A stretch of 62,059 nt of DNA, counting the filler. It is 12 parts of 12 records of this genome, joined end to end, with 100 filler letters (N's around TTAATTAATTAA, not from the genome) between each part and the next. Parts side by side here need not be neighbours in the genome. Positions count along the whole stretch, not along the records: positions 18,940 to 23,984 come from SRR15195285_11590; 11 more parts are not named here. The stretch is one strand, 5' to 3'. Positions 1 to 62,059 of this stretch are shown here, one piece after another; position 1 is the first letter of the stretch, and the number at the start of each line of letters is the position of its first letter. Both the position numbers and the translations under genes were made by a program. The notes below the pieces were generated by a model. The model was given only the letters and a program-made list of their open reading frames with translations, did not search any database and was not told the DNA's origin.

Positions 1-206
1 ATGTCTCCTAACCTCGAGGGCTTACAGTACTCGAGTACTTCGCGCGTCCAAGCCAAGATGCCACGAGAGCACCGTGCGCGGCCACGCGGCGCGCGTGCGC
101 GCCGCCGCACGGTGTCGCCGCCGCCGCGGGCGCGCGCGCCACGACCGCGAGCGCGCGCGCGCCGTGCCAGTGGCGCCTGGCGTGCGTGGCGGCGAGGAGG
201 GCGGTC

Positions 207-2159
207 ATGTCGGAGAACCTGCTGGACAACACGCTGGAGCTGACGCAGAATGCGGAGAAGAGCGACGTGGGGACAGGCGGTGGCGACTCACAGCAGGTGG
301 ATTGCCAGCATGCGGCTGCAGGGTCGTCGGGCGCCGGCAGCCAGCTGTCGCAGGCTCCACAGGGGGTGGTGCCGCCTGGGCGTCCTGGGGCGTCGGTGCT
401 GGGCGGGTACTTCGCGATCGTGCTGGGCTTCGCGCTCTTCGCCGGGAGCTTCCCGGGGATGTACGAGGTGCAGTTCTGCGGCGAGGGGAACCGCGCCGCG
501 TGCTACGGCCATCTGGGCGCGTCCGCGGCGACGGAGGACCCCGGCGGGCAGCTGGTGGCCATCTACATGTTCTACGGCGGGCTACTCCTCGTCGGTGTCT
601 GGGGTGCCGCGCTGCAGCTTTCCCCAGCCTTCCGCACCTGGGCTTGGCGAGCGCGCCCCGGCCTGCCTGGCGCCGGTGGAGTCGGCAACGCCGGGCAGGC
701 AACGCTTGTGGCAGCACTGCTGCTGCTGCACGTCTTCTGGGCGGCGTGGTGGTGGGGCCACCTCGGCGGCTGCTCCCCGCACACACCGTGCGCGTTCGCC
801 ACCAAGCTGGCGAAGACCATCGGGCACCTGAACGACCTGGAAATGTCGCTGCTGCTGCTGCTCGCGTCCCGCGCGAACGTGTGGGAAGGCGTGCTTGGGC
901 TCGGGTTCGATGAAGGTGTCGCGTGGCACCGCGCCCTCGGGACGCTCATGGTGGTGTGGACGTCGCTCCACGTGCTTGTGTGGCACATCTCGTGGGCTGT
1001 GCAGGGCATCTGGGTGGAGCATGCCATCGCCTACAACGACGACCCGAACGTCATGCTGACCAACCCGAATGCCACCTGCACGCTCGGCCAGACGCTGTCG
1101 GCCACGTGCGGTAATGGACACTTCTGGGCCATCCCGAGCATGGAGCTCTTCACCCTCCTGCTCTGGGGCCCAGCGATGTATCTGGCGCTCTCGTCGACGA
1201 CCCGACGCACGGCTTACGAGCGGTTCTACACGTGGCACCACGTCTTTTTGGGCCTAATACCTCTATCATACTACCACTCTTGGCACGTGTGGCAGTACTC
1301 GTACATCGGGGTGGCTCTTTGGGCGTACAACAAATTCCTGGGCTACAGCCAGTCCAAGACGGCGGTGCAGGTGCGGCAGGCTACTGCGCTGCCCGGCGGC
1401 GTGTCACATCTCACACTCTCGACGAGCTCGTCATCGATTCAGCGTCACCGAGCAGGGCAGTTCATGTACCTCAACGTAACGGAGATCGACCCGTGGCAGT
1501 GGCACCCGTTCACTGTGTCATCTCCTGACTGTGGGCCCGCGTGTGAAGCGCTTTGCTGGGAGCACCACATCAAGAACATGGACGACAACTCTCCCGAAGG
1601 TGCTGGTTCCACTTGGACGGGGCAGCTCTACAGCCGCGTGAACGGCAACCAGCCGTTAACAGTGCGATGTCATGGTCCATATGGCTCGCCGGCTTTCGCG
1701 CTACCCAGTGATGAGGATTGTGTCCTATTCTACGTCGGTGGGATTGGATGCACGCCTGCGCTGTCGATTCTTGCGTCATGGGCAGCCGCCGCAGCGTCAG
1801 GAGTGCAGGTGCCCCACGCTACGCTCGTTTGGGCAGTGCGCGATCTGCAGCTGCTGCGCTCTTTCAGCTCACAGCTGGACGCTATAGCGCGCGACCCGGA
1901 CCACTTCACTCTACAGCTGTACTGTACGCAGAAGGGAGTAGAATTCGACGATTTACCTGAGTCTTTGACTGTCCGCCCGGGGAGACCAGATGCAAAGTCA
2001 CTGCTAGACGATGCGGCTCGCAAGGGTGGCAACGGTGGGACGATGGGTGTGTTTGCGTGTGGGCCGGGGCCTATGGTTGACTCAGTACGTAAGGCGGCTG
2101 CACAGCGCGCGGAAAGCGGCGCATGCACCAGGTTCCATGCAGAGACTTTCGAATTTTGA
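207..2159 (+). CDS. Ferric reductase / NADPH-oxidase-like transmembrane flavocytochrome (FRO/FRE family)
   Basis: Uninterrupted ORF, first ATG at 207. Multiple TM helices with heme His pairs (WHRALG...SLHV; WHHVF...YYHS), FAD motif WHPFTVSS, GPYG, NADPH motif GGIGCTP, and C-terminal FACGP...HAETFEF. Confidence 0.9.
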   Translation: MSENLLDNTLELTQNAEKSDVGTGGGDSQQVDCQHAAAGSSGAGSQLSQAPQGVVPPGRPGASVLGGYFAIVLGFALFAGSFPGMYEVQFCGEGNRAACYGHLGASAATEDPGGQLVAIYMFYGGLLLVGVWGAALQLSPAFRTWAWRARPGLPGAGGVGNAGQATLVAALLLLHVFWAAWWWGHLGGCSPHTPCAFATKLAKTIGHLNDLEMSLLLLLASRANVWEGVLGLGFDEGVAWHRALGTLMVVWTSLHVLVWHISWAVQGIWVEHAIAYNDDPNVMLTNPNATCTLGQTLSATCGNGHFWAIPSMELFTLLLWGPAMYLALSSTTRRTAYERFYTWHHVFLGLIPLSYYHSWHVWQYSYIGVALWAYNKFLGYSQSKTAVQVRQATALPGGVSHLTLSTSSSSIQRHRAGQFMYLNVTEIDPWQWHPFTVSSPDCGPACEALCWEHHIKNMDDNSPEGAGSTWTGQLYSRVNGNQPLTVRCHGPYGSPAFALPSDEDCVLFYVGGIGCTPALSILASWAAAAASGVQVPHATLVWAVRDLQLLRSFSSQLDAIARDPDHFTLQLYCTQKGVEFDDLPESLTVRPGRPDAKSLLDDAARKGGNGGTMGVFACGPGPMVDSVRKAAAQRAESGACTRFHAETFEF

Positions 2160-2301
2160 ACAAGGCAGTCTGCAATGATGTTCTGTGTCAGCGATGGAGA
2201 TGAATCGAATGCAGTAAATCAAGACAATAGCAGCAGTTCGAACTCCATTCCACACTTCCGAAAACGCTGCTTTCGACCGTGTTTGGCTACCAGTTGTCCA
2301 T

Positions 2302-5300
2302 TCATGACTTGCCCAAGATATCGACAGTAGCACTGAGAACCTCGACATCGTAGCCATACTCGTTGCTCACAATCGGGTTGCCCAGCAGGTCAAACTCCTG
2401 TCCGGCCTTTGACCCATCATCTGATGAGGCCGGGGTGGATCCCCTACGCTGCAGCTTAGCTGCATTCGCCAAAAGATCCTCCATCTCGGACATTCTACGA
2501 CGAGTGAGTTTCGGGCCCGCCCAACTTTTGGCTCGAATTTTCGCGCGTACACTTCTGGCGCCGCCTTGCTGCGGGGCTTCGTGGGCGGTCGGCGCAACCA
2601 TATCCTTGAGCTTGGCCAGACCTGCCTTTGTGTGGTTGCTATGGGCGCGTTTGAGCGGCGAGTTGCTGCCGCCGTCATCTCTGACTTTAAGTTTGTTGGG
2701 CTTGCCAGCGTCCAGCCAGCCGTTGCAAGGAAACACCCACGTCTGTTCTGTCCGCGTGTCTGTGATCTCGATACTTTCCAGCATCCAGCTAGCGCTAAAG
2801 CCCTCACCATCTTGCATTATTTTCACCTCCTTAAGGTTGCCTAGCTTCTGCATTGGTGGAAGCACGAACATGTCCGCCTGCCCGCGCTCGAACAAATTTT
2901 CAGGTGCATCGGCCTCTTTGAGCAGTTCCGCGGTGAGTTGTAACGGATCACCGTGTCTGCCTCCGATGGAACCCTTCTTTCCGAAGACTTCGATGGAGAC
3001 ATTCGCGTCTGTACCCGCGCCGGCCTGATCGCATGTACGCGTAGTGACAAGATAGACTGTGTCGTCATCGCCGGAATCGATTGCCTCGTCTGCATCCTGT
3101 TTGGCGTAAGCCATTCCAGCCATCAGAGCGTTCGATCCTCCCCAATGGCTCTTGGGCGCCTTCGGGTTGGTCGATACCGGCTGTTCAGTTTTCATGGTCA
3201 TCTGATTTGGCAGCCAGTGAATAGGCTTCATCAACCACAGGACCATTCTGTCCAAGGTCTCGATCTTCGCTCGAATTTGGCCCAACATATCCCAGCCTTT
3301 GGTACTCAGCGCGAAGAGTTTCCTTTCGGCTCGCACAAGCTGTGGCAACAGCTCGTGGTCAGAAGGCGGATCGAACGTTCTGATGGCTTGCTCACGCTCT
3401 GCTCGCTTTTTGGCTAGCTTCGCATTAGATTCGTGGCCGTTGCCATCCGAGCTATAGCCACCATCAGAATGATTCGGATCTGTTCGCTCTCTCTCCCTAG
3501 GCATCATTTCTTCTCGCCAGTCCATCACTTCTTGGCTGGCAGGAATGATTCGATTTGAAAGTTTTTCCATCTCTGCACAGCATTTCATCGCCTCGTCATC
3601 GATGATCCGCTCGAGTGCATTCTGCGCCTCGTGAAACACGCTTTCCAACAATTCCATCAACTCTTTCTCCAGAGGAGCGCCATCTACCCACAAAACCCCG
3701 ATCGCGACATGCGTTCCATGTTTTCGTGTGGCGAGGTCTAGGATCTTTTTCCGCCACTGGTGGCACATGCGCAGAGTCCCTGGCAAATGCGCAACTTCGT
3801 GCACAGTCCTACTTGCCTGCAGATCTCTGGCCTTCTTGTTAGCGAATAGCCAAAACTCATCCATCCCATCGAACATCCGCAAGCAAAGGCTCTTGGCATC
3901 TGAGTACGATTGCGCAACAGCATCATGTGTCGATGTAACGCTGTCTGCAACAAAGTTCACAGGAACAATATCCTCGATTCCCTGCACCTGGTTCATCTCA
4001 TGGAACGTCACGATACTCTTCACCTGTTCCTGAAACGCCTCATAAAACAACAGCCGTGGCGCATCGAACACCGCCACGAAGTCCTCCATCACTCGGCTCA
4101 GATTTTCCTTTATGGTGTTCTGACGTGGCTCAAAGTAGACCTGCGTCCAGCTGCCGTCCGCCAATGTCGGTTCTAAGTCAGCTTCTTGCCCTGCAAGTTG
4201 TCCGATCATTTTGACCACTTGCTCCTCCTTGCGTTCCGCAGTTACTTCCTCTGAAGGTTTAAAAGTCACGGCAGTACGGAAGTACTCGAGGTTGTAAGCC
4301 TCTTCTGGAAGCGTGCTCAGCAAACTGTTGACGAAGTAGTTGAAGTGGTTGTCGAGGATATCAGTCACGCAATACGCCGTGAGGAAGTCACACAGCCGAA
4401 TGAAGCGAGGCATCAGCACACTGTCACTTTCAGCTTCAAGCGGCTTGTGCGTTTCGCTAATTTTGGCGGGTTTGGGGTTGAGCCGGTTGTTCGGTCCGTA
4501 CTGCTTGGACCCTGGCATTCCGGGAAGCTTCGCTGCGTCCTTGCCGTGCTTTTTCCACCGATAGATCTCATCTTTCTCTGCCTGCTCTATATCCTTGGCC
4601 CGCTGGCGCATCTCTCCCGCCTTGACCTCGCTGATGACACGCTCAATCAAGCGCGACAGCTTTTCCATCATCTGCACGAACGATTCGTGCGATACAACCC
4701 GCTGTTCCTTCAACGCTTTCTGAAATTCAGCCATCGTCGACCGGCCATGCCTCTTCGGTTGGATAAGCTTGGACGGCGGCTGCGTAGCCTCCTCAGCGCA
4801 CTGCGTGACCACATCCCGCAGGCACTGCCTGAAAGTCGGCCGAAAACACATACAGCGGCTGCCTATGATCTTTCGCGTGCGCTGGTACTTCTGCTCACGC
4901 GCGGTGTGGTAGAACTTGTTAAACACCGCCCAAAGGCTCAGGTTGAACCGCCCCTCTCTGGCCTTGAGGTAAGTGGATTCCTGCAGCCACTCAGGCATAG
5001 GCATGAATTCGCCATGACCTGTCGATATTTGTGACACCACACCCGACGTGGTTAGGACGTAGTCCTGGTTGTTCAACTTTTCCACCGTGAGCGGCACGGA
5101 CGAAGATTGTTCGCATCGACCAGCGACCACTGGGACATCCGCGCTGCCCTTCTCCCGCTGGCATCGCGTCGCTCGGTGAATCACCACAACCTCCGAGGCT
5201 TTGGTTGTGGCTGTGTCTTTCTTTAAGACCTCGTCAAGCACAGCCACGCTCCCCGTTGGCTCATCCACACTGCCTGGTCGCAATGTCAGCAGCTTGGACG

Positions 5301-6387
5301 TGCCGTCCAACCAGGGATCATGCTCCTTCACCCATGGGAACTGTTTGTCGGCCAGAGGGGGATCAGCCTCAGACTCAAGGGTCTCCAGAACAGCCATGGC
5401 ACTAGCTGCCCTGGGCCCTGGTGCGCGGCGACCTGCCCGCACGCGGGTGCTGGTCCCTGCATCGGCTGTAGCATCTACAATCTTCGCGCCTGCCTTCACT
5501 TTCATCGCCGCGCCGCGGTAGCAAGCAAGCTCTTCCTTCGACTTGTTCCGGCCGACGCGTTCTTCCGTATACAGCACCTCACGCTTGGACGGTGCGACCT
5601 CGTGATCCAGCACTGACTGTTGATCAACGATCAAACCGTGTGGTAGTGACCCCGGTGCGCAGCGTGGAGCTTGCGAGGTGCGGGAGCGACGGCCATGCTC
5701 CGGCCCGAGAATGGAGAGCCTGCTATGCTGCTGGAGCGAACCCAGCTCCTCGGCACTTCGCGCCCGAAGATGGTTCAGCTCGTCATCAGCGAGGTCAGCT
5801 AGGTCTGCGTCAAGTTCTTGGGCCCAGTTTTCCTGCCCCCACGAGGACCCAACGGAATGGATCGCGCTCTCGCGCGTTTGGCGGCCGTCGGGGACACCCG
5901 ATGGGGTTGCGTTCCGCGACACCGCCGTCGTTTCGCTGCCGGCGCGATCAGCGAGAACTACGGAGACAGGCGACCCCGGACGGCCGAGGCTGTAGGTGGG
6001 ATCTATCTGGCGAACAAATCCCAGCGCCTCCGCCGGCACATCGGCGCCCTCCGCTGGTTGTGGCCGGCGCTGCCCAACATACGCGACGACGGAAAGGACA
6101 GCCCGAGGCATCCACGCACACACACACCACAGAGAGAGAGAGAGAGGACGCATGTGTCAGGTGCAGCCCAGGAGTCGCCAGGGTGAGCAACGACAGGACT
6201 GACTCACCAGTACCGAAAAACTCGGGTCGCTGCTCAGCTTCCGATTGCGCGCTGCACCGAACGCCGGCTGCACCCGCCAAGGGTCCTCCCGCTCCGCCAA
6301 CGGCTGCTGCTTCTGCCGCGGCGGCAGCGCCGAGAAGCCCGAGCTGTCCTCGCCCGGGAGCTGCGGCATGTCCCACATCGTCGCCAT
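2302..6387 (-). CDS. Large protein: inner-arm dynein heavy chain (DNAH6-like) N-terminal tail region plus PLAT/LH2 domain, no motor domain
   Basis: 1283-aa ORF 2302-6153. A probable first exon at 6387-6208 splices (GTGAGT donor 6207, CAG acceptor 6070) in phase 0. PLAT motif YLVTTRTCDQAGAGTDANVSIEVFG...LFERGQADMF...WMLESIEI...FPCNGWL. Dynein-tail similarity is by eye only. Confidence 0.6.
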
Positions 6388-6446
6388 CAAGCGGCAGCGA
6401 GGGCTGCAGAGCGAGGTGGCGAGGGTGGGCGAGGGCGTCTACGTCA

Positions 6447-6503
6447 CCATCCCCATCTCCGTCCCCATCCCCATCGCCATCGCCATCCCCATCGGCGTCA
6501 TCG
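6447..6503. repeat. Imperfect hexamer microsatellite (CCATCC/CCATCG)n
   Basis: Directly visible repeat. Confidence 0.7.
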
Positions 6504-6753
6504 TCTTCTCCCGTAATACCTGTAATAATAACTCGTAATTATGTAATTTCTATTTAATCCAGTTTCATATGATAATTGCAGATGGGACTACGAGTTATTA
6601 CCAGGGCCCCGAGTCCAGCACTGGACCAGATCTGCTGGTGGGCAACGGCACTAAACGTAAAGCTCTTCGAGCGCACCGGCGGCCGCGCCATCGCGCTAAT
6701 AACTCGAATAACTTAGTAATAAGGCTTTTTCTGGTGTCTTATTTTACAATCAT

Positions 6754-6853
6754 NNNNNNNNNNNNNNNNNNNNNNNNNNNNNNNNNNNNNNNNNNNNTTA
6801 ATTAATTAANNNNNNNNNNNNNNNNNNNNNNNNNNNNNNNNNNNNNNNNNNNN
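6754..6853. other. Artificial contig-joining spacer N44-TTAATTAATTAA-N44 (first of 11; others at 11925, 15719, 18840, 23985, 27125, 30250, 33680, 42079, 49265, 53667, each 100 nt)
   Basis: Identical 100-nt block with stop codons in all six frames flanked by Ns; several genes are truncated at these junctions. Confidence 0.98.
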
Positions 6854-6882
6854 ACCTTAGCGACACTTAAAAATCCGGTGTG

Positions 6883-6924
6883 GCGCCGGGGTCCGTACGT
6901 GCGCCGGGGTCCGTACGTGCGCCG
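6883..6924. repeat. 18-bp tandem repeat GCGCCGGGGTCCGTACGT x2.3 directly upstream of sulfatase ATG
   Basis: Exact units at 6883-6900 and 6901-6918, plus a partial copy. Confidence 0.85.
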
Positions 6925-9443
6925 ATGCCGCAGATGATGAATCCCCTCGGGCTGCTGCGGCTCACAGGCCTTGGTGCGGCCTTGCATATGTGTATGGCTT
7001 CAAGTGAGCCATCTGCTCAGCAGAGACCTGTCAACTTTGTACTGATGATGTCCGACGACACCGGCTGGGGAGACATGGGATACCAGAACGGTACCGCCTC
7101 CACGCCACACCTCGACGAGTGGAGCGCTGCCGATTCCGCGATCCGCTTCGAGCGCTTCTACGCGGGCTCTCCCATTTGCTCGCCAACTCGAGCTTCGTTT
7201 TTGACGTGCGCTTCCAGGAACCAGCTCAGCTCGACGCGGCCGTTTGTCATGTCTTGACTGAATACCACTGCGCCCACTGGTCGTTCAGTGGCAGGACACC
7301 GTGGCGGGACTGCATTTTCAACGTCGAATACCGGGCCCTGACCACCACTGAGACAAAGCACATGAGCCTTGCAGCTGCAGCAGCTTCAAAGAATTATCGC
7401 ACGGCGCATTTTGGGAAATGGCGTAAGTGAATCGCTCACTGTCGCAGCCCACAGCAGTTGTCTTCCATCCATGCTAGCTGATGAACGTTTTGGGCGTTTG
7501 GTTGCACTAGACCTTGGTTCGCTGGCTCAGTTACCTCGTGCGCGTGCTGCAAACGGCTCTTGTGGCCGTGGACCGGCGTCTACATGGTGTGCACCACACG
7601 ATGGAGAACTGCCCACGGCCTCCCCTCTCGACCTGGGCTTCGACACGTTTGTCTCAACACCGCAGTGTGCGCCGTCCGCATCGGCAAATTGCGCGTGCGC
7701 GCAAGCGGCTGCACCGGGCCCCGCGTCGCTCGAGAAGTGCAACACGGGGCATTATCACGGCAACCCGGGCGCTCTTACCTTCCCATGCCAGCAGTACTAT
7801 CACCCAGCCGCGTTTCCAGCCGCCGGAGGAGTTGTACAGAGCTGGCCCCGTGCCTCAGATGACGACGACAACAAGTTTCTCGTAGACCGTTTTGAACAGT
7901 TCGTCAATGCTTCGCTCGCTGAGAACAAACCGTTCTTGGCGGTCATCTGGTATCACTCCGTGCACATTCCCTATATTTCGCCGGATGCGTACCGAGGCCA
8001 GTATTCTAGCAAGTTTGACGAAAATCAGGCCGACTATTACGGTGCGCTCACGGCGATGGACGCCCAGATCGGCCGCATCCGCACCTTGCTGCGAACGCTT
8101 GGTATCGAGCAAGACACCCTGTTGACGTACACTGCAGACAATGGGCCAGAGGGACAATCAATTCACGGGTACCATGGCCAACCAGCCGGGGACAACCCAG
8201 GCAGTACGAACGGCCTACGAGGGCGAAAGAGAGTGAGTCCAACACGCACAGCCTAGCACTAGTTGCCAGCTATTGCTCACAACCACAATACTCTGTTTTC
8301 GTCATTCGATTCGGGCGGCAGGATCTTACAGAAGGCGGGATTCGCGAGCCTGGGCTGCTTGAATGGCCAGGAATGATCACACGCAACGTGCACACCCTTT
8401 ACCCTGCCGGAACGTTCGACCTCAAGCCAACAGTGTTGGACATTCTCGGAATCACACCACCTACAGATTGGCCTCTGGATGGCACAAGTCTAGTTCCACT
8501 CATCAAAGGGCAGGCTGTGGAACGAAGCAAACCAATGGGGTGGGTCTGGGGCATGGTTTACGGCAATAGGAACCGCACAGGAGTATGTGGCACATGGGAA
8601 CAGGAGCGTGCTGTGATGAATACCGTGCCAGCATCGCTCCTCCGCAGTGACGTGGGGCTCAATAGTTCCAACGGAACAGACTTGCAGTGGCGATGGGAGC
8701 ACACTGCGGCCGACCTGCGTCAGCTTCGACGGGCAGGCGGGAATGCAGAATCCTCGAACCCGAACCAACAAGTCTGGATGGAGGGCAATCGCTACAAGTT
8801 GTTCGGCTGCAACAACTACGACACCGGGCCGATGACCTACTTCCTCTATGATCTTGTAGAAGACCCTTACGAGTAAGTACAGGCACCTGGGAGTTGTCTC
8901 CACCTTGACGATACCAACCTGTTTTGTTAAATTTGTTGTCCTGTGGAAGTCGATTGCCTAAAGCTAGTCGAGCAGTATTCAAACTAGTCACTACGCTGAT
9001 CTATCCATGCACAATTATGGACGTGCCCGTGCAGGATGCGCGACCTCTCCGCTACCCAACCCTCCAGGGTCGCTGCTATGAGAGCGGCGTTGGCTCAATG
9101 GATTGCGTCCGTAGCGAAGTCGCGCGGTCCAACTGAAACGAATTGCGAAGCGATTGCCCCAGCTCCTCCATCTACACATCCTGTAGGGCCCTTTGCTCCA
9201 GACCCGAGTGCTGCGAACTGCTCGTACAAACCTCATGCAACTATGCCAGGCTCGCACCCAGTGATGATGAGAGGGATTGGAAGCAAGCAAGATTGCTGTG
9301 TTGCGTGTATGAACACGACCTGGTGCGTAGTTGCAATATATCAACAAACCGAGCGGTCGTGCAATATGCATGGAGCTGATGACAACAAACCGCTGAAGGA
9401 GGGCGTCGACTGGGGCGTCGACACAGGGAGGATGCTTGTGTGA
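6925..9443 (+). CDS. Secreted formylglycine-dependent (S1) sulfatase with C-terminal PAN/Apple-like domain; 5 exons
   Basis: Signal-like N-terminus, NFVLMMSDDTGWGD, CSPTRASFLTGR (spliced), HFGKWHLG (spliced), HSVH, TADNGP, GRKR-DLTEGGIREP, LYDLVEDPYE. Introns at about 7206-7288, 7423-7510, 8233-8320 and 8873-9034. Confidence 0.9.
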
Positions 9444-9541
9444 TCGCGACTCGTGTCCCCCGATTTTACGCTCAGCATGTTTTGAGAGGCTGGGAGGATT
9501 GAACAACGGACGGTAGTGTCGAATCCACAATCATCGTTTTG

Positions 9542-10635
9542 CTACAAACTAGCAGTGCCGTACTGCCGTGTCGCCGACAGCGAGCGCCCTTGCTCCTGGT
9601 CCCAGGCGCCCGCTCCCTCACGAACCGCTCGCATTGTCTGCTCCAGATGCTCAGCCATTGTAACACTGGTGTATGCAGCTGGATGCTGCGCAGACACGAA
9701 AGGCGGCAACGGGTACACCTCTGTGTCTGGATGCACTGCGACAAAGCGAATGATGGAATGCCGCAACGTCGACGATGCTCGAACCCGGTGTGGCGTCGCA
9801 ACGAGCAGGCCTGCAGAATATCCACACATCCACCACAGTCACAAGGCCGTGTGCGACACAGCCAAAGCAAGGCTGTGTCGTGCACACCATTTGTGAACCG
9901 CTCCATCATATCGTTGACGATAACAATGCACTGGCCTTCGCGCACGGGCAGCTCAACCCACTCGCCTGCATGCGTCGAGCCGCCCGCTGGCGGAAACATA
10001 AACTGCAACCCAGCTTCGTCCTGAGCCATAAGCGTAATGAGCTCGAAGTCTGTGTGGGCGGAAATGCCGACGCTGCGCATATCCTTTGGCGGTCGCGGCG
10101 GGTATTTCAGTAGCCTGACAGTTCCCAGATCTCCCTGGTGTAGGTGCTGGCCAAACGTCTGCGTTGGCAAGCCAAGCGAATCGCTCATAGCGGCGAGTAA
10201 GCCGAGCGCGAGTTGATCTTGGCGAGAATAGAGATCATCAATGAACTCATCGAGTTCCTCCAGACCTTCGGGCGACACTCCTTGCTGTGCTCCCGCACTC
10301 CACTCCCTGCTTCGCGAAAAGTTCCACGACTCAGCTGAGGCCTGCGTGCCTACCTCGTACGCCTCCTCCGTAGCCGAGTACGTCAGTCGCGTGCGCTCAA
10401 GCCCACCGGCAAAGCGCTGACGTTCGGCTCGCGGAAGGGCGTGCGCGCGTCGGCAGAGCTCGAACGTACGCCGCAGCAGCTGCGGTGGCAACATCGTGGC
10501 CCCGTCCAAGAACACGTGACCATTTCGCCGCAACGCGGCACACAGGCGCTCGGCTTCCTCCAATCGCTCGGGGTGGGCGCTGTCGCAGAGCACATCACAA
10601 CGCACGGTGCAGTGATCCTCAGCTGTGCCCTGCAT
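9542..10635 (-). CDS. 2-oxoglutarate/Fe(II) dioxygenase, isopenicillin N synthase-like family; 2 exons
   Basis: RLLKYPP, HTD iron ligands, GLQ, NDMMERFTNG-(intron about 9890-9811)-LLVATPHRV, RHS (RxS) motif. Confidence 0.88.
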
Positions 10636-11065
10636 CGAGACGCCCTGACGTTCGGTGACGCGTAGGATCCTACGCTTCGCGCGTACTACATGATCATGTA
10701 TTACTAGAGTAGAATAGATTACGTACTAGTACTAGTATGCAATGCCGCCGCGCCCGGCTGTATGACATTTGACAATGAGAATCAGAGAATGACATCAGCA
10801 ATTTCGGCACCGACCGCGCGCGCCATTCATCGTTAGCATATCCATACTCAATACTGGTATGCTAGTATGCATACATGTAGCGCCCCCCAAGCGCGGGGGG
10901 CGCCGCGCGCGCGCGCGCCCCACGCGTACAGCTGTACGTCAATCTATTGCAAAATATAGTTGCAGCGAGTGCTAGATCGAATTTAAGCAGCTGCACTGCT
11001 AGCGCACATCCAGGCGCGCTGTGGTTTCGTCGATCACTGATCCATCGGCGATGTTCACGAGAGCG

Positions 11066-11924
11066 ATGCTCATGTTGACGGCGACGCTGGCGCTGTGCCA
11101 CCTCGTGGCCGCGGCTCCTGCTGCGTACGCTTCCCACAGACTGCAGCTTGTACTCGCTCTCACCGCCGCCGCCGCGCCGCGATCCACCACGTCCGACAGC
11201 TGTCCGCTCTCCGCTCGCTGACCGATTCGCGCCATGGTGAATGAATGCAGGGCTAAGGTTGCCGGCCTTCCCGGGTGGACCGGTCCGATGCCTTCCGATT
11301 GGTATTCTGGCTTCGTCTCCGTTGGTGCCACGAAGAAGCTGCATGTAAGGCTTCTGCGCTGTCAATCATGACCACTGTCAAGCTGCCAATCACGAAGACA
11401 GCACTCTCTTACTCCTACTAGTGGATAGTTCGCAGCGCTTTCCTGCATACAAGATCTGCGCTAAGTGCTAGTGTAAGTCCCGATGGAGCTCATGCTGCAC
11501 CTTTGCTTCGCTGCAGTACGTCTTCGTGGAAGCAGAGACCGACCCAGAGTCGCGGCCTGTTCTCCTGTGGCTGAACGGTGGGCCTGGCTGCAGCTCTATG
11601 GACGGCCTGATGTACGAGCACGGCCCGTTACTTGTCAACCACAACGGAACCGAGCTCGTGCGCAACCCACACAGCTGGTCCACAGTCGCCAATGTTTTGT
11701 ACCTCGAGGCTCCCGCGGGCGTCGGCTTTTCGTACCCTCCGCCGACAGGAAGCTTCGGGGCTAACCAGACTGCGGTCGACAACACCGAGGCGCTGATCGC
11801 ATGGTTTGCAGATTTCCCTGAGTACAAAGTCAATGATTTTTACATCAGCGGCGAATCATGTGCGTTTGCGAGCGCGGGGACTGCAACTGCAACTGCAGCA
11901 GCTGCTGCTGCTGCTGCTGCTGCT
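11066..11924 (+). CDS. Serine carboxypeptidase S10, 5' part (truncated by contig end)
   Basis: Signal peptide exon, LPGW...YSGFV...KLH exon, then LWLNGGPGCSSMDG, LYLEAPAGVGFSY, FYISGES followed by an intron donor. Confidence 0.88.
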
Positions 11925-12024
11925 NNNNNNNNNNNNNNNNNNNNNNNNNNNNNNNNNNNNNNNNNNNNTTAATTAATTAANNNNNNNNNNNNNNNNNNNN
12001 NNNNNNNNNNNNNNNNNNNNNNNN

Positions 12025-14798
12025 CAGGAGCAGCAGCTTTCGCCGCAGCTCGTGCAGGAGCTCGGCGGGACGATGACTGAGCACACGGCGAAGGCACAGG
12101 AGCAGCTCAGGGCCTTAGGGCTGCCACATGCACTGGATGGCCTGAATACTCCAAGCGGCGAGATCCCACAGCGCATGCTCCGAAAAATAACTGCTTTGCA
12201 TGCCACGGGCGGTGTTGATGGCCTGGAGGCAGCGGTACGCGGTGTGCGAGTCAAGGCCGATAATCGCGCCAAGATTCTCACGAGCTGCGATGACATCATC
12301 AAGCGTGAAGCAGAGGAGGATGCCCGATATCGGGCACAGTACGGGTCCAAGTGGACCGCAAAACCCTCCGAAGTGAAGACGGTGCGTTTGCGTAAGGAAT
12401 GGAGCGCAACAAAGAAACTGTGCACCCAGGAAACGGAGAAGCTTGAGAAGATAGAGTCGCAAATCCGGGCGGCGCGCCCGGAGCTGAAGCTGGTTAGTGC
12501 ACCAGTCGATGCTATTATCAAGCAGATCCCATCTTCACTCGGCGCGCCAAATCCTTCAGTTGCGGCAGAAGTTGAGGCGGTTTCAACACAGGTGCGCGTG
12601 ACTGACTCGAAATTGCTACATGTGCTCGTCTGAATGGTATTGACACTGTGGCACCATGGAACAGCTGATGCAGCTGATTGCGCAATTGGAGGACTTGTGC
12701 GAGGCTCGTGCAGCAATTCAGGAAGCGTGGCGTGAGGCCGCGGCATCTATTGATATCCGTGGTGCGTTGCGTGGCTCCGACCCAACGCACCGAGACGCAT
12801 TGGTGAAGGTTGAGCTGCAGAAATACGACGCCCCTGCGGCTGCGGCGCGCGAGAGTGTTGCCGACCAGGCACGTATACTGCAGCTTATTAGCGAAGCACA
12901 CACGGAATTTTTACAGCTCAAACCTCCGCAGACCGAGGTAGATCGTCTTGTGCAGGAGTACTTCGATCGTTGTTCCTCCGTACGTCCCAACATCCATCCT
13001 CTTTTGGGGCACATGCGGAGATCTGAGCAATGTGTTGGTTTCGCAGGCGCTCAGGGAGGCGAGCCGATTGCGCAACGAGATCGACACCCTGATTGCCGAG
13101 CGTGAGAGCACTTCAAAACATTTTGCACGGCTGGAGCCAGAGTGCATCCGTTACGTGGAGAAGCGCGCTACGAAGCGTGTAATTCTGCTTCAGTCTTTAA
13201 GTGTTGCGCACCCGCGAGTCTACAGGCCCCCAGCTGCTCGTGCTGCTGGTGGTGGTGGTCGCGGCCGTGGCCGTGGCGCGAGAGGAACGCAGTCAGAGAC
13301 ACGCGGCCGAAGCTCAGGCTCAGGTGATCGACGGAATGGTGGTAAAGGTGGACATAGTAGTTCGTCTCAACTCCATAGTGCAGTGGAGGGCTCTAGAGCG
13401 CGGAGGTCGTCGGTTGAGCGTCCGCTTCACATAAGCACCGGTGGTAGCTGCACGTGGTGGTGGCGTGCCGGGAGCACAGCTGGCAACGACGTGTACAAAC
13501 CGTATAGCGACGCGCAATCTACGCTCCTGGAGGCTGCTTTCGTGGCCTACACGAACGGTGATGACACCGGGAAGGTCACGCTTTCGTCGGAATACGTCGT
13601 CGACTTCGCAACTATGCGGCAGCTTAATGCTCGTGACGAACGAAAATCTCGCCCCGTGCAACGACGAGAAAAACAGGCGCAAGACGATGGGAAAGTCGCG
13701 CTACCTGAAGCATGTCCATCAGGACAAGAGATTGCGCCCGAACCCGAGGCCGAGCCTGAGCCTGAATCCGAATCCCCGGTAGCGTTACCTGCAACTGTGC
13801 CACTCCCGACAGCACCGACTGACCTCGAGCCAAATGCTACGACAGCTGCCATCACAATGGGATTTGACGCTACGCTAGTAGAGCGTGTGCAGGCGGATCA
13901 ACGAGCTGCGTGTGGCAGCGGATACGAAGACCTACATGAGCTTCTGCCGGCGCTGCTTGCTAGAGAAGAGGAGGAGCGTGCTGGAATTATTCCTGGTCCG
14001 CCGCCTGCTTCAGAGTCACCACGCCCCACCGCAACCCCAGGGCTACCAGCCATCCTATCACCCGTCCAGGATCAGCCGGCAGGGGTGTGGGAATGGAAGG
14101 CGGACAGGGGGTGGAAACCATACTCCTCAGCGCAAAATGTACACATTGAAGCTGCTTGGAAGAATAGTGGTGGCGACAGCTCATCCAACCCACAGCAGCA
14201 GTCTTTACAAGGGCACATCGTGCTTGAAGGAGGTACGCACGCAATCGACTTCGCAAAGATGCGTCAAGTCAAGGTCGGTGACGAGAAGAGATCTCGTCCC
14301 GTGCGACGTCGAGAAGAACCAGTCGCACCTGCAAGTTTTGCGCCGCCAGGTGTGGCAAATGTACTTTCTCCTCGCCGCCCGATGACACCACCAGTTGTGG
14401 GCCAAGGAGACGGATCTCAGATTAGTGGCGGTGAAAGCCTGGCAGTGTGGGAGTGGAAAGCGTGCGTCGCTTACCGGCTTTGCCTTCTCAGCTCCTCATG
14501 AGCCGTTGCCACCACCAACTCTTACAGCCATAGGACTATATCGTACAGCTCCAGGTGAGCTTGATCTGAACTAATCTCATTGCTGGATGGCGATTGCGTC
14601 CACAGTGATCGTGGGTGGAAGCCATACTCACAGGAGCAGTCAGCACGGATTGAACAGGCTTTCGTCGCAAGTGGCGGCAACGGGGAGCATGTACTAGAGG
14701 GTGGCGGGTACGCGATAGACTTCTCGCACATGCGCCAGGTTAACACAGCAGACAGACGACGCTCTCGCGCCGTTCGTAGGGTTGACAAGCAAGGATGA
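12025..14798 (+). CDS. ALIX/BRO1-family V-domain protein with RGG tract, three WWE domains and an IAP-type UBA-like domain (5'-truncated; 4 exons)
   Basis: V-domain-like LRALGLPHAL...IPQRM...GGVDGL...REAEEDARYRAQYGSKWTAKPS. Three WWE repeats W.W....G/YKPYS...E.A...YxVDF..MRQ....R.V.R. AITMGFDATLV...GSGYEDLHELL. Introns at 12592-12664, 12980-13046 and 14462-14605 join in frame. Confidence 0.75.
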
Positions 14799-14961
14799 CC
14801 CCCGGCTAAGTGTCACCGATATCGTGCCGTGGGCATGTTGTGACAGTGATTCAATGTGAAATGATTGTTTTGAGTGTTTTCTGTGACCATGACCATTTTC
14901 TCTTACCATTGCACGCTCATTTTACAAGAAATGCGATACAAGCAACGATTACGAGCGCAAC

Positions 14962-15718
14962 TCATCGGTGTGGCCTACTCCTAACCCTTTCTCCGGCTTT
15001 GCGCCCGGCCATGTCCCTGAGCTCGCCTCTATCTCGGTCCCTACCTCTATCCGTGCCACGGTCTATGCGTCTATCCATGCAACTATCTAAGCCTCTAGTC
15101 CTTTCTTGAGGCCGATTCCCTTGTGTGTCGCTTCCTCTTTTGCCGTACATAAAGCGGAAACCACGCTCAGACATTTGACCGTCTACTTCACGTCGCCTAG
15201 AGCCGCTGCCAGCTGTGCTACTGCAAGATCGTTGGGTCTCTATAGAGTCTTTCAAGTTTGGCTGCACATACAGCGACTGAGCCCGGTGCCACATAAAATC
15301 CGCTTGGCTCTCGCTCGCTCGTATCGACACCGCAGCTGCAACTCGGAGATTTGCACTGAGCAGCGCGGAGATATGCTGTACTACCGTCTCGTGCAAGTAG
15401 CCTTGCTGTTGGGCCCCACTCGGCAGCACAAAAGCAGCGGATTGTGCGCCAAGCCGCGTCGACAAGGATCCGGCCCATGCAAGTCTCTGATACGCCGCCA
15501 CGCGTCCTTTTGCCCTGTTGAACTTTTGCAATGCTGCAGCACACGCGGCACAAGCCCTCGCGGTGGTCTCACAGGTAGCCCCGTTCGGCCTATACGGTAC
15601 ACCATGCTCCATTTGCTCCGACTGCACCTTCCGCACCAACTCCAGTGGCGTGAGACCCGGCGTCATGGTATCAAGTGCACTACCAGCAGGCGGCGGCGGC
15701 TGCTGCTGCTGCTGCTGC
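14962..15718 (-). CDS. Hypothetical protein, 3' fragment with DR/RG-rich tail
   Basis: Open frame running from the contig edge, convergent with the WWE gene; no recognised domain. Confidence 0.45.
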
Positions 15719-16181
15719 NNNNNNNNNNNNNNNNNNNNNNNNNNNNNNNNNNNNNNNNNNNNTTAATTAATTAANNNNNNNNNNNNNNNNNNNNNNNNNN
15801 NNNNNNNNNNNNNNNNNNAACTCCGCCGCTTTTCAGTGCTGCACCCCTTCGTTCCTATGTTGTCGAGATTATCTATTTATTCTGTATTCATAACTTGTGT
15901 ACGAAAGAAGGCCCTGTAGATTAGAAGATGCGTAAATCCACAGAGACAAATTTACGCAGTGATAGCGCCTTACCCTTAGCCCGGCGCGGCCGCCCGGCCC
16001 GGCGACCGCAGGGTGCGGGCGCGTGTGGGCCATCTCCGAGGGCCCTTCTACCCGCTTGGCTTCAAGAGGCAGGTGCCGCCCAGATCACGGCACCGCGGCG
16101 TTCACGCGTAGGCAGCCCCATCCATCGACACCGCGTGATTCAGAACTACGGTGGTGTACACGTGCGCCGCGGCCGGGTCAG

Positions 16182-17131
16182 ATGACCCACGGTCACCGGT
16201 GCTCGGTTGTGGTCACCCTGTTGCTATGCGTAGACGTCTGTCGTGCTGGAGTGGCGCCGGTGACTGGTATTCACGGGGCAGCCAAGCGAAACGAGCTGGG
16301 CGAGCTTCGGCGGCTCCTTGATCGGGGCATGAATCCTAACAAGGTAACGCAGGGTCAGATCACTGCACTCATGTGGGCAGCGGCAGAGGGCCACGTTGAG
16401 GCTGCACAGATGCTGATAGCGGCAGGAGCAGACACGGCCCCGAAGTCGTCCTGTGAGCACCATTGCTTTGACCATGCCTTCACTCTAGTGCTCGGGTGTA
16501 CAAAATCGACAGCCGTGGGCACCACCTGCTAAATGGTGATTTGCGCATCTGCATGAATGTCTATACAAGTGGGAGCGGATGCATTGCAGCTTGCCCGGCA
16601 GAGCATCTCAGATGAAAAGGTGCTGGCGGAGATGGAGGTTGTTCTTACAGGCGAGGCTCAGGCCAGCAGCGACGACGCACCCGCGGGTGCAACCAATTGT
16701 AGCCTAGCCCACAACCACTCTCTGTGTGCAGCACATAGTTGAAGTGCACATGGTGTGTGTCGTGTGTGCTGCCTCTCAGTTTGCACGTATGAATGTTTGG
16801 GCCAGGGGAGAAGGCGCCTTCTACATGTACTGGCGACGCGAGCAGTTCTGGTAGCGCGACGGTCGAAGATATGGCCGCTGGTGGGCGGAAGGCTACGCGC
16901 GCCACGCGTGAACAGGCGGCGACTTCCGAAGACGGCGCCTTGGACCCATTCTCCAAGGCACTGCGTATTCTGCATTTGAACGCAGCAGATCAGATGATTT
17001 TGGAATCCGAGCTTGTTACAGACGAAACAATGCTCATGGCTTTGTCTGAAGACGACCTAGTATCTATTGGAATCGCATCCCTCGAACAGCGTCGCGCCAG
17101 GTCCAAAGGGTCGCCGTCTGAAGTACCGTAG
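16182..17131 (+). CDS. Ankyrin-repeat protein with possible C-terminal SAM-like domain (spliced)
   Basis: IHGAAKRNE..RLLDRGMNPN; TALMWAAAEGHVEAAQMLIAAGAD; DALQLA; last exon LMALSEDDLVSIGIASLEQRR resembles SAM helices. Exon boundaries approximate. Confidence 0.65.
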
Positions 17132-17273
17132 ACTTACCAAGACCACAATCATGGCATTTGACGTCGCAAGCTGGCATGAAGAGACTGGCAATGCGCGAAT
17201 GATTGCTTGACAGCGATTGTGAATGAACGTAGCACTCCTGGCGCATTGCCATTGTTAGCCCACACAGCTGCTG

Positions 17274-18671
17274 CTAGTCAGAGCTCTTGTCGAAAATTCC
17301 TTTCACAAGATTATTGAACTCCTGCCGGGCAACGTGGATCGTATGTAGACTCTCCTCATTCGCCCTGGGATAGACACGGTTGGTGAGAAGGATTGTGATG
17401 AGGCCACGCTCAACGTCGTTGCAGACTTGGGTGCCTGTGTAACCAGTATGAGTAAATGTTAGCGCACTGAGATTCCCGCAGCCACGGTAGCTGTTCGCCA
17501 CGTGATCGTTAGTGTCCCATCCTAGGGCACGACTCGACTGGGTCTGATTGACAATTGTCGTGAACTTCCTAACGGTTGTGCCATTCACGAGCCACGAGTT
17601 CGGTCTCAAGCTCGCATCGATGCCAAGAGCAGCAGCTGCTGCTACACTGGACACCGGAGGGCCTTGCTCTGCGCGAGCCTTCATCAGCGCTGACAGCAAG
17701 AGAAAGAGGTCGCTTGCATCAGCGAAGAAGCCCGCGTGCCCTGCAATGCCGCCAAGGGCATAGGCGTTCCCATCAGACACTTGGCCTTGTAAGACGCGCC
17801 GCCGATACGGCGGCCCACCGGGCGGGGCATAACCCGACGTATCGTTCCAAGTCGGTGGGATTGAGGGCCACTCCGGTGCTGGGGGCAGAAAACCTGAGCT
17901 GGTCATCTTGTACGGCTGGGTTACTGCGGCGCGTACGAACGCTTCATACCAGCACTGCAGCACGCCACCTCCGCTATGCCCCGCAGCACAGCTCGGCAGG
18001 AGGTCGTGCACGTCCACTAGTCCGTGCTCTTTCGCCTTAGCACCCACAACGAACATCATCGTGATCATGGACAGATCACTGTACACAAATTTTGTGCCTA
18101 CTGGGTTGATCAGTGTCTGCTGCAGCACAGAGTCGTAGATCCGCTGCTGACAGCTGAAGTCTTCCAGTGGCCCACTTGGGTTGACAGTTTGTGGGCAACC
18201 GAACTGAGGATCCCAGTAGTTTGGCGAGGGGTCCGGAGGCAGGCCGGCGTCGTGCAGCAGGAGATTGCGCACGGTGATCGCGTCTTTGCCGTGCGCTGCA
18301 TAGCCAGCGCCCAGAATGGTCCAGATGGGCTCGTGCAGGCCCAGGAGGCCACGCTGGTATAGCTGCATCACGGCTGTCGTCGTCGCAATTACCTTGGTAA
18401 GGGAGGCCAGGTCGAACCGAGCATCCTCGGAGACGGGCTCGTTGGGTCCGGCGGGGGGGTCGGGATCACCCATGTAAACGCTGTTACCGAATGCCTGCTG
18501 GAACAGCAAACTGCCATTACGCAGGCCCACAAGCGCGCTGCAGCCGGGGAACACGCGCCGGTCGATGTCGGCGCGCAGCGCAGTGCGGACCGTGTCGAAG
18601 CCGTCGTCCACGGCGAGAAGCAGCTGCGGCTGCACCAAGAAGACCGCAGCCGCCAGCTTCAGCAGCAGCAT
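17274..18671 (-). CDS. Secreted beta-lactamase-fold (class C-like / S12) serine hydrolase
   Basis: Signal peptide MLLLKLAAAVFLV; FDLASLTKV (SxxK), LLLHDAGL, FVYSD, GIAGHAGFF, FTHTGYTG, LLTNRVYP; intronless. Confidence 0.9.
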   Translation of the reverse strand: MLLLKLAAAVFLVQPQLLLAVDDGFDTVRTALRADIDRRVFPGCSALVGLRNGSLLFQQAFGNSVYMGDPDPPAGPNEPVSEDARFDLASLTKVIATTTAVMQLYQRGLLGLHEPIWTILGAGYAAHGKDAITVRNLLLHDAGLPPDPSPNYWDPQFGCPQTVNPSGPLEDFSCQQRIYDSVLQQTLINPVGTKFVYSDLSMITMMFVVGAKAKEHGLVDVHDLLPSCAAGHSGGGVLQCWYEAFVRAAVTQPYKMTSSGFLPPAPEWPSIPPTWNDTSGYAPPGGPPYRRRVLQGQVSDGNAYALGGIAGHAGFFADASDLFLLLSALMKARAEQGPPVSSVAAAAALGIDASLRPNSWLVNGTTVRKFTTIVNQTQSSRALGWDTNDHVANSYRGCGNLSALTFTHTGYTGTQVCNDVERGLITILLTNRVYPRANEESLHTIHVARQEFNNLVKGIFDKSSD

Positions 18672-19293
18672 GTCGGGCGCAGCCCTCGCTGCAGTGCCAC
18701 GCGTTCGCGGCCCCGTCGACTCCTCGAGACTACTCGTTGTCGAAGGAGTTGCCACTGGAAGGTCTAGCTAGCCTACAGTAGCGCCCCGGCCCCGGGTACG
18801 ATACTACCTGCAGGGTGGCCCGCAAATGCATGATATGCANNNNNNNNNNNNNNNNNNNNNNNNNNNNNNNNNNNNNNNNNNNNTTAATTAATTAANNNNN
18901 NNNNNNNNNNNNNNNNNNNNNNNNNNNNNNNNNNNNNNNAGAGGGCATAAGGCCTTATGCCCTCTATCAAGATGTGAGTTACATCGTCGGTGTGGGGCGT
19001 GTGTAAAGTGCGCGTACATGTACGTCTGCAAATTTAATTGACGCGGAGCATGAATCAATGCGGGCATGTTTGAGTTTTAGCATTATCGTGTTCCAGTAAA
19101 CAGGGATTTGGACAGCTCAGTATAAATGTCCACATAAACGCGATGAATGAAATTGCTAAGTCTTAGGCGACTCGATCGTAACCCGAGGCCTTACGCCCGG
19201 TGTCACGCTCACAGTTTCTGTCTTGTGTTTGAGCAGGTATTGTCGAGCAAGAATGACCTTCTCCGCGAGATAATAAAAGGAATCGACCATTCA

Positions 19294-22200
19294 TTACCAT
19301 ACGCCGATCGAGTCTCGCGCTGCGTACCGCCGTACGATCTCGTCCGCCATTGCTTCATGCTCGTGATTGAGGTTGCCGCCGGCAGGCCGCATCGCGAGAA
19401 ACTCTTGATGCTGAAACAACCGCGCGATCGCCGGGTCCTTGCACGCCTGCTGCTGCTCCTCGCTTCCAAAACTCCAGCTACACGACACCACCTCGAGGTC
19501 AACATCCTGAGTAACAGTAGCGGCAATCGAGCGCTGATGACTGAGTCCTTTCTGATGGACTGCGTTGCGAAGATGCTCAAGGACAGCAGGGTCTAGCAGT
19601 GCCCCATCGGTCAACACGATGAGCAGCCGCCGCGCCGCCTTTGCCGACTCCGTGCCACCGACCGAGAGTCCACGAGCGCGCAGCGAGCTCTGAAGGCTCG
19701 ATGCTGCCACATCGCCAGCTGGTGTGGAGTGAACGATTGCCACGTAGATGCTTTCGGGCTGGGCCAATGCTGCTGGCGCCGTCGGTGCACGCGCGAACGT
19801 AGACGCTTGGCGCGCTAGGCCACCGACAGGGACGGACGTTGTGCGCAGCAAATCGTCTGGAGACGTCAGGCTCGAAATGCTGTGCAGCCCATTCCTAGCC
19901 AAAATCGTCGCAATCATCGCGTTTGACTCGAAGTTGCGTCGGCGGTACGGAATCATCTGATCGATGTTGGCGTGGATCACGCCGGCAACCGTCTCCATCA
20001 TGTGTGTAGCCGCCGCTTTTCCACGACCCTCAACCTTGGCCAGCTCCTCTTTGCACCATGCATGCTCGTCGCTTGTCTTGCACTCTTGTGTCCACTCGTC
20101 GTAGTTGAACGGGTTGAAGCGCGGTTCAGTCTCGCACACAAGCATCACGTCCTTTTCCAGTTTGGCCGCGACGAAGATTTCCTCGATGCAGTACGGACGG
20201 AAAAGCACACCGTGCGTCAACACGAGCATGAAACACTGTGAATCCTCGACACCTTTTCTCATGCCTTCGAGGGTAAGGTTGTCCGCCTCCATATCGAGCC
20301 AACAAGAACAGCCCGACTTCTCTAGCATAAGGTATAGGCTGCGCACGAGGTCTGCCGCCTCCTTCTGAAAGTGTGATAGGAAAAAGTGGGTCGACGAAGG
20401 AACTGGTGCAGGTGTGGGCGCGTCCACTGAGAGGAATCGATGCGCCAGAATTTGACTCATCGACGGGCGTCTCGACGGGTCGGCCTGCAGGCAACGTGCG
20501 ATCAGGTTTTGTGCAGCTGAACGCTGCGCGTCTGTGCACGCGGAACTCTCGGCGAACACTCTCGCGAGCCGCGCATTGTCGATCGTCCTCCAGTTCAAGA
20601 GCTCAATCTTGCTTGTTGAGTCGTTCAGGTTGTCGTCAGACCGATCGGCATTGAACAACGGCAGGCTAGCGGCCAGCTCGTACAGCACACAGCCAAGGCT
20701 CCAGCTGTCAATTGACGTCGCCGAGACAGGTGGCTCAGTAGTCCCCAGAAGGATATGCGTCACGAGCTCCGGCGGGGCATACGCGGTCGAGGCCTTCAGG
20801 CCGGCCCCCCAGGCAGGTATCTTGCTCCCTATTCGGGACGCGGCATCCATGTCGATGACGCACAAGCGGCTGCTGCCATCATCTGCTCTAAAGCGGCAGA
20901 AGTTGCGCGGCTTGACGTCGCTGTGGACCAGACCTTGCTGATGCAAGTGCTGCAGACACTGTGTCATCTGCATGACAGCTAGCCGCACCCACTCTACGTC
21001 GCGCCCAACCTTTCGTTCGCTGCTGACAGCATCGAAGAGCGAACAATCACCAAGTGGCATCGCGAGCAGGAACTCAGACTCATCCACTTGCTGTCCCGAA
21101 GCACCATGGCGATGGAGCCGTCGAGCCCTCTCTGCTGGATCGATGCGCATCGCTTCTCGAACTCCAACGACATACCTCTCCTCCAGGTGACACTCTCGCC
21201 GCGCTGACACTTCCCGGTCCCACTCGGTCTCCTTTCGCATGATCTTGACGGCGACTGCGGCTTTCTCACGGCGCCGCTCGAGATCCACGCCCTTGAAGAC
21301 GATGCATGTCTCCGACTGATGAAGCTGGTCGAGGAGGCGGAAGCGGCCGGCATAGCTACCGTAAGTTCTTGACCATTCCCGGAGCGCAGCAACAGTGCTG
21401 TTGCTGGAGATAGCTGCAGGCGTGGTGTGTGAACCCGCGTCTCCGTTCAACTCAGCATGCAGATCGCCACCGTACTCGAGCAACAAACTACAGAGCGTGA
21501 GGTCCAGGTTATCGCCGCAGGTTGTTGCGAATAGAACAGCGCAGTAGAGCGGAGTGCGGCCATTTTTGTCTCTGCCGCGAGGGTCCGCCCCTAGTTCCAG
21601 CGCAAGCTGCATCGCACGATCGACGCGGCGACCCCATGCACCATCTGTGCGTGTGCGCAATATGAAGTCAGATCGATCGATACCTTGGCCTCGACAGAAG
21701 GACAGCATTGTGTCCGGCTCATCGTCGACAAGCATGGATGCGAGCCACTGCAAGACTGTGTTACCCTCCGCATCGGTGGCTTCGATGCCAGCCTGCCCTG
21801 ACGCAATGATGAGGCGTGCTGCGTCTCGGCGCTCCGTAAGAAGTGCCAATCGAAGTGCAGCGTGCTGCTGCTCAGTGCTACTGAAGGCACTCCCTCCATG
21901 ATCCAGCACAGTCTCGAACAGCTCTTGACTACCGAGCACAGCAAGGACGAGCGGTGATGATGTGCCACGCGGCAGCACGAAACGCTTCGGACGTGAAGTG
22001 CCCAGCAATCCCTTTAAACTGTACAGAGCGTCCACTTCTGCATCCTCCTCTGGAGTCTCACTCCCCCTTGCTCCTGATTTGTGCCGGTTGCCAAAGAGCT
22101 TGCCGACCTGCCTGGACACGGTTCCCAACAGCTTGGCACAAGACGCAATGCATAAAAGCCCAGCGGTAAAGAAAGGGCCTGCCTGAATTGATTGTACTAG

Positions 22201-23811
22201 GCGCTGAACAACCATGTTGACTACAGGGTAGCTCTTTGGTACGCCAAGCAGGTCTGAGTGAACGTCTAGCCCACGCGACAGCGCAGCTCGCGCCTGGTCC
22301 TCGTCGTCTACAAGCATCGACACGTCAAAAACTGCACCAGGCTGGCCATGGCAAGTTCTGACGCATCGCAAGAACCCAGCATCATCGGGTGTACGATCGC
22401 CCGGCTTGCGGTCCGGACTAAGCCGGGGACAGCCGACACAGACACGCCGTAGACACTTGGCATATCGAGGATTGCGGCCAGCCGACGCTTCGGCCACGTC
22501 CTCGGTGTCTCCAAATTCGTTGGCCTTCTTTGTCTTGCTGTCCTCCGCCTCCTGCCACGAAGTCACGCCTGGCCATGGATCAATGAACCTTTGGACAACG
22601 AAGATACCCAAGACCAGGCGCGCGAACACATAGAAAAGGAAGAGCGTCTCCGGCTGATCGTATTTGCACTCGAGTGCGGAGGTGTCGCAGTCCATCGTGT
22701 CGTTGCGTGTAGCGGCTTCAGCGCACGTCACCGTTGTGCACATCGACGCCCCGGAGACGCCACATGTCGGATTGCACTGTGTGCTTCTCACGATGGAGCA
22801 GTCTTCGTCGATGGCGTCGCATGAACTCTCGCCCTGGATATCTTTGCAACCAAAGCATGTGTTCGTGTTGTCACAGTAGTAACCTGCGTTGCAATTGGTG
22901 TGCGCCCGGCATTCGTTCGATTCGGGCTGGGCGCCACTGCGAATGTCTCCAGTCGGCACGATGACCAACCGCAGCCGCTCACTGCTCGCGATCTGCAAGT
23001 CGTACGCACTATCGGCTCCACATCTGCACGCGACCTCCTCACCATAGTCCCAGCGAATTCGGATCCACCCTGGATCCTCCGCACCGCAGGAGCCTATTGT
23101 GACCCCACCAGCTCTCAGATGATTGTCGAGCTCTGCCGCCGAGATGAAACCAGAGTGATTGGGGTCGAACGATTCGAACTTGTCCCTGTCGTAGACGCGG
23201 TGGTGCACATCAGCGCGATGTGCATCGAACTCATCCGGCGAAACGAAGCCGGAGCTGTCGGTATCGCCGAACGCGTCAAATGAGTTGTGTGTTTGATCGT
23301 ACTGCTGCCAAACGGGGCCTCGGATCACTTGCAGGCCGGCGACACCGTTGCTCTCCGTTACCGGCTTACCTACAACGTTGCCCAGCTCCGTGCCATTCCA
23401 GTCTGCGACCTGAAAGTACTGGTGTGCGGTGTCGTCGGCTGTACTTTGGAAGTCGCAGTTGTACAAGACGGCCAGGCGCGTGAGCTCGTAAACTGCAGGC
23501 TCAATTGGCAAGTACGCGGCCAGGAAGCAGAATAGGTGCACGCGCCACCTCCACACCGGCGCCCAGATCAGCACGTCCGCGTAGCCTAGCGTCGTGGTCG
23601 TCTGCCGATCCGCGCAGGTGTGCTCGTGCTCGCGGACGGCCTGGAACGAGTCATGTTCGAAACCACACCCAAAATCGCAGCAGAACTTGGGCTGAAGCGA
23701 TGCCACTTCTTCGGCACCAGCAGCGCCGCTGCTGGCGTCGACCAACGGGTTCGCAGTCTGGCACACGGGCTCCTCCGCGCCACCGGTCTCGTCGAAGAGC
23801 GCCTGCTGCAT
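19294..23811 (-). CDS. Multi-domain membrane protein: Zn-finger, TM, split MIB/HERC2 + EF-hand pair, Cys-rich region, TM, ankyrin repeats, protein kinase, TIR, degenerate TIR
   Basis: Single 1505-aa ORF. Kinase motifs VAVK, HSDVKPRN, IDMD, STAYAPPE, DSWSLGCVLYEL. Ankyrin motifs SPLVLAV, GNTVLQW, GRTPLYCAV. TIR motif FFLSHFQKE...WLDM...EGMRKGVEDS..F...LT...RPYCIEEI. Confidence 0.85.
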   Translation of the reverse strand: MQQALFDETGGAEEPVCQTANPLVDASSGAAGAEEVASLQPKFCCDFGCGFEHDSFQAVREHEHTCADRQTTTTLGYADVLIWAPVWRWRVHLFCFLAAYLPIEPAVYELTRLAVLYNCDFQSTADDTAHQYFQVADWNGTELGNVVGKPVTESNGVAGLQVIRGPVWQQYDQTHNSFDAFGDTDSSGFVSPDEFDAHRADVHHRVYDRDKFESFDPNHSGFISAAELDNHLRAGGVTIGSCGAEDPGWIRIRWDYGEEVACRCGADSAYDLQIASSERLRLVIVPTGDIRSGAQPESNECRAHTNCNAGYYCDNTNTCFGCKDIQGESSCDAIDEDCSIVRSTQCNPTCGVSGASMCTTVTCAEAATRNDTMDCDTSALECKYDQPETLFLFYVFARLVLGIFVVQRFIDPWPGVTSWQEAEDSKTKKANEFGDTEDVAEASAGRNPRYAKCLRRVCVGCPRLSPDRKPGDRTPDDAGFLRCVRTCHGQPGAVFDVSMLVDDEDQARAALSRGLDVHSDLLGVPKSYPVVNMVVQRLVQSIQAGPFFTAGLLCIASCAKLLGTVSRQVGKLFGNRHKSGARGSETPEEDAEVDALYSLKGLLGTSRPKRFVLPRGTSSPLVLAVLGSQELFETVLDHGGSAFSSTEQQHAALRLALLTERRDAARLIIASGQAGIEATDAEGNTVLQWLASMLVDDEPDTMLSFCRGQGIDRSDFILRTRTDGAWGRRVDRAMQLALELGADPRGRDKNGRTPLYCAVLFATTCGDNLDLTLCSLLLEYGGDLHAELNGDAGSHTTPAAISSNSTVAALREWSRTYGSYAGRFRLLDQLHQSETCIVFKGVDLERRREKAAVAVKIMRKETEWDREVSARRECHLEERYVVGVREAMRIDPAERARRLHRHGASGQQVDESEFLLAMPLGDCSLFDAVSSERKVGRDVEWVRLAVMQMTQCLQHLHQQGLVHSDVKPRNFCRFRADDGSSRLCVIDMDAASRIGSKIPAWGAGLKASTAYAPPELVTHILLGTTEPPVSATSIDSWSLGCVLYELAASLPLFNADRSDDNLNDSTSKIELLNWRTIDNARLARVFAESSACTDAQRSAAQNLIARCLQADPSRRPSMSQILAHRFLSVDAPTPAPVPSSTHFFLSHFQKEAADLVRSLYLMLEKSGCSCWLDMEADNLTLEGMRKGVEDSQCFMLVLTHGVLFRPYCIEEIFVAAKLEKDVMLVCETEPRFNPFNYDEWTQECKTSDEHAWCKEELAKVEGRGKAAATHMMETVAGVIHANIDQMIPYRRRNFESNAMIATILARNGLHSISSLTSPDDLLRTTSVPVGGLARQASTFARAPTAPAALAQPESIYVAIVHSTPAGDVAASSLQSSLRARGLSVGGTESAKAARRLLIVLTDGALLDPAVLEHLRNAVHQKGLSHQRSIAATVTQDVDLEVVSCSWSFGSEEQQQACKDPAIARLFQHQEFLAMRPAGGNLNHEHEAMADEIVRRYAARDSIGVW

Positions 23812-24141
23812 CCACGCGGCGCGATCGAACCCGTATTATACCGTAGCGTCCAGCTAGTGTACGCGTAACGGCGGTCGGGCGCGTGCGTGGACGGAATGAA
23901 CCCGGCCGGGGCGGCCGCGGGGGCCGCCGGGCGCATCAGCGCGCGAGTCGCACAGACACCGCTCCAGCATGCACTCCAACTGTCNNNNNNNNNNNNNNNN
24001 NNNNNNNNNNNNNNNNNNNNNNNNNNNNTTAATTAATTAANNNNNNNNNNNNNNNNNNNNNNNNNNNNNNNNNNNNNNNNNNNNTCCGGAGTGAAAATAT
24101 GATATTCTTGGTATTTTCGTGATTTTCAGCCAGCTTCTCGA

Positions 24142-24181
24142 GTCAATACGTGTGTCAATACGCGTGTGCGTGTGTCAATAC
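24142..24181. repeat. Short tandem motif (GT)GTCAATAC x3 upstream of PhyH gene
   Basis: gtcaatacg tgtgtcaatacgcgtgtgcg tgtgtcaatac is directly visible. Confidence 0.65.
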
Positions 24182-24189
24182 CCCCGAGG

Positions 24190-25398
24190 ATGGCGGCGTC
24201 AGGTAGCCAGAGCCGCCTCGCAGCGATCGCGGCGCAGCTCCAAGTTCAGCAGCGCACAGTGCATCCGCATGTCGCGGCGGTGGTGGCGGTAGAGCCACTG
24301 GCGCCGTCTCACCCACGGACGGCAGTCTTCAGTGGTGGTCCATCAGAGGCTCAACGTCAGCACCTAGCCGAGCACGGCTACGTGATCGTCGAGGATGCCG
24401 TCGACCCGGCGCTCATGCCGGCACTACTAAACGCGGGGCGTCGGGTGGCGCCACGGATTCGGTTAGGCGAGCTGAGGGACCGTATGCTTACACCGCTGGA
24501 CGGCGAGCCCGTCTTCGCTGAGTACTACGGCTGCCACGAGCTGCTGCGCTACGTTTTGCACTTCATCCAACGTCCGCCGGAGCAGCTTTCACTCGGCGAG
24601 TTCTGCGTCTTCTCCCAAGCAGCTGATGGCCCCGGTGTCAACGGCGGCTGGCATCGCGACGCCACCTGGTGGAAAGAGCGGTCGGGCGCAGACTCCCAGG
24701 GGCGCGCATACGACCGCACCAACCCAGCAAGCTACACGGAGGAGCTAGAGCGACAAATTTGGGAGGACGGCATGTGGGACCGGCGGAGTGGTAGCCCGCG
24801 CAGCATCGAAGCAAGGGGCGGCGTCGGCTTTCACCTCGCGCTAGTCGATGACGATTGTTTCGAACTCGTCCCTGGCAGCCATAAACGTTTCCGTACCGAG
24901 CAAGAGAAGGAGGCCATGCTGGACTACAACGGACTCGGGGCAGGCAAAACGTACGGCCTCACCAAGGAGAGCCCACTCCCAGGTGGCATCCGCGCTGCAC
25001 TCAAGGCGGGTCAGACAATGTTTTGGGATGGAGACATGATCCATCGTGGCGTGTACCGTCCTAACACCGAGCGCCTTACGCTGCATAATGCATGGGGCTC
25101 CCTGGCACCACTCGCTAGTGACGCAAAAGAGCAGAAGCGCAACGTCTGCGATGCACGGTTTGTGCATTGGTGCCACCCAGATTGCAAGACGTTCCTGGCC
25201 GAGGTAGAGGCAGCGGCGGTAGCGCGAGGTGCTAGCATGGTGCCAGGAGTACTCTCTCGCGCTTGGGAGCACTACATGGCTACGCGGACGGTGCCACCGC
25301 AGATCGAACGGTGGAATTCGACACACCCTGCAAGTGAATACCCAGGGTACAATCCTGTTGAAGCGGTTGACGAAGCGATCAATTTGCAGGGGCCTTAA
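24190..25398 (+). CDS. Phytanoyl-CoA dioxygenase (PhyH)-family 2OG-Fe(II) oxygenase with N-terminal PTS2
   Basis: EHGYVIVEDAV, WHRD, ELVPGSHK, LKAGQTMFWDGDMIHRG, R in ERLTLH; N-terminal RLAAIAAQL. Confidence 0.85.
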   Translation: MAASGSQSRLAAIAAQLQVQQRTVHPHVAAVVAVEPLAPSHPRTAVFSGGPSEAQRQHLAEHGYVIVEDAVDPALMPALLNAGRRVAPRIRLGELRDRMLTPLDGEPVFAEYYGCHELLRYVLHFIQRPPEQLSLGEFCVFSQAADGPGVNGGWHRDATWWKERSGADSQGRAYDRTNPASYTEELERQIWEDGMWDRRSGSPRSIEARGGVGFHLALVDDDCFELVPGSHKRFRTEQEKEAMLDYNGLGAGKTYGLTKESPLPGGIRAALKAGQTMFWDGDMIHRGVYRPNTERLTLHNAWGSLAPLASDAKEQKRNVCDARFVHWCHPDCKTFLAEVEAAAVARGASMVPGVLSRAWEHYMATRTVPPQIERWNSTHPASEYPGYNPVEAVDEAINLQGP

Positions 25399-25488
25399 CA
25401 GCGATCTCGGTCGCGTTCAGGTGGGCTTCCTCTTAACGCCGCGAGGACTGTATGAACTCTCAGCTCGACGTACAGGAATTCATTCCAA

Positions 25489-26895
25489 TTACTTTCCTCC
25501 TGGACGCGGAGGTGACACAACCTTCCACGGCTTCTTTTGTGGGTCCGTGTTGGTTTTGCGAGCGAGTTTTACAGCTACCTGCTGATCATCTTTGTCGAAC
25601 TTGATGAGGTGTCGTGATGCTCCTCGTCCGTACGTCTTCTGAAAGGCGACAACCGTCCCAGGCCCATACCCTTTCACACTCACGCGTCGCCCAACCAACC
25701 ACTCACCGTGCGCATGTAGCTCCTCGATGGTGGGATCTACGAACAGCTCTTGTTGAACTTGCTCTGCTGGTGCAAATGCAGCCTCATCAGTTGATCGGTC
25801 TTCTCCGCTGTGAGACGGCTCAGATCCTTCGTCGTCCTTGTCTACCACTTGCCACGGGGTTCCTGGCGAGCTAGGTTTGGTGTCAGCTATCGGGGTCCTT
25901 TCAGCTCTCTTTGACCCCGTCGGGGAGGAAGTAGGCGTGCGGTTGGGTGCAGCCGCCCCTCGCTCGGACGGAGAAGAAGGAGGCGTGAGCAGTTGCTCTG
26001 CCTCTAGCCTCAGGTGCTCTGCTTGTTGCATGAGTTGCTGCGCTTCTTCCTGTTTTGATGCAAATATCGGCGCATCTGCTTTCGATTTTCGTACAGGCGT
26101 AGTTGGCTCCAAGCGCACACCTTGGCCTGTTGGGCTTTTGCTGGGAATCGTGGCGTCGCTGGCCTGGCCTCCCGGCTGCTCAACTTTGGGAGTTCGAAGC
26201 TTCAGGGTAGCGCCAGCGGTAGATGGATCTGTAGGTGTCGCCACTGCAGTCATTATCGGGTTCACTGGCGGCTCAACTTTGGGAGTTCGAAGCTTCAGAG
26301 TAGCGCTAACGGTAAATGTATCTGTAGGTGTCGCTGCTGCAGTCATTATCGGGGTCACTGGCGGCGGCAGCTTGCGCGGTTGCCGCACAGGATTGGCGTG
26401 CAAAGGTGCTTTCGCTGAATCCTTGACGACCTGAGGCACGTTTGACTGTGGTTCTCCTGTGATCGCGCGTGTCGTCCGGGACTGTCGCCTGGTAAGCTTC
26501 CGCCCAAAGATATGCATCACCACAAAGAAGAGCATCGCTACACCCATCACACCCTTTGTCCCACCTAGTTTGGCGCGCCTGCTGCCCAGCGTAAACGCCA
26601 GACATGCCGCGCTCGCCGCCCCAGTGATGAACCCCAAGCCATTAAAGATTCCACTCAGTAGCGCGCCGCCAAGGGACCAGGAATTTCCCTGAGCAATGGC
26701 CGAGAGTCGCTGGAGCACAATCTTTGCTACCGCGAAGCTGACGACCAAGCCCGCATCCGACCGGTAAGCCAGCGTCAGTCCGTTCCCGACGACCTCGCTC
26801 ACTATCGTCACCACGCCACCGACGAGAGGGACCGTGCTCGCGAATGCCTGCGCGATCTGCCGTCGCACCGCAATCACTGTCGACCGAATTTCCAT
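25489..26895 (-). CDS. Hypothetical membrane protein with internal 31-aa duplication and C-terminal SH3/Tudor-like barrel
   Basis: Long ORF; N-terminal hydrophobic Gly/Ala-rich helices, P/T/S-rich linker, C-terminal LVGRRVSVKGYGPGTVVAF...HLIKFD. Confidence 0.65.
   Translation of the reverse strand: MEIRSTVIAVRRQIAQAFASTVPLVGGVVTIVSEVVGNGLTLAYRSDAGLVVSFAVAKIVLQRLSAIAQGNSWSLGGALLSGIFNGLGFITGAASAACLAFTLGSRRAKLGGTKGVMGVAMLFFVVMHIFGRKLTRRQSRTTRAITGEPQSNVPQVVKDSAKAPLHANPVRQPRKLPPPVTPIMTAAATPTDTFTVSATLKLRTPKVEPPVNPIMTAVATPTDPSTAGATLKLRTPKVEQPGGQASDATIPSKSPTGQGVRLEPTTPVRKSKADAPIFASKQEEAQQLMQQAEHLRLEAEQLLTPPSSPSERGAAAPNRTPTSSPTGSKRAERTPIADTKPSSPGTPWQVVDKDDEGSEPSHSGEDRSTDEAAFAPAEQVQQELFVDPTIEELHAHGEWLVGRRVSVKGYGPGTVVAFQKTYGRGASRHLIKFDKDDQQVAVKLARKTNTDPQKKPWKVVSPPRPGGK
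26178..26363. repeat. 93-bp in-frame tandem duplication within CDS
   Basis: Units start at 26178 and 26271 (gctcaactttgggagttcgaagcttcag...gtcattatcggg.tcactggcg). Confidence 0.9.
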
Positions 26896-27224
26896 GACCG
26901 AACGAACCCGGCACGTTTGATGTGAGCTGGCGGGGCTGGCGCTGTGCCCCGGAGGGAGGGGTCGCAAACGCCGGCGAACGCGCGCCGCCGGCGCCGCGCC
27001 GCCTCGGCAGCACGCGCACCGGCCAGCAGGCGTGAGCTGCTCCGGTGTGGGCGGCGCGCGCGCGCGCGCGCGCGCGGCGGCCTCGTACATGTAGTTCGTT
27101 ATTTGTATGATTCATAGTCGTAATNNNNNNNNNNNNNNNNNNNNNNNNNNNNNNNNNNNNNNNNNNNNTTAATTAATTAANNNNNNNNNNNNNNNNNNNN
27201 NNNNNNNNNNNNNNNNNNNNNNNN

Positions 27225-30200
27225 CTCTCCTCGACCTCAGACTCGCTCTCCTCGCGCCAGTCGTCGCCAATGCTTCGTAGTGGTGGCACTGGCTTGGTTG
27301 CCTGCTTCATGTCTACCTGGAGCTCAACGGGCACTACCCAGCCGCCGTCTTCCTCACCTTCGTGAACGTACTCACAAATCCAGCCTTGGAGCTGCGCGAG
27401 CTTGCCTTTGGCACACTTGGTGACATCGCTACGATCGGCACCGATCGACTCCGCTGCCATGCGGACCGACTCGAAGACCTTCCACCTCTTGAAGTGAGGT
27501 CTGCGCACTTTGACTGAGCGCATACAGCTCTTTGGCGGATGCTGTGCTTCTTCGCTGGCCTCTCGCGCGCGTTGCCTTTGCAGCTGCTGTAGCATCGACA
27601 GCATAGGCATCGTCGGCCGAGGAGGACGCTGAGCTTCAGGCTGAGAGTGATCTTCGTCGCTGCTGTCGCTGTCATACTGCGGCTCCTGGCTCTCTCGGTC
27701 CTGGTTGTCAGGGGCAGCGGATTCATCTGAGTCATAGGTGCCATCACTATCGCCAGGGTCTTCGCTAGTCTCGCGTACACTTGCCGGAGTGATCGCGAAC
27801 AAGCAGCCGGCACACCGCAGTGCATAGGCAGCCTGGGGAGCTTTCATGAGCTCCCTGCACTTCGGGCACCGCACAGTGTCGCCGGTGTAGAATATCCGGG
27901 CGTGTATGCATTCACCGTCGCCACCGCCTTGGTTCTCGTCAGACTTGTGGCGCTTGGCTGCTTGGCCGCCTGAGTTCTTGGACGCGGCCTTTCTCTTGCC
28001 TGGCGAGTCGCCCGTCGAGATTCTGCCGCTGCTCGTGTGGATGTTCGGCACGGCGTTCCTGATCTGCTGCTGTCGTTCGTCCGCAAGCTGCGCAAGACCG
28101 TATCCGCCGCCAATCCTCTGCTCCGGGGAGATGAGCACAGAGCACATGGATGGCTTCACCGGGAAGACTCCGTCATCAAATTTGACCATGCAGACGTCGG
28201 CGCCGTCCTGAAAGCGTGGATCGGTCCCGTCGAATTGAGCATCTGACACCACGGTTACAACAACTCCTGTGTAGGTCGCCGTCTTCCACTTTCTGCCGAA
28301 CTCCGTCTTGGCATGCACCTCGCCGAACTCCGCAGCCTTGACGGCAACTGTTGCACCGACCACGAGATCAAGCCCGTCGCTGCTCAAGTGCGGCAAGTGC
28401 CTCGACTGCTTCCGTCCCCCGTGCCCGTTGCTTCCTTTGCGTGCAGCCTTACCTCGTTGCGGTCGGTCGTTCGGCGGGAAGTTGCGCCCTTCCTTGAGAG
28501 CTGCGGCCTCTGCTCTCTTGCGTTGAGCCTCGCGTACTTTTGCCAATGCCATCTCCCTGACCTTTTCCAGCACCGATGCAGAATCGTCGCTCCATTTCGG
28601 GCCAGCGTGCGTCAGCTCCGGGAACGGTGGGGTGATGCAGCAGCCTGGACGTATCTGTATCTTCGAGCTGGGCAGCCGTTGTGCTCGGCCGGGGCTTGCT
28701 TGCCCGTGTCCTCTCTTTCTGGTGTTCGAGGCGGGCTCGGGCCCGGGGACTGCTGGTTGCTTGAGTGGCTGATTCGCGCCGGTCGCGATCACGCGATAAT
28801 CCACTGACGATGTCCGCTCGCGCACGCTCATCGGCGCGGGCATCTGCGGCCTGAAGCACCTGTCCTGGTCCTGGTCGTGGAAGTCGGTTTGCGGTCGCAG
28901 CCGGCGCAGCAGCGGTTCGGGATGGCGCCGGCGCTTCTCTTGCCACCAGCCGACGACCGCAGCAACCGTGACGGTGGAGACTTGGGGCGTAACGAGCGGA
29001 CCCAGCTGCTCCCACGGCACTTCGATGTCGTCTCCACACTTCGCCTTACACTTCTCCAGGCGATCAAGGAGACACTCGAGTCCGTCCGCATCCAGGTTGA
29101 GCAACTCTGCGTTCTCGCTCAGCCACTTCTCATCATCGGCGTCGAGCTCGTACTCAACGTCCGGCCAGTCGACCGAGCTCCAGTCCTTCTCGGCCGACTT
29201 GACCCGTCGCGCAGGCAGCTTGTAGGCCCTCCCCGCGTTGGGAAGCCGAGAGTGTGCGACGCCAGGAAGCAGGACGTGCCCGGCGGCGTCCGTCTCGCCG
29301 CCGTCGTCGAGTTCCGGCGTCTGGGCGCCACGGACGACCCGCACACGGGCCGCGCGGCCGCGAACGGTGATTCGCTTCGTGATGTCGAGCGGCGGCATGC
29401 CACCTTCGAGCTCGACCGTGTTGCCGCGAACCCGCATGGACCGCTTGGGCTCTCCCGCCAGCTGAAGCATCGACAGCCCGGGCGCGGCGCCACCGCGCGA
29501 TGCGCCGGCCGCCTTGTCGGGCGCCGGCGCGACCGGGGGCGTGACCGCCGGCGAGTCCATCGCCGCCGAGTCGTGGCCGTCGCCGCGGGGAGACGGTTTT
29601 GAGGTGTCGTGCGCCAGCGTCGGGCGGCCCCCCGAGGCCGCAGCCCCGCGACGCTTGGTGCCCGCGCGCGCGTGGTCGGGCGAGTCGGGCTTCGTCGTGG
29701 GCGGTGAACTCCGGCGGGTGCGCCTCCTCTGTGCCGGGTCGTTGCCTCTCGTCTTGCGGCCCTTCTGCGGCGGCTTCTTGGTGTGGTTGACGTGCGCCGA
29801 TTCAAACTTCTCAACGAGCTCCTCGTAGCTGGCCCCGGCCGCACGCGGCTCCCTGGCAGCCAGCGCCCAATAGGTGAGGGAGACTCAGGGCGCGGCAAGC
29901 CCGCCCACCGCGGGCAGCGTGGACGGGCGGTGCAGAGAGAGAGAGAGGAAGAGGGAGAGAGAAATGGGCGGTGCGGGTGAGGAGGCGGTGCGTGTGTTGT
30001 GTTTGCCGGACGCACCAGGTGGCCTTCGCTGCGGGCTGTCCGCTCCAGCGGACCTTGTACTCGAAGGCGTTGCCCCGGTACCTCCGGGCCAGCACCTCGG
30101 CGGGTGCGCTTTTCTGTCGCCGTGCTAGCGCTGGCTGCAGCGCCGCGAGTGCGCTGCCGTTGTTCCCTGCGGCCGCTACCTTGACCTTCCGTCGCTTGAG

Positions 30201-30249
30201 CGCTCGGGCACTGGCGGGCGCAGAGCCTCCGCCTCGCCCTCGCACTCCC
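27225..30249 (-). CDS. Chromatin protein: chromodomain, Enhancer-of-polycomb-like (EPL1) domain, Tudor-like, C4 Zn finger, NUMOD1-like HTH (both ends truncated)
   Basis: EVLARR...EYKVRWSG....ATW-(intron 30015-29853)-EP...EELVEKFE splices in frame to the 795-aa ORF. VEYELDADDEKWL...LLDRLEK...WWQEKR...PLLRRL; RCPKC..RCAGC; FESVRMAAESIG..RSDVTKCAKGK...QGWICEY. Confidence 0.75.
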
Positions 30250-30836
30250 NNNNNNNNNNNNNNNNNNNNNNNNNNNNNNNNNNNNNNNNNNNNTTAATTA
30301 ATTAANNNNNNNNNNNNNNNNNNNNNNNNNNNNNNNNNNNNNNNNNNNNAAAAACGCGCAAACTTGCACAGAGATTAACCAGTGCAAATGAGACACCCCC
30401 AACCATACGAATCAGAAATTCATATGTAAATGCAGTTGGCCCAAACACCCGTATTTCGGTAGGTTCAGACACCAAGTCTGCAGTCAGACATCGCTTGGTC
30501 TTCCTCAGTCGACTGATCAAGAGCGTGGGCGTGAATCAATCGTAGTAGACGTGACCGTAGAGATCTACTATAATATAGTACCGTTCGTAGTAGGATTCCT
30601 ACATTCAGGCGCGCGCCGCGGTACACATCCGCGCGCGTACGTACCGCGGTATACCTCGAATACCGCGCGAGCGACGGCGGCCGCGGTACTAGTAGACGCT
30701 ATCGACCAGCTATCGTACGCATCGAACATTCGAACTGCTACGTGTACACCGAGTACGCCGTGCGGTCAGCTAACTAAGGCTGCTGGTGGGCTGCCAAGTT
30801 AGCCCTCGCCGCGCTGGCTGGACGGTACGCGTACCC

Positions 30837-33250
30837 ATGTTTTGTTTGCGGCCAGGTCCCCGGTGCGTCTCCTCGATCGTGGCGCGACGGCTGCCACCGA
30901 CGTGGGCGCCGCATGGACCTCGCGGCGTCGTCGGCAGCGTCGGCAGCGTCGGCGGCCCACCAGGGCGGCGCGTACTTTCGAACTGGAAGGCCAAGGTGGC
31001 TGCAGAGGCAGCAGCCAAGCGGACTGCCGGCAAGCACCCCGCGACCGGGGCAAGCCTGGATGCCGTTGCACCTGCAGCGGGCGGTGAGCCGGCGGCGGCG
31101 GCATCCACGCCTGCGGTCGATGATGGCACCGCACCACCGCCGAACTCGCGGTCTGGTGCCAGGAAGCAACCGCCGTCGGCGCGGATGGACCTGACAGCAC
31201 CAGACTGCGCCGGTATCCGACGCAAACACCAGTGGGCAGATATGACGCCAGAGACCCGGCGGCTCTGGCAACAACTCGGCTGGAACGAGAGCAATTGGGG
31301 CGGCGATGCGGAGCCACCACCCAGCGATGAGAAGGCGTGGAGCGATTTGACGGCGACAGAATCCGCCACTGCCACGCGACTCGGTTACACAGCAAGCTCC
31401 TGGGACGAAGAAGAACCGGGGGGCTTCGACGATTCCGATGCCGGTGGCGGTGGCGTGCCCTTCCTGAAAATCGCTCTGGGTCTCGCTCTGGCTGCGGGCA
31501 CCTATTTCGCCGTCCAGTACCTCACGGAGCAGGCGAGGTTTTCCAAAGTGCAGGTCACTGATAGGGAGAAGGCAAAATTGGTCGAGTTCATGTCATCCGT
31601 CATCGAAAAGGATCCCTCCATCCACCCTTCTTGGTTCAAGTCCACCCCGGATCGCAGAGATGAGGTCTCCTTACGCAGATTCAAGCCGGGTGATCGCAAA
31701 CAGAAAGAAAAGGACGCTGGCCAGGCCGTTTTGCAGCAGCTCAGAGATGTGTTCGTTGAAATTTACAAAGCGGATCCTGGTGCTGAGTCAAACGATTCTG
31801 ATGAAATGCTCATCACCGCCATGGGTTGGCGCAAGTTCTGTGCAGATAAAGACGAAGCCAAGCCGGGGCACTGGTCGGATATGCACGGCGAAGCAATCGA
31901 TGCGCTGTTCCGGGCGGCTGACCTCGATAGTGTGTTCCGTCCCTAGCGTCTCTTCCTGCCCCCTTCACGCCACCCTCTTTGTTTTGCTCTGGATGGCAAC
32001 GTCGACGTACTGATTCGCGGTTTGCAGACAACGGTGGCCTCTGCTTTGAAGAGTTCGTCGGTCTTCTGTTCCTCGTTTCTGCTACAGCGCAGCGATCAAC
32101 CAACCGCACTGCGATGGCCGAGCTGGTCTGGCTATTGCTGGATGCCAATCACGACGGCGAGTTGACGCTAGAAGAATTGGAGCAGTGGGCGGCAATCGCG
32201 ACCAATTTTGGGCTGATCCCACTGCACAAGGCGACCTCATTCCAGCAGGCTTGGACGAATCCTGGATCTTGGTCAAGAGCCAGCGCCACGCACTACTTCA
32301 AGGCGGCTGACCTCAACAAAGACGGTACGTCGTGAATCTTCGTTGTTCCAATCAAGCCTGGTGCTTGTCTGAATCATTATAGGTCCGACAACAACCAATG
32401 TACATGCTGTTGCAGGTGTGGTGACCAAGGAAGAATTCATGTCAACCATTGGTCCTAAGCTCGCGAAGACAAACTTCGGTGCGGACTCGCTGTCGAGCTC
32501 GCTGCGGCACACGGGAGCAGCGACAGACGTCATTGATTGGGCAGTAGTCATGCGAGAACTCCAGCGTCAGCGTGAGGAGGAGGGGCAGCGAAGTAGTAGG
32601 CCCAGAGTCTATCTAGGAAGTGGCTATGGGTCCAGTGGTGGCAGCTCTAGTGGCTACCGTAGTGGCGGACGCCGTGGCGGAGGCTGCTTTGCTGCAGGAA
32701 CTCCGGTGTTGATGGCAGACGGAGTGACTCAAGTGCCGATCGAGGAGCTGCGTGCGGGGGACGCAACGCTTGGTGGCGTAGTCTCGGCGACAATGCAGTT
32801 CGATTTGTCGGCCGCAGCACCGCTTTGTGAGTATACTAGCGCACAGCCAGCACTGCAACCTTTCGGTTAGCTCTGACTATCTGACACAGCAGGTGTCGTT
32901 GTGTTTGGTCAGATGAGTACGGGAACGTGACTGTCACCGCAGACCACGCTGTGCTGGAAACGACGACAACGGCAGATGGTGACGAAGAAGGAGATAGACC
33001 TGGCTTGTTCGTCCGGGTGCGCGACGCGGTGGGAGCACGCCGACTGCCACGCAAACCACAAGAAAGCGCTTCAAAACCCGCTACATGTAGCGCGGTTGTG
33101 TATGATCTCATCACCACGCGCCACAGGATCTTCACGCCAACGGCCGAGTTCGCCGACTACTTGGAGGTTGACGAAGATATGAAAACGGAGTACCCACATC
33201 TACTAGACAAACTCAACGCACGTGAGGAGACGCTCGCAGAGTCGCAGTAG
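30837..33250 (+). CDS. Membrane-anchored EF-hand protein with C-terminal Hint (intein/Hedgehog-like) domain; 4 exons
   Basis: Trp-rich repeats (W.D.T......LG.....W), TM helix, EF loops DLDNNGGLCFEE / DANHDGELTLEE / DLNKDGVVTKEE, then GGG-CFAAGTPVLMADG..PIEELRAGD...VTADH...VYDLIT. Introns at 31930-32028, 32325-32415 and 32827-32912. Start codon uncertain. Confidence 0.8.
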
Positions 33251-33469
33251 AGGTGTGTGTTCAATGATGTCTTTGGTAATAGCAAGGAGTTCCCACATTT
33301 TTTCGACTTTAGGGGTATCATACATCAGTCGAGACGTTTCAACGAGCCGGTAGAATGTAGCTGTTGCCCATCAGCCCGGTGACGGCTGCCCCTGCCTAGT
33401 GCGGTCCAAGTGAACGCGTTCAGTGTTTGTAAAGAGGAATACAATTGCCCCCGGGCATTGAAAGCAAAA

Positions 33470-33679
33470 TCAACCTCTCTCAACGATTGTCACGCGTCTA
33501 CCAAACTGTGCCAGGTTCTCCTTCAAGAGCTTCAGATTGCTCGGAATCGGCTCGACGGTGGTGACGTGACTGGCTCCATGGATGAGAGCGTGCACCGCAG
33601 TCAAGCCGATGCTGCCTCCCCCATTATGCACCGGTATGCCCCCATTCGCCACGCAATATGCCCCCAATATCAAGCGCCG
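33470..33679 (-). CDS. SAM-dependent methyltransferase fragment (FkbM-like), truncated at contig edge
   Basis: ALDIG(G)...SIG...GASHVTTVEPIPSNLKLLKENL resembles FkbM motifs I/II; reading frame is broken near 33660. Confidence 0.45.
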   Translation of the reverse strand, partial: RRLILGAYCVANGGIPVHNGGGSIGLTAVHALIHGASHVTTVEPIPSNLKLLKENLAQFGRRVTIVERG

Positions 33680-33779
33680 NNNNNNNNNNNNNNNNNNNNN
33701 NNNNNNNNNNNNNNNNNNNNNNNTTAATTAATTAANNNNNNNNNNNNNNNNNNNNNNNNNNNNNNNNNNNNNNNNNNNN

Positions 33780-35976
33780 GGAGCCGGAGCCGGAGCCGGA
33801 GCCGGAGTACAATGGTCCGCCTGGCGGCGACCCGTACTTGCTCGAGCGAATGGATCGGCTCCGCGCCGAGTTTCAGGAGGAGCAGCTGCACAAGGATTTT
33901 GCAGCGGCTGACACGGATGGCTCGGGCGCGATAGACCGCCAGGAGTTCACGCGGCTTATGTGGAAGCTGCAGGGCTCGATGAGCGACGCAGAGATCCAGC
34001 AGCAGCTGAACGTTGTAGATAGCGACGGCGACGGGGAAATTTCGTTCGCTGAGTTTCGAGTCTGGTGGACGTCACCGTTCATGGAGAAACTACGCAAGCA
34101 GCATAGAGCTCGGCTTGGTATTGCGGAGGAATGGGATCCTGGAGACGTCGAGAGGAGGATGGCGGTGAAGCGCGCTGAACTGGAGGAGGCCAGGCTGGTG
34201 CGCACTTTTAAAAGTGTCGACACAGATGGCTCTGGTGAGATCGAGCTAGACGAGTGGGTTGTGCTTATGCGAAAAATGGCACCCCATCTACCCATCGGGT
34301 CCGTCGAATGGACTTTCAAGTGCATCGATGTCGACGGCAGCGGAGCAATCGACTTTGAGGAGTTCAAGGGGTGGTGGTACTCGGAGGAAGGCCTGGCCCT
34401 GCGCGGAGAACCGTCGCGGAAAGAGCAGGAGGCTACACGGCTCGCAGGACTGCGCAAAAAGTTCGAAGAAGAGCAGGCTGCGGCAGAGGCAACGCGCAAG
34501 GCAAAGCAGGAGTATGAAGCTCAAGTAGCACGCGAGCAGCACACAGCCGCCGCCCGGCTGCAAGCGGCTGCGCGCGGTCGCCAACAGCGCGTCCAGCGAG
34601 AGCTAGAGCGAAAAGCTGCCTCCAAACTACAAGCTGTATTCCGTGGACGCCGTGGACGCGGGACAGTGGAGCGTCTGAAGGGTGAGGTGTTTGATGAAGG
34701 TGTACGAAACGCTAGAGACTTCCACATCTCTCGGATGAAAGCAAGGCAGCAGGCAGCTCAATTTCTTGGATTGCCACCGCCAGTCTCGCCGCTCGTAGAA
34801 GTTTCAGCGATGAAACGAAATGTGCTCGGGCAACTCTGGATGGAGCCTGCGCGCGAGAGCCCTGAAAAAGTGGCAGCGGTGAGTTTGGAGCGAAAGCTGT
34901 CTCAAGACTATTTCTTGTTGCAAAAGTCAGCTTCCACCACAATGGAGCGGTTCGACTACGACAGATGGAAGAGAGGCACTGAGATTGAGCAATGTGGCCT
35001 GTGGGACGAGGTCGATCAATTGAAAATGCAAGCTTTACTCGCAGAGGAAGAGAAGAAGCAGTGTCGGATGAAGGAGGAGCAGCGCGCCCAGCGTCTTGGT
35101 CGGCTGGAGGCCATTATGAGCCGTGCAGCACCCGACGAGGGCAACGAGGGAAAAAGTGGCGAGATGCGTGAACCCTCCTGGGTCCAACGTGGATCCAATA
35201 TTTCATTGGGGCGGCGCCCATCGATCCAGGCCGCACAACGTGAGCTCGAAAGCGCTCGTATGCTGCGCCCAAGATGGAAAGCTGGGGCAGCAGTCTCGCA
35301 GTATCGCGCGCACAGACCCACAGTCTTCGGGGAGCGGCGACCAAACGCGGACGCGCCAACTCATGAGCTGGCGGCAGAGATGGCGAATCGTCCGAGTCTA
35401 TCTTTTGACGGTTCTTGGGCATCTGTGCCAGCAAGCCGCGCACCATATGGTGCAGAGGCAGCGGTTTCCAGGCCTGAGGAGACCATTTGTGACACGGCTG
35501 ATGTCGAGTTTCTGCCAATTGACAGCTTATACAGCACACCGGATCTATCAGGAGGCGACTCGACAGACAGTGTGTGGCGCATCAGCGGCAGTGAAACTAA
35601 TTTGCAGAGCAATATCGACAGCGCGCCTGGTTCGCCAGTGATTCAGCGGCAGCAGGAGACCTCGCCAAAACGACCTCGCTCGGCGGGCGGTCTAGAGAGC
35701 TCGAGTCGTCTTTATTCTGCTTTCATGGTCGGGTCGCGCCGTCGCTGCAGTACTACGAATTTCCTTGGGAGCGAAGCAGAGCGTGCTGTCTGGCTGCAAG
35801 AAAGGGCCAAATGCTCGATGCGAGTTGGAGCACGGCCTATCTCCGGCAGCGTGCTGCGACAAACATCGACGCGACTGGCACGACCACCATCAGCGGAGAA
35901 GAAGTTACCGCAGATAGTGCTGGAGCAGACTGGTATCCAAATGAGTGGCGAAGACATTGAACGCTTTGTACGATGA
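33780..35976 (+). CDS. Four-EF-hand, two-IQ-motif coiled-coil protein (5'-truncated)
   Basis: DTDGSGAIDRQE, DSDGDGEISFAE, DTDGSGEIELDE, DVDGSGAIDFEE; LQAAARGRQQR and LQAVFRGRRGR; (GAGCCG)n = EP repeat at contig start. Confidence 0.85.
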
Positions 35977-36129
35977 GGTGGGCAAGCGATGCATCACACG
36001 AAGCAGTGAGGAACATGGAAAGGCTGCAGGTTCAACAGCATACTGAAATGTTTTGTCCACTACAATGCTACCTAACTTGATTTTGGTTCCAGCAGAAAAA
36101 CTCAGCGTTTGTGTTCTTTCATCCAGCCT

Positions 36130-39100
36130 TTAAAGTGTGATGTCACTCTTCTGTCCGCTGGCATACATGGACATTTCCATACCATCATCTGCAGCGGCGG
36201 CTCCCTTCTTCCCGCCGCACACCGCTTTTGCGACGATGGCTCCGACCAGCAACCCACCAAAAAACACCGCCGCGAGGGTGCCCATTCCAGAGCCAGTCTG
36301 AGACTGAGCGTCCGCCTCGATATCAGTGATAGCCGCCCCAATGCTGTCATCGCACGGCGCTGTTGTAGCGCCGCTGTCACTATTCTGGTTTGAGGAATCA
36401 GAACGACCGCTGGGAGAGCGGCCTCCTGGTTCAATAGTGGCACACAACCACCGGTCACCGTTCGGTTTGTGGATGACGATTGAACGGCCGACGACGGAGT
36501 CATCACCGAAGAGTGGCAAGTCAACGACAGTCACGCCGACTTGTTCGACGCGCGCAGTGCTCAGTGTGCCAACTTTGGCTGAAAGCGCCCAGACATCGGT
36601 CTGGTAGCCTGTCGGGGAGTAGTGGCCACCAGTGGAAGCACAATCTGAGTCGCCGAGCACAGCACTCTCATGAACATGAAATGCACAGCCTGGAGGCGTC
36701 GCGCATTCCGTTAGACCGCGAAACTCGAGCGCCACGGTGCTAGGGTCATCAGCCTTCGGCTGTTCGATTACAACACGACCGCGCACGCTGCCGGCGCGGA
36801 AGGAGGCAGTCGCAATCGCGCCGCCAACAGTGAGCTCGACAGAGTCAGAGATGGTGTTGACGCCCTCTGTAGAGTAGACCTCGCAGCGGTAGGCACCGAT
36901 ATGGCAGTCGTCAACATGGGCAATCGTAAAACGCGGGAGAGTCGCGCCGAAGATCGGCACGCCGTCCTTTAACCACTGGTAGATGTATGGTTTAGCCCCA
37001 CCGTGCACGGTGACTGAGAATGATACCCTCGAATTGTGCTCAACCTCTAGGAGCCCACCGTCTGGGGATTGGTTGCTGACGACGATGGGTGACACGTCAG
37101 GGTTCCAACCCTTCTGGCCTATGAACCGATCGAATAGAGCCAAAGCCTTGACTGGTTCATCCTTCGGGACCATGTGTCCGGCGTGGTACACCGTGGCGAA
37201 AGTGAACTCCTTGTCATCCGCCGTGCGCCATGAGGAGACATAGCCGCCCACCTGGTTATCGACAATCCAGGGTGTCCAGTCATCTACAGTTGTGTAGTGG
37301 TTGGCCGCGGCGACGTCTTTGGTCCACGACTCGGTGCCAATATAAGGAACGCACGCGTCAACATCGCCAGAAAAGATGAGCACGTGGTACCGCTCGATCA
37401 GGGCGGGGAACCGTGGTAGCAGCGTTGACGTTGCACCCCGCTCATAGTCGACATTTTTCATGCCACAATCGCGCCAGAGGTAGGAGCGTGGACTATCGCC
37501 GTACATCTCCTTCATCTCGTTTTGTGACTTGACGTGGATCGCTGCACGGACGTCGTCTCGGTTGAGCCACTGGGTCAGGCCGTCGCTTCCTCCCCAGCAG
37601 CCACTCAGCCCGTGCGCGTATAGGTCATCGCTGTCTGCTAGTCCCAGTTCATGCATCCATGCGGCCTCGCGATGAGGCTTTAGCAGCTTCACTGTATCAT
37701 ACATGTGCTGGGGCCCTGTTATCCGGGCCTCACGACGCGAAGTAGAACCGGCGCAGGCGGAGTCTTCATGCTCAGCCTCTTGAGTCTCTTGAACCCGGCG
37801 ACCTCCTACGCCACCACCACACATCTGCTGCACACGTTCTGCCTCGGCTGTTTCGTTGACCTGTGGGTCGTCCTTGCACGTGTCGTAGATGCCATATATG
37901 TTGAGCGTCCCCATGTCGTCCTCGTAGCGCCGTGTGGCTTCGCAGCAGCTGAAGTTGGGATCAGACTCCGGCTTGGGGCAGTACCAGTGGCAAGTACCGT
38001 TGGTCATACGTGGCCCGCGGCATTTGTCTGCCAAACCTTGATCGATGTCTCCGAAAACGGTCCGCGGAAGCTCGGTCACCCGTTCAGAACAATCGCGCCA
38101 GCCCAGCGGACCATGGCAGTTCGAGAGAACATCCTCGTACGTATCGTCTGAAATGAGCGCATGTTGGTGCGCGAAGCTGAGCTCTATTCCAGCAGCAGAG
38201 TCGAGGAAGTCCACGATGTTGGGACGCTCGCCACAACTGACTGTGTCGGTGCCTGTGCAACCGTTGCCCACCATGATGCCCTGCAGGTTCATCTGCTGGC
38301 CAATTGAGATATCCCCACCCTGGACCGTCTCTCCCCTGTCTTGGCCGAACATTATCTGCTCTGCCAAGGTTGGTACATAAATTCCTGCATAACTCTCACC
38401 CGTGAGATAGAGCTCGTTTTTACCAAATTGCGGGTAGCGTTCGTAAAAGCGCTTCATGAATAGGTAATTCATTTCAGCCGTGGAGTTGTCGTTGACCTTG
38501 ACATTTCGGCCGAAGTCACTTTCTGTCGTGTATGAAAAGCCGACGCCGATCGGCGACTCGAGGTAGATCATGTTCGCAGGCCCACACCATGTGTGAGCGT
38601 TATGCCCGACCTCTTTCGGGTCCTCCTCGTTGACACGCCAGGGACCCATTTCGGTGAATAGTCCACCCATGCTTGAGCAGCCCGGGCCACCGTTCAGCCA
38701 AAGCACAACTACGTGAAGCAACAGCGATTTCAACATGTTGTCAATTGACCGCAACTTGAATGAGAGCGACTGCAGCGCCGAGCTGTACACCGTGTCTTAC
38801 GCATACGCATCTAGACAGAAACTTACCAGGTGCGTGCGCAGGATCGACCTGCTCTGCCTCGACGAACCAGTAATGCAGCATCCTTTTGCCTGTGAATGGT
38901 GTGGGCATGTCTGCGCACGACACTGGAGCGCTGTCCCGGTCGTCGTCGCAGTCAGGGGTGACGTCGATGTACCCGGAGTACTGCTTGGAAGGGAATTGCC
39001 CAGTCCAGCCAGGGAGAGACTTGATCTCATCGGCTGTACATTCGGATGTAAGACATCCGTCGACAGTTGTAGCTACAGCTACCTGGACGCGCTCAGAAAT

Positions 39101-41394
39101 GGCGTATGTGCCATCCATCTCTTCAACACGGACGTGATACTCTCCAACGTGGCACGGTTCAGCATTGTCAACACTCATCTCCTCCATCGTCTCGCCAGGA
39201 AGAAGCGCACCGTCCTTGTACCACTGGTAAAGGTAAGGAATGCTGCCGCCCTCGACTTCGACTCTGAGAGTTATCCTGGACCCTTTGAAGACGGATACCG
39301 GTTGGGGCGCTGACGTGATCCTCACCGAATTGCTCTGCGGTGGCGCCCAGCCTTTGTTGTTGATGTAGCGGTCAAAAAGCGCTAGCGCCTTGCGGGGCTG
39401 GGTCTGTGGTACCATGTGCCCCGCACCAAAAACAGTGGCGAACGTGAACTCATGCGCTCCGGCGTCGTAGACGGTTACGTAGCCTCCAACCTGATCCTGA
39501 ACTGTCCATGCATGCCAATTTTCCGTGGGGGTCCACCGGTTGTCCACAGCTAACTCTTCAGTCCACTTCTGCGTGCCCGTGTACGGCACGCACGCGTCGA
39601 CATCTCCGGAAAATATCAGCACGCGGATATTCTCCACGAGGTACGGGTATCGAGGCATGAGCGAATGTGTGTAGCCGCGATCGTAGTTGAAGTTGCCGGA
39701 GCGCGAAGCACAGATGGACCAGTCCGCTCCGTCGTCTCCATACAGGTCAATCATCTCCTGCCGAGACATCACGTGGATCGCGGCGCGAACATCATCGCGG
39801 TTAAGGTACTCGGTGGCACTCTCGGTGCCACCCCAGCAGCCACCTAGGCCGTAGAGTTCATTCTCTACTGTCTCTTCGCGGTCGAAACGAGAAGATTGGT
39901 ACATAGACTCCTTCGCTTCCTCTGACCAAGTAAGGTTCCCCTGCCTGCCCTGGCGGCGGGCGTTGTCCTCCGGCCCGGCGGAGCAATACTCGTATATTCC
40001 ATACACGTCGAGATCTCCAATGTCGTCATCGTATCCGTCCATGGCATTGCAGCAGTCGTACATTGGGTGATTCGCCGAGAGCTTGCACGAATAGTACGGT
40101 GTCCCACCGCATCCGTCGCAGTAGCGTCTTGTCCAGCTGCTTTCGTCGTCGCAGCACCCAGTATCATTGTACGGCCCCCTGAGTCTGAACTCTCCGCGTC
40201 GCTCGTAGCCACAGTCTCGGTCGTCTTCCGCAACCTCGCCGTAGCGCTTCTCGCGACATTCGCTACGGGTGTTGAAAGTTGCTGGGGCAGCAGCACAGGA
40301 CGTCATGATGCTCTCGAAACTTGCGTGCGAGATGATCGCGTGGTCGTGCAGGAAGTTGACGCGCGAAGAGGCAGGGCTTGCCATGAATTCTGTCGTCTTC
40401 ATTTTCTCCGCATAAGCAGTTATCACTTCTGCTGGGGGCTCGCCGCAGCTCCAGGTCTCTTCGCCGTTGCACCCGTTCCCCACCAGGATGCCCTGCAGCG
40501 GCTGCGCCTCGCCTCGCCACGGCTTGGACCAGAGGTCAGGATCCTCGTTGTCGCGCCCCCATAAGATCTGCTCAGCGAGCGTGGGGATGTAGATACCAGC
40601 GTCTGTGGCGGCAGCGCACGGGTTAGAAAAAGCTCGCTTGCTATGCCCAACAGGAGTCTTGTCACGTGGAACTCCATCCAATACTCACAGCTTTCTCCCG
40701 AAAGGTAGAGGTCGTTGTGTTTGTACTCGTCGAAGGCTTCGAAGAACCGCTTCAGCCCCATGTAATTCATCGCGGCCGTGCTGTTGTCATTGATTGATGT
40801 CATATCCTCGCCGAGCGTGTGGTACGAGAAGCCGACGCCGACAGGAGCCTCCAGATAGATCATGTTCGAGATGGTCGTCCAGGCGTGCGGGTTGTGCTCC
40901 AGCTTGGTGAAGTCGCGGTCGTTGACGTGCAGCGGGCCCATCTCGTAGAAGAAGCCGTCCATGCTGCTGCAGCCGGGGCCGCCGTTCAGCCACAGCGTCA
41001 CAGGCGCCGTGCTCGGGTCCACCTGCTCCGCTTCCACGAACCAGTAGTGCAGCATCTTCGACTCGTCGCGCTCCTCGCTGATGTCGAGGTAGCCGCTGTA
41101 ATGCCTGCTCGGCAGGCAGCGCTCCGGCGGGTCGGCGGCCCGCGCGAAAGGTGGCACTTGCGCCATACCTGCTCCGTTGACTCACCACCTTGAGCAGCGC
41201 CCCAAAACAGCACAGAATATCACTGCAAAACTGATCAGTGCTCCGGCAAAAGAAGAAGAAAAAACGTGTTCGTCGGAACAGCAGGTACACTTCCAGCCAG
41301 GCAGCGCCCGGCCGTCTACGCGGTCCTCCTCCTTCATCGCCCTCGCCGCCCCGCCCAGCAAGCCCACCATCGCCAGCGAGCCTACCGCCCTCAT
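36130..41394 (-). CDS. Type I membrane protein: signal peptide, S10 carboxypeptidase, Ig, second S10 carboxypeptidase, Ig, Cu-only SOD-like domain, TM
   Basis: Two complete S10 sets (WLNGGPGCSS, GESYAG, SGDVDACVP, AGHMVP). Ig motifs YQWYKDG...GEYHV and YQWLKDG...GAYRCEV. SOD motifs FHVHE, TGGHY, SVVGRSIVIH, WLCATI. Introns 40688-40603 and 38826-38709 join the ORFs in frame; the first intron boundaries are uncertain. Confidence 0.85.
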
Positions 41395-41790
41395 TTCAAG
41401 TCCTCTAAACACACGGTGTGCGCCGCTGCGTGCCCCCCTGTACTGTGGTTTTGCTTGTTTTGGCACCAAAACCCCAAACGACGGAACAATTCAATGATCT
41501 CAGCACAGATTTATCAAACTGGAATTCAATGTATATAGAAATGCCTTCCAAAACGAGCAACCGAGTACGAGTTTCTATTACGTGAACATTGCCCAACGCC
41601 GAAGGATGATCAAGCATTTCACCTCCCGGGAGGGAGCTCGACAGGTGTTCCCAACCATTCAGCATTCTCCCATTGGGTCTCTTGATCATCGAAGAAGCCT
41701 CACCAACGCCGGCACTGGTCGTACTGCCAACTCAGCTGTTGCATCAGCACCGCACATAATAGTACACTCTGCGTGTAGGATCTGGAACCT

Positions 41791-41843
41791 CTAGCTAGGA
41801 ATTCCTAGCTAGGGATCCCAATACCGTACTATAGGAATTCCTA
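41791..41843. repeat. Perfect 22-bp palindrome CTAGCTAGGAATTCCTAGCTAG plus second TAGGAATTCCTA palindrome
   Basis: Directly visible at 41791-41812 and 41832-41843, upstream of the carboxypeptidase gene. Confidence 0.85.
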
Positions 41844-42481
41844 CTCATGATTCGAAAAAAAAGGGCGAGCCGCGAACAGGAACATGGGCTGTCTCCCCCA
41901 ATCTCTGCCTCTGCGGTTCCTCGCACTCGAGACGTTGTTTGACGCCGCCCCCGCCGCCGGCCGCGCGCGCGCCCGCGCGCGTGTTCGTGATTGCCTTGAA
42001 TTCCCCCCGTGGTTACAAGATTTACTGTCTTTAGAAAAGAGATGTGGGTTAAAAATGGGCTTACTAAGGGTCAGCTAGNNNNNNNNNNNNNNNNNNNNNN
42101 NNNNNNNNNNNNNNNNNNNNNNTTAATTAATTAANNNNNNNNNNNNNNNNNNNNNNNNNNNNNNNNNNNNNNNNNNNNTGGATTGAATCCTGAGCCAGCC
42201 TGTGACGGTACGACGGTGCCGTGGCCGGTTCGGGGCACCGGAGCTGCAGCAGGAGCAGCTGCCAGGGGGCAGGGCTTGGTGCAGGATATAGTTATAGATA
42301 GACAGGTAGAGATCGATAGCGGCTAGAGGGACAGAGGGCTAGAGGGTGTGTGTGTGTGTGTCGGATCCTAGTGTGTGCGTGTGTGTGCGTGTGTGTGTGA
42401 GTGGGATTCGTCGGAGCAGTGGCCCGAAGCGGGTCACATTTCATAGAGGCGCGGGAGGACGTGTTGCGGGCGTGTGGAGCG

Positions 42482-43531
42482 ATGATTCAGCCGCAAAGCT
42501 CGGCGTCGTGGACGCTGCGGAAGGAGCCGCGCGACACTGGGCTGGTGGTGCCGCAGTGGTCCGTGCCGCTCGCGCCGCTCAACTGGGAGGAGCCGCGGAG
42601 TGCGTACGATGGCGCGGTGACGCGCGATAGGCGTGGGCGCCAGGCGCACCTGAACGGGACGGTGCGGTCTCTGCACCCAAACCGTGGCAAAGTGGACGCC
42701 AAGTTGCCGGGACCGGGGCACTCGACCACCACCAAGTCGTACAATAACAAATACGCGGATGACCCAGACCCATACAACCAGGCCGAGAACGACCCACGGC
42801 CGATGCAGCGGACGATCTTGCACGAAATCAAGGATTCCACGCGCCCCGGCAAGTTCAAGCCAGAGCACACTGGGACGTTTCATCCTCTCTACGCCTACCG
42901 CTCCATGCGCCCGATGAGCTTCCTGCGGGAAGATACGCAGCTCCTCCAGCGGCCAATGTCGTTTGCCGAGGCGGACATGAAGACTCTTGGCAACAAGAGC
43001 TTGTCGACCTTTGCAACGAACGACATACCCGCACGGGATAAGTTTAGTGTCGACAAGCGGAAGGAGATGGCTACCTTGGTTGCGCCGGGCACAGGTCAGG
43101 TTGGAAACCGAGTGGGAGAAGCCACAGTGAGCTACCGAACTTCCTTCTCACCTAGCAAACAGCAGACAAACAAGGCGGGGAAGCCGTACGAGTCGCGCGG
43201 CCGTTTTGCCCAGTCACGCTCAGGCCTTGCGACTAGCCAGACTGTACAGGCACCATGTGAGTCCGATCAGCCGGGTCTGCAGAAGACGAGATGGCCTGAG
43301 ATGATGCTGCGGGAAGATCCACCGGCAAAAGAGTCACGCGTGCGGGCATCCGCCCCGTCTGAATCTGCCATGGGTGGATCACAGGTGTTTCGAAAGACAC
43401 TACGGCCGTCCCAGTCGTCGGGGCTGGAGGTAGGTGGTGGAGGTCCGAAGCTAACCGCGTCGATGAGGTACTCGGGTAGAGAATCGCGCGCGGTTCCTCC
43501 GCCTGTGTACATCCCGCCCAAGTTAATGTGA
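42482..43531 (+). CDS. Hypothetical basic, low-complexity protein
   Basis: About 350-aa open frame with coding-like codon usage, downstream of a (GT)n tract; no recognised domain. Confidence 0.6.
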   Translation: MIQPQSSASWTLRKEPRDTGLVVPQWSVPLAPLNWEEPRSAYDGAVTRDRRGRQAHLNGTVRSLHPNRGKVDAKLPGPGHSTTTKSYNNKYADDPDPYNQAENDPRPMQRTILHEIKDSTRPGKFKPEHTGTFHPLYAYRSMRPMSFLREDTQLLQRPMSFAEADMKTLGNKSLSTFATNDIPARDKFSVDKRKEMATLVAPGTGQVGNRVGEATVSYRTSFSPSKQQTNKAGKPYESRGRFAQSRSGLATSQTVQAPCESDQPGLQKTRWPEMMLREDPPAKESRVRASAPSESAMGGSQVFRKTLRPSQSSGLEVGGGGPKLTASMRYSGRESRAVPPPVYIPPKLM

Positions 43532-43993
43532 ATCTGAGATGAGCGCATCTACAGCAGAGGGAGAGGCGGAGGCGTTCCAATAATGCAGAACACGTAGTAT
43601 ATTCGCTTTGCAAAAGCCAGTATTGGTCCGCTGGCATTCATCTAACTCTCCGTACTATCGAGTTTGTGTGTTGATGATGGGCATATCCGGACGTCTTGTC
43701 CCCAGGCCGCCCAACCGAATTTTCACTGTCCGTTGTTTGTCGACCGCCAATCCGTTCCTACAGCTTGGACGAAAGTCCGGTCGGTCGGAGCACACCTCAT
43801 TTGCTGCACAACTAGCCACTGCTTATCAAGGAGGGCGTTCGACGTAGCGATTATCACCCTCAATCAGGCCAATCGACTTGCTGGGTCTGGAGCATCCTTG
43901 AGCCATAAGCCTCCACGCTGTGCAAAGGTGGTCCTGCGCGTCGCCTTTGGAAGGCTACATACAGGTCCGAGTGTCGCTATAGCGGTGATGGCA

Positions 43994-46900
43994 TCACATC
44001 TCAAAGTTGATTCCGAGTGCATCGGCTCCCTTCCATCCGCCCTTTGACGTACCTCCCTGCCGTTTTGCCTTTTCCGCGATGTCCTGATACTCTTCTTCTC
44101 CCTTGTGCTTGCTGTCATGTTTCCGTGGTTCCCGCACCTCACGCGTCGCATTGAAGCGTGAGCCCACTTCCAGACGCTGGCTTGGATCAATCGGTCCGCG
44201 CCCAAAGCGTTGCGCCCGCTCCATCTTCCGCTCCTCCTCTTGCCTTGCCACATCATACGCGAGTACCTGGCGCTTTAGTGCATCCTTCGCAGCAGCTTCG
44301 TCAACATCATCACCACTTTTCTTGGCCACCGCAAGATTGGTGCCTTCGGGCACAACAAGATCTTTAACCTTCGGCTTCCCCGCTTGCTTGGTCAATAATT
44401 TGAACACCTTCCCGTCCGAGCCTGACGAAAACCGGCCAGCAGATAAGTGTTGCCGCAAACAAACGAAAGCCAACAGAGGTTCAGACGAGAACGGGGGTAC
44501 AGCTAGGTACTGTACTGACCGTGCAACGTTTCGGCCTTCGCGCCGGGACGATTAAGCTCGGACGTGACAGACTTGCTGACGAGCGCCATCGGAATGGCAA
44601 TATCGATCCGAGGCTTGGCGCGCGCCGTGTCGCCGCCCATCATCTGTACAGCACACCGAAATAACTTGAGTGTACATCCAGGCTACCAGTGCAAATGAAG
44701 CTTAGATAGGTTGCTGTCGTCCAGAGCAAGGCAACGACCACGTCGGCCATCCAACACTACTCACCAAAGCAAAGTCTTTCTCAAACTCATCATCAATCTC
44801 TTCCTCTTTTTCGGCACCGCCTGGCTGCGCGAGCAGCACAACTTCTTCCTCCTCTTCTTCCTCTTCGTGGTTGCTTTCGTCGTCGGAATCTGAGTCTGAG
44901 TCTGATTCAGATTCTGAATCTTCATCGTCTTTGTGCGGGTCATCATCAATGTCGTCGTCTGCATCATCATCGTCGTCATCAAAATCATCGTCGTCGTCCT
45001 CTTCCTCCTCATCGTCCTCCTCGTCTATATCGGCTTCGTCTTCTCCCATCGTCCGCAGACCTCCTTGTTTTTCTTCAGCTTGGCGCTTAGCGTGCTCCTG
45101 TTCAATTACGGCACGGCACGCATCATTGGCTTCAGCGAACGTTTTAAAACGTTGAAGCTTCGGCCGAAGGGTCTCGAACATGTCGTCGACCATGAAAGAT
45201 GTGTCCATAGGTACCATCTCCTTTGTGAGAGAATATCGCTGGAAAAACGTCAAAAAGCGGTCAAGCTTCGCACGGGAGGAGCCACCGTTGAAATACTGGC
45301 CGCAGGTGTCTAGCAGCGCGCAGACAAGCCGTAGGCGGAAGCTGTCTTGCGGCGGATCAATTTGCTCGAGAGAGGGATGAAGAGCATTCCAGTGTGTCGG
45401 GTGCGGGTAGCCATAGTCGATCAGCAGGTACAGCGTCTCGAAAATGACCGATGAATCCACCTGCCGGTAGTTGTATAGCTCGCCAAGGAAATGCAGCATT
45501 GCTTGTCGCTTCTGCTGCAGCCGAAAATTATTGGTTTCTAGACCCCACAGTATCTCTTCCAAAACTGTATCTGCCAGCTGGATGGAGAACGAGTCATAAT
45601 ATGTCCCGAGTCCCGAAGAGATGGAAGCGACGCAGTGGATGTTATGGAATTTTTCACGTGCTGCGGTCAAGATATTGTCGATCACGAGCTTCTCAGACTC
45701 AGGCCATGGCAACTTGCGAAGCTGGCGCAGGATCTTTTCGACTGATGATCTCGACAGGTCTCTCAAAATCAGCTTACGCACATACTGCTCGAGAGGTGTC
45801 CTCTCTTTCACCACACGCGGAGCAACCACGGGCGGGTCGCAGGTAAGGATAGCGTTTTCAATGATGCCTTGCATAGACATCTCAATGTTGCGCTTCTCTT
45901 TCTTGCGTTGCATGATGTCCATAAGTTTGACCATGTGCGGATTGGTCTTGGGAAGCAGGAACAGGAAACGACCACAGGAATCGATCATGTGGCTGAGCTG
46001 CTCCAAGCTCTCCCTGCGGAACTCCTTGATGCACAGCGACAGAATTTTGAAAGTCTTGGCGAAGGGAAATGTTTTGAACTTAGTCAGTTCAGCAATGAAG
46101 CGCACGTTTCGCAGCTTGCTTTCGATCTGCGACTTGCCCTGGCTCTGCTTTTTGCTGTTCAGAAATTTGAACTCGTTTTCCAGTAGTTCTGCTAGTCGAG
46201 GCCCAAAGTCAGGCATGCACTTGGTCAGCGTCGCCGTGAGGCGAGCGTAGTGAGGCAGTAACTCAAGCATATTGCGATTCGAGTTGAACAGCGCCATCAG
46301 CAGCTTGGCGCGATTGCGTTTCGAGTTCATGTAGCAGAACTCGACGGCCCACTCGTCCATCCGCTCGCGGCTCGTGCAATTGGGAAGGCGTGCCAGCAGC
46401 GCGTCACACTTGCCACCGTCTGTTGTTTCGTCGAGATCATCCTCCGCGTCAAACTTCGGTGCTTCAGGTACCTCGGCACTGTCTTCATCGACGTTGTCGT
46501 CTGCGCCAGCTTCATCCTCAAAGTCCTCGACAACAATGTCCTCCTCCACAGCTTCGTGTGGGGGCGTCTCGTCGGCTCCAGCCGACGGATCAGTCTCCTC
46601 TTCGGGTTCTGGGGTAGCTTCAGTGCTCGTGGCTTCTTCTGCAACCGCAGCGGCCGCAGCGCCACCCTCGCTGAAGTAAATTGCCGGTACCATGGCTGTC
46701 AACTCTTGCAGTCGTTCGTAGAAGACTCGAGTCTCCTCATCCTCGAACGGAGAGTCAACAAAAACTTGGCCTTCGGTGCGACCCACCATTGATACAGAGC
46801 TCCCAACAACCTCCTCCTCTTCCTCCTCCTCGACCAGCTCTGGCATGTCCAGGTCGAGAACATCGGATAAGGTCTTCACGTTGACTCGGAGGCGCTCCAC

Positions 46901-48126
46901 CTCCTCTTCCAAGGCTTGGAAATCCGCCCGCCGTTCCTCGCTCAAGTCACCGCGCATCATCTCTTGCTCATAATTTTTCTTTTCGTCGCGCTTCATCTTT
47001 TTGTGCTGATTCACTAAGCGTAGCGAGACGCGAGCGTGGTAAGCAGTTAGAGTCTCCATCAGAGCTGTGCGATCAGTGTCCGAGATGATCTCGCGGTCAC
47101 CCTCTTCCGCAGCAGCTGACAGCGGGATCAACTCAATCGTTTGGTCTCGCGCTTTGATGCCCAGCATGTCGATGCCTGCAACTTTTGCGAACTCACGTAC
47201 AAGAGAGAGGTTCGCAAACTCGCGCGTTGCCTCGTCCTCTGCGATCAGTTTCTTGAGAAGTGCCATGATTGGGTCCAGCGTGTCGAGCACACCGATCACG
47301 TACAGCTCGGACAGAAACCGCAACGTGGAGCGGCGCTTGATGGGCTCGACCGCCTTGTCGCCGTCCTCGAAATCTTTGAGCAGGGTCGGGATCAGGCCCT
47401 CCTTTGGGTCAGTGAAGGCTTTGTAACGCTGGTGTAGGTGAGAGCACACCATAGCGGCGCCGTGCAAGTCAGCCACCTTCAGCACCGGCTCGCAGATCGC
47501 AGGGACCGCCTCTGAGATATACTTGGTCAGCCGCAGGGTTTTCACGTCTTTGATCAAAGAGGCGGTCTGCGAGTCTGAGAAGACGCGCAGCTTCTTCACG
47601 AACGACGTACACTTTTTCAGTTCGGCCTTGAGTTTCTTCAGATCCGCCTCGGTCAGCCGCTTCGGCTCGAAGTTCAACCGACGCATCTCCATCTTTTCGT
47701 CGTTCGCAGTCTCGCGCTGCCAGGCCATGCGCTTGAGACTCTCTTCGCGATCTTTCGCGCGCTTGACCTCCTCCTCCGCGCGCTTCTTTTCTGCTGCCTG
47801 CTGAGCGAGCAGCGCATCTTCGGCTTCCTTGGCTTTCTTGGCTGCGATGGCATCTTCGACGGCCTTCTTTTCGGCCTCCTCCTTCGCCTTCTTGGCCTCA
47901 ATGGCGGCCAGCTTGTCGTCGACGGTCTGCTTGCGGCGCCCGCCTCCTTTCCCCCCGCTGCCACCGCTGCTGCCGCCCTTCCCGGAGCTCCCTTTACCGC
48001 CACCGCTCTTCCCGCTGCCTTTGTTGCTGTCCTTTCTACCGCCATCTTTTCTGCCCCCTCCGTCCTTGCGGCTGTTGCTGCCATCTTTCCGGCTGTTCCC
48101 GCCGCCGCCGCCGCCGCCGCCACCGC
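43994..48126 (-). CDS. UPF2: Regulator of nonsense transcripts 2 (MIF4G x3, acidic tract, UPF1-binding C-terminus)
   Basis: LKKCTSFVKKLR, KYISEAV, RFIAELTKF, FLGELYNY, DSFRLRLVCALLDTCGQYF, acidic stretch, then spliced DIAIPM and VFKLLTK..KPKVKDLVVP (introns 44764-44644, 44519-44422). Start codon unresolved. Confidence 0.92.
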
Positions 48127-48251
48127 TGCAACAGTTGTCCCCAGATGGTCCACCTCAGACGACACCACCGACATCACTGCCACTACCACTGCAGCCGTCG
48201 GCGCTGCTATCTTCAAAAGAGACAACAATCACCAGAGGCTGCCCTGCAGGC

Positions 48252-49264
48252 ATGCAGAGCGCCACGGACCCTGCGCTGGCCGACGACCCATCCACTGATT
48301 GCAAGAAACTTCACGTCTTTGCGAACGGGATTCACGCCTGCTACGAACATGTTCGTGTACAGCAAGGGCGGTACTCGCGGGTGAATCTGCACGAGCCGAG
48401 CGAAGAAGAGTTACTAGCCCGAGCGCTGGCGTTGATCCGACCTGGCGATGTCTTTGTGGACGTGGGAGCTGCTGTTGGTTACTACACGCTACTAGTGGCG
48501 TCCACGCACCCGGAGTCGGTTGTTTTTGGGTTCAATCCATCAGAGTGGTTCCGCAAACAGATGGCACACAACATCCGCATCAATTTCGCTGGGCAGGCCG
48601 GCCCTCAAGCCGGGGCAGCCATTTGTATTGAACCGCGGTCATTGGGACTGGTAGACGGATCGCTCAGCTACGTTAACGGCGAATTTGGTGGGAGGGTCAG
48701 CGAGGCTGGCCTAGGTGGTGTTGCCCGTGATCACCGTGACATCTCAACTGGTAGGCGCGGCTCCATGGCCGCTGATACTGCAGTTGCTGCTGCATGCCAC
48801 TGTGCCTGACTGTGCCTTTGGATTGGCAGGGGTGCGCGACATAAGCGAAAGCACGACAGTGAAGATGTCAACATGGATGGAAACAACACTGGGGTCTGGA
48901 CGCGAGGTGTGGATGATGATGATCGACATCCAAGGCACAGAGGGCAAAGTTATCAGAGGTGCCGTCTGCACCCGCCATTTTTCATTTGCCAAGTCGTGGT
49001 GTGTGTGAATGTCCATGACATGCCGAGAGCAGGTGCAAAAGCCGATGGGACGCTGAGCAAAGGTTTGGTCCGGCAGTTCTTCATCGGAATTCACTCTGGA
49101 AACAATTTAGAGAATATTCGGGTAGATTTAGAAGCTGCAGGATACGACATTTTGTACGCCGAAGTAAGACTGTTCCACATGCATTTGCTCACTAACAATT
49201 GTAACAGACCGGGCATGAATGATTGCAGCTCAAAATGATGCCGTGTATCAGGCCAAAGTTGACA
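48252..49264 (+). CDS. FkbM-family methyltransferase (spliced, 3' end near contig edge)
   Basis: LIRPGDVFVDVGAAVGYYTL, VFGFNP, MMMIDIQGTEGKVIRG, FFIGIH. Confidence 0.75.
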
Positions 49265-50150
49265 NNNNNNNNNNNNNNNNNNNNNNNNNNNNNNNNNNNN
49301 NNNNNNNNTTAATTAATTAANNNNNNNNNNNNNNNNNNNNNNNNNNNNNNNNNNNNNNNNNNNNATGAGCTGTGACGAGTGGGCACCCGTACACACCATT
49401 TACAGAGATGTATTGGGATTCAGCACCTGGTACATTATGTACCTTCCTACAGGTCATACAGAAATCTCATATTCAGTATTGGAATTCAGTACCAGAGCGA
49501 GAGTGGGCCGGGTCATAAACTACCCGCGGACGACCATTCGGCGAAATCTGTCTCACGCCTCTTGCTGACCTCACCATTTTGTCCGGTTGCGATTGGGGTA
49601 AAATTCAGCCGACGACAGACAATCCAGCGAAAACACGATGCAAATGGCCCACAAATCGCCAAGATACCGCCAATACAAATTTGGGGTATAAACTACCCCA
49701 ATACACCTGTACCATGCACGGAATTTTTTTTGAAAAAAAAAGATACTATCCTAGATACCTGCTAGGAGGTAGTATGAAGTATGAGTGACTCTATATGCTG
49801 GTGCATGGTGCGTCGTCCGCCATGCAGCAGCATCGCGCGCGATCGCGCGCAGCGGCGCGCTGGCACGCAGCGTCGCCCATCGTCCGTCAGCGCGAGAGCA
49901 CGCGACGTCTATGATGGCCCGTCTCAGGCATGGGGGGAAATCTGGGAGATCGCTCCGCAGTCAATTGTATGGCAGCACGCGCTGCCGGCTTGTGCGCCGC
50001 GTTCAGCCATATACATGCAGTGGCCCCGCCTGCTGTGGGTGCAACAGTAGGGTTCCTCAAGTACGACGCTGGCACAGTACGACGGTACGTACGCTGCTAG
50101 TACGCTAGACGGTAGTCTACTTGCCTTGCGATTCGTCGTTTGACTGGTAG

Positions 50151-52194
50151 CTGAGCACAGACGCGTTCGGCTGGACCAGGGCGGTGACTCGTTCACCACT
50201 TCGACATCTTTTGCCGACCAGCAGCTGTCCTCCCCTATGCGCCATGCCCTGGCCAAAATGGGGCTGGAAAAGATGACGGATATCCAGGCGGCGACGCTGG
50301 GTCCAGCTTTGGCAGGCCAAGACGTGCTTGGCCGTGCGCGTACCGGAACTGGCAAAACTGTCGCGTTTTTAGTGCCGAGCTTGGAGCGCACTGCGCCCAA
50401 GAACGCTCGAAACCGAACCGGGCGCACGGGTAGGCAAGGTCCACCGAGCGTGGACGTACTCGCCATTTCGCCAACGCGCGAGCTCGCGTCGCAGATCGCT
50501 GATCAGGGCGAAGCGCTGCTGTCTGGACCGTCTGACAGCAACAAACGTAGCGTCCAGGTAATGTTCGGCGGGACGAACAAGCCGCGTGATGTTGCAAGGC
50601 TTGAGCGGAGCACTCCCACTCTGCTGGTAGCCACACCGGGCCGACTGCTCGACCATTTTCGCAACACGACCCTTCGTAAGGGTGCGTTCCGAGAGTTGTT
50701 CAGCGGTCTGCAGGTCCTTATCCTGGACGAGGCGGACCAACTCTTGGAGATGGGCTTCCGCAATGATATCATGGAGATCTTGCGCCACCTGCCCGTTGGA
50801 AAACAGACGCTGCTTTTCTCAGCTACGCTGCCTCCAAAACTTGAGGATGTGATGGCAGCGACCATGCGTGAAGACTTTGTCACTGTTGACTGCATTGGAG
50901 AAAGTGTTGGCGGTGCGACATCTTCTTCGGCCACGCATAGCTCTCAGCAGGTGCCACAGTCGCACGTGGTCTTGCCGAGCAACAGCAGGGCTATTGCTAG
51001 TGTTCTCGAGGTTATCCAGGACGCGCAGGCATCAGCACCATCAAACTACAAAATAATCGCCTTCTTTCCCACGGTGCGTCGTCTCTCATAATTTCCTTCT
51101 CTCCATTCTCTGTAGCCTGTCCGTTTCTAAGCAACAATTCTATCATCGGCCTTGGTGCCAGGCCCAAATGACGGCCTTTTATGCTCGGCTCTTCAATACT
51201 ACACTGTCTCGCGACGAAAGCCATGAACAAGCTATCGAGATCCATTCTCGCAAGTCACAATCGCAGCGTACGAAAAGCTCTGATAAATTCCGCAAGAGCC
51301 ATTCCGCAGTGATGTTCTCATCGGATGTCTCAGCTCGCGGTGTCGACTATCCGGATGTGACGCACGTCTTGCAGTTTGGGCTGCCGCCCTCGACTGAACA
51401 GTATATCCACCGTCTTGGTCGCACTGGTGCGCACTTATCGTCGTTTGGTCGTTGCACAGCCATCTGTACGCACAACCAAAACATAATTGATCAGTACTTG
51501 TTGTGACCCATCTACTAATTGATTTATGTCGTCATTGGCCAGGGCGAGCGGGCAAGCTTGGCAAAGGAGTGCTCATCCTCTCGCCCTTTGAGAAGCCGTT
51601 TCTAAAGGAACTTGAAGCTGCCGGATTGCTGTCAGACTGCCCACTAGACCCAGAGCTGAGCGTGATGTTGGGAGCAGCACCAGCAAGCAACGTTGGGGCG
51701 CGGCTAGCGCGGTGGCGTCCAACGAAAGGCAGCGACAGCTTGAAAGTAGCTGCGAAGGCTTACCAGGCGTTTCTGGGGTGCGACACTGCTTTCTGCAACT
51801 GTATCCAACTGACACAGGCTGCCATGTCAATACGCTGGCTTATTTTCGTCATCCCACGTATCTTGTGATTCTTTCTCAAAGGTTCGGGGATAGGGGTGTC
51901 GTTTGCTGATCAAGTCGCAATGTGTCTAGGTTTTACAATGGCCAAACACGCCGCATCAGACTGCAGGGTGGTAGCAAGCAAAGTCTAGTCGCACTGGCCA
52001 ACGACTTTGCCCACTCGTGTGGACTACCGTCACCTCCTCCACTTCTACCGAAGACAATCGGAAAGATGGGTAAGTGTGACCCGAACTAGTTAAATGACTT
52101 GCTGTGCCGATGACATCGACTGTGCACGTGCGATGCTGTTTGGCCGCCAGGACTCAACGGCGTCAAAGGGCTCGTCAAGAGCACAGCGAACTAA
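50151..52194 (+). CDS. DEAD-box RNA helicase (Mss116 / plant RH25-26-31-like); multi-exon, 5' exon(s) upstream unresolved
   Basis: Q motif, GTGKT, PTRELA, TPGRLLDH, LDEADQLL, SAT, SARGVD, HRLGRTGRAG, AYQAFLGFY, KTIGKMGL tail. Confidence 0.9.
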
Positions 52195-52786
52195 TTTGGA
52201 AACTAGCAGTGGTGCAACACAACTCTTGCATTGCGCGACTCGAAGTCACGATCCTGTGTTGACAGAATCGCAGCCTTGTGTGCATAAACGCATGAATGTG
52301 TCTGGACAGTACAGTACACGCTGGGGTGAAAAGAGTTAGTAGTCGCCTCTACTGCGCCGAGGAAGACCGTTCTTGCTAGGTGATTGCTTACCATTTCAAC
52401 AAAAGACACACTGCACCGCACTCTCTGGCTCGAACCACTAGTCATACTGCCTAATGGAATCTCAGGATGGATGCGCGCTTAGACAATGTCAGCATTAACG
52501 ATTAAGTACTGGTTGCTAGCATTAAGTACTGATTGCTGACACAGTCATGTTCCGCTTATGTAGGCAAATTCGGCAACGAGCGCGGTTTTCAATCGAAAAA
52601 CAATGGCTTATCAATAAATCAAGTAAAGTCTGGTGTCATCGACAGGTGACGAGGCAGTGCAAGCCGTTGGGGAAGATGACTCTAACTCTGACAAAGACGA
52701 CGAGCTGTATCCGGCAGAAGCCAGACGTGCAATTGACCAGTGGAGCCACGGGGTAGCCACTGCACAGATTTATGCTCCTCGCTTCA

Positions 52787-52856
52787 AGCTCGTGCCAGGC
52801 CAAGCAGTCTGGCACGAGCTCAAGCAGCATCAGCCAAGCAGTCTGGCACGAGCTCA
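52787..52856. repeat. Nested inverted + direct repeat (24-bp direct repeat GCCAAGCAGTCTGGCACGAGCTCA x2; 12-bp inverted arm)
   Basis: agctcgtgccag-gccaagcagt-ctggcacgagct hairpin, followed by a second direct copy. Confidence 0.8.
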
Positions 52857-52998
52857 TGCAATCCATTGTTAGCAAAAAACAGTCTAATCGTAAATCAGTT
52901 CTATTGTACCGTGCCTGCTCGCTGCTTCGATGGACCGAGCCACAAGTCGTTTAAAGTATCTGGTAAGAAAGGTGTGGTGTCGCGCCGAGATCACTGGA

Positions 52999-53666
52999 TC
53001 AGTCAACGATCGCAGCGGCGACCAGCTCCGCAATTTTTCCATACCCAACGTCATTGGGATGACACGCGTCGATTCCAAAGCATTCATCTTCGGTCGAATT
53101 TGCTCCTGAACACCAACCGATCCAGTCGCACGGCACATCCGATGCATTTGGAGCATAGCCAGGAGTCCCCGCAACGACTGGGCATCGCTCCTGGTACAGC
53201 TTAAATATGTCGATGATGTGAGACGAAGGAAGAGCTAAAGATCGCGCGATCGTGCGCACGGCTGCAGGCCCACGACCAGGGAACAACGAGTTGATCACAG
53301 TCTGGTTCATGTTATATCGGCCGTCCCGGTATAGTGGCGGCGGAATCATCAGGTACAGTCTGGGTTTCGGGCTACCTGACAAGAAACTGCGCGCCATGTC
53401 CAGATAGTCAACCGGAAAGACGCTGCCAGACAGAGCCCATCTCCTGGCCATAGCGTCATTAGTCCCGAGCATCAAGACCACGATGTCACTTTTTGAACTG
53501 ACCGCGGCGGCGTACTGCGAGGTATTCCAGTACGAGGCGCGATCACCACTGGGCAGGTGGGCGTCTTTGAGCATAGTCCGGCCGCCAACTCCGTAATTCG
53601 TGACAGCATACTGCTTGCCGAGCAGAGTCTGCAACTGGTTTGGATAGTTGAGCCCGCAAGAGCTCA
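52999..53666 (-). CDS. SGNH/GDSL hydrolase (acetylesterase-like), 5'-truncated
   Basis: NYPNQLQTLLG, NYGVGGRT (block II), VVLMLGTNDA (block III), DACHPN (block V). Confidence 0.88.
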
Positions 53667-54110
53667 NNNNNNNNNNNNNNNNNNNNNNNNNNNNNNNNNN
53701 NNNNNNNNNNTTAATTAATTAANNNNNNNNNNNNNNNNNNNNNNNNNNNNNNNNNNNNNNNNNNNNGGAGAAGCGGAAGGCTGCTGCTGGACAGGGAACA
53801 CGTGGAGGCTCCAGTTGATCCGTGAGTGGACTGTGTTCAGCTGTCTCTCTCTGTCTCTTTCACCTCTCTCACTCATGGACAAGTGAAGGGGTTCCTAGCT
53901 ATCGCACGTCCTGCGTCTCATACAGATTGTGTGGTTTGACGCCGCAGAGAGTACGGGACGAATCAACTGGTTCTGAGATGCCTTGTGCAGGGCGCCGGGG
54001 GTAGTAGAAGGCAGGATGATGATAGCACTGGGCTGCAAGGGCTTTCAGGGGAGCGGGAGAGGGAGGCCTCGCGTGAGTAAGTTCGTGTGAAGCGCTGACG
54101 TGAGCCATCC

Positions 54111-57100
54111 ATGCCGCGTCGAGGCTCCAGCATGAACGGGCGCGGAGGGAAGCCGGTGGCGAATCCGATGTACGCCGACCTGGACGCCCCGTTAGGCGGG
54201 TCCAAGGACGTGGTGCTTGGCTACGAGGACGTGGTGCAGGAGGGGCTCGGGGCAGCGGGCGAATACGACCGCCCAATGCGCGATGCCTGCTGTCGCAAGC
54301 GTGGCAACCTCGACCACAAAGTCTGCAGTGATATTTCCTGCGTGACGTTTCTCACGGTGCATGAAGTGAAGAACATCGAGATGGTTTTCAACCTGATCTG
54401 CAAGCTAGTGCACGATGAGGGTCGGCTCGAGTTCGTCACGCGCTACAGCAAGAATGCATCGCGGGAAACCGACAAGCACAGGCACATGGCGCTGACGACG
54501 GAGCAGCTCCGCGAGTATCTTCCCGAGTTTGCACAGAATGTGTTTCTGCCCCGGCTGATTCGCTTGTTTAGTGAAACGGGCGACCAGAAGCTGTCTGTTC
54601 TTGAGCTGATCGACATGTACTCCGCCCTCTCCCGTCGCGCACACCTGAAATGGAAGATGACAGTGGCGTTCTGTGTCTACGACTACGATGAGGACGGTGT
54701 GCTCGATGAGGGTGACCTGTTTCGTACCATATCAACGATGCTCACCGGTACCACGACGAGCAAGCGGGTATCTGCAGAAGCAGCGGCGCTGCGTATCCAA
54801 GCGCGGGCCCGCGGCCGCGCGGTGCGCCGCAAGCGCCCCCCTGGCGCCAGCCACAGCACCAGCGCCGGTGCTAGTCCAGGACCGATCGCTGGGTACGCGA
54901 CGCGGATTTTGAATGAGTGCAGCAGCATTCGTAGAGACATCATGGACTACCGGTACTTCGAGAAGCAGATGGCACTCGTCCCGACGTTCAGGGACAATTT
55001 TAGTGTCACACCGACCAAGTACAGCGAGATATACCGCCGGTACATGGCATATCAGAGGTTAAAGGTAATGTCCGACAGCGGCAAGCGAGCATGTGGCTCG
55101 TGCTGGGGTCGATTCTTCACTAGGCTCCCTGGTGAGCAGTCGATGACGGTGAGCAACCCAATGCTGTCCGGTGTTACCGATCCACTTATCCAGCAGGCGC
55201 TGGAGACCAGCAAACTCACTAAAGATGAGAGAGCGGAAGTGCGGCAGGCACTTGCGCCCAGCCTCACGGTGCACCGTTACTTTGCGAGCGAGATTGTCAT
55301 CAAACGTGGGTCAGAAGCGGATGAGATGTACTTAATTGTTGCCGGTGTAGCGGAGGTTTTGCTGGATCTTGAGAGCGAAGCTATCAACGAGCTCAAGCAG
55401 GATGACTATTTTGGAGAGATAGGTATGCTGCATGAGATCAAGTCGAAGCGCACCGCGTACGTTCGAGCAAAGACTGAGCTGGTTGTCTTGAGTTTGGGGC
55501 GGACAGAACTGCAAGCGCTGATGGCCGAGCACCCCAGCCTGAAAGTATCACTGCTTGCTCAAATGGACATCACCTTGGAACGAAATCATCTCAGGACTGA
55601 GGCGCAGTTGTGGAGCCGCTACGATCAGCACGAGACCGGATGGATCGTCGTGAAGGACTGCAGGAAGATGGTCCGGTGCATCCTCACAGAAGATGGACAA
55701 GTACGCAAGGGAGGCAATAAGAACAAGAAGGATCCGGACAGTATAGTGGGCATAGTCAATTTGCTTCTCACGCGCAGTTTTCAGTACGAGAACCAGGGCA
55801 AAGACTCCGTGTTCAAACCAGTGGCGACCTCTGGTGTCGTGCAGCAACAGCCGAAGCCCAGAACGTGGCTCAAAGCCGAAGCAGTCGCGCGTATCTGTTT
55901 CCATGAGTGGTGGGAGGAGCAGCCTACGCCGGTTCACCGGCATACGGCCAGCCGCTTGAAACTCGAGCGGATCTGGTCAGATCTCGACCACGACGACGAT
56001 GGTGTTCTGAACCAGAATGAGGTCCGTGCTTTGCTATTCCGGATGGGTGATTTCGCAGAGGATGAATTTGACGAAAAGGTGGAGCACTGGTTTGCGGCGC
56101 ATGATTCCGGGGGCGATGGCAACATCAGTATGAGGGAATTCGTACCGTGGTTCTGCGCACAAGACCCTCAAGCCATTGCGAGGGCAAATTACGTGGACTG
56201 GCGTCAAGTAAGCGATGAGCTACATCACAGAGATGCTGACGTGGTCTGGCGCGATGAGGACGTTGGCTTTGTCGCCAAGATGAAACAGATGGACGACGAA
56301 CTTGCGGGGATCGACGAGCGCCTTCGCGCTAATGATTCGTTGCTCAAAGATGACTATGACAGCGCCACCAACGTGCGCAGCATTCTTTCAGGGCGAGGCT
56401 GGGAGCCTTACGGCATCCACGGTGCTGTTCGGCCACCAATGATCCGAACTCGAATGCAGATATTCCGGAAACTCAACACAAAAGGTGACACGAAGTATCT
56501 GCGCGATGCTGAGCACCGTAAAGACCACTGGCGCCTCATGAAGACTATGGAAACTGTCGGACAGTCAGCCGATGCAGAGTTTGAGTACATCGGTGACATT
56601 TTGGGCGAATACACAGACACTGGAATCTTTGGTAGGTGTGGCTTCCTGCGGGTGCTGTATGACCTGAAGCTATGGATGAAGACGCACATTTTCCAGGCTC
56701 ATTTGGGTCTGTTTGAAACTTCGATCCTGCTTCTGGAGCATGAGTTTGGACACGGGATTTCAGAGGTGATGCGAATCATGAAGTGGATGCTGCTGCTCAA
56801 CCTTGGGCTGGGCATCATGTGGATGACGTTGGTCATCGTGCCACGCGATTATGCTCACTCTGATGAAACGATGTGGAATACCACCAAGCTTGTTCTGCGC
56901 GGACTTGCATTCTCAGGGTCGCAAGGCCGCAGCCTCTTCTACGACGGCTACGCTAGACAAAATGTTGAATTTTTCGGACTTGAGCTGCGTATGGATGTGC
57001 TGTACTTCGTCGCCATCTTGTTGCATGTACTTCTATCGCTATTTGCAATCCTCCGGACTCTCGGCATGAAGCTAACGACCCTGGCCCAAGGTGGCGTAGT

Positions 57101-59912
57101 GGGCCTTGACGTGGCAAGTGAGACAGGAGAGAACGTATTCGCTGTTCTTGGTTCATATGACTGCACGGTGTCGCAGGAACACTTCGCAACGGAGATGAGA
57201 CAGGGTATTCGGCACAAAGTTGAGATGGACTTGATGAGACGGGAAGAGAAGTTGAAACTAGAGGCAGTGCAACACAGCTGGACCAAGAGAATCTGTCACC
57301 AATTGCGGCAGAACAGTGGCCGTGCAGCAACCTTCATGCTGCTAGTGGCCCACGTGTACGTGATCACACAGGTCCTGAAATACGAGCAGGCAGTGGAAAA
57401 GATCCTGATTGCCCCGCTGAATCGATTAGTTGTACCGTTGATCATCTCAGTCCTCAATGTCACTGTACCGAAAGTCTTGCGCGTTATCGTCAAGCTCGAG
57501 GATCATCTCACTGGGCGTGAGGTCATCTACACCTATATGGGGCGGGTTTACATAGTCAAAATGGTACAGTTGTCTACCATCATGTACTCGATGGCGAAAA
57601 TCATGTCCGTCAATCAGATCAAACAGAGCTTAGTAGACACACGTCTAAATGCTGCGGAAGTTGGCGGCATCCTGAATGAATACTTTGACTCGGCTGTTGC
57701 CAACAGTGAGGCCAACTGCGATACAAGTGATGCTACGGCAGGATGCACGTGTACAGAGGCTCGTTTTGGCGCAATGTTCCTTCGCCTTGTTGTTACGGAC
57801 GCGCTGGTGTTCGTCGGCCGTGAACTGTTCATACTGTACAGCGTAAGGACTGGCCTCCCACGTTTCTGGAAGTGGAACCGAATCGTGAATCATTTTGGGA
57901 AGGGTCCGAATGCACCGACGGCAGATGCACAGGAGCATGGGTACAAACTGCAGCAGCGACACGCTGAGTTGCCGAAGCTCAATGTTGCCCGGAGCTTGCG
58001 CGATAGACTGGCACTCCGAACGCATCAGAAACCGACGGTGACATGGTGGAAATTGATTCCAAGGGATGATGGTCATTTGTTAACCTTCAAGAAGCAATCG
58101 ATGAACGCCTTTGTGGAAGGCCTGGATATCCGCGACCACGGTTTCGAAGGTCTAAGGATTCCAGACATGCGTACGTTCGCAAGCTGCCTCACTGACGCAA
58201 AGCTGGTCCTTATCGAGGACATTATGGACAACAATATCTCGCCTGAGCAGCTGACAGATATTGTCGAGCGGCGGCGAGACGGTCGTGATGGGCGCTGGAC
58301 AAAACTCAACCACCAAGACAAGTTCGCGCGACTCCGTAAATTATCGACGCATCAGATTAGATTCATCTGCGAGAAGCTGGTGGAAAGCGAAGGCACGTGG
58401 GTCGAAGTTACAGGCACAGTCGAGGAGCTTCGTCGCTACAAACTTCCCCGCCCGGAGTTCAGCAACTTTCGGTCTGCTCTCTTGATGATCGAGATGATGT
58501 ATCGACAAACGTTTGTTTGGGTTGGATCCAATTGGTGCCCGTGGTTGCCACTTGTGGCATGCCTGACGCAAATTGTCATCTTTGTCGTACAAAAACACGT
58601 GCTGCTGGCTGGAGCCTACCTGCGACCCGCTGCGCCCTGGTCTGCCGAACAGGCATTCAAGATCTTCATGCTATTTGCCCTTGGGACGCTTGGATTCACA
58701 TGCCTACCCACTTTGATCTGGCTGAACCAGGTGCCGACGTGTGGCCCACACCGTTTCGCCCCAGATGATTCTGACAGGGCGAAAGTGTTCGAGACTTTCG
58801 GTGTGTACCTGGATGATCTACCAAAGGAGCATTTGCTCAACGGCGAATTCACAGTCGTCTGCGCAATCCTTTTCAACCCGCCGAGCTTACTGATCATGCT
58901 GTCTGTGTTATGGACTCGCTATCGGTACGTTCAGACACAGCTCAAGACGACTCAGGTGCAGATTGCTAAGGTTGAAAAGGCATTCCACACGGAGAAGAAA
59001 TTTCTCACAACACGACTTCAAGATTTGACACAAAAGTTTGGCGGTGGCGAGCAGGACCTGGCCTACGCACAGAAGCGTTACGAGCGAGTGATGAGCCACC
59101 TAGACCAGCAACACCTCGATTGGATCATCAAGACGATGGGTGGGAAGCACCACATGCAATTCCTTGACCCCGATGAGAAAGGACTGGGTCCAACAGAGAT
59201 GCAAGCCTGGCTCGAGTTTGCTGCACATATTGACTTGGACAACAATGGTGTAATTCGTGCCGAGGAGAATTTGATGTGGACCAAAACAATCGAACAGAAC
59301 ACGATCGTCATCGTCAATCTTTCGCGCAAAGAGAGCAAGGAGAATTTCATTAGAGACTCGCTAACGCATCTTGGCGGGGGCTACAAGGCCAACATCATTG
59401 CCTGCACAGTGCGCAAATATGAGCATTCGGAAGAAAAGCAGCTCAACAAGACAAACCCCGACGAGAACGGGTTCAAGAACCGGTCGTGGGCACTGGTGAC
59501 ATTTATGAATGCGTCGAGTGCTGACCTCGTCCTGAAAGAATATGTGTTCGCAACCGACAAAGCATCCGCATCGTCAGCAGGAGTTAAAAGCTCGTGGGTA
59601 GCGCTCAAATGGGCAGTGGCGCGAACAACCGACTGGAACATCCCAGAATTGATTGGGGAGGTGCTTGGAGGCCATACTCCATCCACTGGTAGCGGTGGTG
59701 AAACAGCGCCGTCCGACACGGCTGGATTGTCCGATGACGACGAGGTTCAGAGCGTGAAGTTGCGGCGGCGCAACACGTCTGCCAAGCCACAAACCGAGAT
59801 TGTCCGAGAGCACAACAGTCGCTTGCATAAGGCGCTAGAGCGAGCTTTGGAGCTCAAGAACAAGGTGGACGAAGTTCACAAAGAGGTCATGGGTGAGGAA
59901 GGTGAAGACTAG
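54111..59912 (+). CDS. TMC: TMC (transmembrane channel-like) protein fused to N-terminal CIB-like EF-hand module, IQ motif, cyclic-nucleotide-binding domain, extra EF-hands and C-terminal RRM-like domain
   Basis: Single 1933-aa ORF. TMC hallmarks: LEHEFGHGI...MKWMLLLN, LFYDGY, CTEARFGAMFLRLVVTD (cf. CWET.VGQE..RL..D), EF...MMYRQTFVWVGSNWCPWLP, PWSA, CGP. CNB: FGEIGML...RTAYVRA. CIB: TFLT..E, LPEF..N.F..R..RLFS, AFCVYDYDEDGVL, P.F..NF. Confidence 0.85.
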   Translation: MPRRGSSMNGRGGKPVANPMYADLDAPLGGSKDVVLGYEDVVQEGLGAAGEYDRPMRDACCRKRGNLDHKVCSDISCVTFLTVHEVKNIEMVFNLICKLVHDEGRLEFVTRYSKNASRETDKHRHMALTTEQLREYLPEFAQNVFLPRLIRLFSETGDQKLSVLELIDMYSALSRRAHLKWKMTVAFCVYDYDEDGVLDEGDLFRTISTMLTGTTTSKRVSAEAAALRIQARARGRAVRRKRPPGASHSTSAGASPGPIAGYATRILNECSSIRRDIMDYRYFEKQMALVPTFRDNFSVTPTKYSEIYRRYMAYQRLKVMSDSGKRACGSCWGRFFTRLPGEQSMTVSNPMLSGVTDPLIQQALETSKLTKDERAEVRQALAPSLTVHRYFASEIVIKRGSEADEMYLIVAGVAEVLLDLESEAINELKQDDYFGEIGMLHEIKSKRTAYVRAKTELVVLSLGRTELQALMAEHPSLKVSLLAQMDITLERNHLRTEAQLWSRYDQHETGWIVVKDCRKMVRCILTEDGQVRKGGNKNKKDPDSIVGIVNLLLTRSFQYENQGKDSVFKPVATSGVVQQQPKPRTWLKAEAVARICFHEWWEEQPTPVHRHTASRLKLERIWSDLDHDDDGVLNQNEVRALLFRMGDFAEDEFDEKVEHWFAAHDSGGDGNISMREFVPWFCAQDPQAIARANYVDWRQVSDELHHRDADVVWRDEDVGFVAKMKQMDDELAGIDERLRANDSLLKDDYDSATNVRSILSGRGWEPYGIHGAVRPPMIRTRMQIFRKLNTKGDTKYLRDAEHRKDHWRLMKTMETVGQSADAEFEYIGDILGEYTDTGIFGRCGFLRVLYDLKLWMKTHIFQAHLGLFETSILLLEHEFGHGISEVMRIMKWMLLLNLGLGIMWMTLVIVPRDYAHSDETMWNTTKLVLRGLAFSGSQGRSLFYDGYARQNVEFFGLELRMDVLYFVAILLHVLLSLFAILRTLGMKLTTLAQGGVVGLDVASETGENVFAVLGSYDCTVSQEHFATEMRQGIRHKVEMDLMRREEKLKLEAVQHSWTKRICHQLRQNSGRAATFMLLVAHVYVITQVLKYEQAVEKILIAPLNRLVVPLIISVLNVTVPKVLRVIVKLEDHLTGREVIYTYMGRVYIVKMVQLSTIMYSMAKIMSVNQIKQSLVDTRLNAAEVGGILNEYFDSAVANSEANCDTSDATAGCTCTEARFGAMFLRLVVTDALVFVGRELFILYSVRTGLPRFWKWNRIVNHFGKGPNAPTADAQEHGYKLQQRHAELPKLNVARSLRDRLALRTHQKPTVTWWKLIPRDDGHLLTFKKQSMNAFVEGLDIRDHGFEGLRIPDMRTFASCLTDAKLVLIEDIMDNNISPEQLTDIVERRRDGRDGRWTKLNHQDKFARLRKLSTHQIRFICEKLVESEGTWVEVTGTVEELRRYKLPRPEFSNFRSALLMIEMMYRQTFVWVGSNWCPWLPLVACLTQIVIFVVQKHVLLAGAYLRPAAPWSAEQAFKIFMLFALGTLGFTCLPTLIWLNQVPTCGPHRFAPDDSDRAKVFETFGVYLDDLPKEHLLNGEFTVVCAILFNPPSLLIMLSVLWTRYRYVQTQLKTTQVQIAKVEKAFHTEKKFLTTRLQDLTQKFGGGEQDLAYAQKRYERVMSHLDQQHLDWIIKTMGGKHHMQFLDPDEKGLGPTEMQAWLEFAAHIDLDNNGVIRAEENLMWTKTIEQNTIVIVNLSRKESKENFIRDSLTHLGGGYKANIIACTVRKYEHSEEKQLNKTNPDENGFKNRSWALVTFMNASSADLVLKEYVFATDKASASSAGVKSSWVALKWAVARTTDWNIPELIGEVLGGHTPSTGSGGETAPSDTAGLSDDDEVQSVKLRRRNTSAKPQTEIVREHNSRLHKALERALELKNKVDEVHKEVMGEEGED

Positions 59913-60663
59913 TTGAACTAGACCGATAAAGCCGCAAGCAAGCGAGCTTGTTGCGCTGCCACCAAACATACAGTCATGTGCTAACACGTAGCTTGGAATC
60001 GAGGGACGTTCCTTTGTTCTAGTGCATGCAATCCACGCTCACATCGCCAAGGTCAACTTCTCTTTTTCGTCTCGCGTCGGACGTGCTTCGTCTCGATTGG
60101 GTGGATTTTAAGGCGCCAGCTTCGACCCCACCCAGAAATTGTCGCGTGCTCGCATGCGGCTTTGATGTGCTCGTAACGCCACCCCGAGTGGCCGGGCGCG
60201 AAGCTCGCCTTACGCACAACGTCATTAGTCTGCTCTAGCTAGAGCGTGGCGGTTGGAATGGGTGGAGGCGCTGCGAAGCGCGGGTCAGTCGGCTACTGCG
60301 ACTGGCGTGGTGGAAACTGTACATGTTCTAGTGTAGGGCGAGGAACTTACTCGCCGGCCGTGCCGTCGTTGACGCGGGGCATTCAGCTCGCGCGAGCCAA
60401 TCTAGAAATCTGGATGCGATCGAATATACGGTTCTACCTAGCTAGAGGTAGTTATATACGTGAATTCTGGGGCGCGCACCCGCCACGCGCGGCGGCGGAC
60501 GCGCGCGTGCACCAGCGCGCCGTTGATGGACTTGGAGATATAAACAGCTACTGTATGCAGGGCTGCGTGTACCACAACTGCGGTACGTCTAGCGGCATTA
60601 TTTAGTCGCTTATCGGGCACCCGTGGTCGACTTGTAGCGCCGTCTGGCAGTGCGGTACAGCCT

Positions 60664-62027
60664 ATGGACGCCGTTGTGCGCAGTGACGCGAGCTCAGCAA
60701 CAACGACATTTGTGAAGGCTCCCGTAGAGCTTCCACACCCTGTAGTGGAGCTCTCCACGCAGGACGACTCCACCGCCAAGTCTATGCCTAGTTGCAGCTA
60801 TGAGCTGCTGCGTGTGCACTTTCGCCTTGGGGACCTAGACGGCGCAGCCCGGCACAGTCACGTACGTTCTGACTCTGCAAAAATGTACTCGAAACAATTG
60901 ATCTAGCGCTTTCGATTTTTAGACCAACGAGAACGATTTTGTGCCGTATGCAGGCCCACAGGTACCACACAAGAGGGGACGACTGCTCAACTAGTGCAGG
61001 TGGTAGGTGGACTGGGGCAGCACGCGCTAGTAGCGAGAGCGACGATGACGCAGTGGATGGCTGCCGGCCTCCAAGGCGCCGCCGCCGTACTGACACAGAC
61101 AGTGTGCCACACACGACGGACATGCTCGGACTGACGCTGGAAGTGGAGGAGCAGAGCACAGTGGCAGACTGTGGCGTTCAGCTGTGGCGTGGCGCATTCT
61201 TGCTCGCAGATTGGCTGCTTCACTGTGAACACAACCCCTCGGCAGTCTGCATGGAGCCAGTGCCATCGGCATGCGGCCTGCGGACTCCCAAACTGGCGGT
61301 TGGCATGGAGCTGGGCTGTGGCGTGGGCCTGTGCTCCATTGTACTGGCCCGAATCTGCGATACAGTCTTCGCGACAGATTTAGGACCAGTCCTGACCATG
61401 TGTGCTCGGAATGTAGACCGCAACACTCCCAGCGTCGTCATAGATGGCTCGTATGAACCATCTATCTCTATTCGTGTCCGCAGCTTGGACTGGCGCAGCA
61501 TCGACGTCTCCTCGCCATTGGGACGGCAGGCATGCCAGGTGCCACAAGAACATGCAGCTGACGTTGCTGCTGGTACCGATGGTCCGACACTACTAGCAAG
61601 TGACGAATGGACGATCCGAGAGACAGACGCCGATGCACTATCGCAGCTTTCCGTGGTGGTTGCTGCCGACGTGCTTTATGATGCGTCAGCAACCGTGGCA
61701 TTTGTGCGCTTGCTTCCATTGCTGCTGCTCAGCACGGCCAGCCACACCACGCAGGATACCCCGCCCCGACGGCGACGCTGGCTGTGGCTCAGCTTAGAGC
61801 GACGGATTGTCTTCAGCGTTGCTGAGCGGCGTGCGCATGCTCCAGCAGTCGAGCTTTTTTTCGAGCTACTGGAAGCAGACGGGCGGTTTACTGCAACACA
61901 GATCTCTACTACCGATATCCCACAGCGCTGCATCGATTACGAACGCACACCGCAACTGGAGCTCTGGCAGGTAGAACCAAAGACATCGTTGCAGGCCACT
62001 GAGGAAGTGGATGTCCAAGGAACATAA
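60664..62027 (+). CDS. METTL22: Family-16 protein methyltransferase, METTL22-like (intron about 60861-60952)
   Basis: DCGVQLWRGAFLLADWL, MELGCGVGL, VFATD, LDW, VVAADVLYD, SLERRIVFS, IPQRC..YER...LELW. Confidence 0.75.
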
Positions 62028-62059
62028 CATCCAGCTGGGACCTACGATACGTACGTAGA

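Follow-up and report, generated by a model that had tools for sequence, protein, structure and literature searches.

A putative membrane-anchored kinase-TIR receptor of a marine picoeukaryote and its family with exchangeable sensor regions

The 1505-residue protein P0001 carries an atypical protein kinase domain directly ahead of a SARM1/bacterial-type TIR domain and a degenerate TIR duplicate. It belongs to a large, uncharacterised family with 1217 cluster representatives at E<=1e-3 and 359 at E<=1e-10. Domain composition, residue conservation and the architecture of the relatives tip our judgement slightly towards a membrane-anchored, sensor-gated kinase-TIR NADase receptor, in which a fixed core would be combined with a variable sensor.

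Gene structure and reality of the reading frame

The window is the whole analysed stretch of 62,059 nucleotides and consists of concatenated contigs that are separated by N44-TTAATTAATTAA-N44 spacers. P0001 is encoded by a single-exon ORF of 1505 codons plus stop (19294..23811, minus strand, on which all features below are located). It is the sole ORF on its contig of 5045 bases (18940-23984), so that its apparent neighbours are not real ones and the gene has no genomic context. Repeats were observed at both ends of this contig. The start codon is backed by the homologue P0003 (1431 aa), which has the same opening MQQ..LFD, and no exon joints were found in the matching contigs of four public runs. 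The original prediction had described the protein from 19294..22650. All features that it named were recovered there on the minus strand, but the ORF continues to 23811 and 387 more upstream residues therefore belong to the protein. The proposed architecture and the reading of the catalytic residues stand, strengthened by the family data, whereas the N-terminal quarter had been missed. This quarter holds a Cys/His motif, an EF-hand pair inserted into a MIB/HERC2-like domain, and a Cys-rich stretch.

Since the contig is short, stems from an assembly that was binned or concatenated and ends in repeats on both sides, the fusion could be a product of chimeric assembly or of run-through of separate genes, but we regard such an artefact as highly improbable. 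P0002 to P0005 and dozens of relatives that stem from other sources show the identical domain order, and the frame is uninterrupted over its full length. Moreover, the kinase-TIR and ankyrin-kinase junctions are bridged by independent DNA contigs (X1; 20162-20461 and 20436-22176) together with a 495-base RNA-library contig (X7; 20049-20543), which crosses the kinase-TIR junction. Runs of RNA libraries yielded contigs that match the gene, which is probably expressed, although DNA can occur in such libraries. We conclude that P0001 is a real, single-exon gene of a marine picoeukaryote.

The kinase domain and the two TIR units

The atypical kinase domain (residues 816-1130; 20422..21366) was delimited by Pfam and motif reading. 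Pkinase (PF00069) matches residues 846-1127 with E 1.2e-26 and 94.2 bits (cut-off 31.7 bits), and the predicted VAVK lysine and HSDVKPRN motif are located at residues 853-856 and 963-970. The reported replacement of DFG by DMD (987-989) and the absence of a Gly-rich loop are equally evident, as the P-loop reads LHQSETCIV (830-838) and its HQSETC retains none of the three glycines of GxGxxG. Of the residues expected in an active kinase, the VAIK Lys (K856), alphaC Glu (E867), HRD Asp (H963/D965/K967), catalytic-loop Asn (N970) and DFG Asp (D987-M-D989) are all present; the glycine-rich loop and the DFG glycine are both absent. Among the non-gap positions of 69 family members, conservation amounts to 46/51 for K856, 50/53 for E867, 63/67 for D965, 64/68 for N970 and 67/68 for D987. 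The family-wide hallmarks are the P-loop [VIL]HxSxTCxV (non-gap: H 25/39, S 32/39, T 25/40, C 22/41) and D[LMF]D at the DFG site, whose glycine position is occupied by Asp in 61 and by Gly in one of 68 sequences. The Pfam Pkinase match of many relatives starts only at about profile position 70, which is indicative of a divergent N-lobe.

The glycine-free P-loop and the DMD motif make ordinary ATP binding and phosphotransfer uncertain, and judged from these motifs the domain may represent an atypical kinase or a mere nucleotide-binding switch. A tentative alternative, possible yet not our first choice, is that this kinase-like domain phosphorylates no substrate but binds nucleotide or another small ligand and serves the TIR solely as a module for dimerisation or allosteric control, comparable to the pseudokinase of RNase L. 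The family-specific motif in place of the P-loop, the Asp at the DFG glycine site, the divergent N-lobes and the tight coupling to the TIR via a short linker all point in this direction. However, pseudokinase calls usually rest on the VAIK Lys, the HRD Asp and the DFG Asp, and all three are retained, together with the alphaC Glu and the catalytic-loop Asn. Such a switch would be compatible with the NADase part of our preferred explanation.

TIR1 (residues 1141-1312; 19876..20391) was recognised by Pfam, profiles and fold as a TIR of the SARM1/bacterial type. The HMM check suggested for it was positive, since TIR_2 (PF13676, STIR clan) matches residues 1143-1227 with E 1.4e-8 and 35.7 bits (cut-off 28 bits), and the domain has the flavodoxin-like TIR fold. 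It additionally carries a helical insert (~1233-1285) and a PYRRRNFE motif. RPYCIEEI corresponds to residues 1205-1212, and its second Glu, E1211 (codon 20179..20181), is the putative catalytic residue according to conservation and the AbTir alignment. Y1207-x3-E1211 represents the counterpart of WxxxE, with the Glu at the start of alphaC and the aromatic residue four positions earlier. A TIR-only family profile matches PdTIR (2.5e-5), AbTir (1.2e-4) and SARM1 (8e-3), and aligns [FY]CxxE to the WxxxE of AbTir (W204/E208), both of whose named residues are described as required for activity (PMC10641520). The E1211 position is invariant in 24/24 and, in a larger set, 59/59 sequences, with an aromatic residue at -4 in all 59 and Cys at -3 in 56 of them; the predicted assignment of the catalytic Glu is hence well backed. 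No part of the protein is as well conserved as the TIR1 core: its identity to P0003, P0004 and P0005 is 92, 78 and 67%, compared with 82, 60 and 38% for the kinase and 76, 45 and 18% for the ankyrin region.

The C-terminal unit (residues 1354-1502; 19306..19752) had been described as a second, degenerate TIR-like unit. Homology to TIR1 and a TIR fold identify it as a TIR duplicate; Pfam gave no TIR-clan match on it at E<=1. The catalytic Glu is absent from this unit and H1413 is found at the equivalent position, which differs among 56 relatives (Q 11, L 8, H 5, S 5, E 5, T 5, others). A degenerate duplicate follows TIR1 in about one third of the relatives among the matches listed.

The N-terminal sensor region and its hydrophobic segments

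The sensor region of P0001 combines a MIB/HERC2-like domain, into which an EF-hand pair is inserted, with a Cys-rich stretch, the ankyrin repeats and the membrane segments. It is preceded by the Cys/His motif CCDFGCGFEHDSFQAVREHEHTC (residues 44-66; 23614..23682), which was read from the sequence, has no Pfam match and is kept in P0003 and P0192; it is a possible zinc-binding site. The MIB/HERC2-like domain (~residues 150-275; 22987..23364) is split by the EF-hand insert, and MIB_HERC2 (PF06701) scores 22.7 bits on residues 244-275, below its cut-off of 33.5. The orthologue fragment P0192, which aligns to P0001 at 42% identity, reaches 46.3 bits. The EF-hand pair (~residues 178-240; 23092..23280) was detected with EF-hand_6 at 27.1 bits in the whole protein and 32 bits in the N-terminal part, there in two stretches (cut-off 25 bits), and two DxDxxG-type loops are readable at residues 183-194 and 214-225. 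The insert is missing in P0003 and P0192, the two homologues that cover this region, and is a lineage-specific insertion. Downstream, the Cys-rich stretch (residues 301-382; 22666..22911) with its 16 Cys is kept in P0003 and P0192, and the juxtamembrane motif CxxxxCxxCPRLSPDR...CxxxC (residues 453-487; 22351..22455) in P0003 and P0004; Pfam gave no match on either.

The predicted transmembrane helix corresponds to hydrophobic segment 2 (residues 388-410; 22582..22650), a candidate on the hydrophobicity scales. It is the most hydrophobic part of the protein (Kyte-Doolittle 19-residue maximum 2.06), its Hessa-type sum is 1.7 kcal/mol compared with ~7 for the soluble domains, and it is also hydrophobic in P0003 and P0004. 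Segment 3 (residues 544-566; 22114..22182; Kyte-Doolittle 1.74, Hessa-type sum 2.4) is a candidate second transmembrane helix or membrane hairpin. Four K/R are located within 15 residues of its C-terminal flank, and its counterpart in P0003 is at least 32 hydrophobic residues long. Segment 1 (residues 80-111; 23479..23574) is a marginal candidate, as its Kyte-Doolittle value of 1.25 is accompanied by a Hessa-type sum of 6.6, close to background; the counterpart in P0003 is clearly hydrophobic (2.26 and 0.4, respectively). With two clear segments and one marginal in P0001 and three clear ones in P0003, two or three segments may span the membrane. EF-hand and MIB/HERC2 domains are mostly cytosolic, so the interpretation of the N-terminus as an ectodomain fits badly.

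The ankyrin repeats (residues 601-815; 21367..22011) proved to be as predicted. In a Pfam scan of residues 600-830 alone, Ank_2 (29.8 vs 27.3 bits), Ank_4 (29.1 vs 22.7) and Ank (21.9 vs 21.1) all exceed their cut-offs, and the designed-ankyrin chain 1n0r aligns to residues 733-759.

Family architecture, known systems and proposed function

The common core of the family is an atypical kinase followed, after ~15-30 residues, by a SARM1/bacterial-type TIR. Counted by hand, Pkinase is present in 42/62 and 34/57 scanned matches, and just ahead of the TIR in 67/75 proteins of at least 500 aa; PF00069 and PF13676 occur together in all 29 matches of a profile search. The relatives retain this kinase-TIR core and exchange the N-terminal sensor region: the kinase-bearing matches contain LRR (14), Ank (10) and SAM (2), and once each WD40, Kelch, SPRY, PA, CH and EF-hand. 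Named relatives derive from Picozoa and Paulinella, the closest ones from Picozoa single-cell assemblies.

The choanoflagellate kinase-TIR precedent that had been cited for P0001 can be traced to Richter et al. 2018 (eLife, PMC6040629), who named 'Kinase TIRs' and 'Kinase TLRs'. Both classes were defined by Pfam architecture alone, called choanoflagellate-unique and, being uncharacterised, proposed as streamlined receptors. They share with P0001 the direct pairing of kinase and TIR in one polypeptide, and Kinase TLRs also the order TM, kinase, TIR. As far as these definitions extend, P0001 lacks the LRR of a Kinase TLR (LRR, TM, Pkinase, TIR) and, unlike a Kinase TIR (Pkinase and TIR, no TM), has TM candidates, whereas its soluble relative P0005 would qualify as a Kinase TIR. 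This likeness is one of architecture; P0001 has ankyrin repeats and a second, dead TIR in addition, and differs in its D[LMF]D, its glycine-free P-loop and its named relatives from Picozoa and Paulinella. In the table of the eukaryotic TIR atlas (Culbertson et al. 2026, preprint, PMC13142454), the choanoflagellate Pkinase-TIR_2 entry considered here, from Salpingoeca macrocollata, shows a canonical DFG and a linker of ~74 residues. This table also includes TIR-TIR tandems, such as a Pythium oligandrum protein in which Ank repeats accompany two TIRs, and the two diverged tandem TIRs of D. discoideum TirE, as well as Pkinase and TIR entries from bacteria (Parafrankia, a Lachnospiraceae), Paramoeba and a choanoflagellate; the Pkinase-TIR and tandem entries considered here carry the label 'Not in supported Clade'. 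Six homologue ids of the P0001 family are absent from the table, and kinase, Picozoa and Paulinella are not mentioned in the main text. These parts of the atlas do not treat the kinase-TIR-deadTIR core as a family (PMC13142454).

The resemblance to SARM1 and C. elegans TIR-1 is restricted to the TIR. The Pfam scan detected no ARM or SAM domains in P0001, which thus differs from the ARM-SAM-SAM-TIR architecture of SARM1, and its regulation would use the kinase and the dead TIR rather than an NMN/NAD-sensing ARM domain. The bacterial TIR_2 NADases AbTir, PdTIR and TcpB/BtpA are the best profile matches (E 2.5e-5 to 2.9e-4), and their WxxxE aligns with the [FY]CxxE of the family; they are short with coiled-coil N-termini, whereas a helical insert and a PYRRRxFE motif mark the TIR of the family. 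A functional likeness exists to RNase L (ankyrin repeats, pseudokinase, effector) and IRE1 (sensor, TM helix, kinase, effector), in both of which the effector is switched on by kinase-domain dimerisation. The domain logic is shared, and the sequence relation seen goes no further than the kinase fold; the effector of P0001 is a TIR and not a KEN ribonuclease.

We infer the following order of events. A signal at the sensor region would cause self-association of the cytosolic part, with the kinase domain acting as a nucleotide-dependent switch that works by dimerisation or autophosphorylation, in the manner of IRE1 and RNase L. TIR1 domains would thereby be joined into a composite NAD+-cleaving site around E1211, and NAD+ depletion or an ADP-ribose-derived signal could then kill the cell or put it into a defence state. 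The dead TIR may be a built-in partner or regulator of TIR1.

A conserved Glu is by itself not proof of NADase activity, and the TIRs might instead be adaptor or assembly modules as in TLR/MyD88, with the fused kinase as an IRAK-like output and NAD+ left uncleaved; we consider this scaffold function improbable. It is rather unlikely that P0001 is a non-immune sensor of environment, Ca2+ or stress that adjusts NAD+ metabolism or a programme of development or cell death with no connection to pathogens. The inserted EF-hand pair would suit such a role, the death programme in which SARM1 takes part is also non-immune, variable repeat-domain N-termini are also found in non-immune signalling kinases, and no link to a virus or pathogen was found. 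However, LRR, WD40, Ank, Kelch and SPRY sensors are swapped on a constant effector core, and evolution is fastest in the sensor parts and slowest in the TIR, a combination that is typical of immune receptor families without being proof. With its putative sensor-gated NADase core, the P0001 family resembles innate-immune or cell-death receptors, and we infer that it may have an immune role.

Gene structure and transcript support

The protein P0001 is encoded by one open reading frame of 1505 residues that runs on the minus strand from position 23811 to 19294. The original prediction had covered the range 19294-22650, and all features that it listed lie inside; this range begins exactly at residue 388 and the N-terminal quarter of the protein was therefore left out. 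The gene is the sole ORF of its 5045-base contig (18940-23984), and eleven spacers of the form N44-TTAATTAATTAA-N44 (e.g. 18840-18939 and 23985-24084) join the separate contigs of the window. Since the window is such a chain of contigs, gene adjacency across the spacers is artificial, which rules out the annotated neighbours (ferric reductase, beta-lactamase-like protein, eIF4G-like protein and others) as genomic context; their ORFs show only a eukaryotic bin. Within the window, a tblastn search with P0001 retrieved the gene itself and no second copy. The contig opens with a perfect 26-base palindrome (18940-18965). In a DNA run, both contig ends (18940-18965, 23955-23984) are covered about 15-20 times as deeply as the body of the gene, and loose ends occur as well, which suggests genomic repeats that broke the assembly.

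The gene is matched by contigs from three RNA-library runs, namely 15 contigs in X7 (all at least 99% alike, 23 of 30 bins), six in X17 and three in the oligo-dT run X19. The X7 contigs do not cover positions 23165-23840, a gap that is uninformative since the runs consist of contigs, and no splice joint was found in the contigs of any run compared. Transcription is likely, and not proven, because RNA libraries can contain DNA.

Domains were also recognised in several other ORFs of the window. In the 1933-residue ORF at 54111-59912 (plus strand), a TMC (transmembrane channel-like) domain is combined with a cyclic-nucleotide-binding domain and an EF-hand pair, which makes it a candidate for an unusual TMC gated by a ligand or Ca. 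At 36130-38736 (minus), one ORF joins a serine carboxypeptidase S10 domain to a Cu/Zn superoxide dismutase domain, and the adjoining ORF (38741-40402, minus) contains an S10 and an Ig_3 domain. PLAT is the only domain recognised in the 1283-residue ORF at 2302-6153 (minus), and the ORF at 33850-35976 (plus) encodes a multi-EF-hand/EH protein of 708 residues.

Kinase, TIR domain and C-terminal TIR duplicate

Pfam recognises a protein kinase domain (Pkinase) at residues 846-1127 with an E-value of 1.2e-26 (94.2 bits versus a cut-off of 31.7 bits), and the motifs VAVK (853-856) and HSDVKPRN (963-970) stand where the original prediction had placed them. Its two reported anomalies hold as well: DFG is replaced by DMD (987-989), and the P-loop LHQSETCIV is free of glycine. 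We aligned 69 family members with at least 330 residues before the TIR, omitting P0002 as a near-duplicate, and counted non-gap positions. Lys is found at position 856 in 46 of 51 sequences, the alphaC Glu at 867 in 50/53, His at 963 in 64/67, Asp at 965 in 63/67, Asn at 970 in 64/68 and the DFG Asp at 987 in 67/68. The glycine position of DFG is occupied by Asp in 61/68 sequences and by Gly in 1/68, and the motif [VIL]HxSxTCxV takes the place of the glycine-rich loop family-wide (H 25/39, S 32/39, T 25/40, C 22/41). This conservation marks DMD and the glycine-free loop, as far as sequence can tell, as selected hallmarks of the family and not as decay; in terms of kinase biochemistry, a glycine-free P-loop that is kept across a whole family is a small puzzle. 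The closest kinases of known structure are GSK3, DYRK, TTK, PIM1 and SNRK with modest E-values, and the searches against solved structures indicated no IRAK affinity.

The first TIR domain (TIR1, residues 1141-1312) is detected by the Pfam TIR_2 model at 1143-1227 (E 1.4e-8, 35.7 bits versus a cut-off of 28 bits), and the predicted motif RPYCIEEI is located at residues 1205-1212. A phmmer search with the single TIR1 sequence returned chance-level matches only, and a PDB search with the family profile A2 was dominated by its kinase columns; both were superseded by A3, a TIR-only family profile of 24 sequences. A3 retrieved PdTIR (2.5e-5), AbTir (1.2e-4 and 2.9e-4), TcpB (1.4e-4), TIR-1 (3.6e-3) and SARM1 (about 8e-3) from the PDB and aligned the WxxxE of AbTir to the family motif [FY]CxxE. 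Since AbTir activity requires W204 and E208 according to the accessible text of PMC10641520, E1211, the second Glu of RPYCIEEI, is the putative equivalent of the catalytic residue, in agreement with the role proposed earlier for a Glu of this motif. It is invariant in 24/24 sequences of A3 and in 59/59 of a larger TIR1 set, in which an aromatic residue at -4 (59/59) and a Cys at -3 (56/59) accompany it. The identity of P0001 to its relatives P0003, P0004 and P0005 amounts to 92, 78 and 67% in the TIR1 core, to 82, 60 and 38% in the kinase, to 56, 50 and 33% in the C-terminal domain and to 76, 45 and 18% in the ankyrin region. The TIR1 core is the best-conserved part of the protein and, judged by these values, the one under the strongest constraint.

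The whole-protein Pfam scan yielded no TIR match at residues 1354-1502, for which a second, degenerate TIR-like unit had been proposed. The comparison of a profile of this C-terminal domain (56 rows, cut from A2) with the TIR1 profile (59 rows) in hhalign substantiated the proposal with a probability of 98.6% (E 8.4e-15, 130 columns), versus at most 0.1% and an E-value of at least 0.48 in all seven controls with reversed or column-shuffled TIR1 profiles. The alignment places LLIVLTDGALLDP opposite FMLVLTHGVLFRP and EHEAM..EI.RR opposite NFESNAM..IL.R, and the C-terminal unit is therefore an internal duplicate. It should be catalytically dead, because H1413 stands at the position equivalent to the catalytic Glu and the residue there differs between 56 relatives (Q 11, L 8, H, S, E and T 5 each, and others). 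The unit has its own conserved cluster of W, F, E, R and E, namely W1446, F1448, E1470, R1475 and E1484 when numbered as in alignment A4.

Sensor region, topology and family distribution

The ankyrin repeats of the original prediction are weak in the whole-protein Pfam scan, and residues 600-830 alone score above the cut-offs of Ank_2, Ank_4 and Ank. For the N-terminal 600 residues, the orthologue fragment P0192 was the only homologue retrieved. This region comprises a conserved Cys/His motif (44-66) and a stretch with 16 cysteines (301-382), and there is no Pfam match in residues 1-110, 288-389 or 411-600. Residues 150-275 resemble MIB/HERC2 at 22.7 bits, which is under the cut-off, and the domain is split by an EF-hand pair at about 178-240 (window 23092-23280), of which the whole-protein scan recognises one EF-hand at 209-236; P0192 reaches 46.3 bits for MIB_HERC2. 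The two closest homologues in which this region is present lack the pair, and on this comparison the sensor region acquired it recently, by a domain insertion.

Based on Kyte-Doolittle values and Hessa-type sums, three hydrophobic segments were delimited, namely residues 80-111 (marginal in P0001 and clear in P0003), 388-410 and 544-566. The proposed transmembrane helix corresponds to 388-410, the most hydrophobic stretch of the protein (Kyte-Doolittle maximum 2.06), whose Hessa-type 19-residue sum is 1.7 kcal/mol versus about 7 for the best soluble-domain stretch. Between the first and the second segment, the density of N-glycosylation sequons is four to five times that of the remaining protein, with the small numbers of three versus three elsewhere in P0001 and four versus five in P0003. 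We infer a preferred topology with a cytosolic N-terminus, residues 110-387 outside, the rest cytosolic and 544-566 as a membrane hairpin. A two-TM topology with a cytosolic N-terminal region and only residues 411-543 outside may also apply, and it fits because EF-hand and MIB/HERC2 domains are usually cytosolic. A three-TM arrangement with extracellular kinase and TIR was judged implausible. The relative P0005 lacks any hydrophobic segment, which indicates that the membrane anchor is accessory to the core.

An exhaustive search with the module of TIR1 and dead TIR retrieved 1217 cluster representatives with E-values of up to 1e-3, of which 359 reach 1e-10 or better and ten reach 1e-30 or better. 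Among the 152 matches listed, 47 extend over TIR1 and the dead TIR, 86 over TIR1 only and 19 are other; 119 were subjected to a Pfam scan and tallied by hand. Pkinase occurs in 42/62 (E<=1e-4) and 34/57 (E<=1e-6) of the scanned matches among those listed, and in 38/38 and 29/37 of the proteins with at least 500 residues, where it is always N-terminal to the TIR with a linker of typically about 15-30 residues between the Pfam matches. The eight long exceptions without Pkinase among the matches listed include multi-TIR-WD40 and TIR-Roc-COR proteins. P0077 (2023 residues) and P0093 (2208 residues) consist of seven TIR_2 stretches followed by WD40 propellers without a kinase, and P0112 (Paulinella micropora P019298 in the TIR-atlas table) shows the order TIR-Roc-COR-TIR-TIR-SAM, a ROCO-type GTPase flanked by family TIRs. 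A profile search of longer proteins gave 29 matches, all of them with PF00069 and PF13676. The sensor regions of the kinase-bearing relatives among the matches listed are LRR (14), ankyrin (10), SAM (2) and one each of WD40, Kelch, SPRY, PA, CH and EF-hand. Named sources are Picozoa sp. COSAG01, COSAG02 and COSAG05, Picomonas judraskeda, Paulinella chromatophora and P. micropora, and the closest sequences are a metagenome fragment (94% identical) and proteins of Picozoa assemblies (76% and 53%). Twelve studies contain marine or seawater metagenome runs with DNA nearly identical to the gene. No related locus was found in prokaryote genomes or viral contigs, nor with P0001 in metagenome contigs; a search with A1 retrieved one 2.8-kb locus (L001), from which no context was gained. 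PADLOC assigned no TIR defence model to P0001, only generic kinase models (mad6, PD-T4-6, MkoA).

Kinase-TIR fusions of choanoflagellates, to which the original prediction referred, were indeed named by Richter et al. 2018 as “Kinase TLRs” (LRR-TM-Pkinase-TIR) and “Kinase TIRs” (Pkinase-TIR without TM) and both considered unique to choanoflagellates; the accessible text names neither Paulinella nor Picozoa nor Rhizaria (PMC6040629). A 2026 TIR-atlas preprint distinguishes 13 TIR clades, and the available portion of its main text refers neither to kinase nor to Picozoa or Paulinella (PMC13142454). Its table, as far as accessible, records Pkinase with TIR in bacteria, Paramoeba and Salpingoeca macrocollata, the latter differing from our family in its DFG, which is canonical, and in its linker of about 74 residues, and tandem TIRs such as a Pythium Ank-TIR-TIR protein; every one of these entries bears the label “Not in supported Clade”. 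The Pythium oligandrum protein (supplementary table part 272) has ankyrin repeats and two tandem TIRs without a kinase and looks like a kinase-less oomycete parallel of the P0001 architecture. Six homologue identifiers of the family are absent from the accessible table, and so are four family motifs, the latter being a weak test as cells of more than 400 characters are shortened. A preprint on giant viruses and TIRs does not mention kinases, and the literature searches retrieved no description of the kinase-TIR-dead-TIR family.

Possible function and biological meaning

At the level of sequence, the family combines a conserved atypical kinase, a catalytically equipped SARM1-like TIR and a dead TIR duplicate behind interchangeable sensor regions. 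Judged by their motifs, the family TIR1 domains bear every sign of catalytic competence. The explanation that we consider somewhat probable is a sensor-gated kinase-TIR NADase. The sensor region would control the self-association of the cytosolic part, and the kinase domain, directly fused to the TIR, would be the switch by dimerisation or autophosphorylation, in the manner of IRE1 and RNase L. TIR1 would cleave NAD+, leading to its depletion or to a nucleotide signal, and the dead TIR would partner or restrain TIR1. In SARM1, plant TIRs and AbTir, the NADase active site around the catalytic Glu is built by self-association.

The family kinase may transfer phosphate or bind nucleotides alone, its sequence being compatible with either, and a pure pseudokinase switch is a genuine if lesser possibility that would also agree with the NADase part of the preferred explanation. 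A TIR that serves only as a scaffold, with the kinase as output, is decidedly unlikely. A signalling role outside immunity is rather unlikely, and an assembly artefact is highly improbable.

Beyond the sensor-gated NADase, we tentatively entertain a wider reading, namely a widespread and unrecognised class of protist innate-immune or cell-suicide receptors without a STAND/NLR ATPase. The atypical kinase with its glycine-free HxSxTC loop and D[LMF]D may be a dimerisation switch, gated by a ligand or nucleotide, for a TIR NADase of the SARM1 type, by analogy following the logic of IRE1 and RNase L with a TIR effector. The dead duplicate may act as an intrinsic partner or as a brake, the specificity may be set by exchangeable sensor modules (LRR, WD40, Ank, Kelch and membrane), and the outcome is possibly abortive infection of marine picoeukaryotes by giant viruses. 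TIR NADases are a death and defence module common to bacteria, plants and animals, and very little is known of their use by protists. The P0001 gene gives access to a large family (the 359 representatives). If the family works as suggested here, the kinase-TIR architecture, so far named for choanoflagellates only, would also be one of Picozoa, Rhizaria and uncultured eukaryotes of the sea, TIR enzymes would have a second mode of gating besides NLR-type ATPases, and the family would supply candidates that can be tested for antiviral or programmed-death pathways of picoeukaryotes in the ocean.

Follow-up and report, generated by a model that had tools for sequence, protein, structure and literature searches.

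The window, i.e. the whole 62,059-nucleotide stretch of DNA that was analysed, carries on its plus strand one uninterrupted open reading frame (ORF), 1933 codons long without its stop, the source of which is an uncultured marine picoeukaryote (protist). Its product, a giant member of the TMC family labelled P0001, consists, from the N- to the C-terminus, of a CIB/CALM-1-like domain bearing an IQ motif, a cyclic-nucleotide-binding (CNB) domain, a helical region, an EF-hand pair, pre-TM1 helices, ten transmembrane (TM) helices and a tail. The features of the locus, each with the evidence that delineated it, are as follows.

54111..59912, plus strand: P0001, a CIB-like / CNB / EF-hand / TMC protein (ORF; colinear ortholog P0003)
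54336..55025, plus strand: CIB/CALM-1-like EF-hand domain, split by an insert, residues ~76-305 (phmmer, AF2, VIA-align, Foldseek)
54795..54827, plus strand: IQ-type motif IQxxxRGxxxR within the insert of the CIB-like domain, residues 229-239 (regex)
55173..55625, plus strand: CNB domain with flanking helices, residues ~355-505 (Pfam, PDB sequence search)
55410..55469, plus strand: phosphate-binding cassette FGEIGMLHEIKSKRTAYVRA, residues 434-453, with G435, E436, R447, T448 and A449 (alignments)
55959..56153, plus strand: EF-hand pair, residues 617-681 (PF13499, E 1.9e-14)
56517..59036, plus strand: TMC-fold region, pre-TM1 helices and ten TM helices, residues 803-1642 (AF2, Foldseek, VIA-align, profile)
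57852..58454, plus strand: folded insert of ~200 residues that separates helices six and seven, residues ~1248-1448 (AF2)
58467..58610, plus strand: Pfam TMC domain match, residues 1453-1500 (PF07810, profile positions 52-99 of 111)
59037..59909, plus strand: conserved cytosolic C-terminal region, residues 1643-1933 (relatives P0003, P0004, P0005, P0008 and P0025)

The window is built of metagenome-type contigs chained by runs of N and the linker TTAATTAATTAA (11 linkers), and the contig carrying the ORF begins just 344 nt 5' of the ATG, both of which would fit an artefact whereby a chimeric contig or read-through had fused a CNB gene with a TMC gene. Against this, the coding stretch of P0001 is open over 5,799 nt with zero N and zero stops, the eight joints listed on the window all fall at 53814-53932 with none of them inside the ORF, and third-position GC content (GC3) is uniform along the frame, at 0.61 in the CNB segment and 0.60-0.61 in the TM segments. 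Furthermore, the ortholog P0003, which stems from a different data source, is 64% identical to P0001 and colinear with it across 99% of the query, with an identical domain order over that length, and another metagenomic protein, P0060, displays the same order. Short contigs from four other runs aligned over the P0001 region with 0 to 5 differences apiece. Depth extended over 30/30 bins of the region in RNA run X1, 8/30 in RNA run X19 and 22/30 in DNA run X2, where the runs aligned with the region are contigs and their coverage says nothing on transcription, its level or the uncovered parts. Variants from environmental contigs occupied 19 sites in the ORF, 12 of which were synonymous. On the basis of the open frame, the domain order of P0003 and P0060, the uniform GC3 and the contig matches, a chimeric gene was rejected, and we consider an artefactual fusion exceedingly improbable. 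Scanning of the 5' flank against Rfam returned no match, and the ESM Atlas gave no usable match.

The earlier note had reported a complete CNB fold at 55250-55540, and the peptide that it quoted was found verbatim in the frame of the ORF. A Pfam scan of P0001 placed PF00027 at residues 389-474 (nt 55275-55532; E 8.4e-14; 51.8 bits, the cutoff being 27.5) and covered profile positions 3-89 of 89, in agreement with the fold being complete; given the extent of this Pfam core, 55250-55540 brackets the beta-roll and the phosphate-binding cassette, and once the N-terminal and B/C helices are included the domain extends over residues ~355-505 (nt 55173-55625). Queried by sequence with residues 340-520, the PDB yielded 161 distinct chains at E<=1, headed by Plasmodium PKG (1.5e-13) and followed by PKA regulatory subunits, those of yeast and mammals at 9e-13 to 1e-10, and CRP; the similarity is thus far beyond chance. 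In the AF2 model of residues 70-520, the CNB part has its strands, one short helix and a closing pair of helices arranged in the order expected of the fold, at a pLDDT of only about 30-55, and Foldseek matched this low-confidence part of the model to CNG/HCN chains at ~5e-5 to 2e-4. A word-based homolog search with the CNB region returned only P0001 among longer proteins and none among shorter ones. The description of the domain as lying inside a TMC protein held insofar as one ORF encodes both the CNB and a TMC-fold domain; the CNB itself is located outside the TMC domain, in the long N-terminal arm on the cytosolic side, flanked by the CIB/CALM-1-like domain and the EF-hand pair, ~300 residues upstream of the TMC-alignable region that begins at residue 803.

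As modelled, the C-terminal half of the ORF is a true TMC-fold domain of ten helices. The AF2 model of this region (pLDDT 83.5, pTM 0.79) retrieved TMC-1/TMC-2 as top Foldseek matches at 1.9e-12 to 2.6e-11, whereas TMEM16 and OSCA proteins scored 0.15 or worse. Likewise, VIA-align superimposed the model on C. elegans TMC-1/TMC-2 with Z 37.5-39.0 over 501-519 aligned residues (rmsd 4.7-5.4, 15-16% identity), as against best values of 27.3 for TMEM16F, 25.2 for OSCA3.1 and 24.1 for TMEM63B. Membership of the TMEM16/OSCA group was rejected, TMC ranking far higher with both methods; the Pfam Anoctamin profile reached 11.9 bits on P0001, under its cutoff of 28, and no ion-transport family was detected by the Pfam scan at E<=0.1. 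PF07810 matched P0001 with E 6.5e-9 (36.7 bits, the cutoff being 25), and just profile positions 52-99 of 111 are matched because the insert divides the domain. A profile of the TM region collected 566 proteins at E<=1e-3, most of those listed matching PF07810 strongly, with full-length matches that reach E 1.4e-46, and Q664, W668 and P675 of the TM region are at least 90% conserved over 49 sequences; when metagenome contigs were scanned with the alignment of this region, 450 pattern matches resulted, none of which was confirmed by tblastn. The insert that parts helices six and seven is modelled with a pLDDT of mostly 82-94, dipping to 60-72, and is common to P0003, P0004, P0008, P0009 and others; its best PDB match by phmmer had an E-value of 0.17, and no known family was assigned to it. 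The conserved region at the C-terminus had 0 phmmer matches in the PDB at E<=1, and no known family was found for it either.

At the opposite end of the protein, the N-terminal domain is, among EF-hand families, nearest to CIB/CALM-1, with a modest margin over calcineurin B. Phmmer searches of the PDB placed C. elegans CALM-1 first (4.1e-12), with CIB3 at 1.2e-9 and calcineurin B at 3e-10 or weaker, and VIA-align gave Z 16.4 for CALM-1 (27% identity), 16.1 for CIB3 and 14.9 for CIB2, against 13.2 or less for calcineurin B (18-21% identity). The first Foldseek match of this domain, which is modelled by AF2 with a pLDDT of 80-93, was CIB3 with a bound TMC1 peptide (3.8e-7), and in the phmmer alignments its third EF loop closes with the Asp of CALM-1 and not with the Glu of calcineurin B. 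The IQxxxRGxxxR pattern was present in the window protein and in 6/8 relatives carrying a CIB-like domain; the Pfam scan of P0001 registered no IQ family at E<=0.1. A Ca2+ input to P0001 is plausible from these sequence features, i.e. the EF-hand pair, the CIB-like domain and the IQ motif.

The joining of a CNB to a TMC domain is rare. PF00027 was found in two of the 150 best TMC-like representatives, the window included; it was absent from 148/149 of the non-self representatives scanned and from each of the 111 that are either TMCs of canonical size or other matches from outside the giant subfamily, which supports the earlier contention that characterised TMCs are devoid of a CNB. An architecture already common and characterised, which the note had named as grounds for refutation, was thus not encountered. 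Literature searches found no description of it. Two more metagenomic lineages carry both domains: P0060 (a 90%-identity cluster with n=16), in which CIB-like domain, CNB and TMC follow one another as in the window, and P0005 (cluster n=11), in which the CNB sits at the C-terminus of the TMC protein. The grouping of P0060 and the window lineage into one clade was rejected by the AU test (p 0.00013), and in a tree with five labelled CNB-less rows the distribution of the CNB required at least two changes, with 0/200 bootstrap trees allowing a single one. Six of the nine proteins with a complete N-terminal arm lack the CNB (P0006, P0007, P0008, P0013, P0015 and P0022), and the TMC-like family thus works without it.

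The phosphate-binding Gly-Glu and Arg said to be intact are so: in the PDB search alignments, G435-E436 and R447-T448-A449 align with the 'GE...R[ST]A' cassette of PKG. The Phe-Gly-Glu and the cassette Arg are, moreover, kept in all four CNB-bearing proteins (window, P0003, P0005 and P0060). These residues bear on whether the module binds a ligand at all. KCNH channels have a CNB-homology domain without ligand, and ligand-free domains of this type have lost the Gly-Glu and Arg-Thr-Ala residues. A comparable structural or protein-docking role within the N-terminal arm would agree with the low-confidence AF2 model of the CNB part, with the absence of the domain from the six complete-arm relatives, and with its modest conservation, 55.9% identity to P0003 being near the level of the neighbouring linker (49%), where the TM parts reach 70-85% and the CIB-like domain 76-84%. 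Both variant sites within the CNB were non-synonymous (A411T and V413A, from environmental contigs). On the other hand, the window CNB possesses all of the Gly-Glu and Arg-Thr-Ala residues, lineages that are otherwise highly divergent have kept the Gly-Glu and Arg without exception, and the window and P0003 domains differ by just 2 gap columns in 145 aligned residues. A ligand-free module is, on these grounds, unlikely, and we favour a nucleotide-binding one.

As to which nucleotide, the proposal that the Arg-Thr pair points to cGMP did not hold up. The residue after the cassette Arg is T, N, S and T in the four CNB-bearing proteins, and P0003, the closest ortholog, has Arg-Asn; since the Thr is not kept, the cGMP inference is weak. 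HCN channels have Arg-Thr as well, yet prefer cAMP. The isolated CNBD-A of PKG I-beta, which bears that Thr, is described in PMC3080414 as preferring cGMP just ~two-fold. A pocket for another small molecule, either a purine nucleoside as in trypanosomatid PKA or a pyrimidine cyclic nucleotide, has some precedent, in that CNB folds have switched ligand before: PMC10959531 reports that the trypanosome PKA regulatory subunit (PKA-R) binds nucleosides, its Arg being replaced and a Glu clashing with the phosphate. In addition, PycTIR, a bacterial cCMP/cUMP effector, was among the PDB matches to the CNB (8.2e-7). Unlike trypanosome PKA-R, the window CNB retains the Arg, and the position two residues after the cassette Glu, where PKA-R has its clashing Glu, is Gly or Ala and never Glu in the four CNB-bearing proteins; the closest PDB relatives are, besides, cGMP- and cAMP-dependent kinases. 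Such an alternative ligand therefore appears very unlikely, leaving cAMP or cGMP as our preferred candidates.

Altogether, we think it on balance probable that the CNB serves as a functional sensor of cAMP or cGMP and, jointly with Ca2+, modulates a TMC-like channel or scramblase. The domain, its intact cassette, the single ORF, the TMC fold and the recurrence of the fusion elsewhere are observed, whereas ligand binding, the identity of the ligand, coupling to the membrane domain and any channel or scramblase activity are inferred. The cassette would hold cAMP or cGMP, the 2'-OH of the ribose being touched by E436 and the phosphate by R447, T448 and A449, and the lid formed by the B/C helices would close over the base once the nucleotide is held. 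Since the arm into which the CNB is inserted runs on to the pre-TM1 cytosolic helices, movement of the lid would shift the cytosolic assembly and alter how easily the TMC pore or groove opens. In animal TMCs, a CIB partner is held on the same cytosolic face. The cyclic nucleotide (cNMP) would accordingly be a modulator alongside Ca2+, the latter acting through the EF-hands, the CIB-like domain and possibly calmodulin at the IQ motif, rather than the sole gate. Speaking against coupling, ~300 residues including the EF-hand pair lie between the CNB and the pre-TM1 helices, and no C-linker like that of CNG/HCN channels is evident in P0001. This same distance, with other sensor modules in between, would suit a CNB that binds cNMP and whose output is trafficking, assembly, localisation (e.g. 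to a flagellum) or turnover instead of gating, as would the position of the CNB of P0005 at the opposite, C-terminal end, which implies that the CNB need not be tied to the pore in one set geometry. In the membrane proteins CNG, HCN and SLC9C1, however, the CNB acts on transport activity, and we regard a purely non-gating output as decidedly unlikely. An extension of the preferred sensor reading would see in P0001 a self-contained mechanotransduction complex of the animal type, with a TMC pore, a CIB subunit in cis, and cNMP and Ca2+ sensors between them; we put it forward as a tentative and rather doubtful possibility. Within the integration of cNMP, Ca2+ and mechanical inputs suggested by the note, gating of P0001 by mechanical force and by cNMP is pure conjecture at this stage, and our literature searches found no protist TMC with a known activity.

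Of the known systems, the TMC-1/TMC-2 complexes of the worm resemble P0001 most closely in their membrane part, their ten-helix TMC fold being its best structural match, and they too are associated with a CIB/CALM-1-type EF-hand module; according to PMC10895266, all six cytoplasmic TMC helices are contacted by CALM-1 in these complexes. P0001 differs from them in having the CIB-like module in the same polypeptide, in adding an IQ motif, a CNB and an EF-hand pair to the arm, and in the insert of ~200 residues that comes after helix six and before helix seven, at an overall identity of 15-16%. With CNG/HCN channels, chains of which were among the PDB sequence matches to the window CNB (E 7e-6 to 6e-5), P0001 shares a CNB with an intact cassette joined to a membrane protein, conduction by P0001 being predicted. 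Its membrane domain, however, is of the TMC fold and not a tetrameric, six-helix, voltage-gated-like pore, and its CNB is N-terminal (residues 355-505) and ~300 residues away, whereas theirs is C-terminal behind a C-linker; P0001 may thus work like CNG/HCN channels and is not a member of their family, whose bacterial relatives include MloK1 and SthK. Precedent for a CNB on a membrane transporter outside that family is provided by SLC9C1, the sperm Na+/H+ exchanger, which has a voltage-sensor domain and a transporter fold unrelated to TMC. TMEM16/anoctamin and OSCA/TMEM63 proteins share the structural superfamily of the TM region of P0001 and are Ca2+- or tension-regulated, but they fall clearly below TMC in Foldseek and VIA-align, and Ca2+ is sensed by TMEM16 within the membrane domain where the sensors of P0001 are soluble modules. 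The CNB domains of PKG and PKA, finally, come nearest in sequence to the window CNB and have the same cassette pattern; they regulate a kinase through a tandem CNB pair, unlike P0001, which has a single CNB and is a membrane protein.

In hair cells, TMC1 and TMC2 form the transduction channel's pore; how the two are regulated is debated, and outside native cells they are hard to study. P0001 hints, from its sequence, that some TMC proteins may be tuned by chemical messengers: a natural TMC with built-in sensors raises the hypothesis that soluble second messengers act at the cytosolic face of TMCs. Because gene fusion is classical evidence of a functional link, it also raises the hypothesis that a CIB-type subunit is an ancient and obligatory TMC partner; were the self-contained complex real, the TMC-CIB partnership would be older than animals. 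Failure of the CNB to bind cNMP would make of P0001 one more domain accretion within the protist TMC family. Conversely, direct gating or strong tuning of the TMC pore by cNMP would define a second class of cyclic-nucleotide-gated channels, unrelated in structure to the first, or of scramblases under cNMP control. The recurrence of CNB-TMC fusions in lineages that do not group into one clade, with the CNB N-terminal or C-terminal, would in that case be the outcome of selection acting repeatedly in favour of this coupling. Gating of P0001 by cNMP would also give a hint as to how very small marine heterotrophs perceive their environment. For practical purposes, a single-chain TMC and CIB protein might ease expression and structural work.

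In a separate observation, the protist TMC family has also acquired adenylate-kinase, PX, C2 and SAM domains.

A long open frame of 1933 codons occupies 54111..59912 on the plus strand of the window, and it contains, letter for letter, the peptide quoted in the earlier note. Pfam searches of its product, hereafter the window protein, returned a full-length cyclic-nucleotide-binding (CNB) domain and a TMC domain, and the following features were delineated, all on the plus strand:

54336-55025, residues ~76-305: CIB/CALM-1-like EF-hand domain at the N-terminus
54795-54827: IQ-type motif IQxxxRGxxxR, in the insert that separates EF-hands three and four of the CIB-like domain
residues 355-505: the CNB as a whole, in the N-terminal arm, between the CIB-like module and a helical stretch that precedes an EF-hand pair
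55275-55532, residues 389-474: cNMP-binding domain PF00027 (E 8.4e-14; 51.8 bits, cutoff 27.5; 3-89 of the 89 profile positions)
residues 617-681: EF-hand pair (E 1.9e-14)
residues 1453-1500: TMC domain PF07810 (E 6.5e-9; 36.7 bits, cutoff 25)
57852-58454: insert of ~200 residues between the sixth and seventh helices, mostly well predicted and globular (AlphaFold2)
59037-59909: conserved C-terminal region of ~290 residues, with an EF-loop-like DLDNNGVIRAE at residue 1708

Along the chain, the CIB-like module, the CNB, the helical stretch, the EF-hand pair and the pre-TM1 helices follow one another in this order before TM1. The CNB, described earlier as lying inside a TMC protein, is real and shares its frame with the TMC domain, but sits outside that domain in the N-terminal cytosolic arm.

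A profile built from residues 803-1642 and three relatives, searched against 1.84 billion representatives, matched 566 proteins at E<=1e-3; among the best 150 of these 566, most had the usual length of a TMC and strong PF07810 matches, down to E 1.4e-46. The AlphaFold2 model of the TM region (49 sequences; mean pLDDT 83.5, pTM 0.79) displays ten long helices. Foldseek against the PDB ranked four chains of C. elegans TMC-1 / TMC-2 first (E 1.9e-12 to 2.6e-11), the next match being TMEM16F (E 0.15), and VIA-align gave Z 37.5-39.0 for TMC-1 / TMC-2 (501-519 residues aligned, rmsd 4.7-5.4), followed by TMEM16F (27.3), OSCA3.1 (25.2) and TMEM63B (24.1). The window protein is a bona fide TMC in its membrane half, belongs to the TMC family and has a genuine CNB domain. 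Its Pfam TMC match is only partial because the ~200-residue insert splits the domain. This insert, which holds a conserved ERRRDGRDGRW stretch and is common to many members of a giant EF-hand-rich TMC subfamily, had no sequence relative in the PDB, and the C-terminal ~290 residues matched nothing in Pfam or, by sequence, in the PDB. The helix immediately preceding the insert is the one that corresponds in alignment to the TMEM16 gating helix.

The window itself consists of contigs strung together by runs of N and TTAATTAATTAA, found in 11 copies (6798, 11969, 15763, 18884, 24029, 27169, 30294, 33724, 42123, 49309 and 53711). The copy inspected, at 53711, is flanked by N runs. TTAATTAATTAA appears to be an all-frame stop linker between separate contigs, so that gene neighbourhood across these points is meaningless. 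That the fusion is itself an artefact of assembly we find scarcely credible. The contig bearing the frame starts at 53767, leaving 344 nt ahead of the ATG, and the frame contains neither Ns nor internal stops; GC3 is 0.79 at the 5′ end and declines gradually to about 0.61, with 0.61 in the CNB and 0.60-0.61 in the TM parts. Near-identical sequence occurs in at least 19 runs from 14 studies, almost all of them labelled as marine or seawater metagenomes. In a comparison covering four runs from two studies, short contigs from all four matched the region with 0-5 differences each, and the eight contig joints listed all fell upstream, at 53814-53932, with none in the frame. One RNA-library run gave depth in 30/30 bins, although, these runs being stored as contigs, this is no proof of transcription. 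Twelve of the 19 variant sites in the frame are synonymous; both sites in the CNB (A411T and V413A) are non-synonymous.

Searched by sequence against the PDB, residues 340-520 retrieved 161 distinct chains at E<=1, the best being Plasmodium PKG (1.5e-13), PKA regulatory subunits and CRP. In these alignments G435-E436 and R447-T448-A449, within the cassette FGEIGMLHEIKSKRTAYVRA, fall on the Gly-Glu and Arg-Ser/Thr-Ala of PKG cassettes, bearing out the claim that the phosphate-binding residues are intact. Phe-Gly-Glu and the Arg are also kept in all three other CNB-bearing relatives, P0003 (the closest ortholog), P0005 (CNB at the C-terminus) and P0060 (same domain order as the window protein), the residue after the Arg being Asn, Ser and Thr, respectively. 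The Arg-Thr pair had further been taken as a pointer to cGMP. According to PMC3080414, this Thr anchors cGMP in CNBD-A of PKG I-beta and recurs in CNG channels, but isolated CNBD-A prefers cGMP only two-fold; the pair thus allows cGMP without predicting it. A different ligand altogether is highly unlikely in our view: the trypanosome PKA regulatory subunit binds nucleosides through replacement of the Arg and a Glu two positions past the cassette Glu (PMC10959531), whereas the CNB-bearing proteins here keep the Arg and carry Gly or Ala at that position, which favours a cyclic nucleotide as the predicted ligand. The CNB is poorly resolved in a second AlphaFold2 model, of residues 70-520 (pLDDT 30-55), and nothing is therefore read from its geometry.

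On balance, we lean towards the CNB being a functional cNMP sensor. Cyclic nucleotide binding would be relayed through the N-terminal cytosolic assembly and would modulate the TMC-like pore or groove, on which Ca2+ would act together with cNMP. Against this sensor reading, the CNB is less conserved (55.9% identity) than the CIB-like domain (76-84%) and the TM parts (70-85%), and most relatives are without it; also against it, the CNB lies far from TM1 along the chain. A ligand-free CNB-homology module, against which the intact phosphate-binding residues speak, is unlikely. It is rather less likely still that cNMP is bound with an output other than gating. The window protein may function in the manner of CNG or HCN channels, although it has neither of their defining features, the pore fold and the C-linker-coupled C-terminal CNB.

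CALM-1 is the CIB-type subunit of C. elegans TMC-1/TMC-2 complexes, and animal TMC1/2 channels need such an auxiliary subunit. In the worm complexes, all six cytoplasmic TMC helices are gripped by CALM-1 (PMC10895266). Residues ~76-305 found CALM-1 as best PDB match by sequence (4.1e-12), with calcineurin B at 3e-10 or weaker and CIB3 at 1.2e-9. The second model predicts these residues with confidence (pLDDT 80-93); in Foldseek the top rank went to CIB3 in complex with a TMC1 peptide (3.8e-7), and VIA-align gave Z 16.4 for CALM-1 (27% identity), 16.1 for CIB3, 14.9 for CIB2 and 13.2 or less for calcineurin B. Whereas the CIB-type subunit of animal TMC complexes is a separate protein, the window protein has a domain of this type fused in cis, and such a gene fusion suggests that TMC and CIB were partners before animals arose. 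By phmmer, the domain is found in P0003, P0006, P0007, P0008, P0013, P0015, P0022 and P0060; P0011 matches in part and P0138 weakly. The IQxxxRGxxxR motif, a candidate calmodulin site, recurs in 6 of the 8 relatives with the domain. Literature searches found no relevant paper on CIB-TMC fusion in protists.

PF00027 was sought at E<=1e-4 in the 149 non-self representatives among the best 150 of the 566 (52 + 65 + 32 proteins), and only the window protein and P0060 carried it, a lower bound since many representatives are fragments and P0005 lies outside the 150. Word-based searching added P0003 (64% identical, CNB at the equivalent place) and P0005; a small HMM from the four CNBs gave no further credible match among 155 proteins (next best E 0.41). 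Of the nine proteins with a complete N-terminal arm, as judged by the presence of the CIB-like domain, the window protein, P0003 and P0060 have a CNB there and P0006, P0007, P0008, P0013, P0015 and P0022 have none, although in P0007, P0015 and P0022 the sequence breaks off inside the TM domain, so that these three could bear one at the C-terminus. The 90%-identity clusters of P0003, P0005 and P0060 number 2, 11 and 16 members, all of metagenomic origin, with no NCBI or UniRef entry among them; JGI automatic names mention their cAMP-binding and EF-hand parts and not TMC. The EukProt record name attached to CNB-less P0008 is that of a single-cell genome of Picozoa. Other TMC-like relatives bear an added adenylate kinase (P0010), PX (P0033), C2 (P0056) or SAM (P0104) domain; domain accretion is common in protist TMCs. 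Full-text searches for a TMC fused to a cyclic nucleotide-binding domain, and searches on TMEM16 with CNBD and scramblase and on TMC evolution, found no paper describing such a fusion; the terms 'cyclic nucleotide' and 'EF-hand' are absent from the main text of an anoctamin superfamily survey (PMC5868767) and of a TMC paralogy paper (PMC7003098).

The TM-domain tree comprised 42 rows only: 22 came from the giant subfamily plus its sister pair, the others being the first 20 canonical TMCs. The giant subfamily formed one clade (support 100/100), sister to P0060+P0032. With the count restricted to four CNB-bearing and five labelled CNB-less rows (P0006, P0008, P0013, P0015 and P0022), CNB presence requires at least two changes, and one suffices in 0/200 bootstrap trees. 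With groups named after the tree was seen, the AU test did not reject monophyly for the window protein with P0003, P0004 and P0005 (p 0.48) and rejected it once P0060 was added (p 0.00013). Either an old CIB-like, CNB, TMC order would thus have been lost several times, or the CNB would have been gained at least twice; in both cases a separate event would be needed for P0005, whose CNB is C-terminal.

Upstream of the frame, a 42-nt element (53929-53970) reaches a contig depth of 20-84 against about 2-5 and is flanked by many different sequences in contigs from marine metagenomes and metatranscriptomes; single-copy in the window and without an Rfam match, it could represent a short dispersed repeat or else a motif that is widely shared. 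Elsewhere in the window, three frames were recorded:

19294-23811, minus strand: 1505-aa frame with EF-hand, ankyrin repeats, protein kinase and TIR domains, an unusual signalling architecture
36130-38790, minus strand: serine carboxypeptidase S10, Ig-like domains and a C-terminal Cu/Zn superoxide dismutase domain
38741-40681, minus strand: serine carboxypeptidase S10 and Ig-like domains
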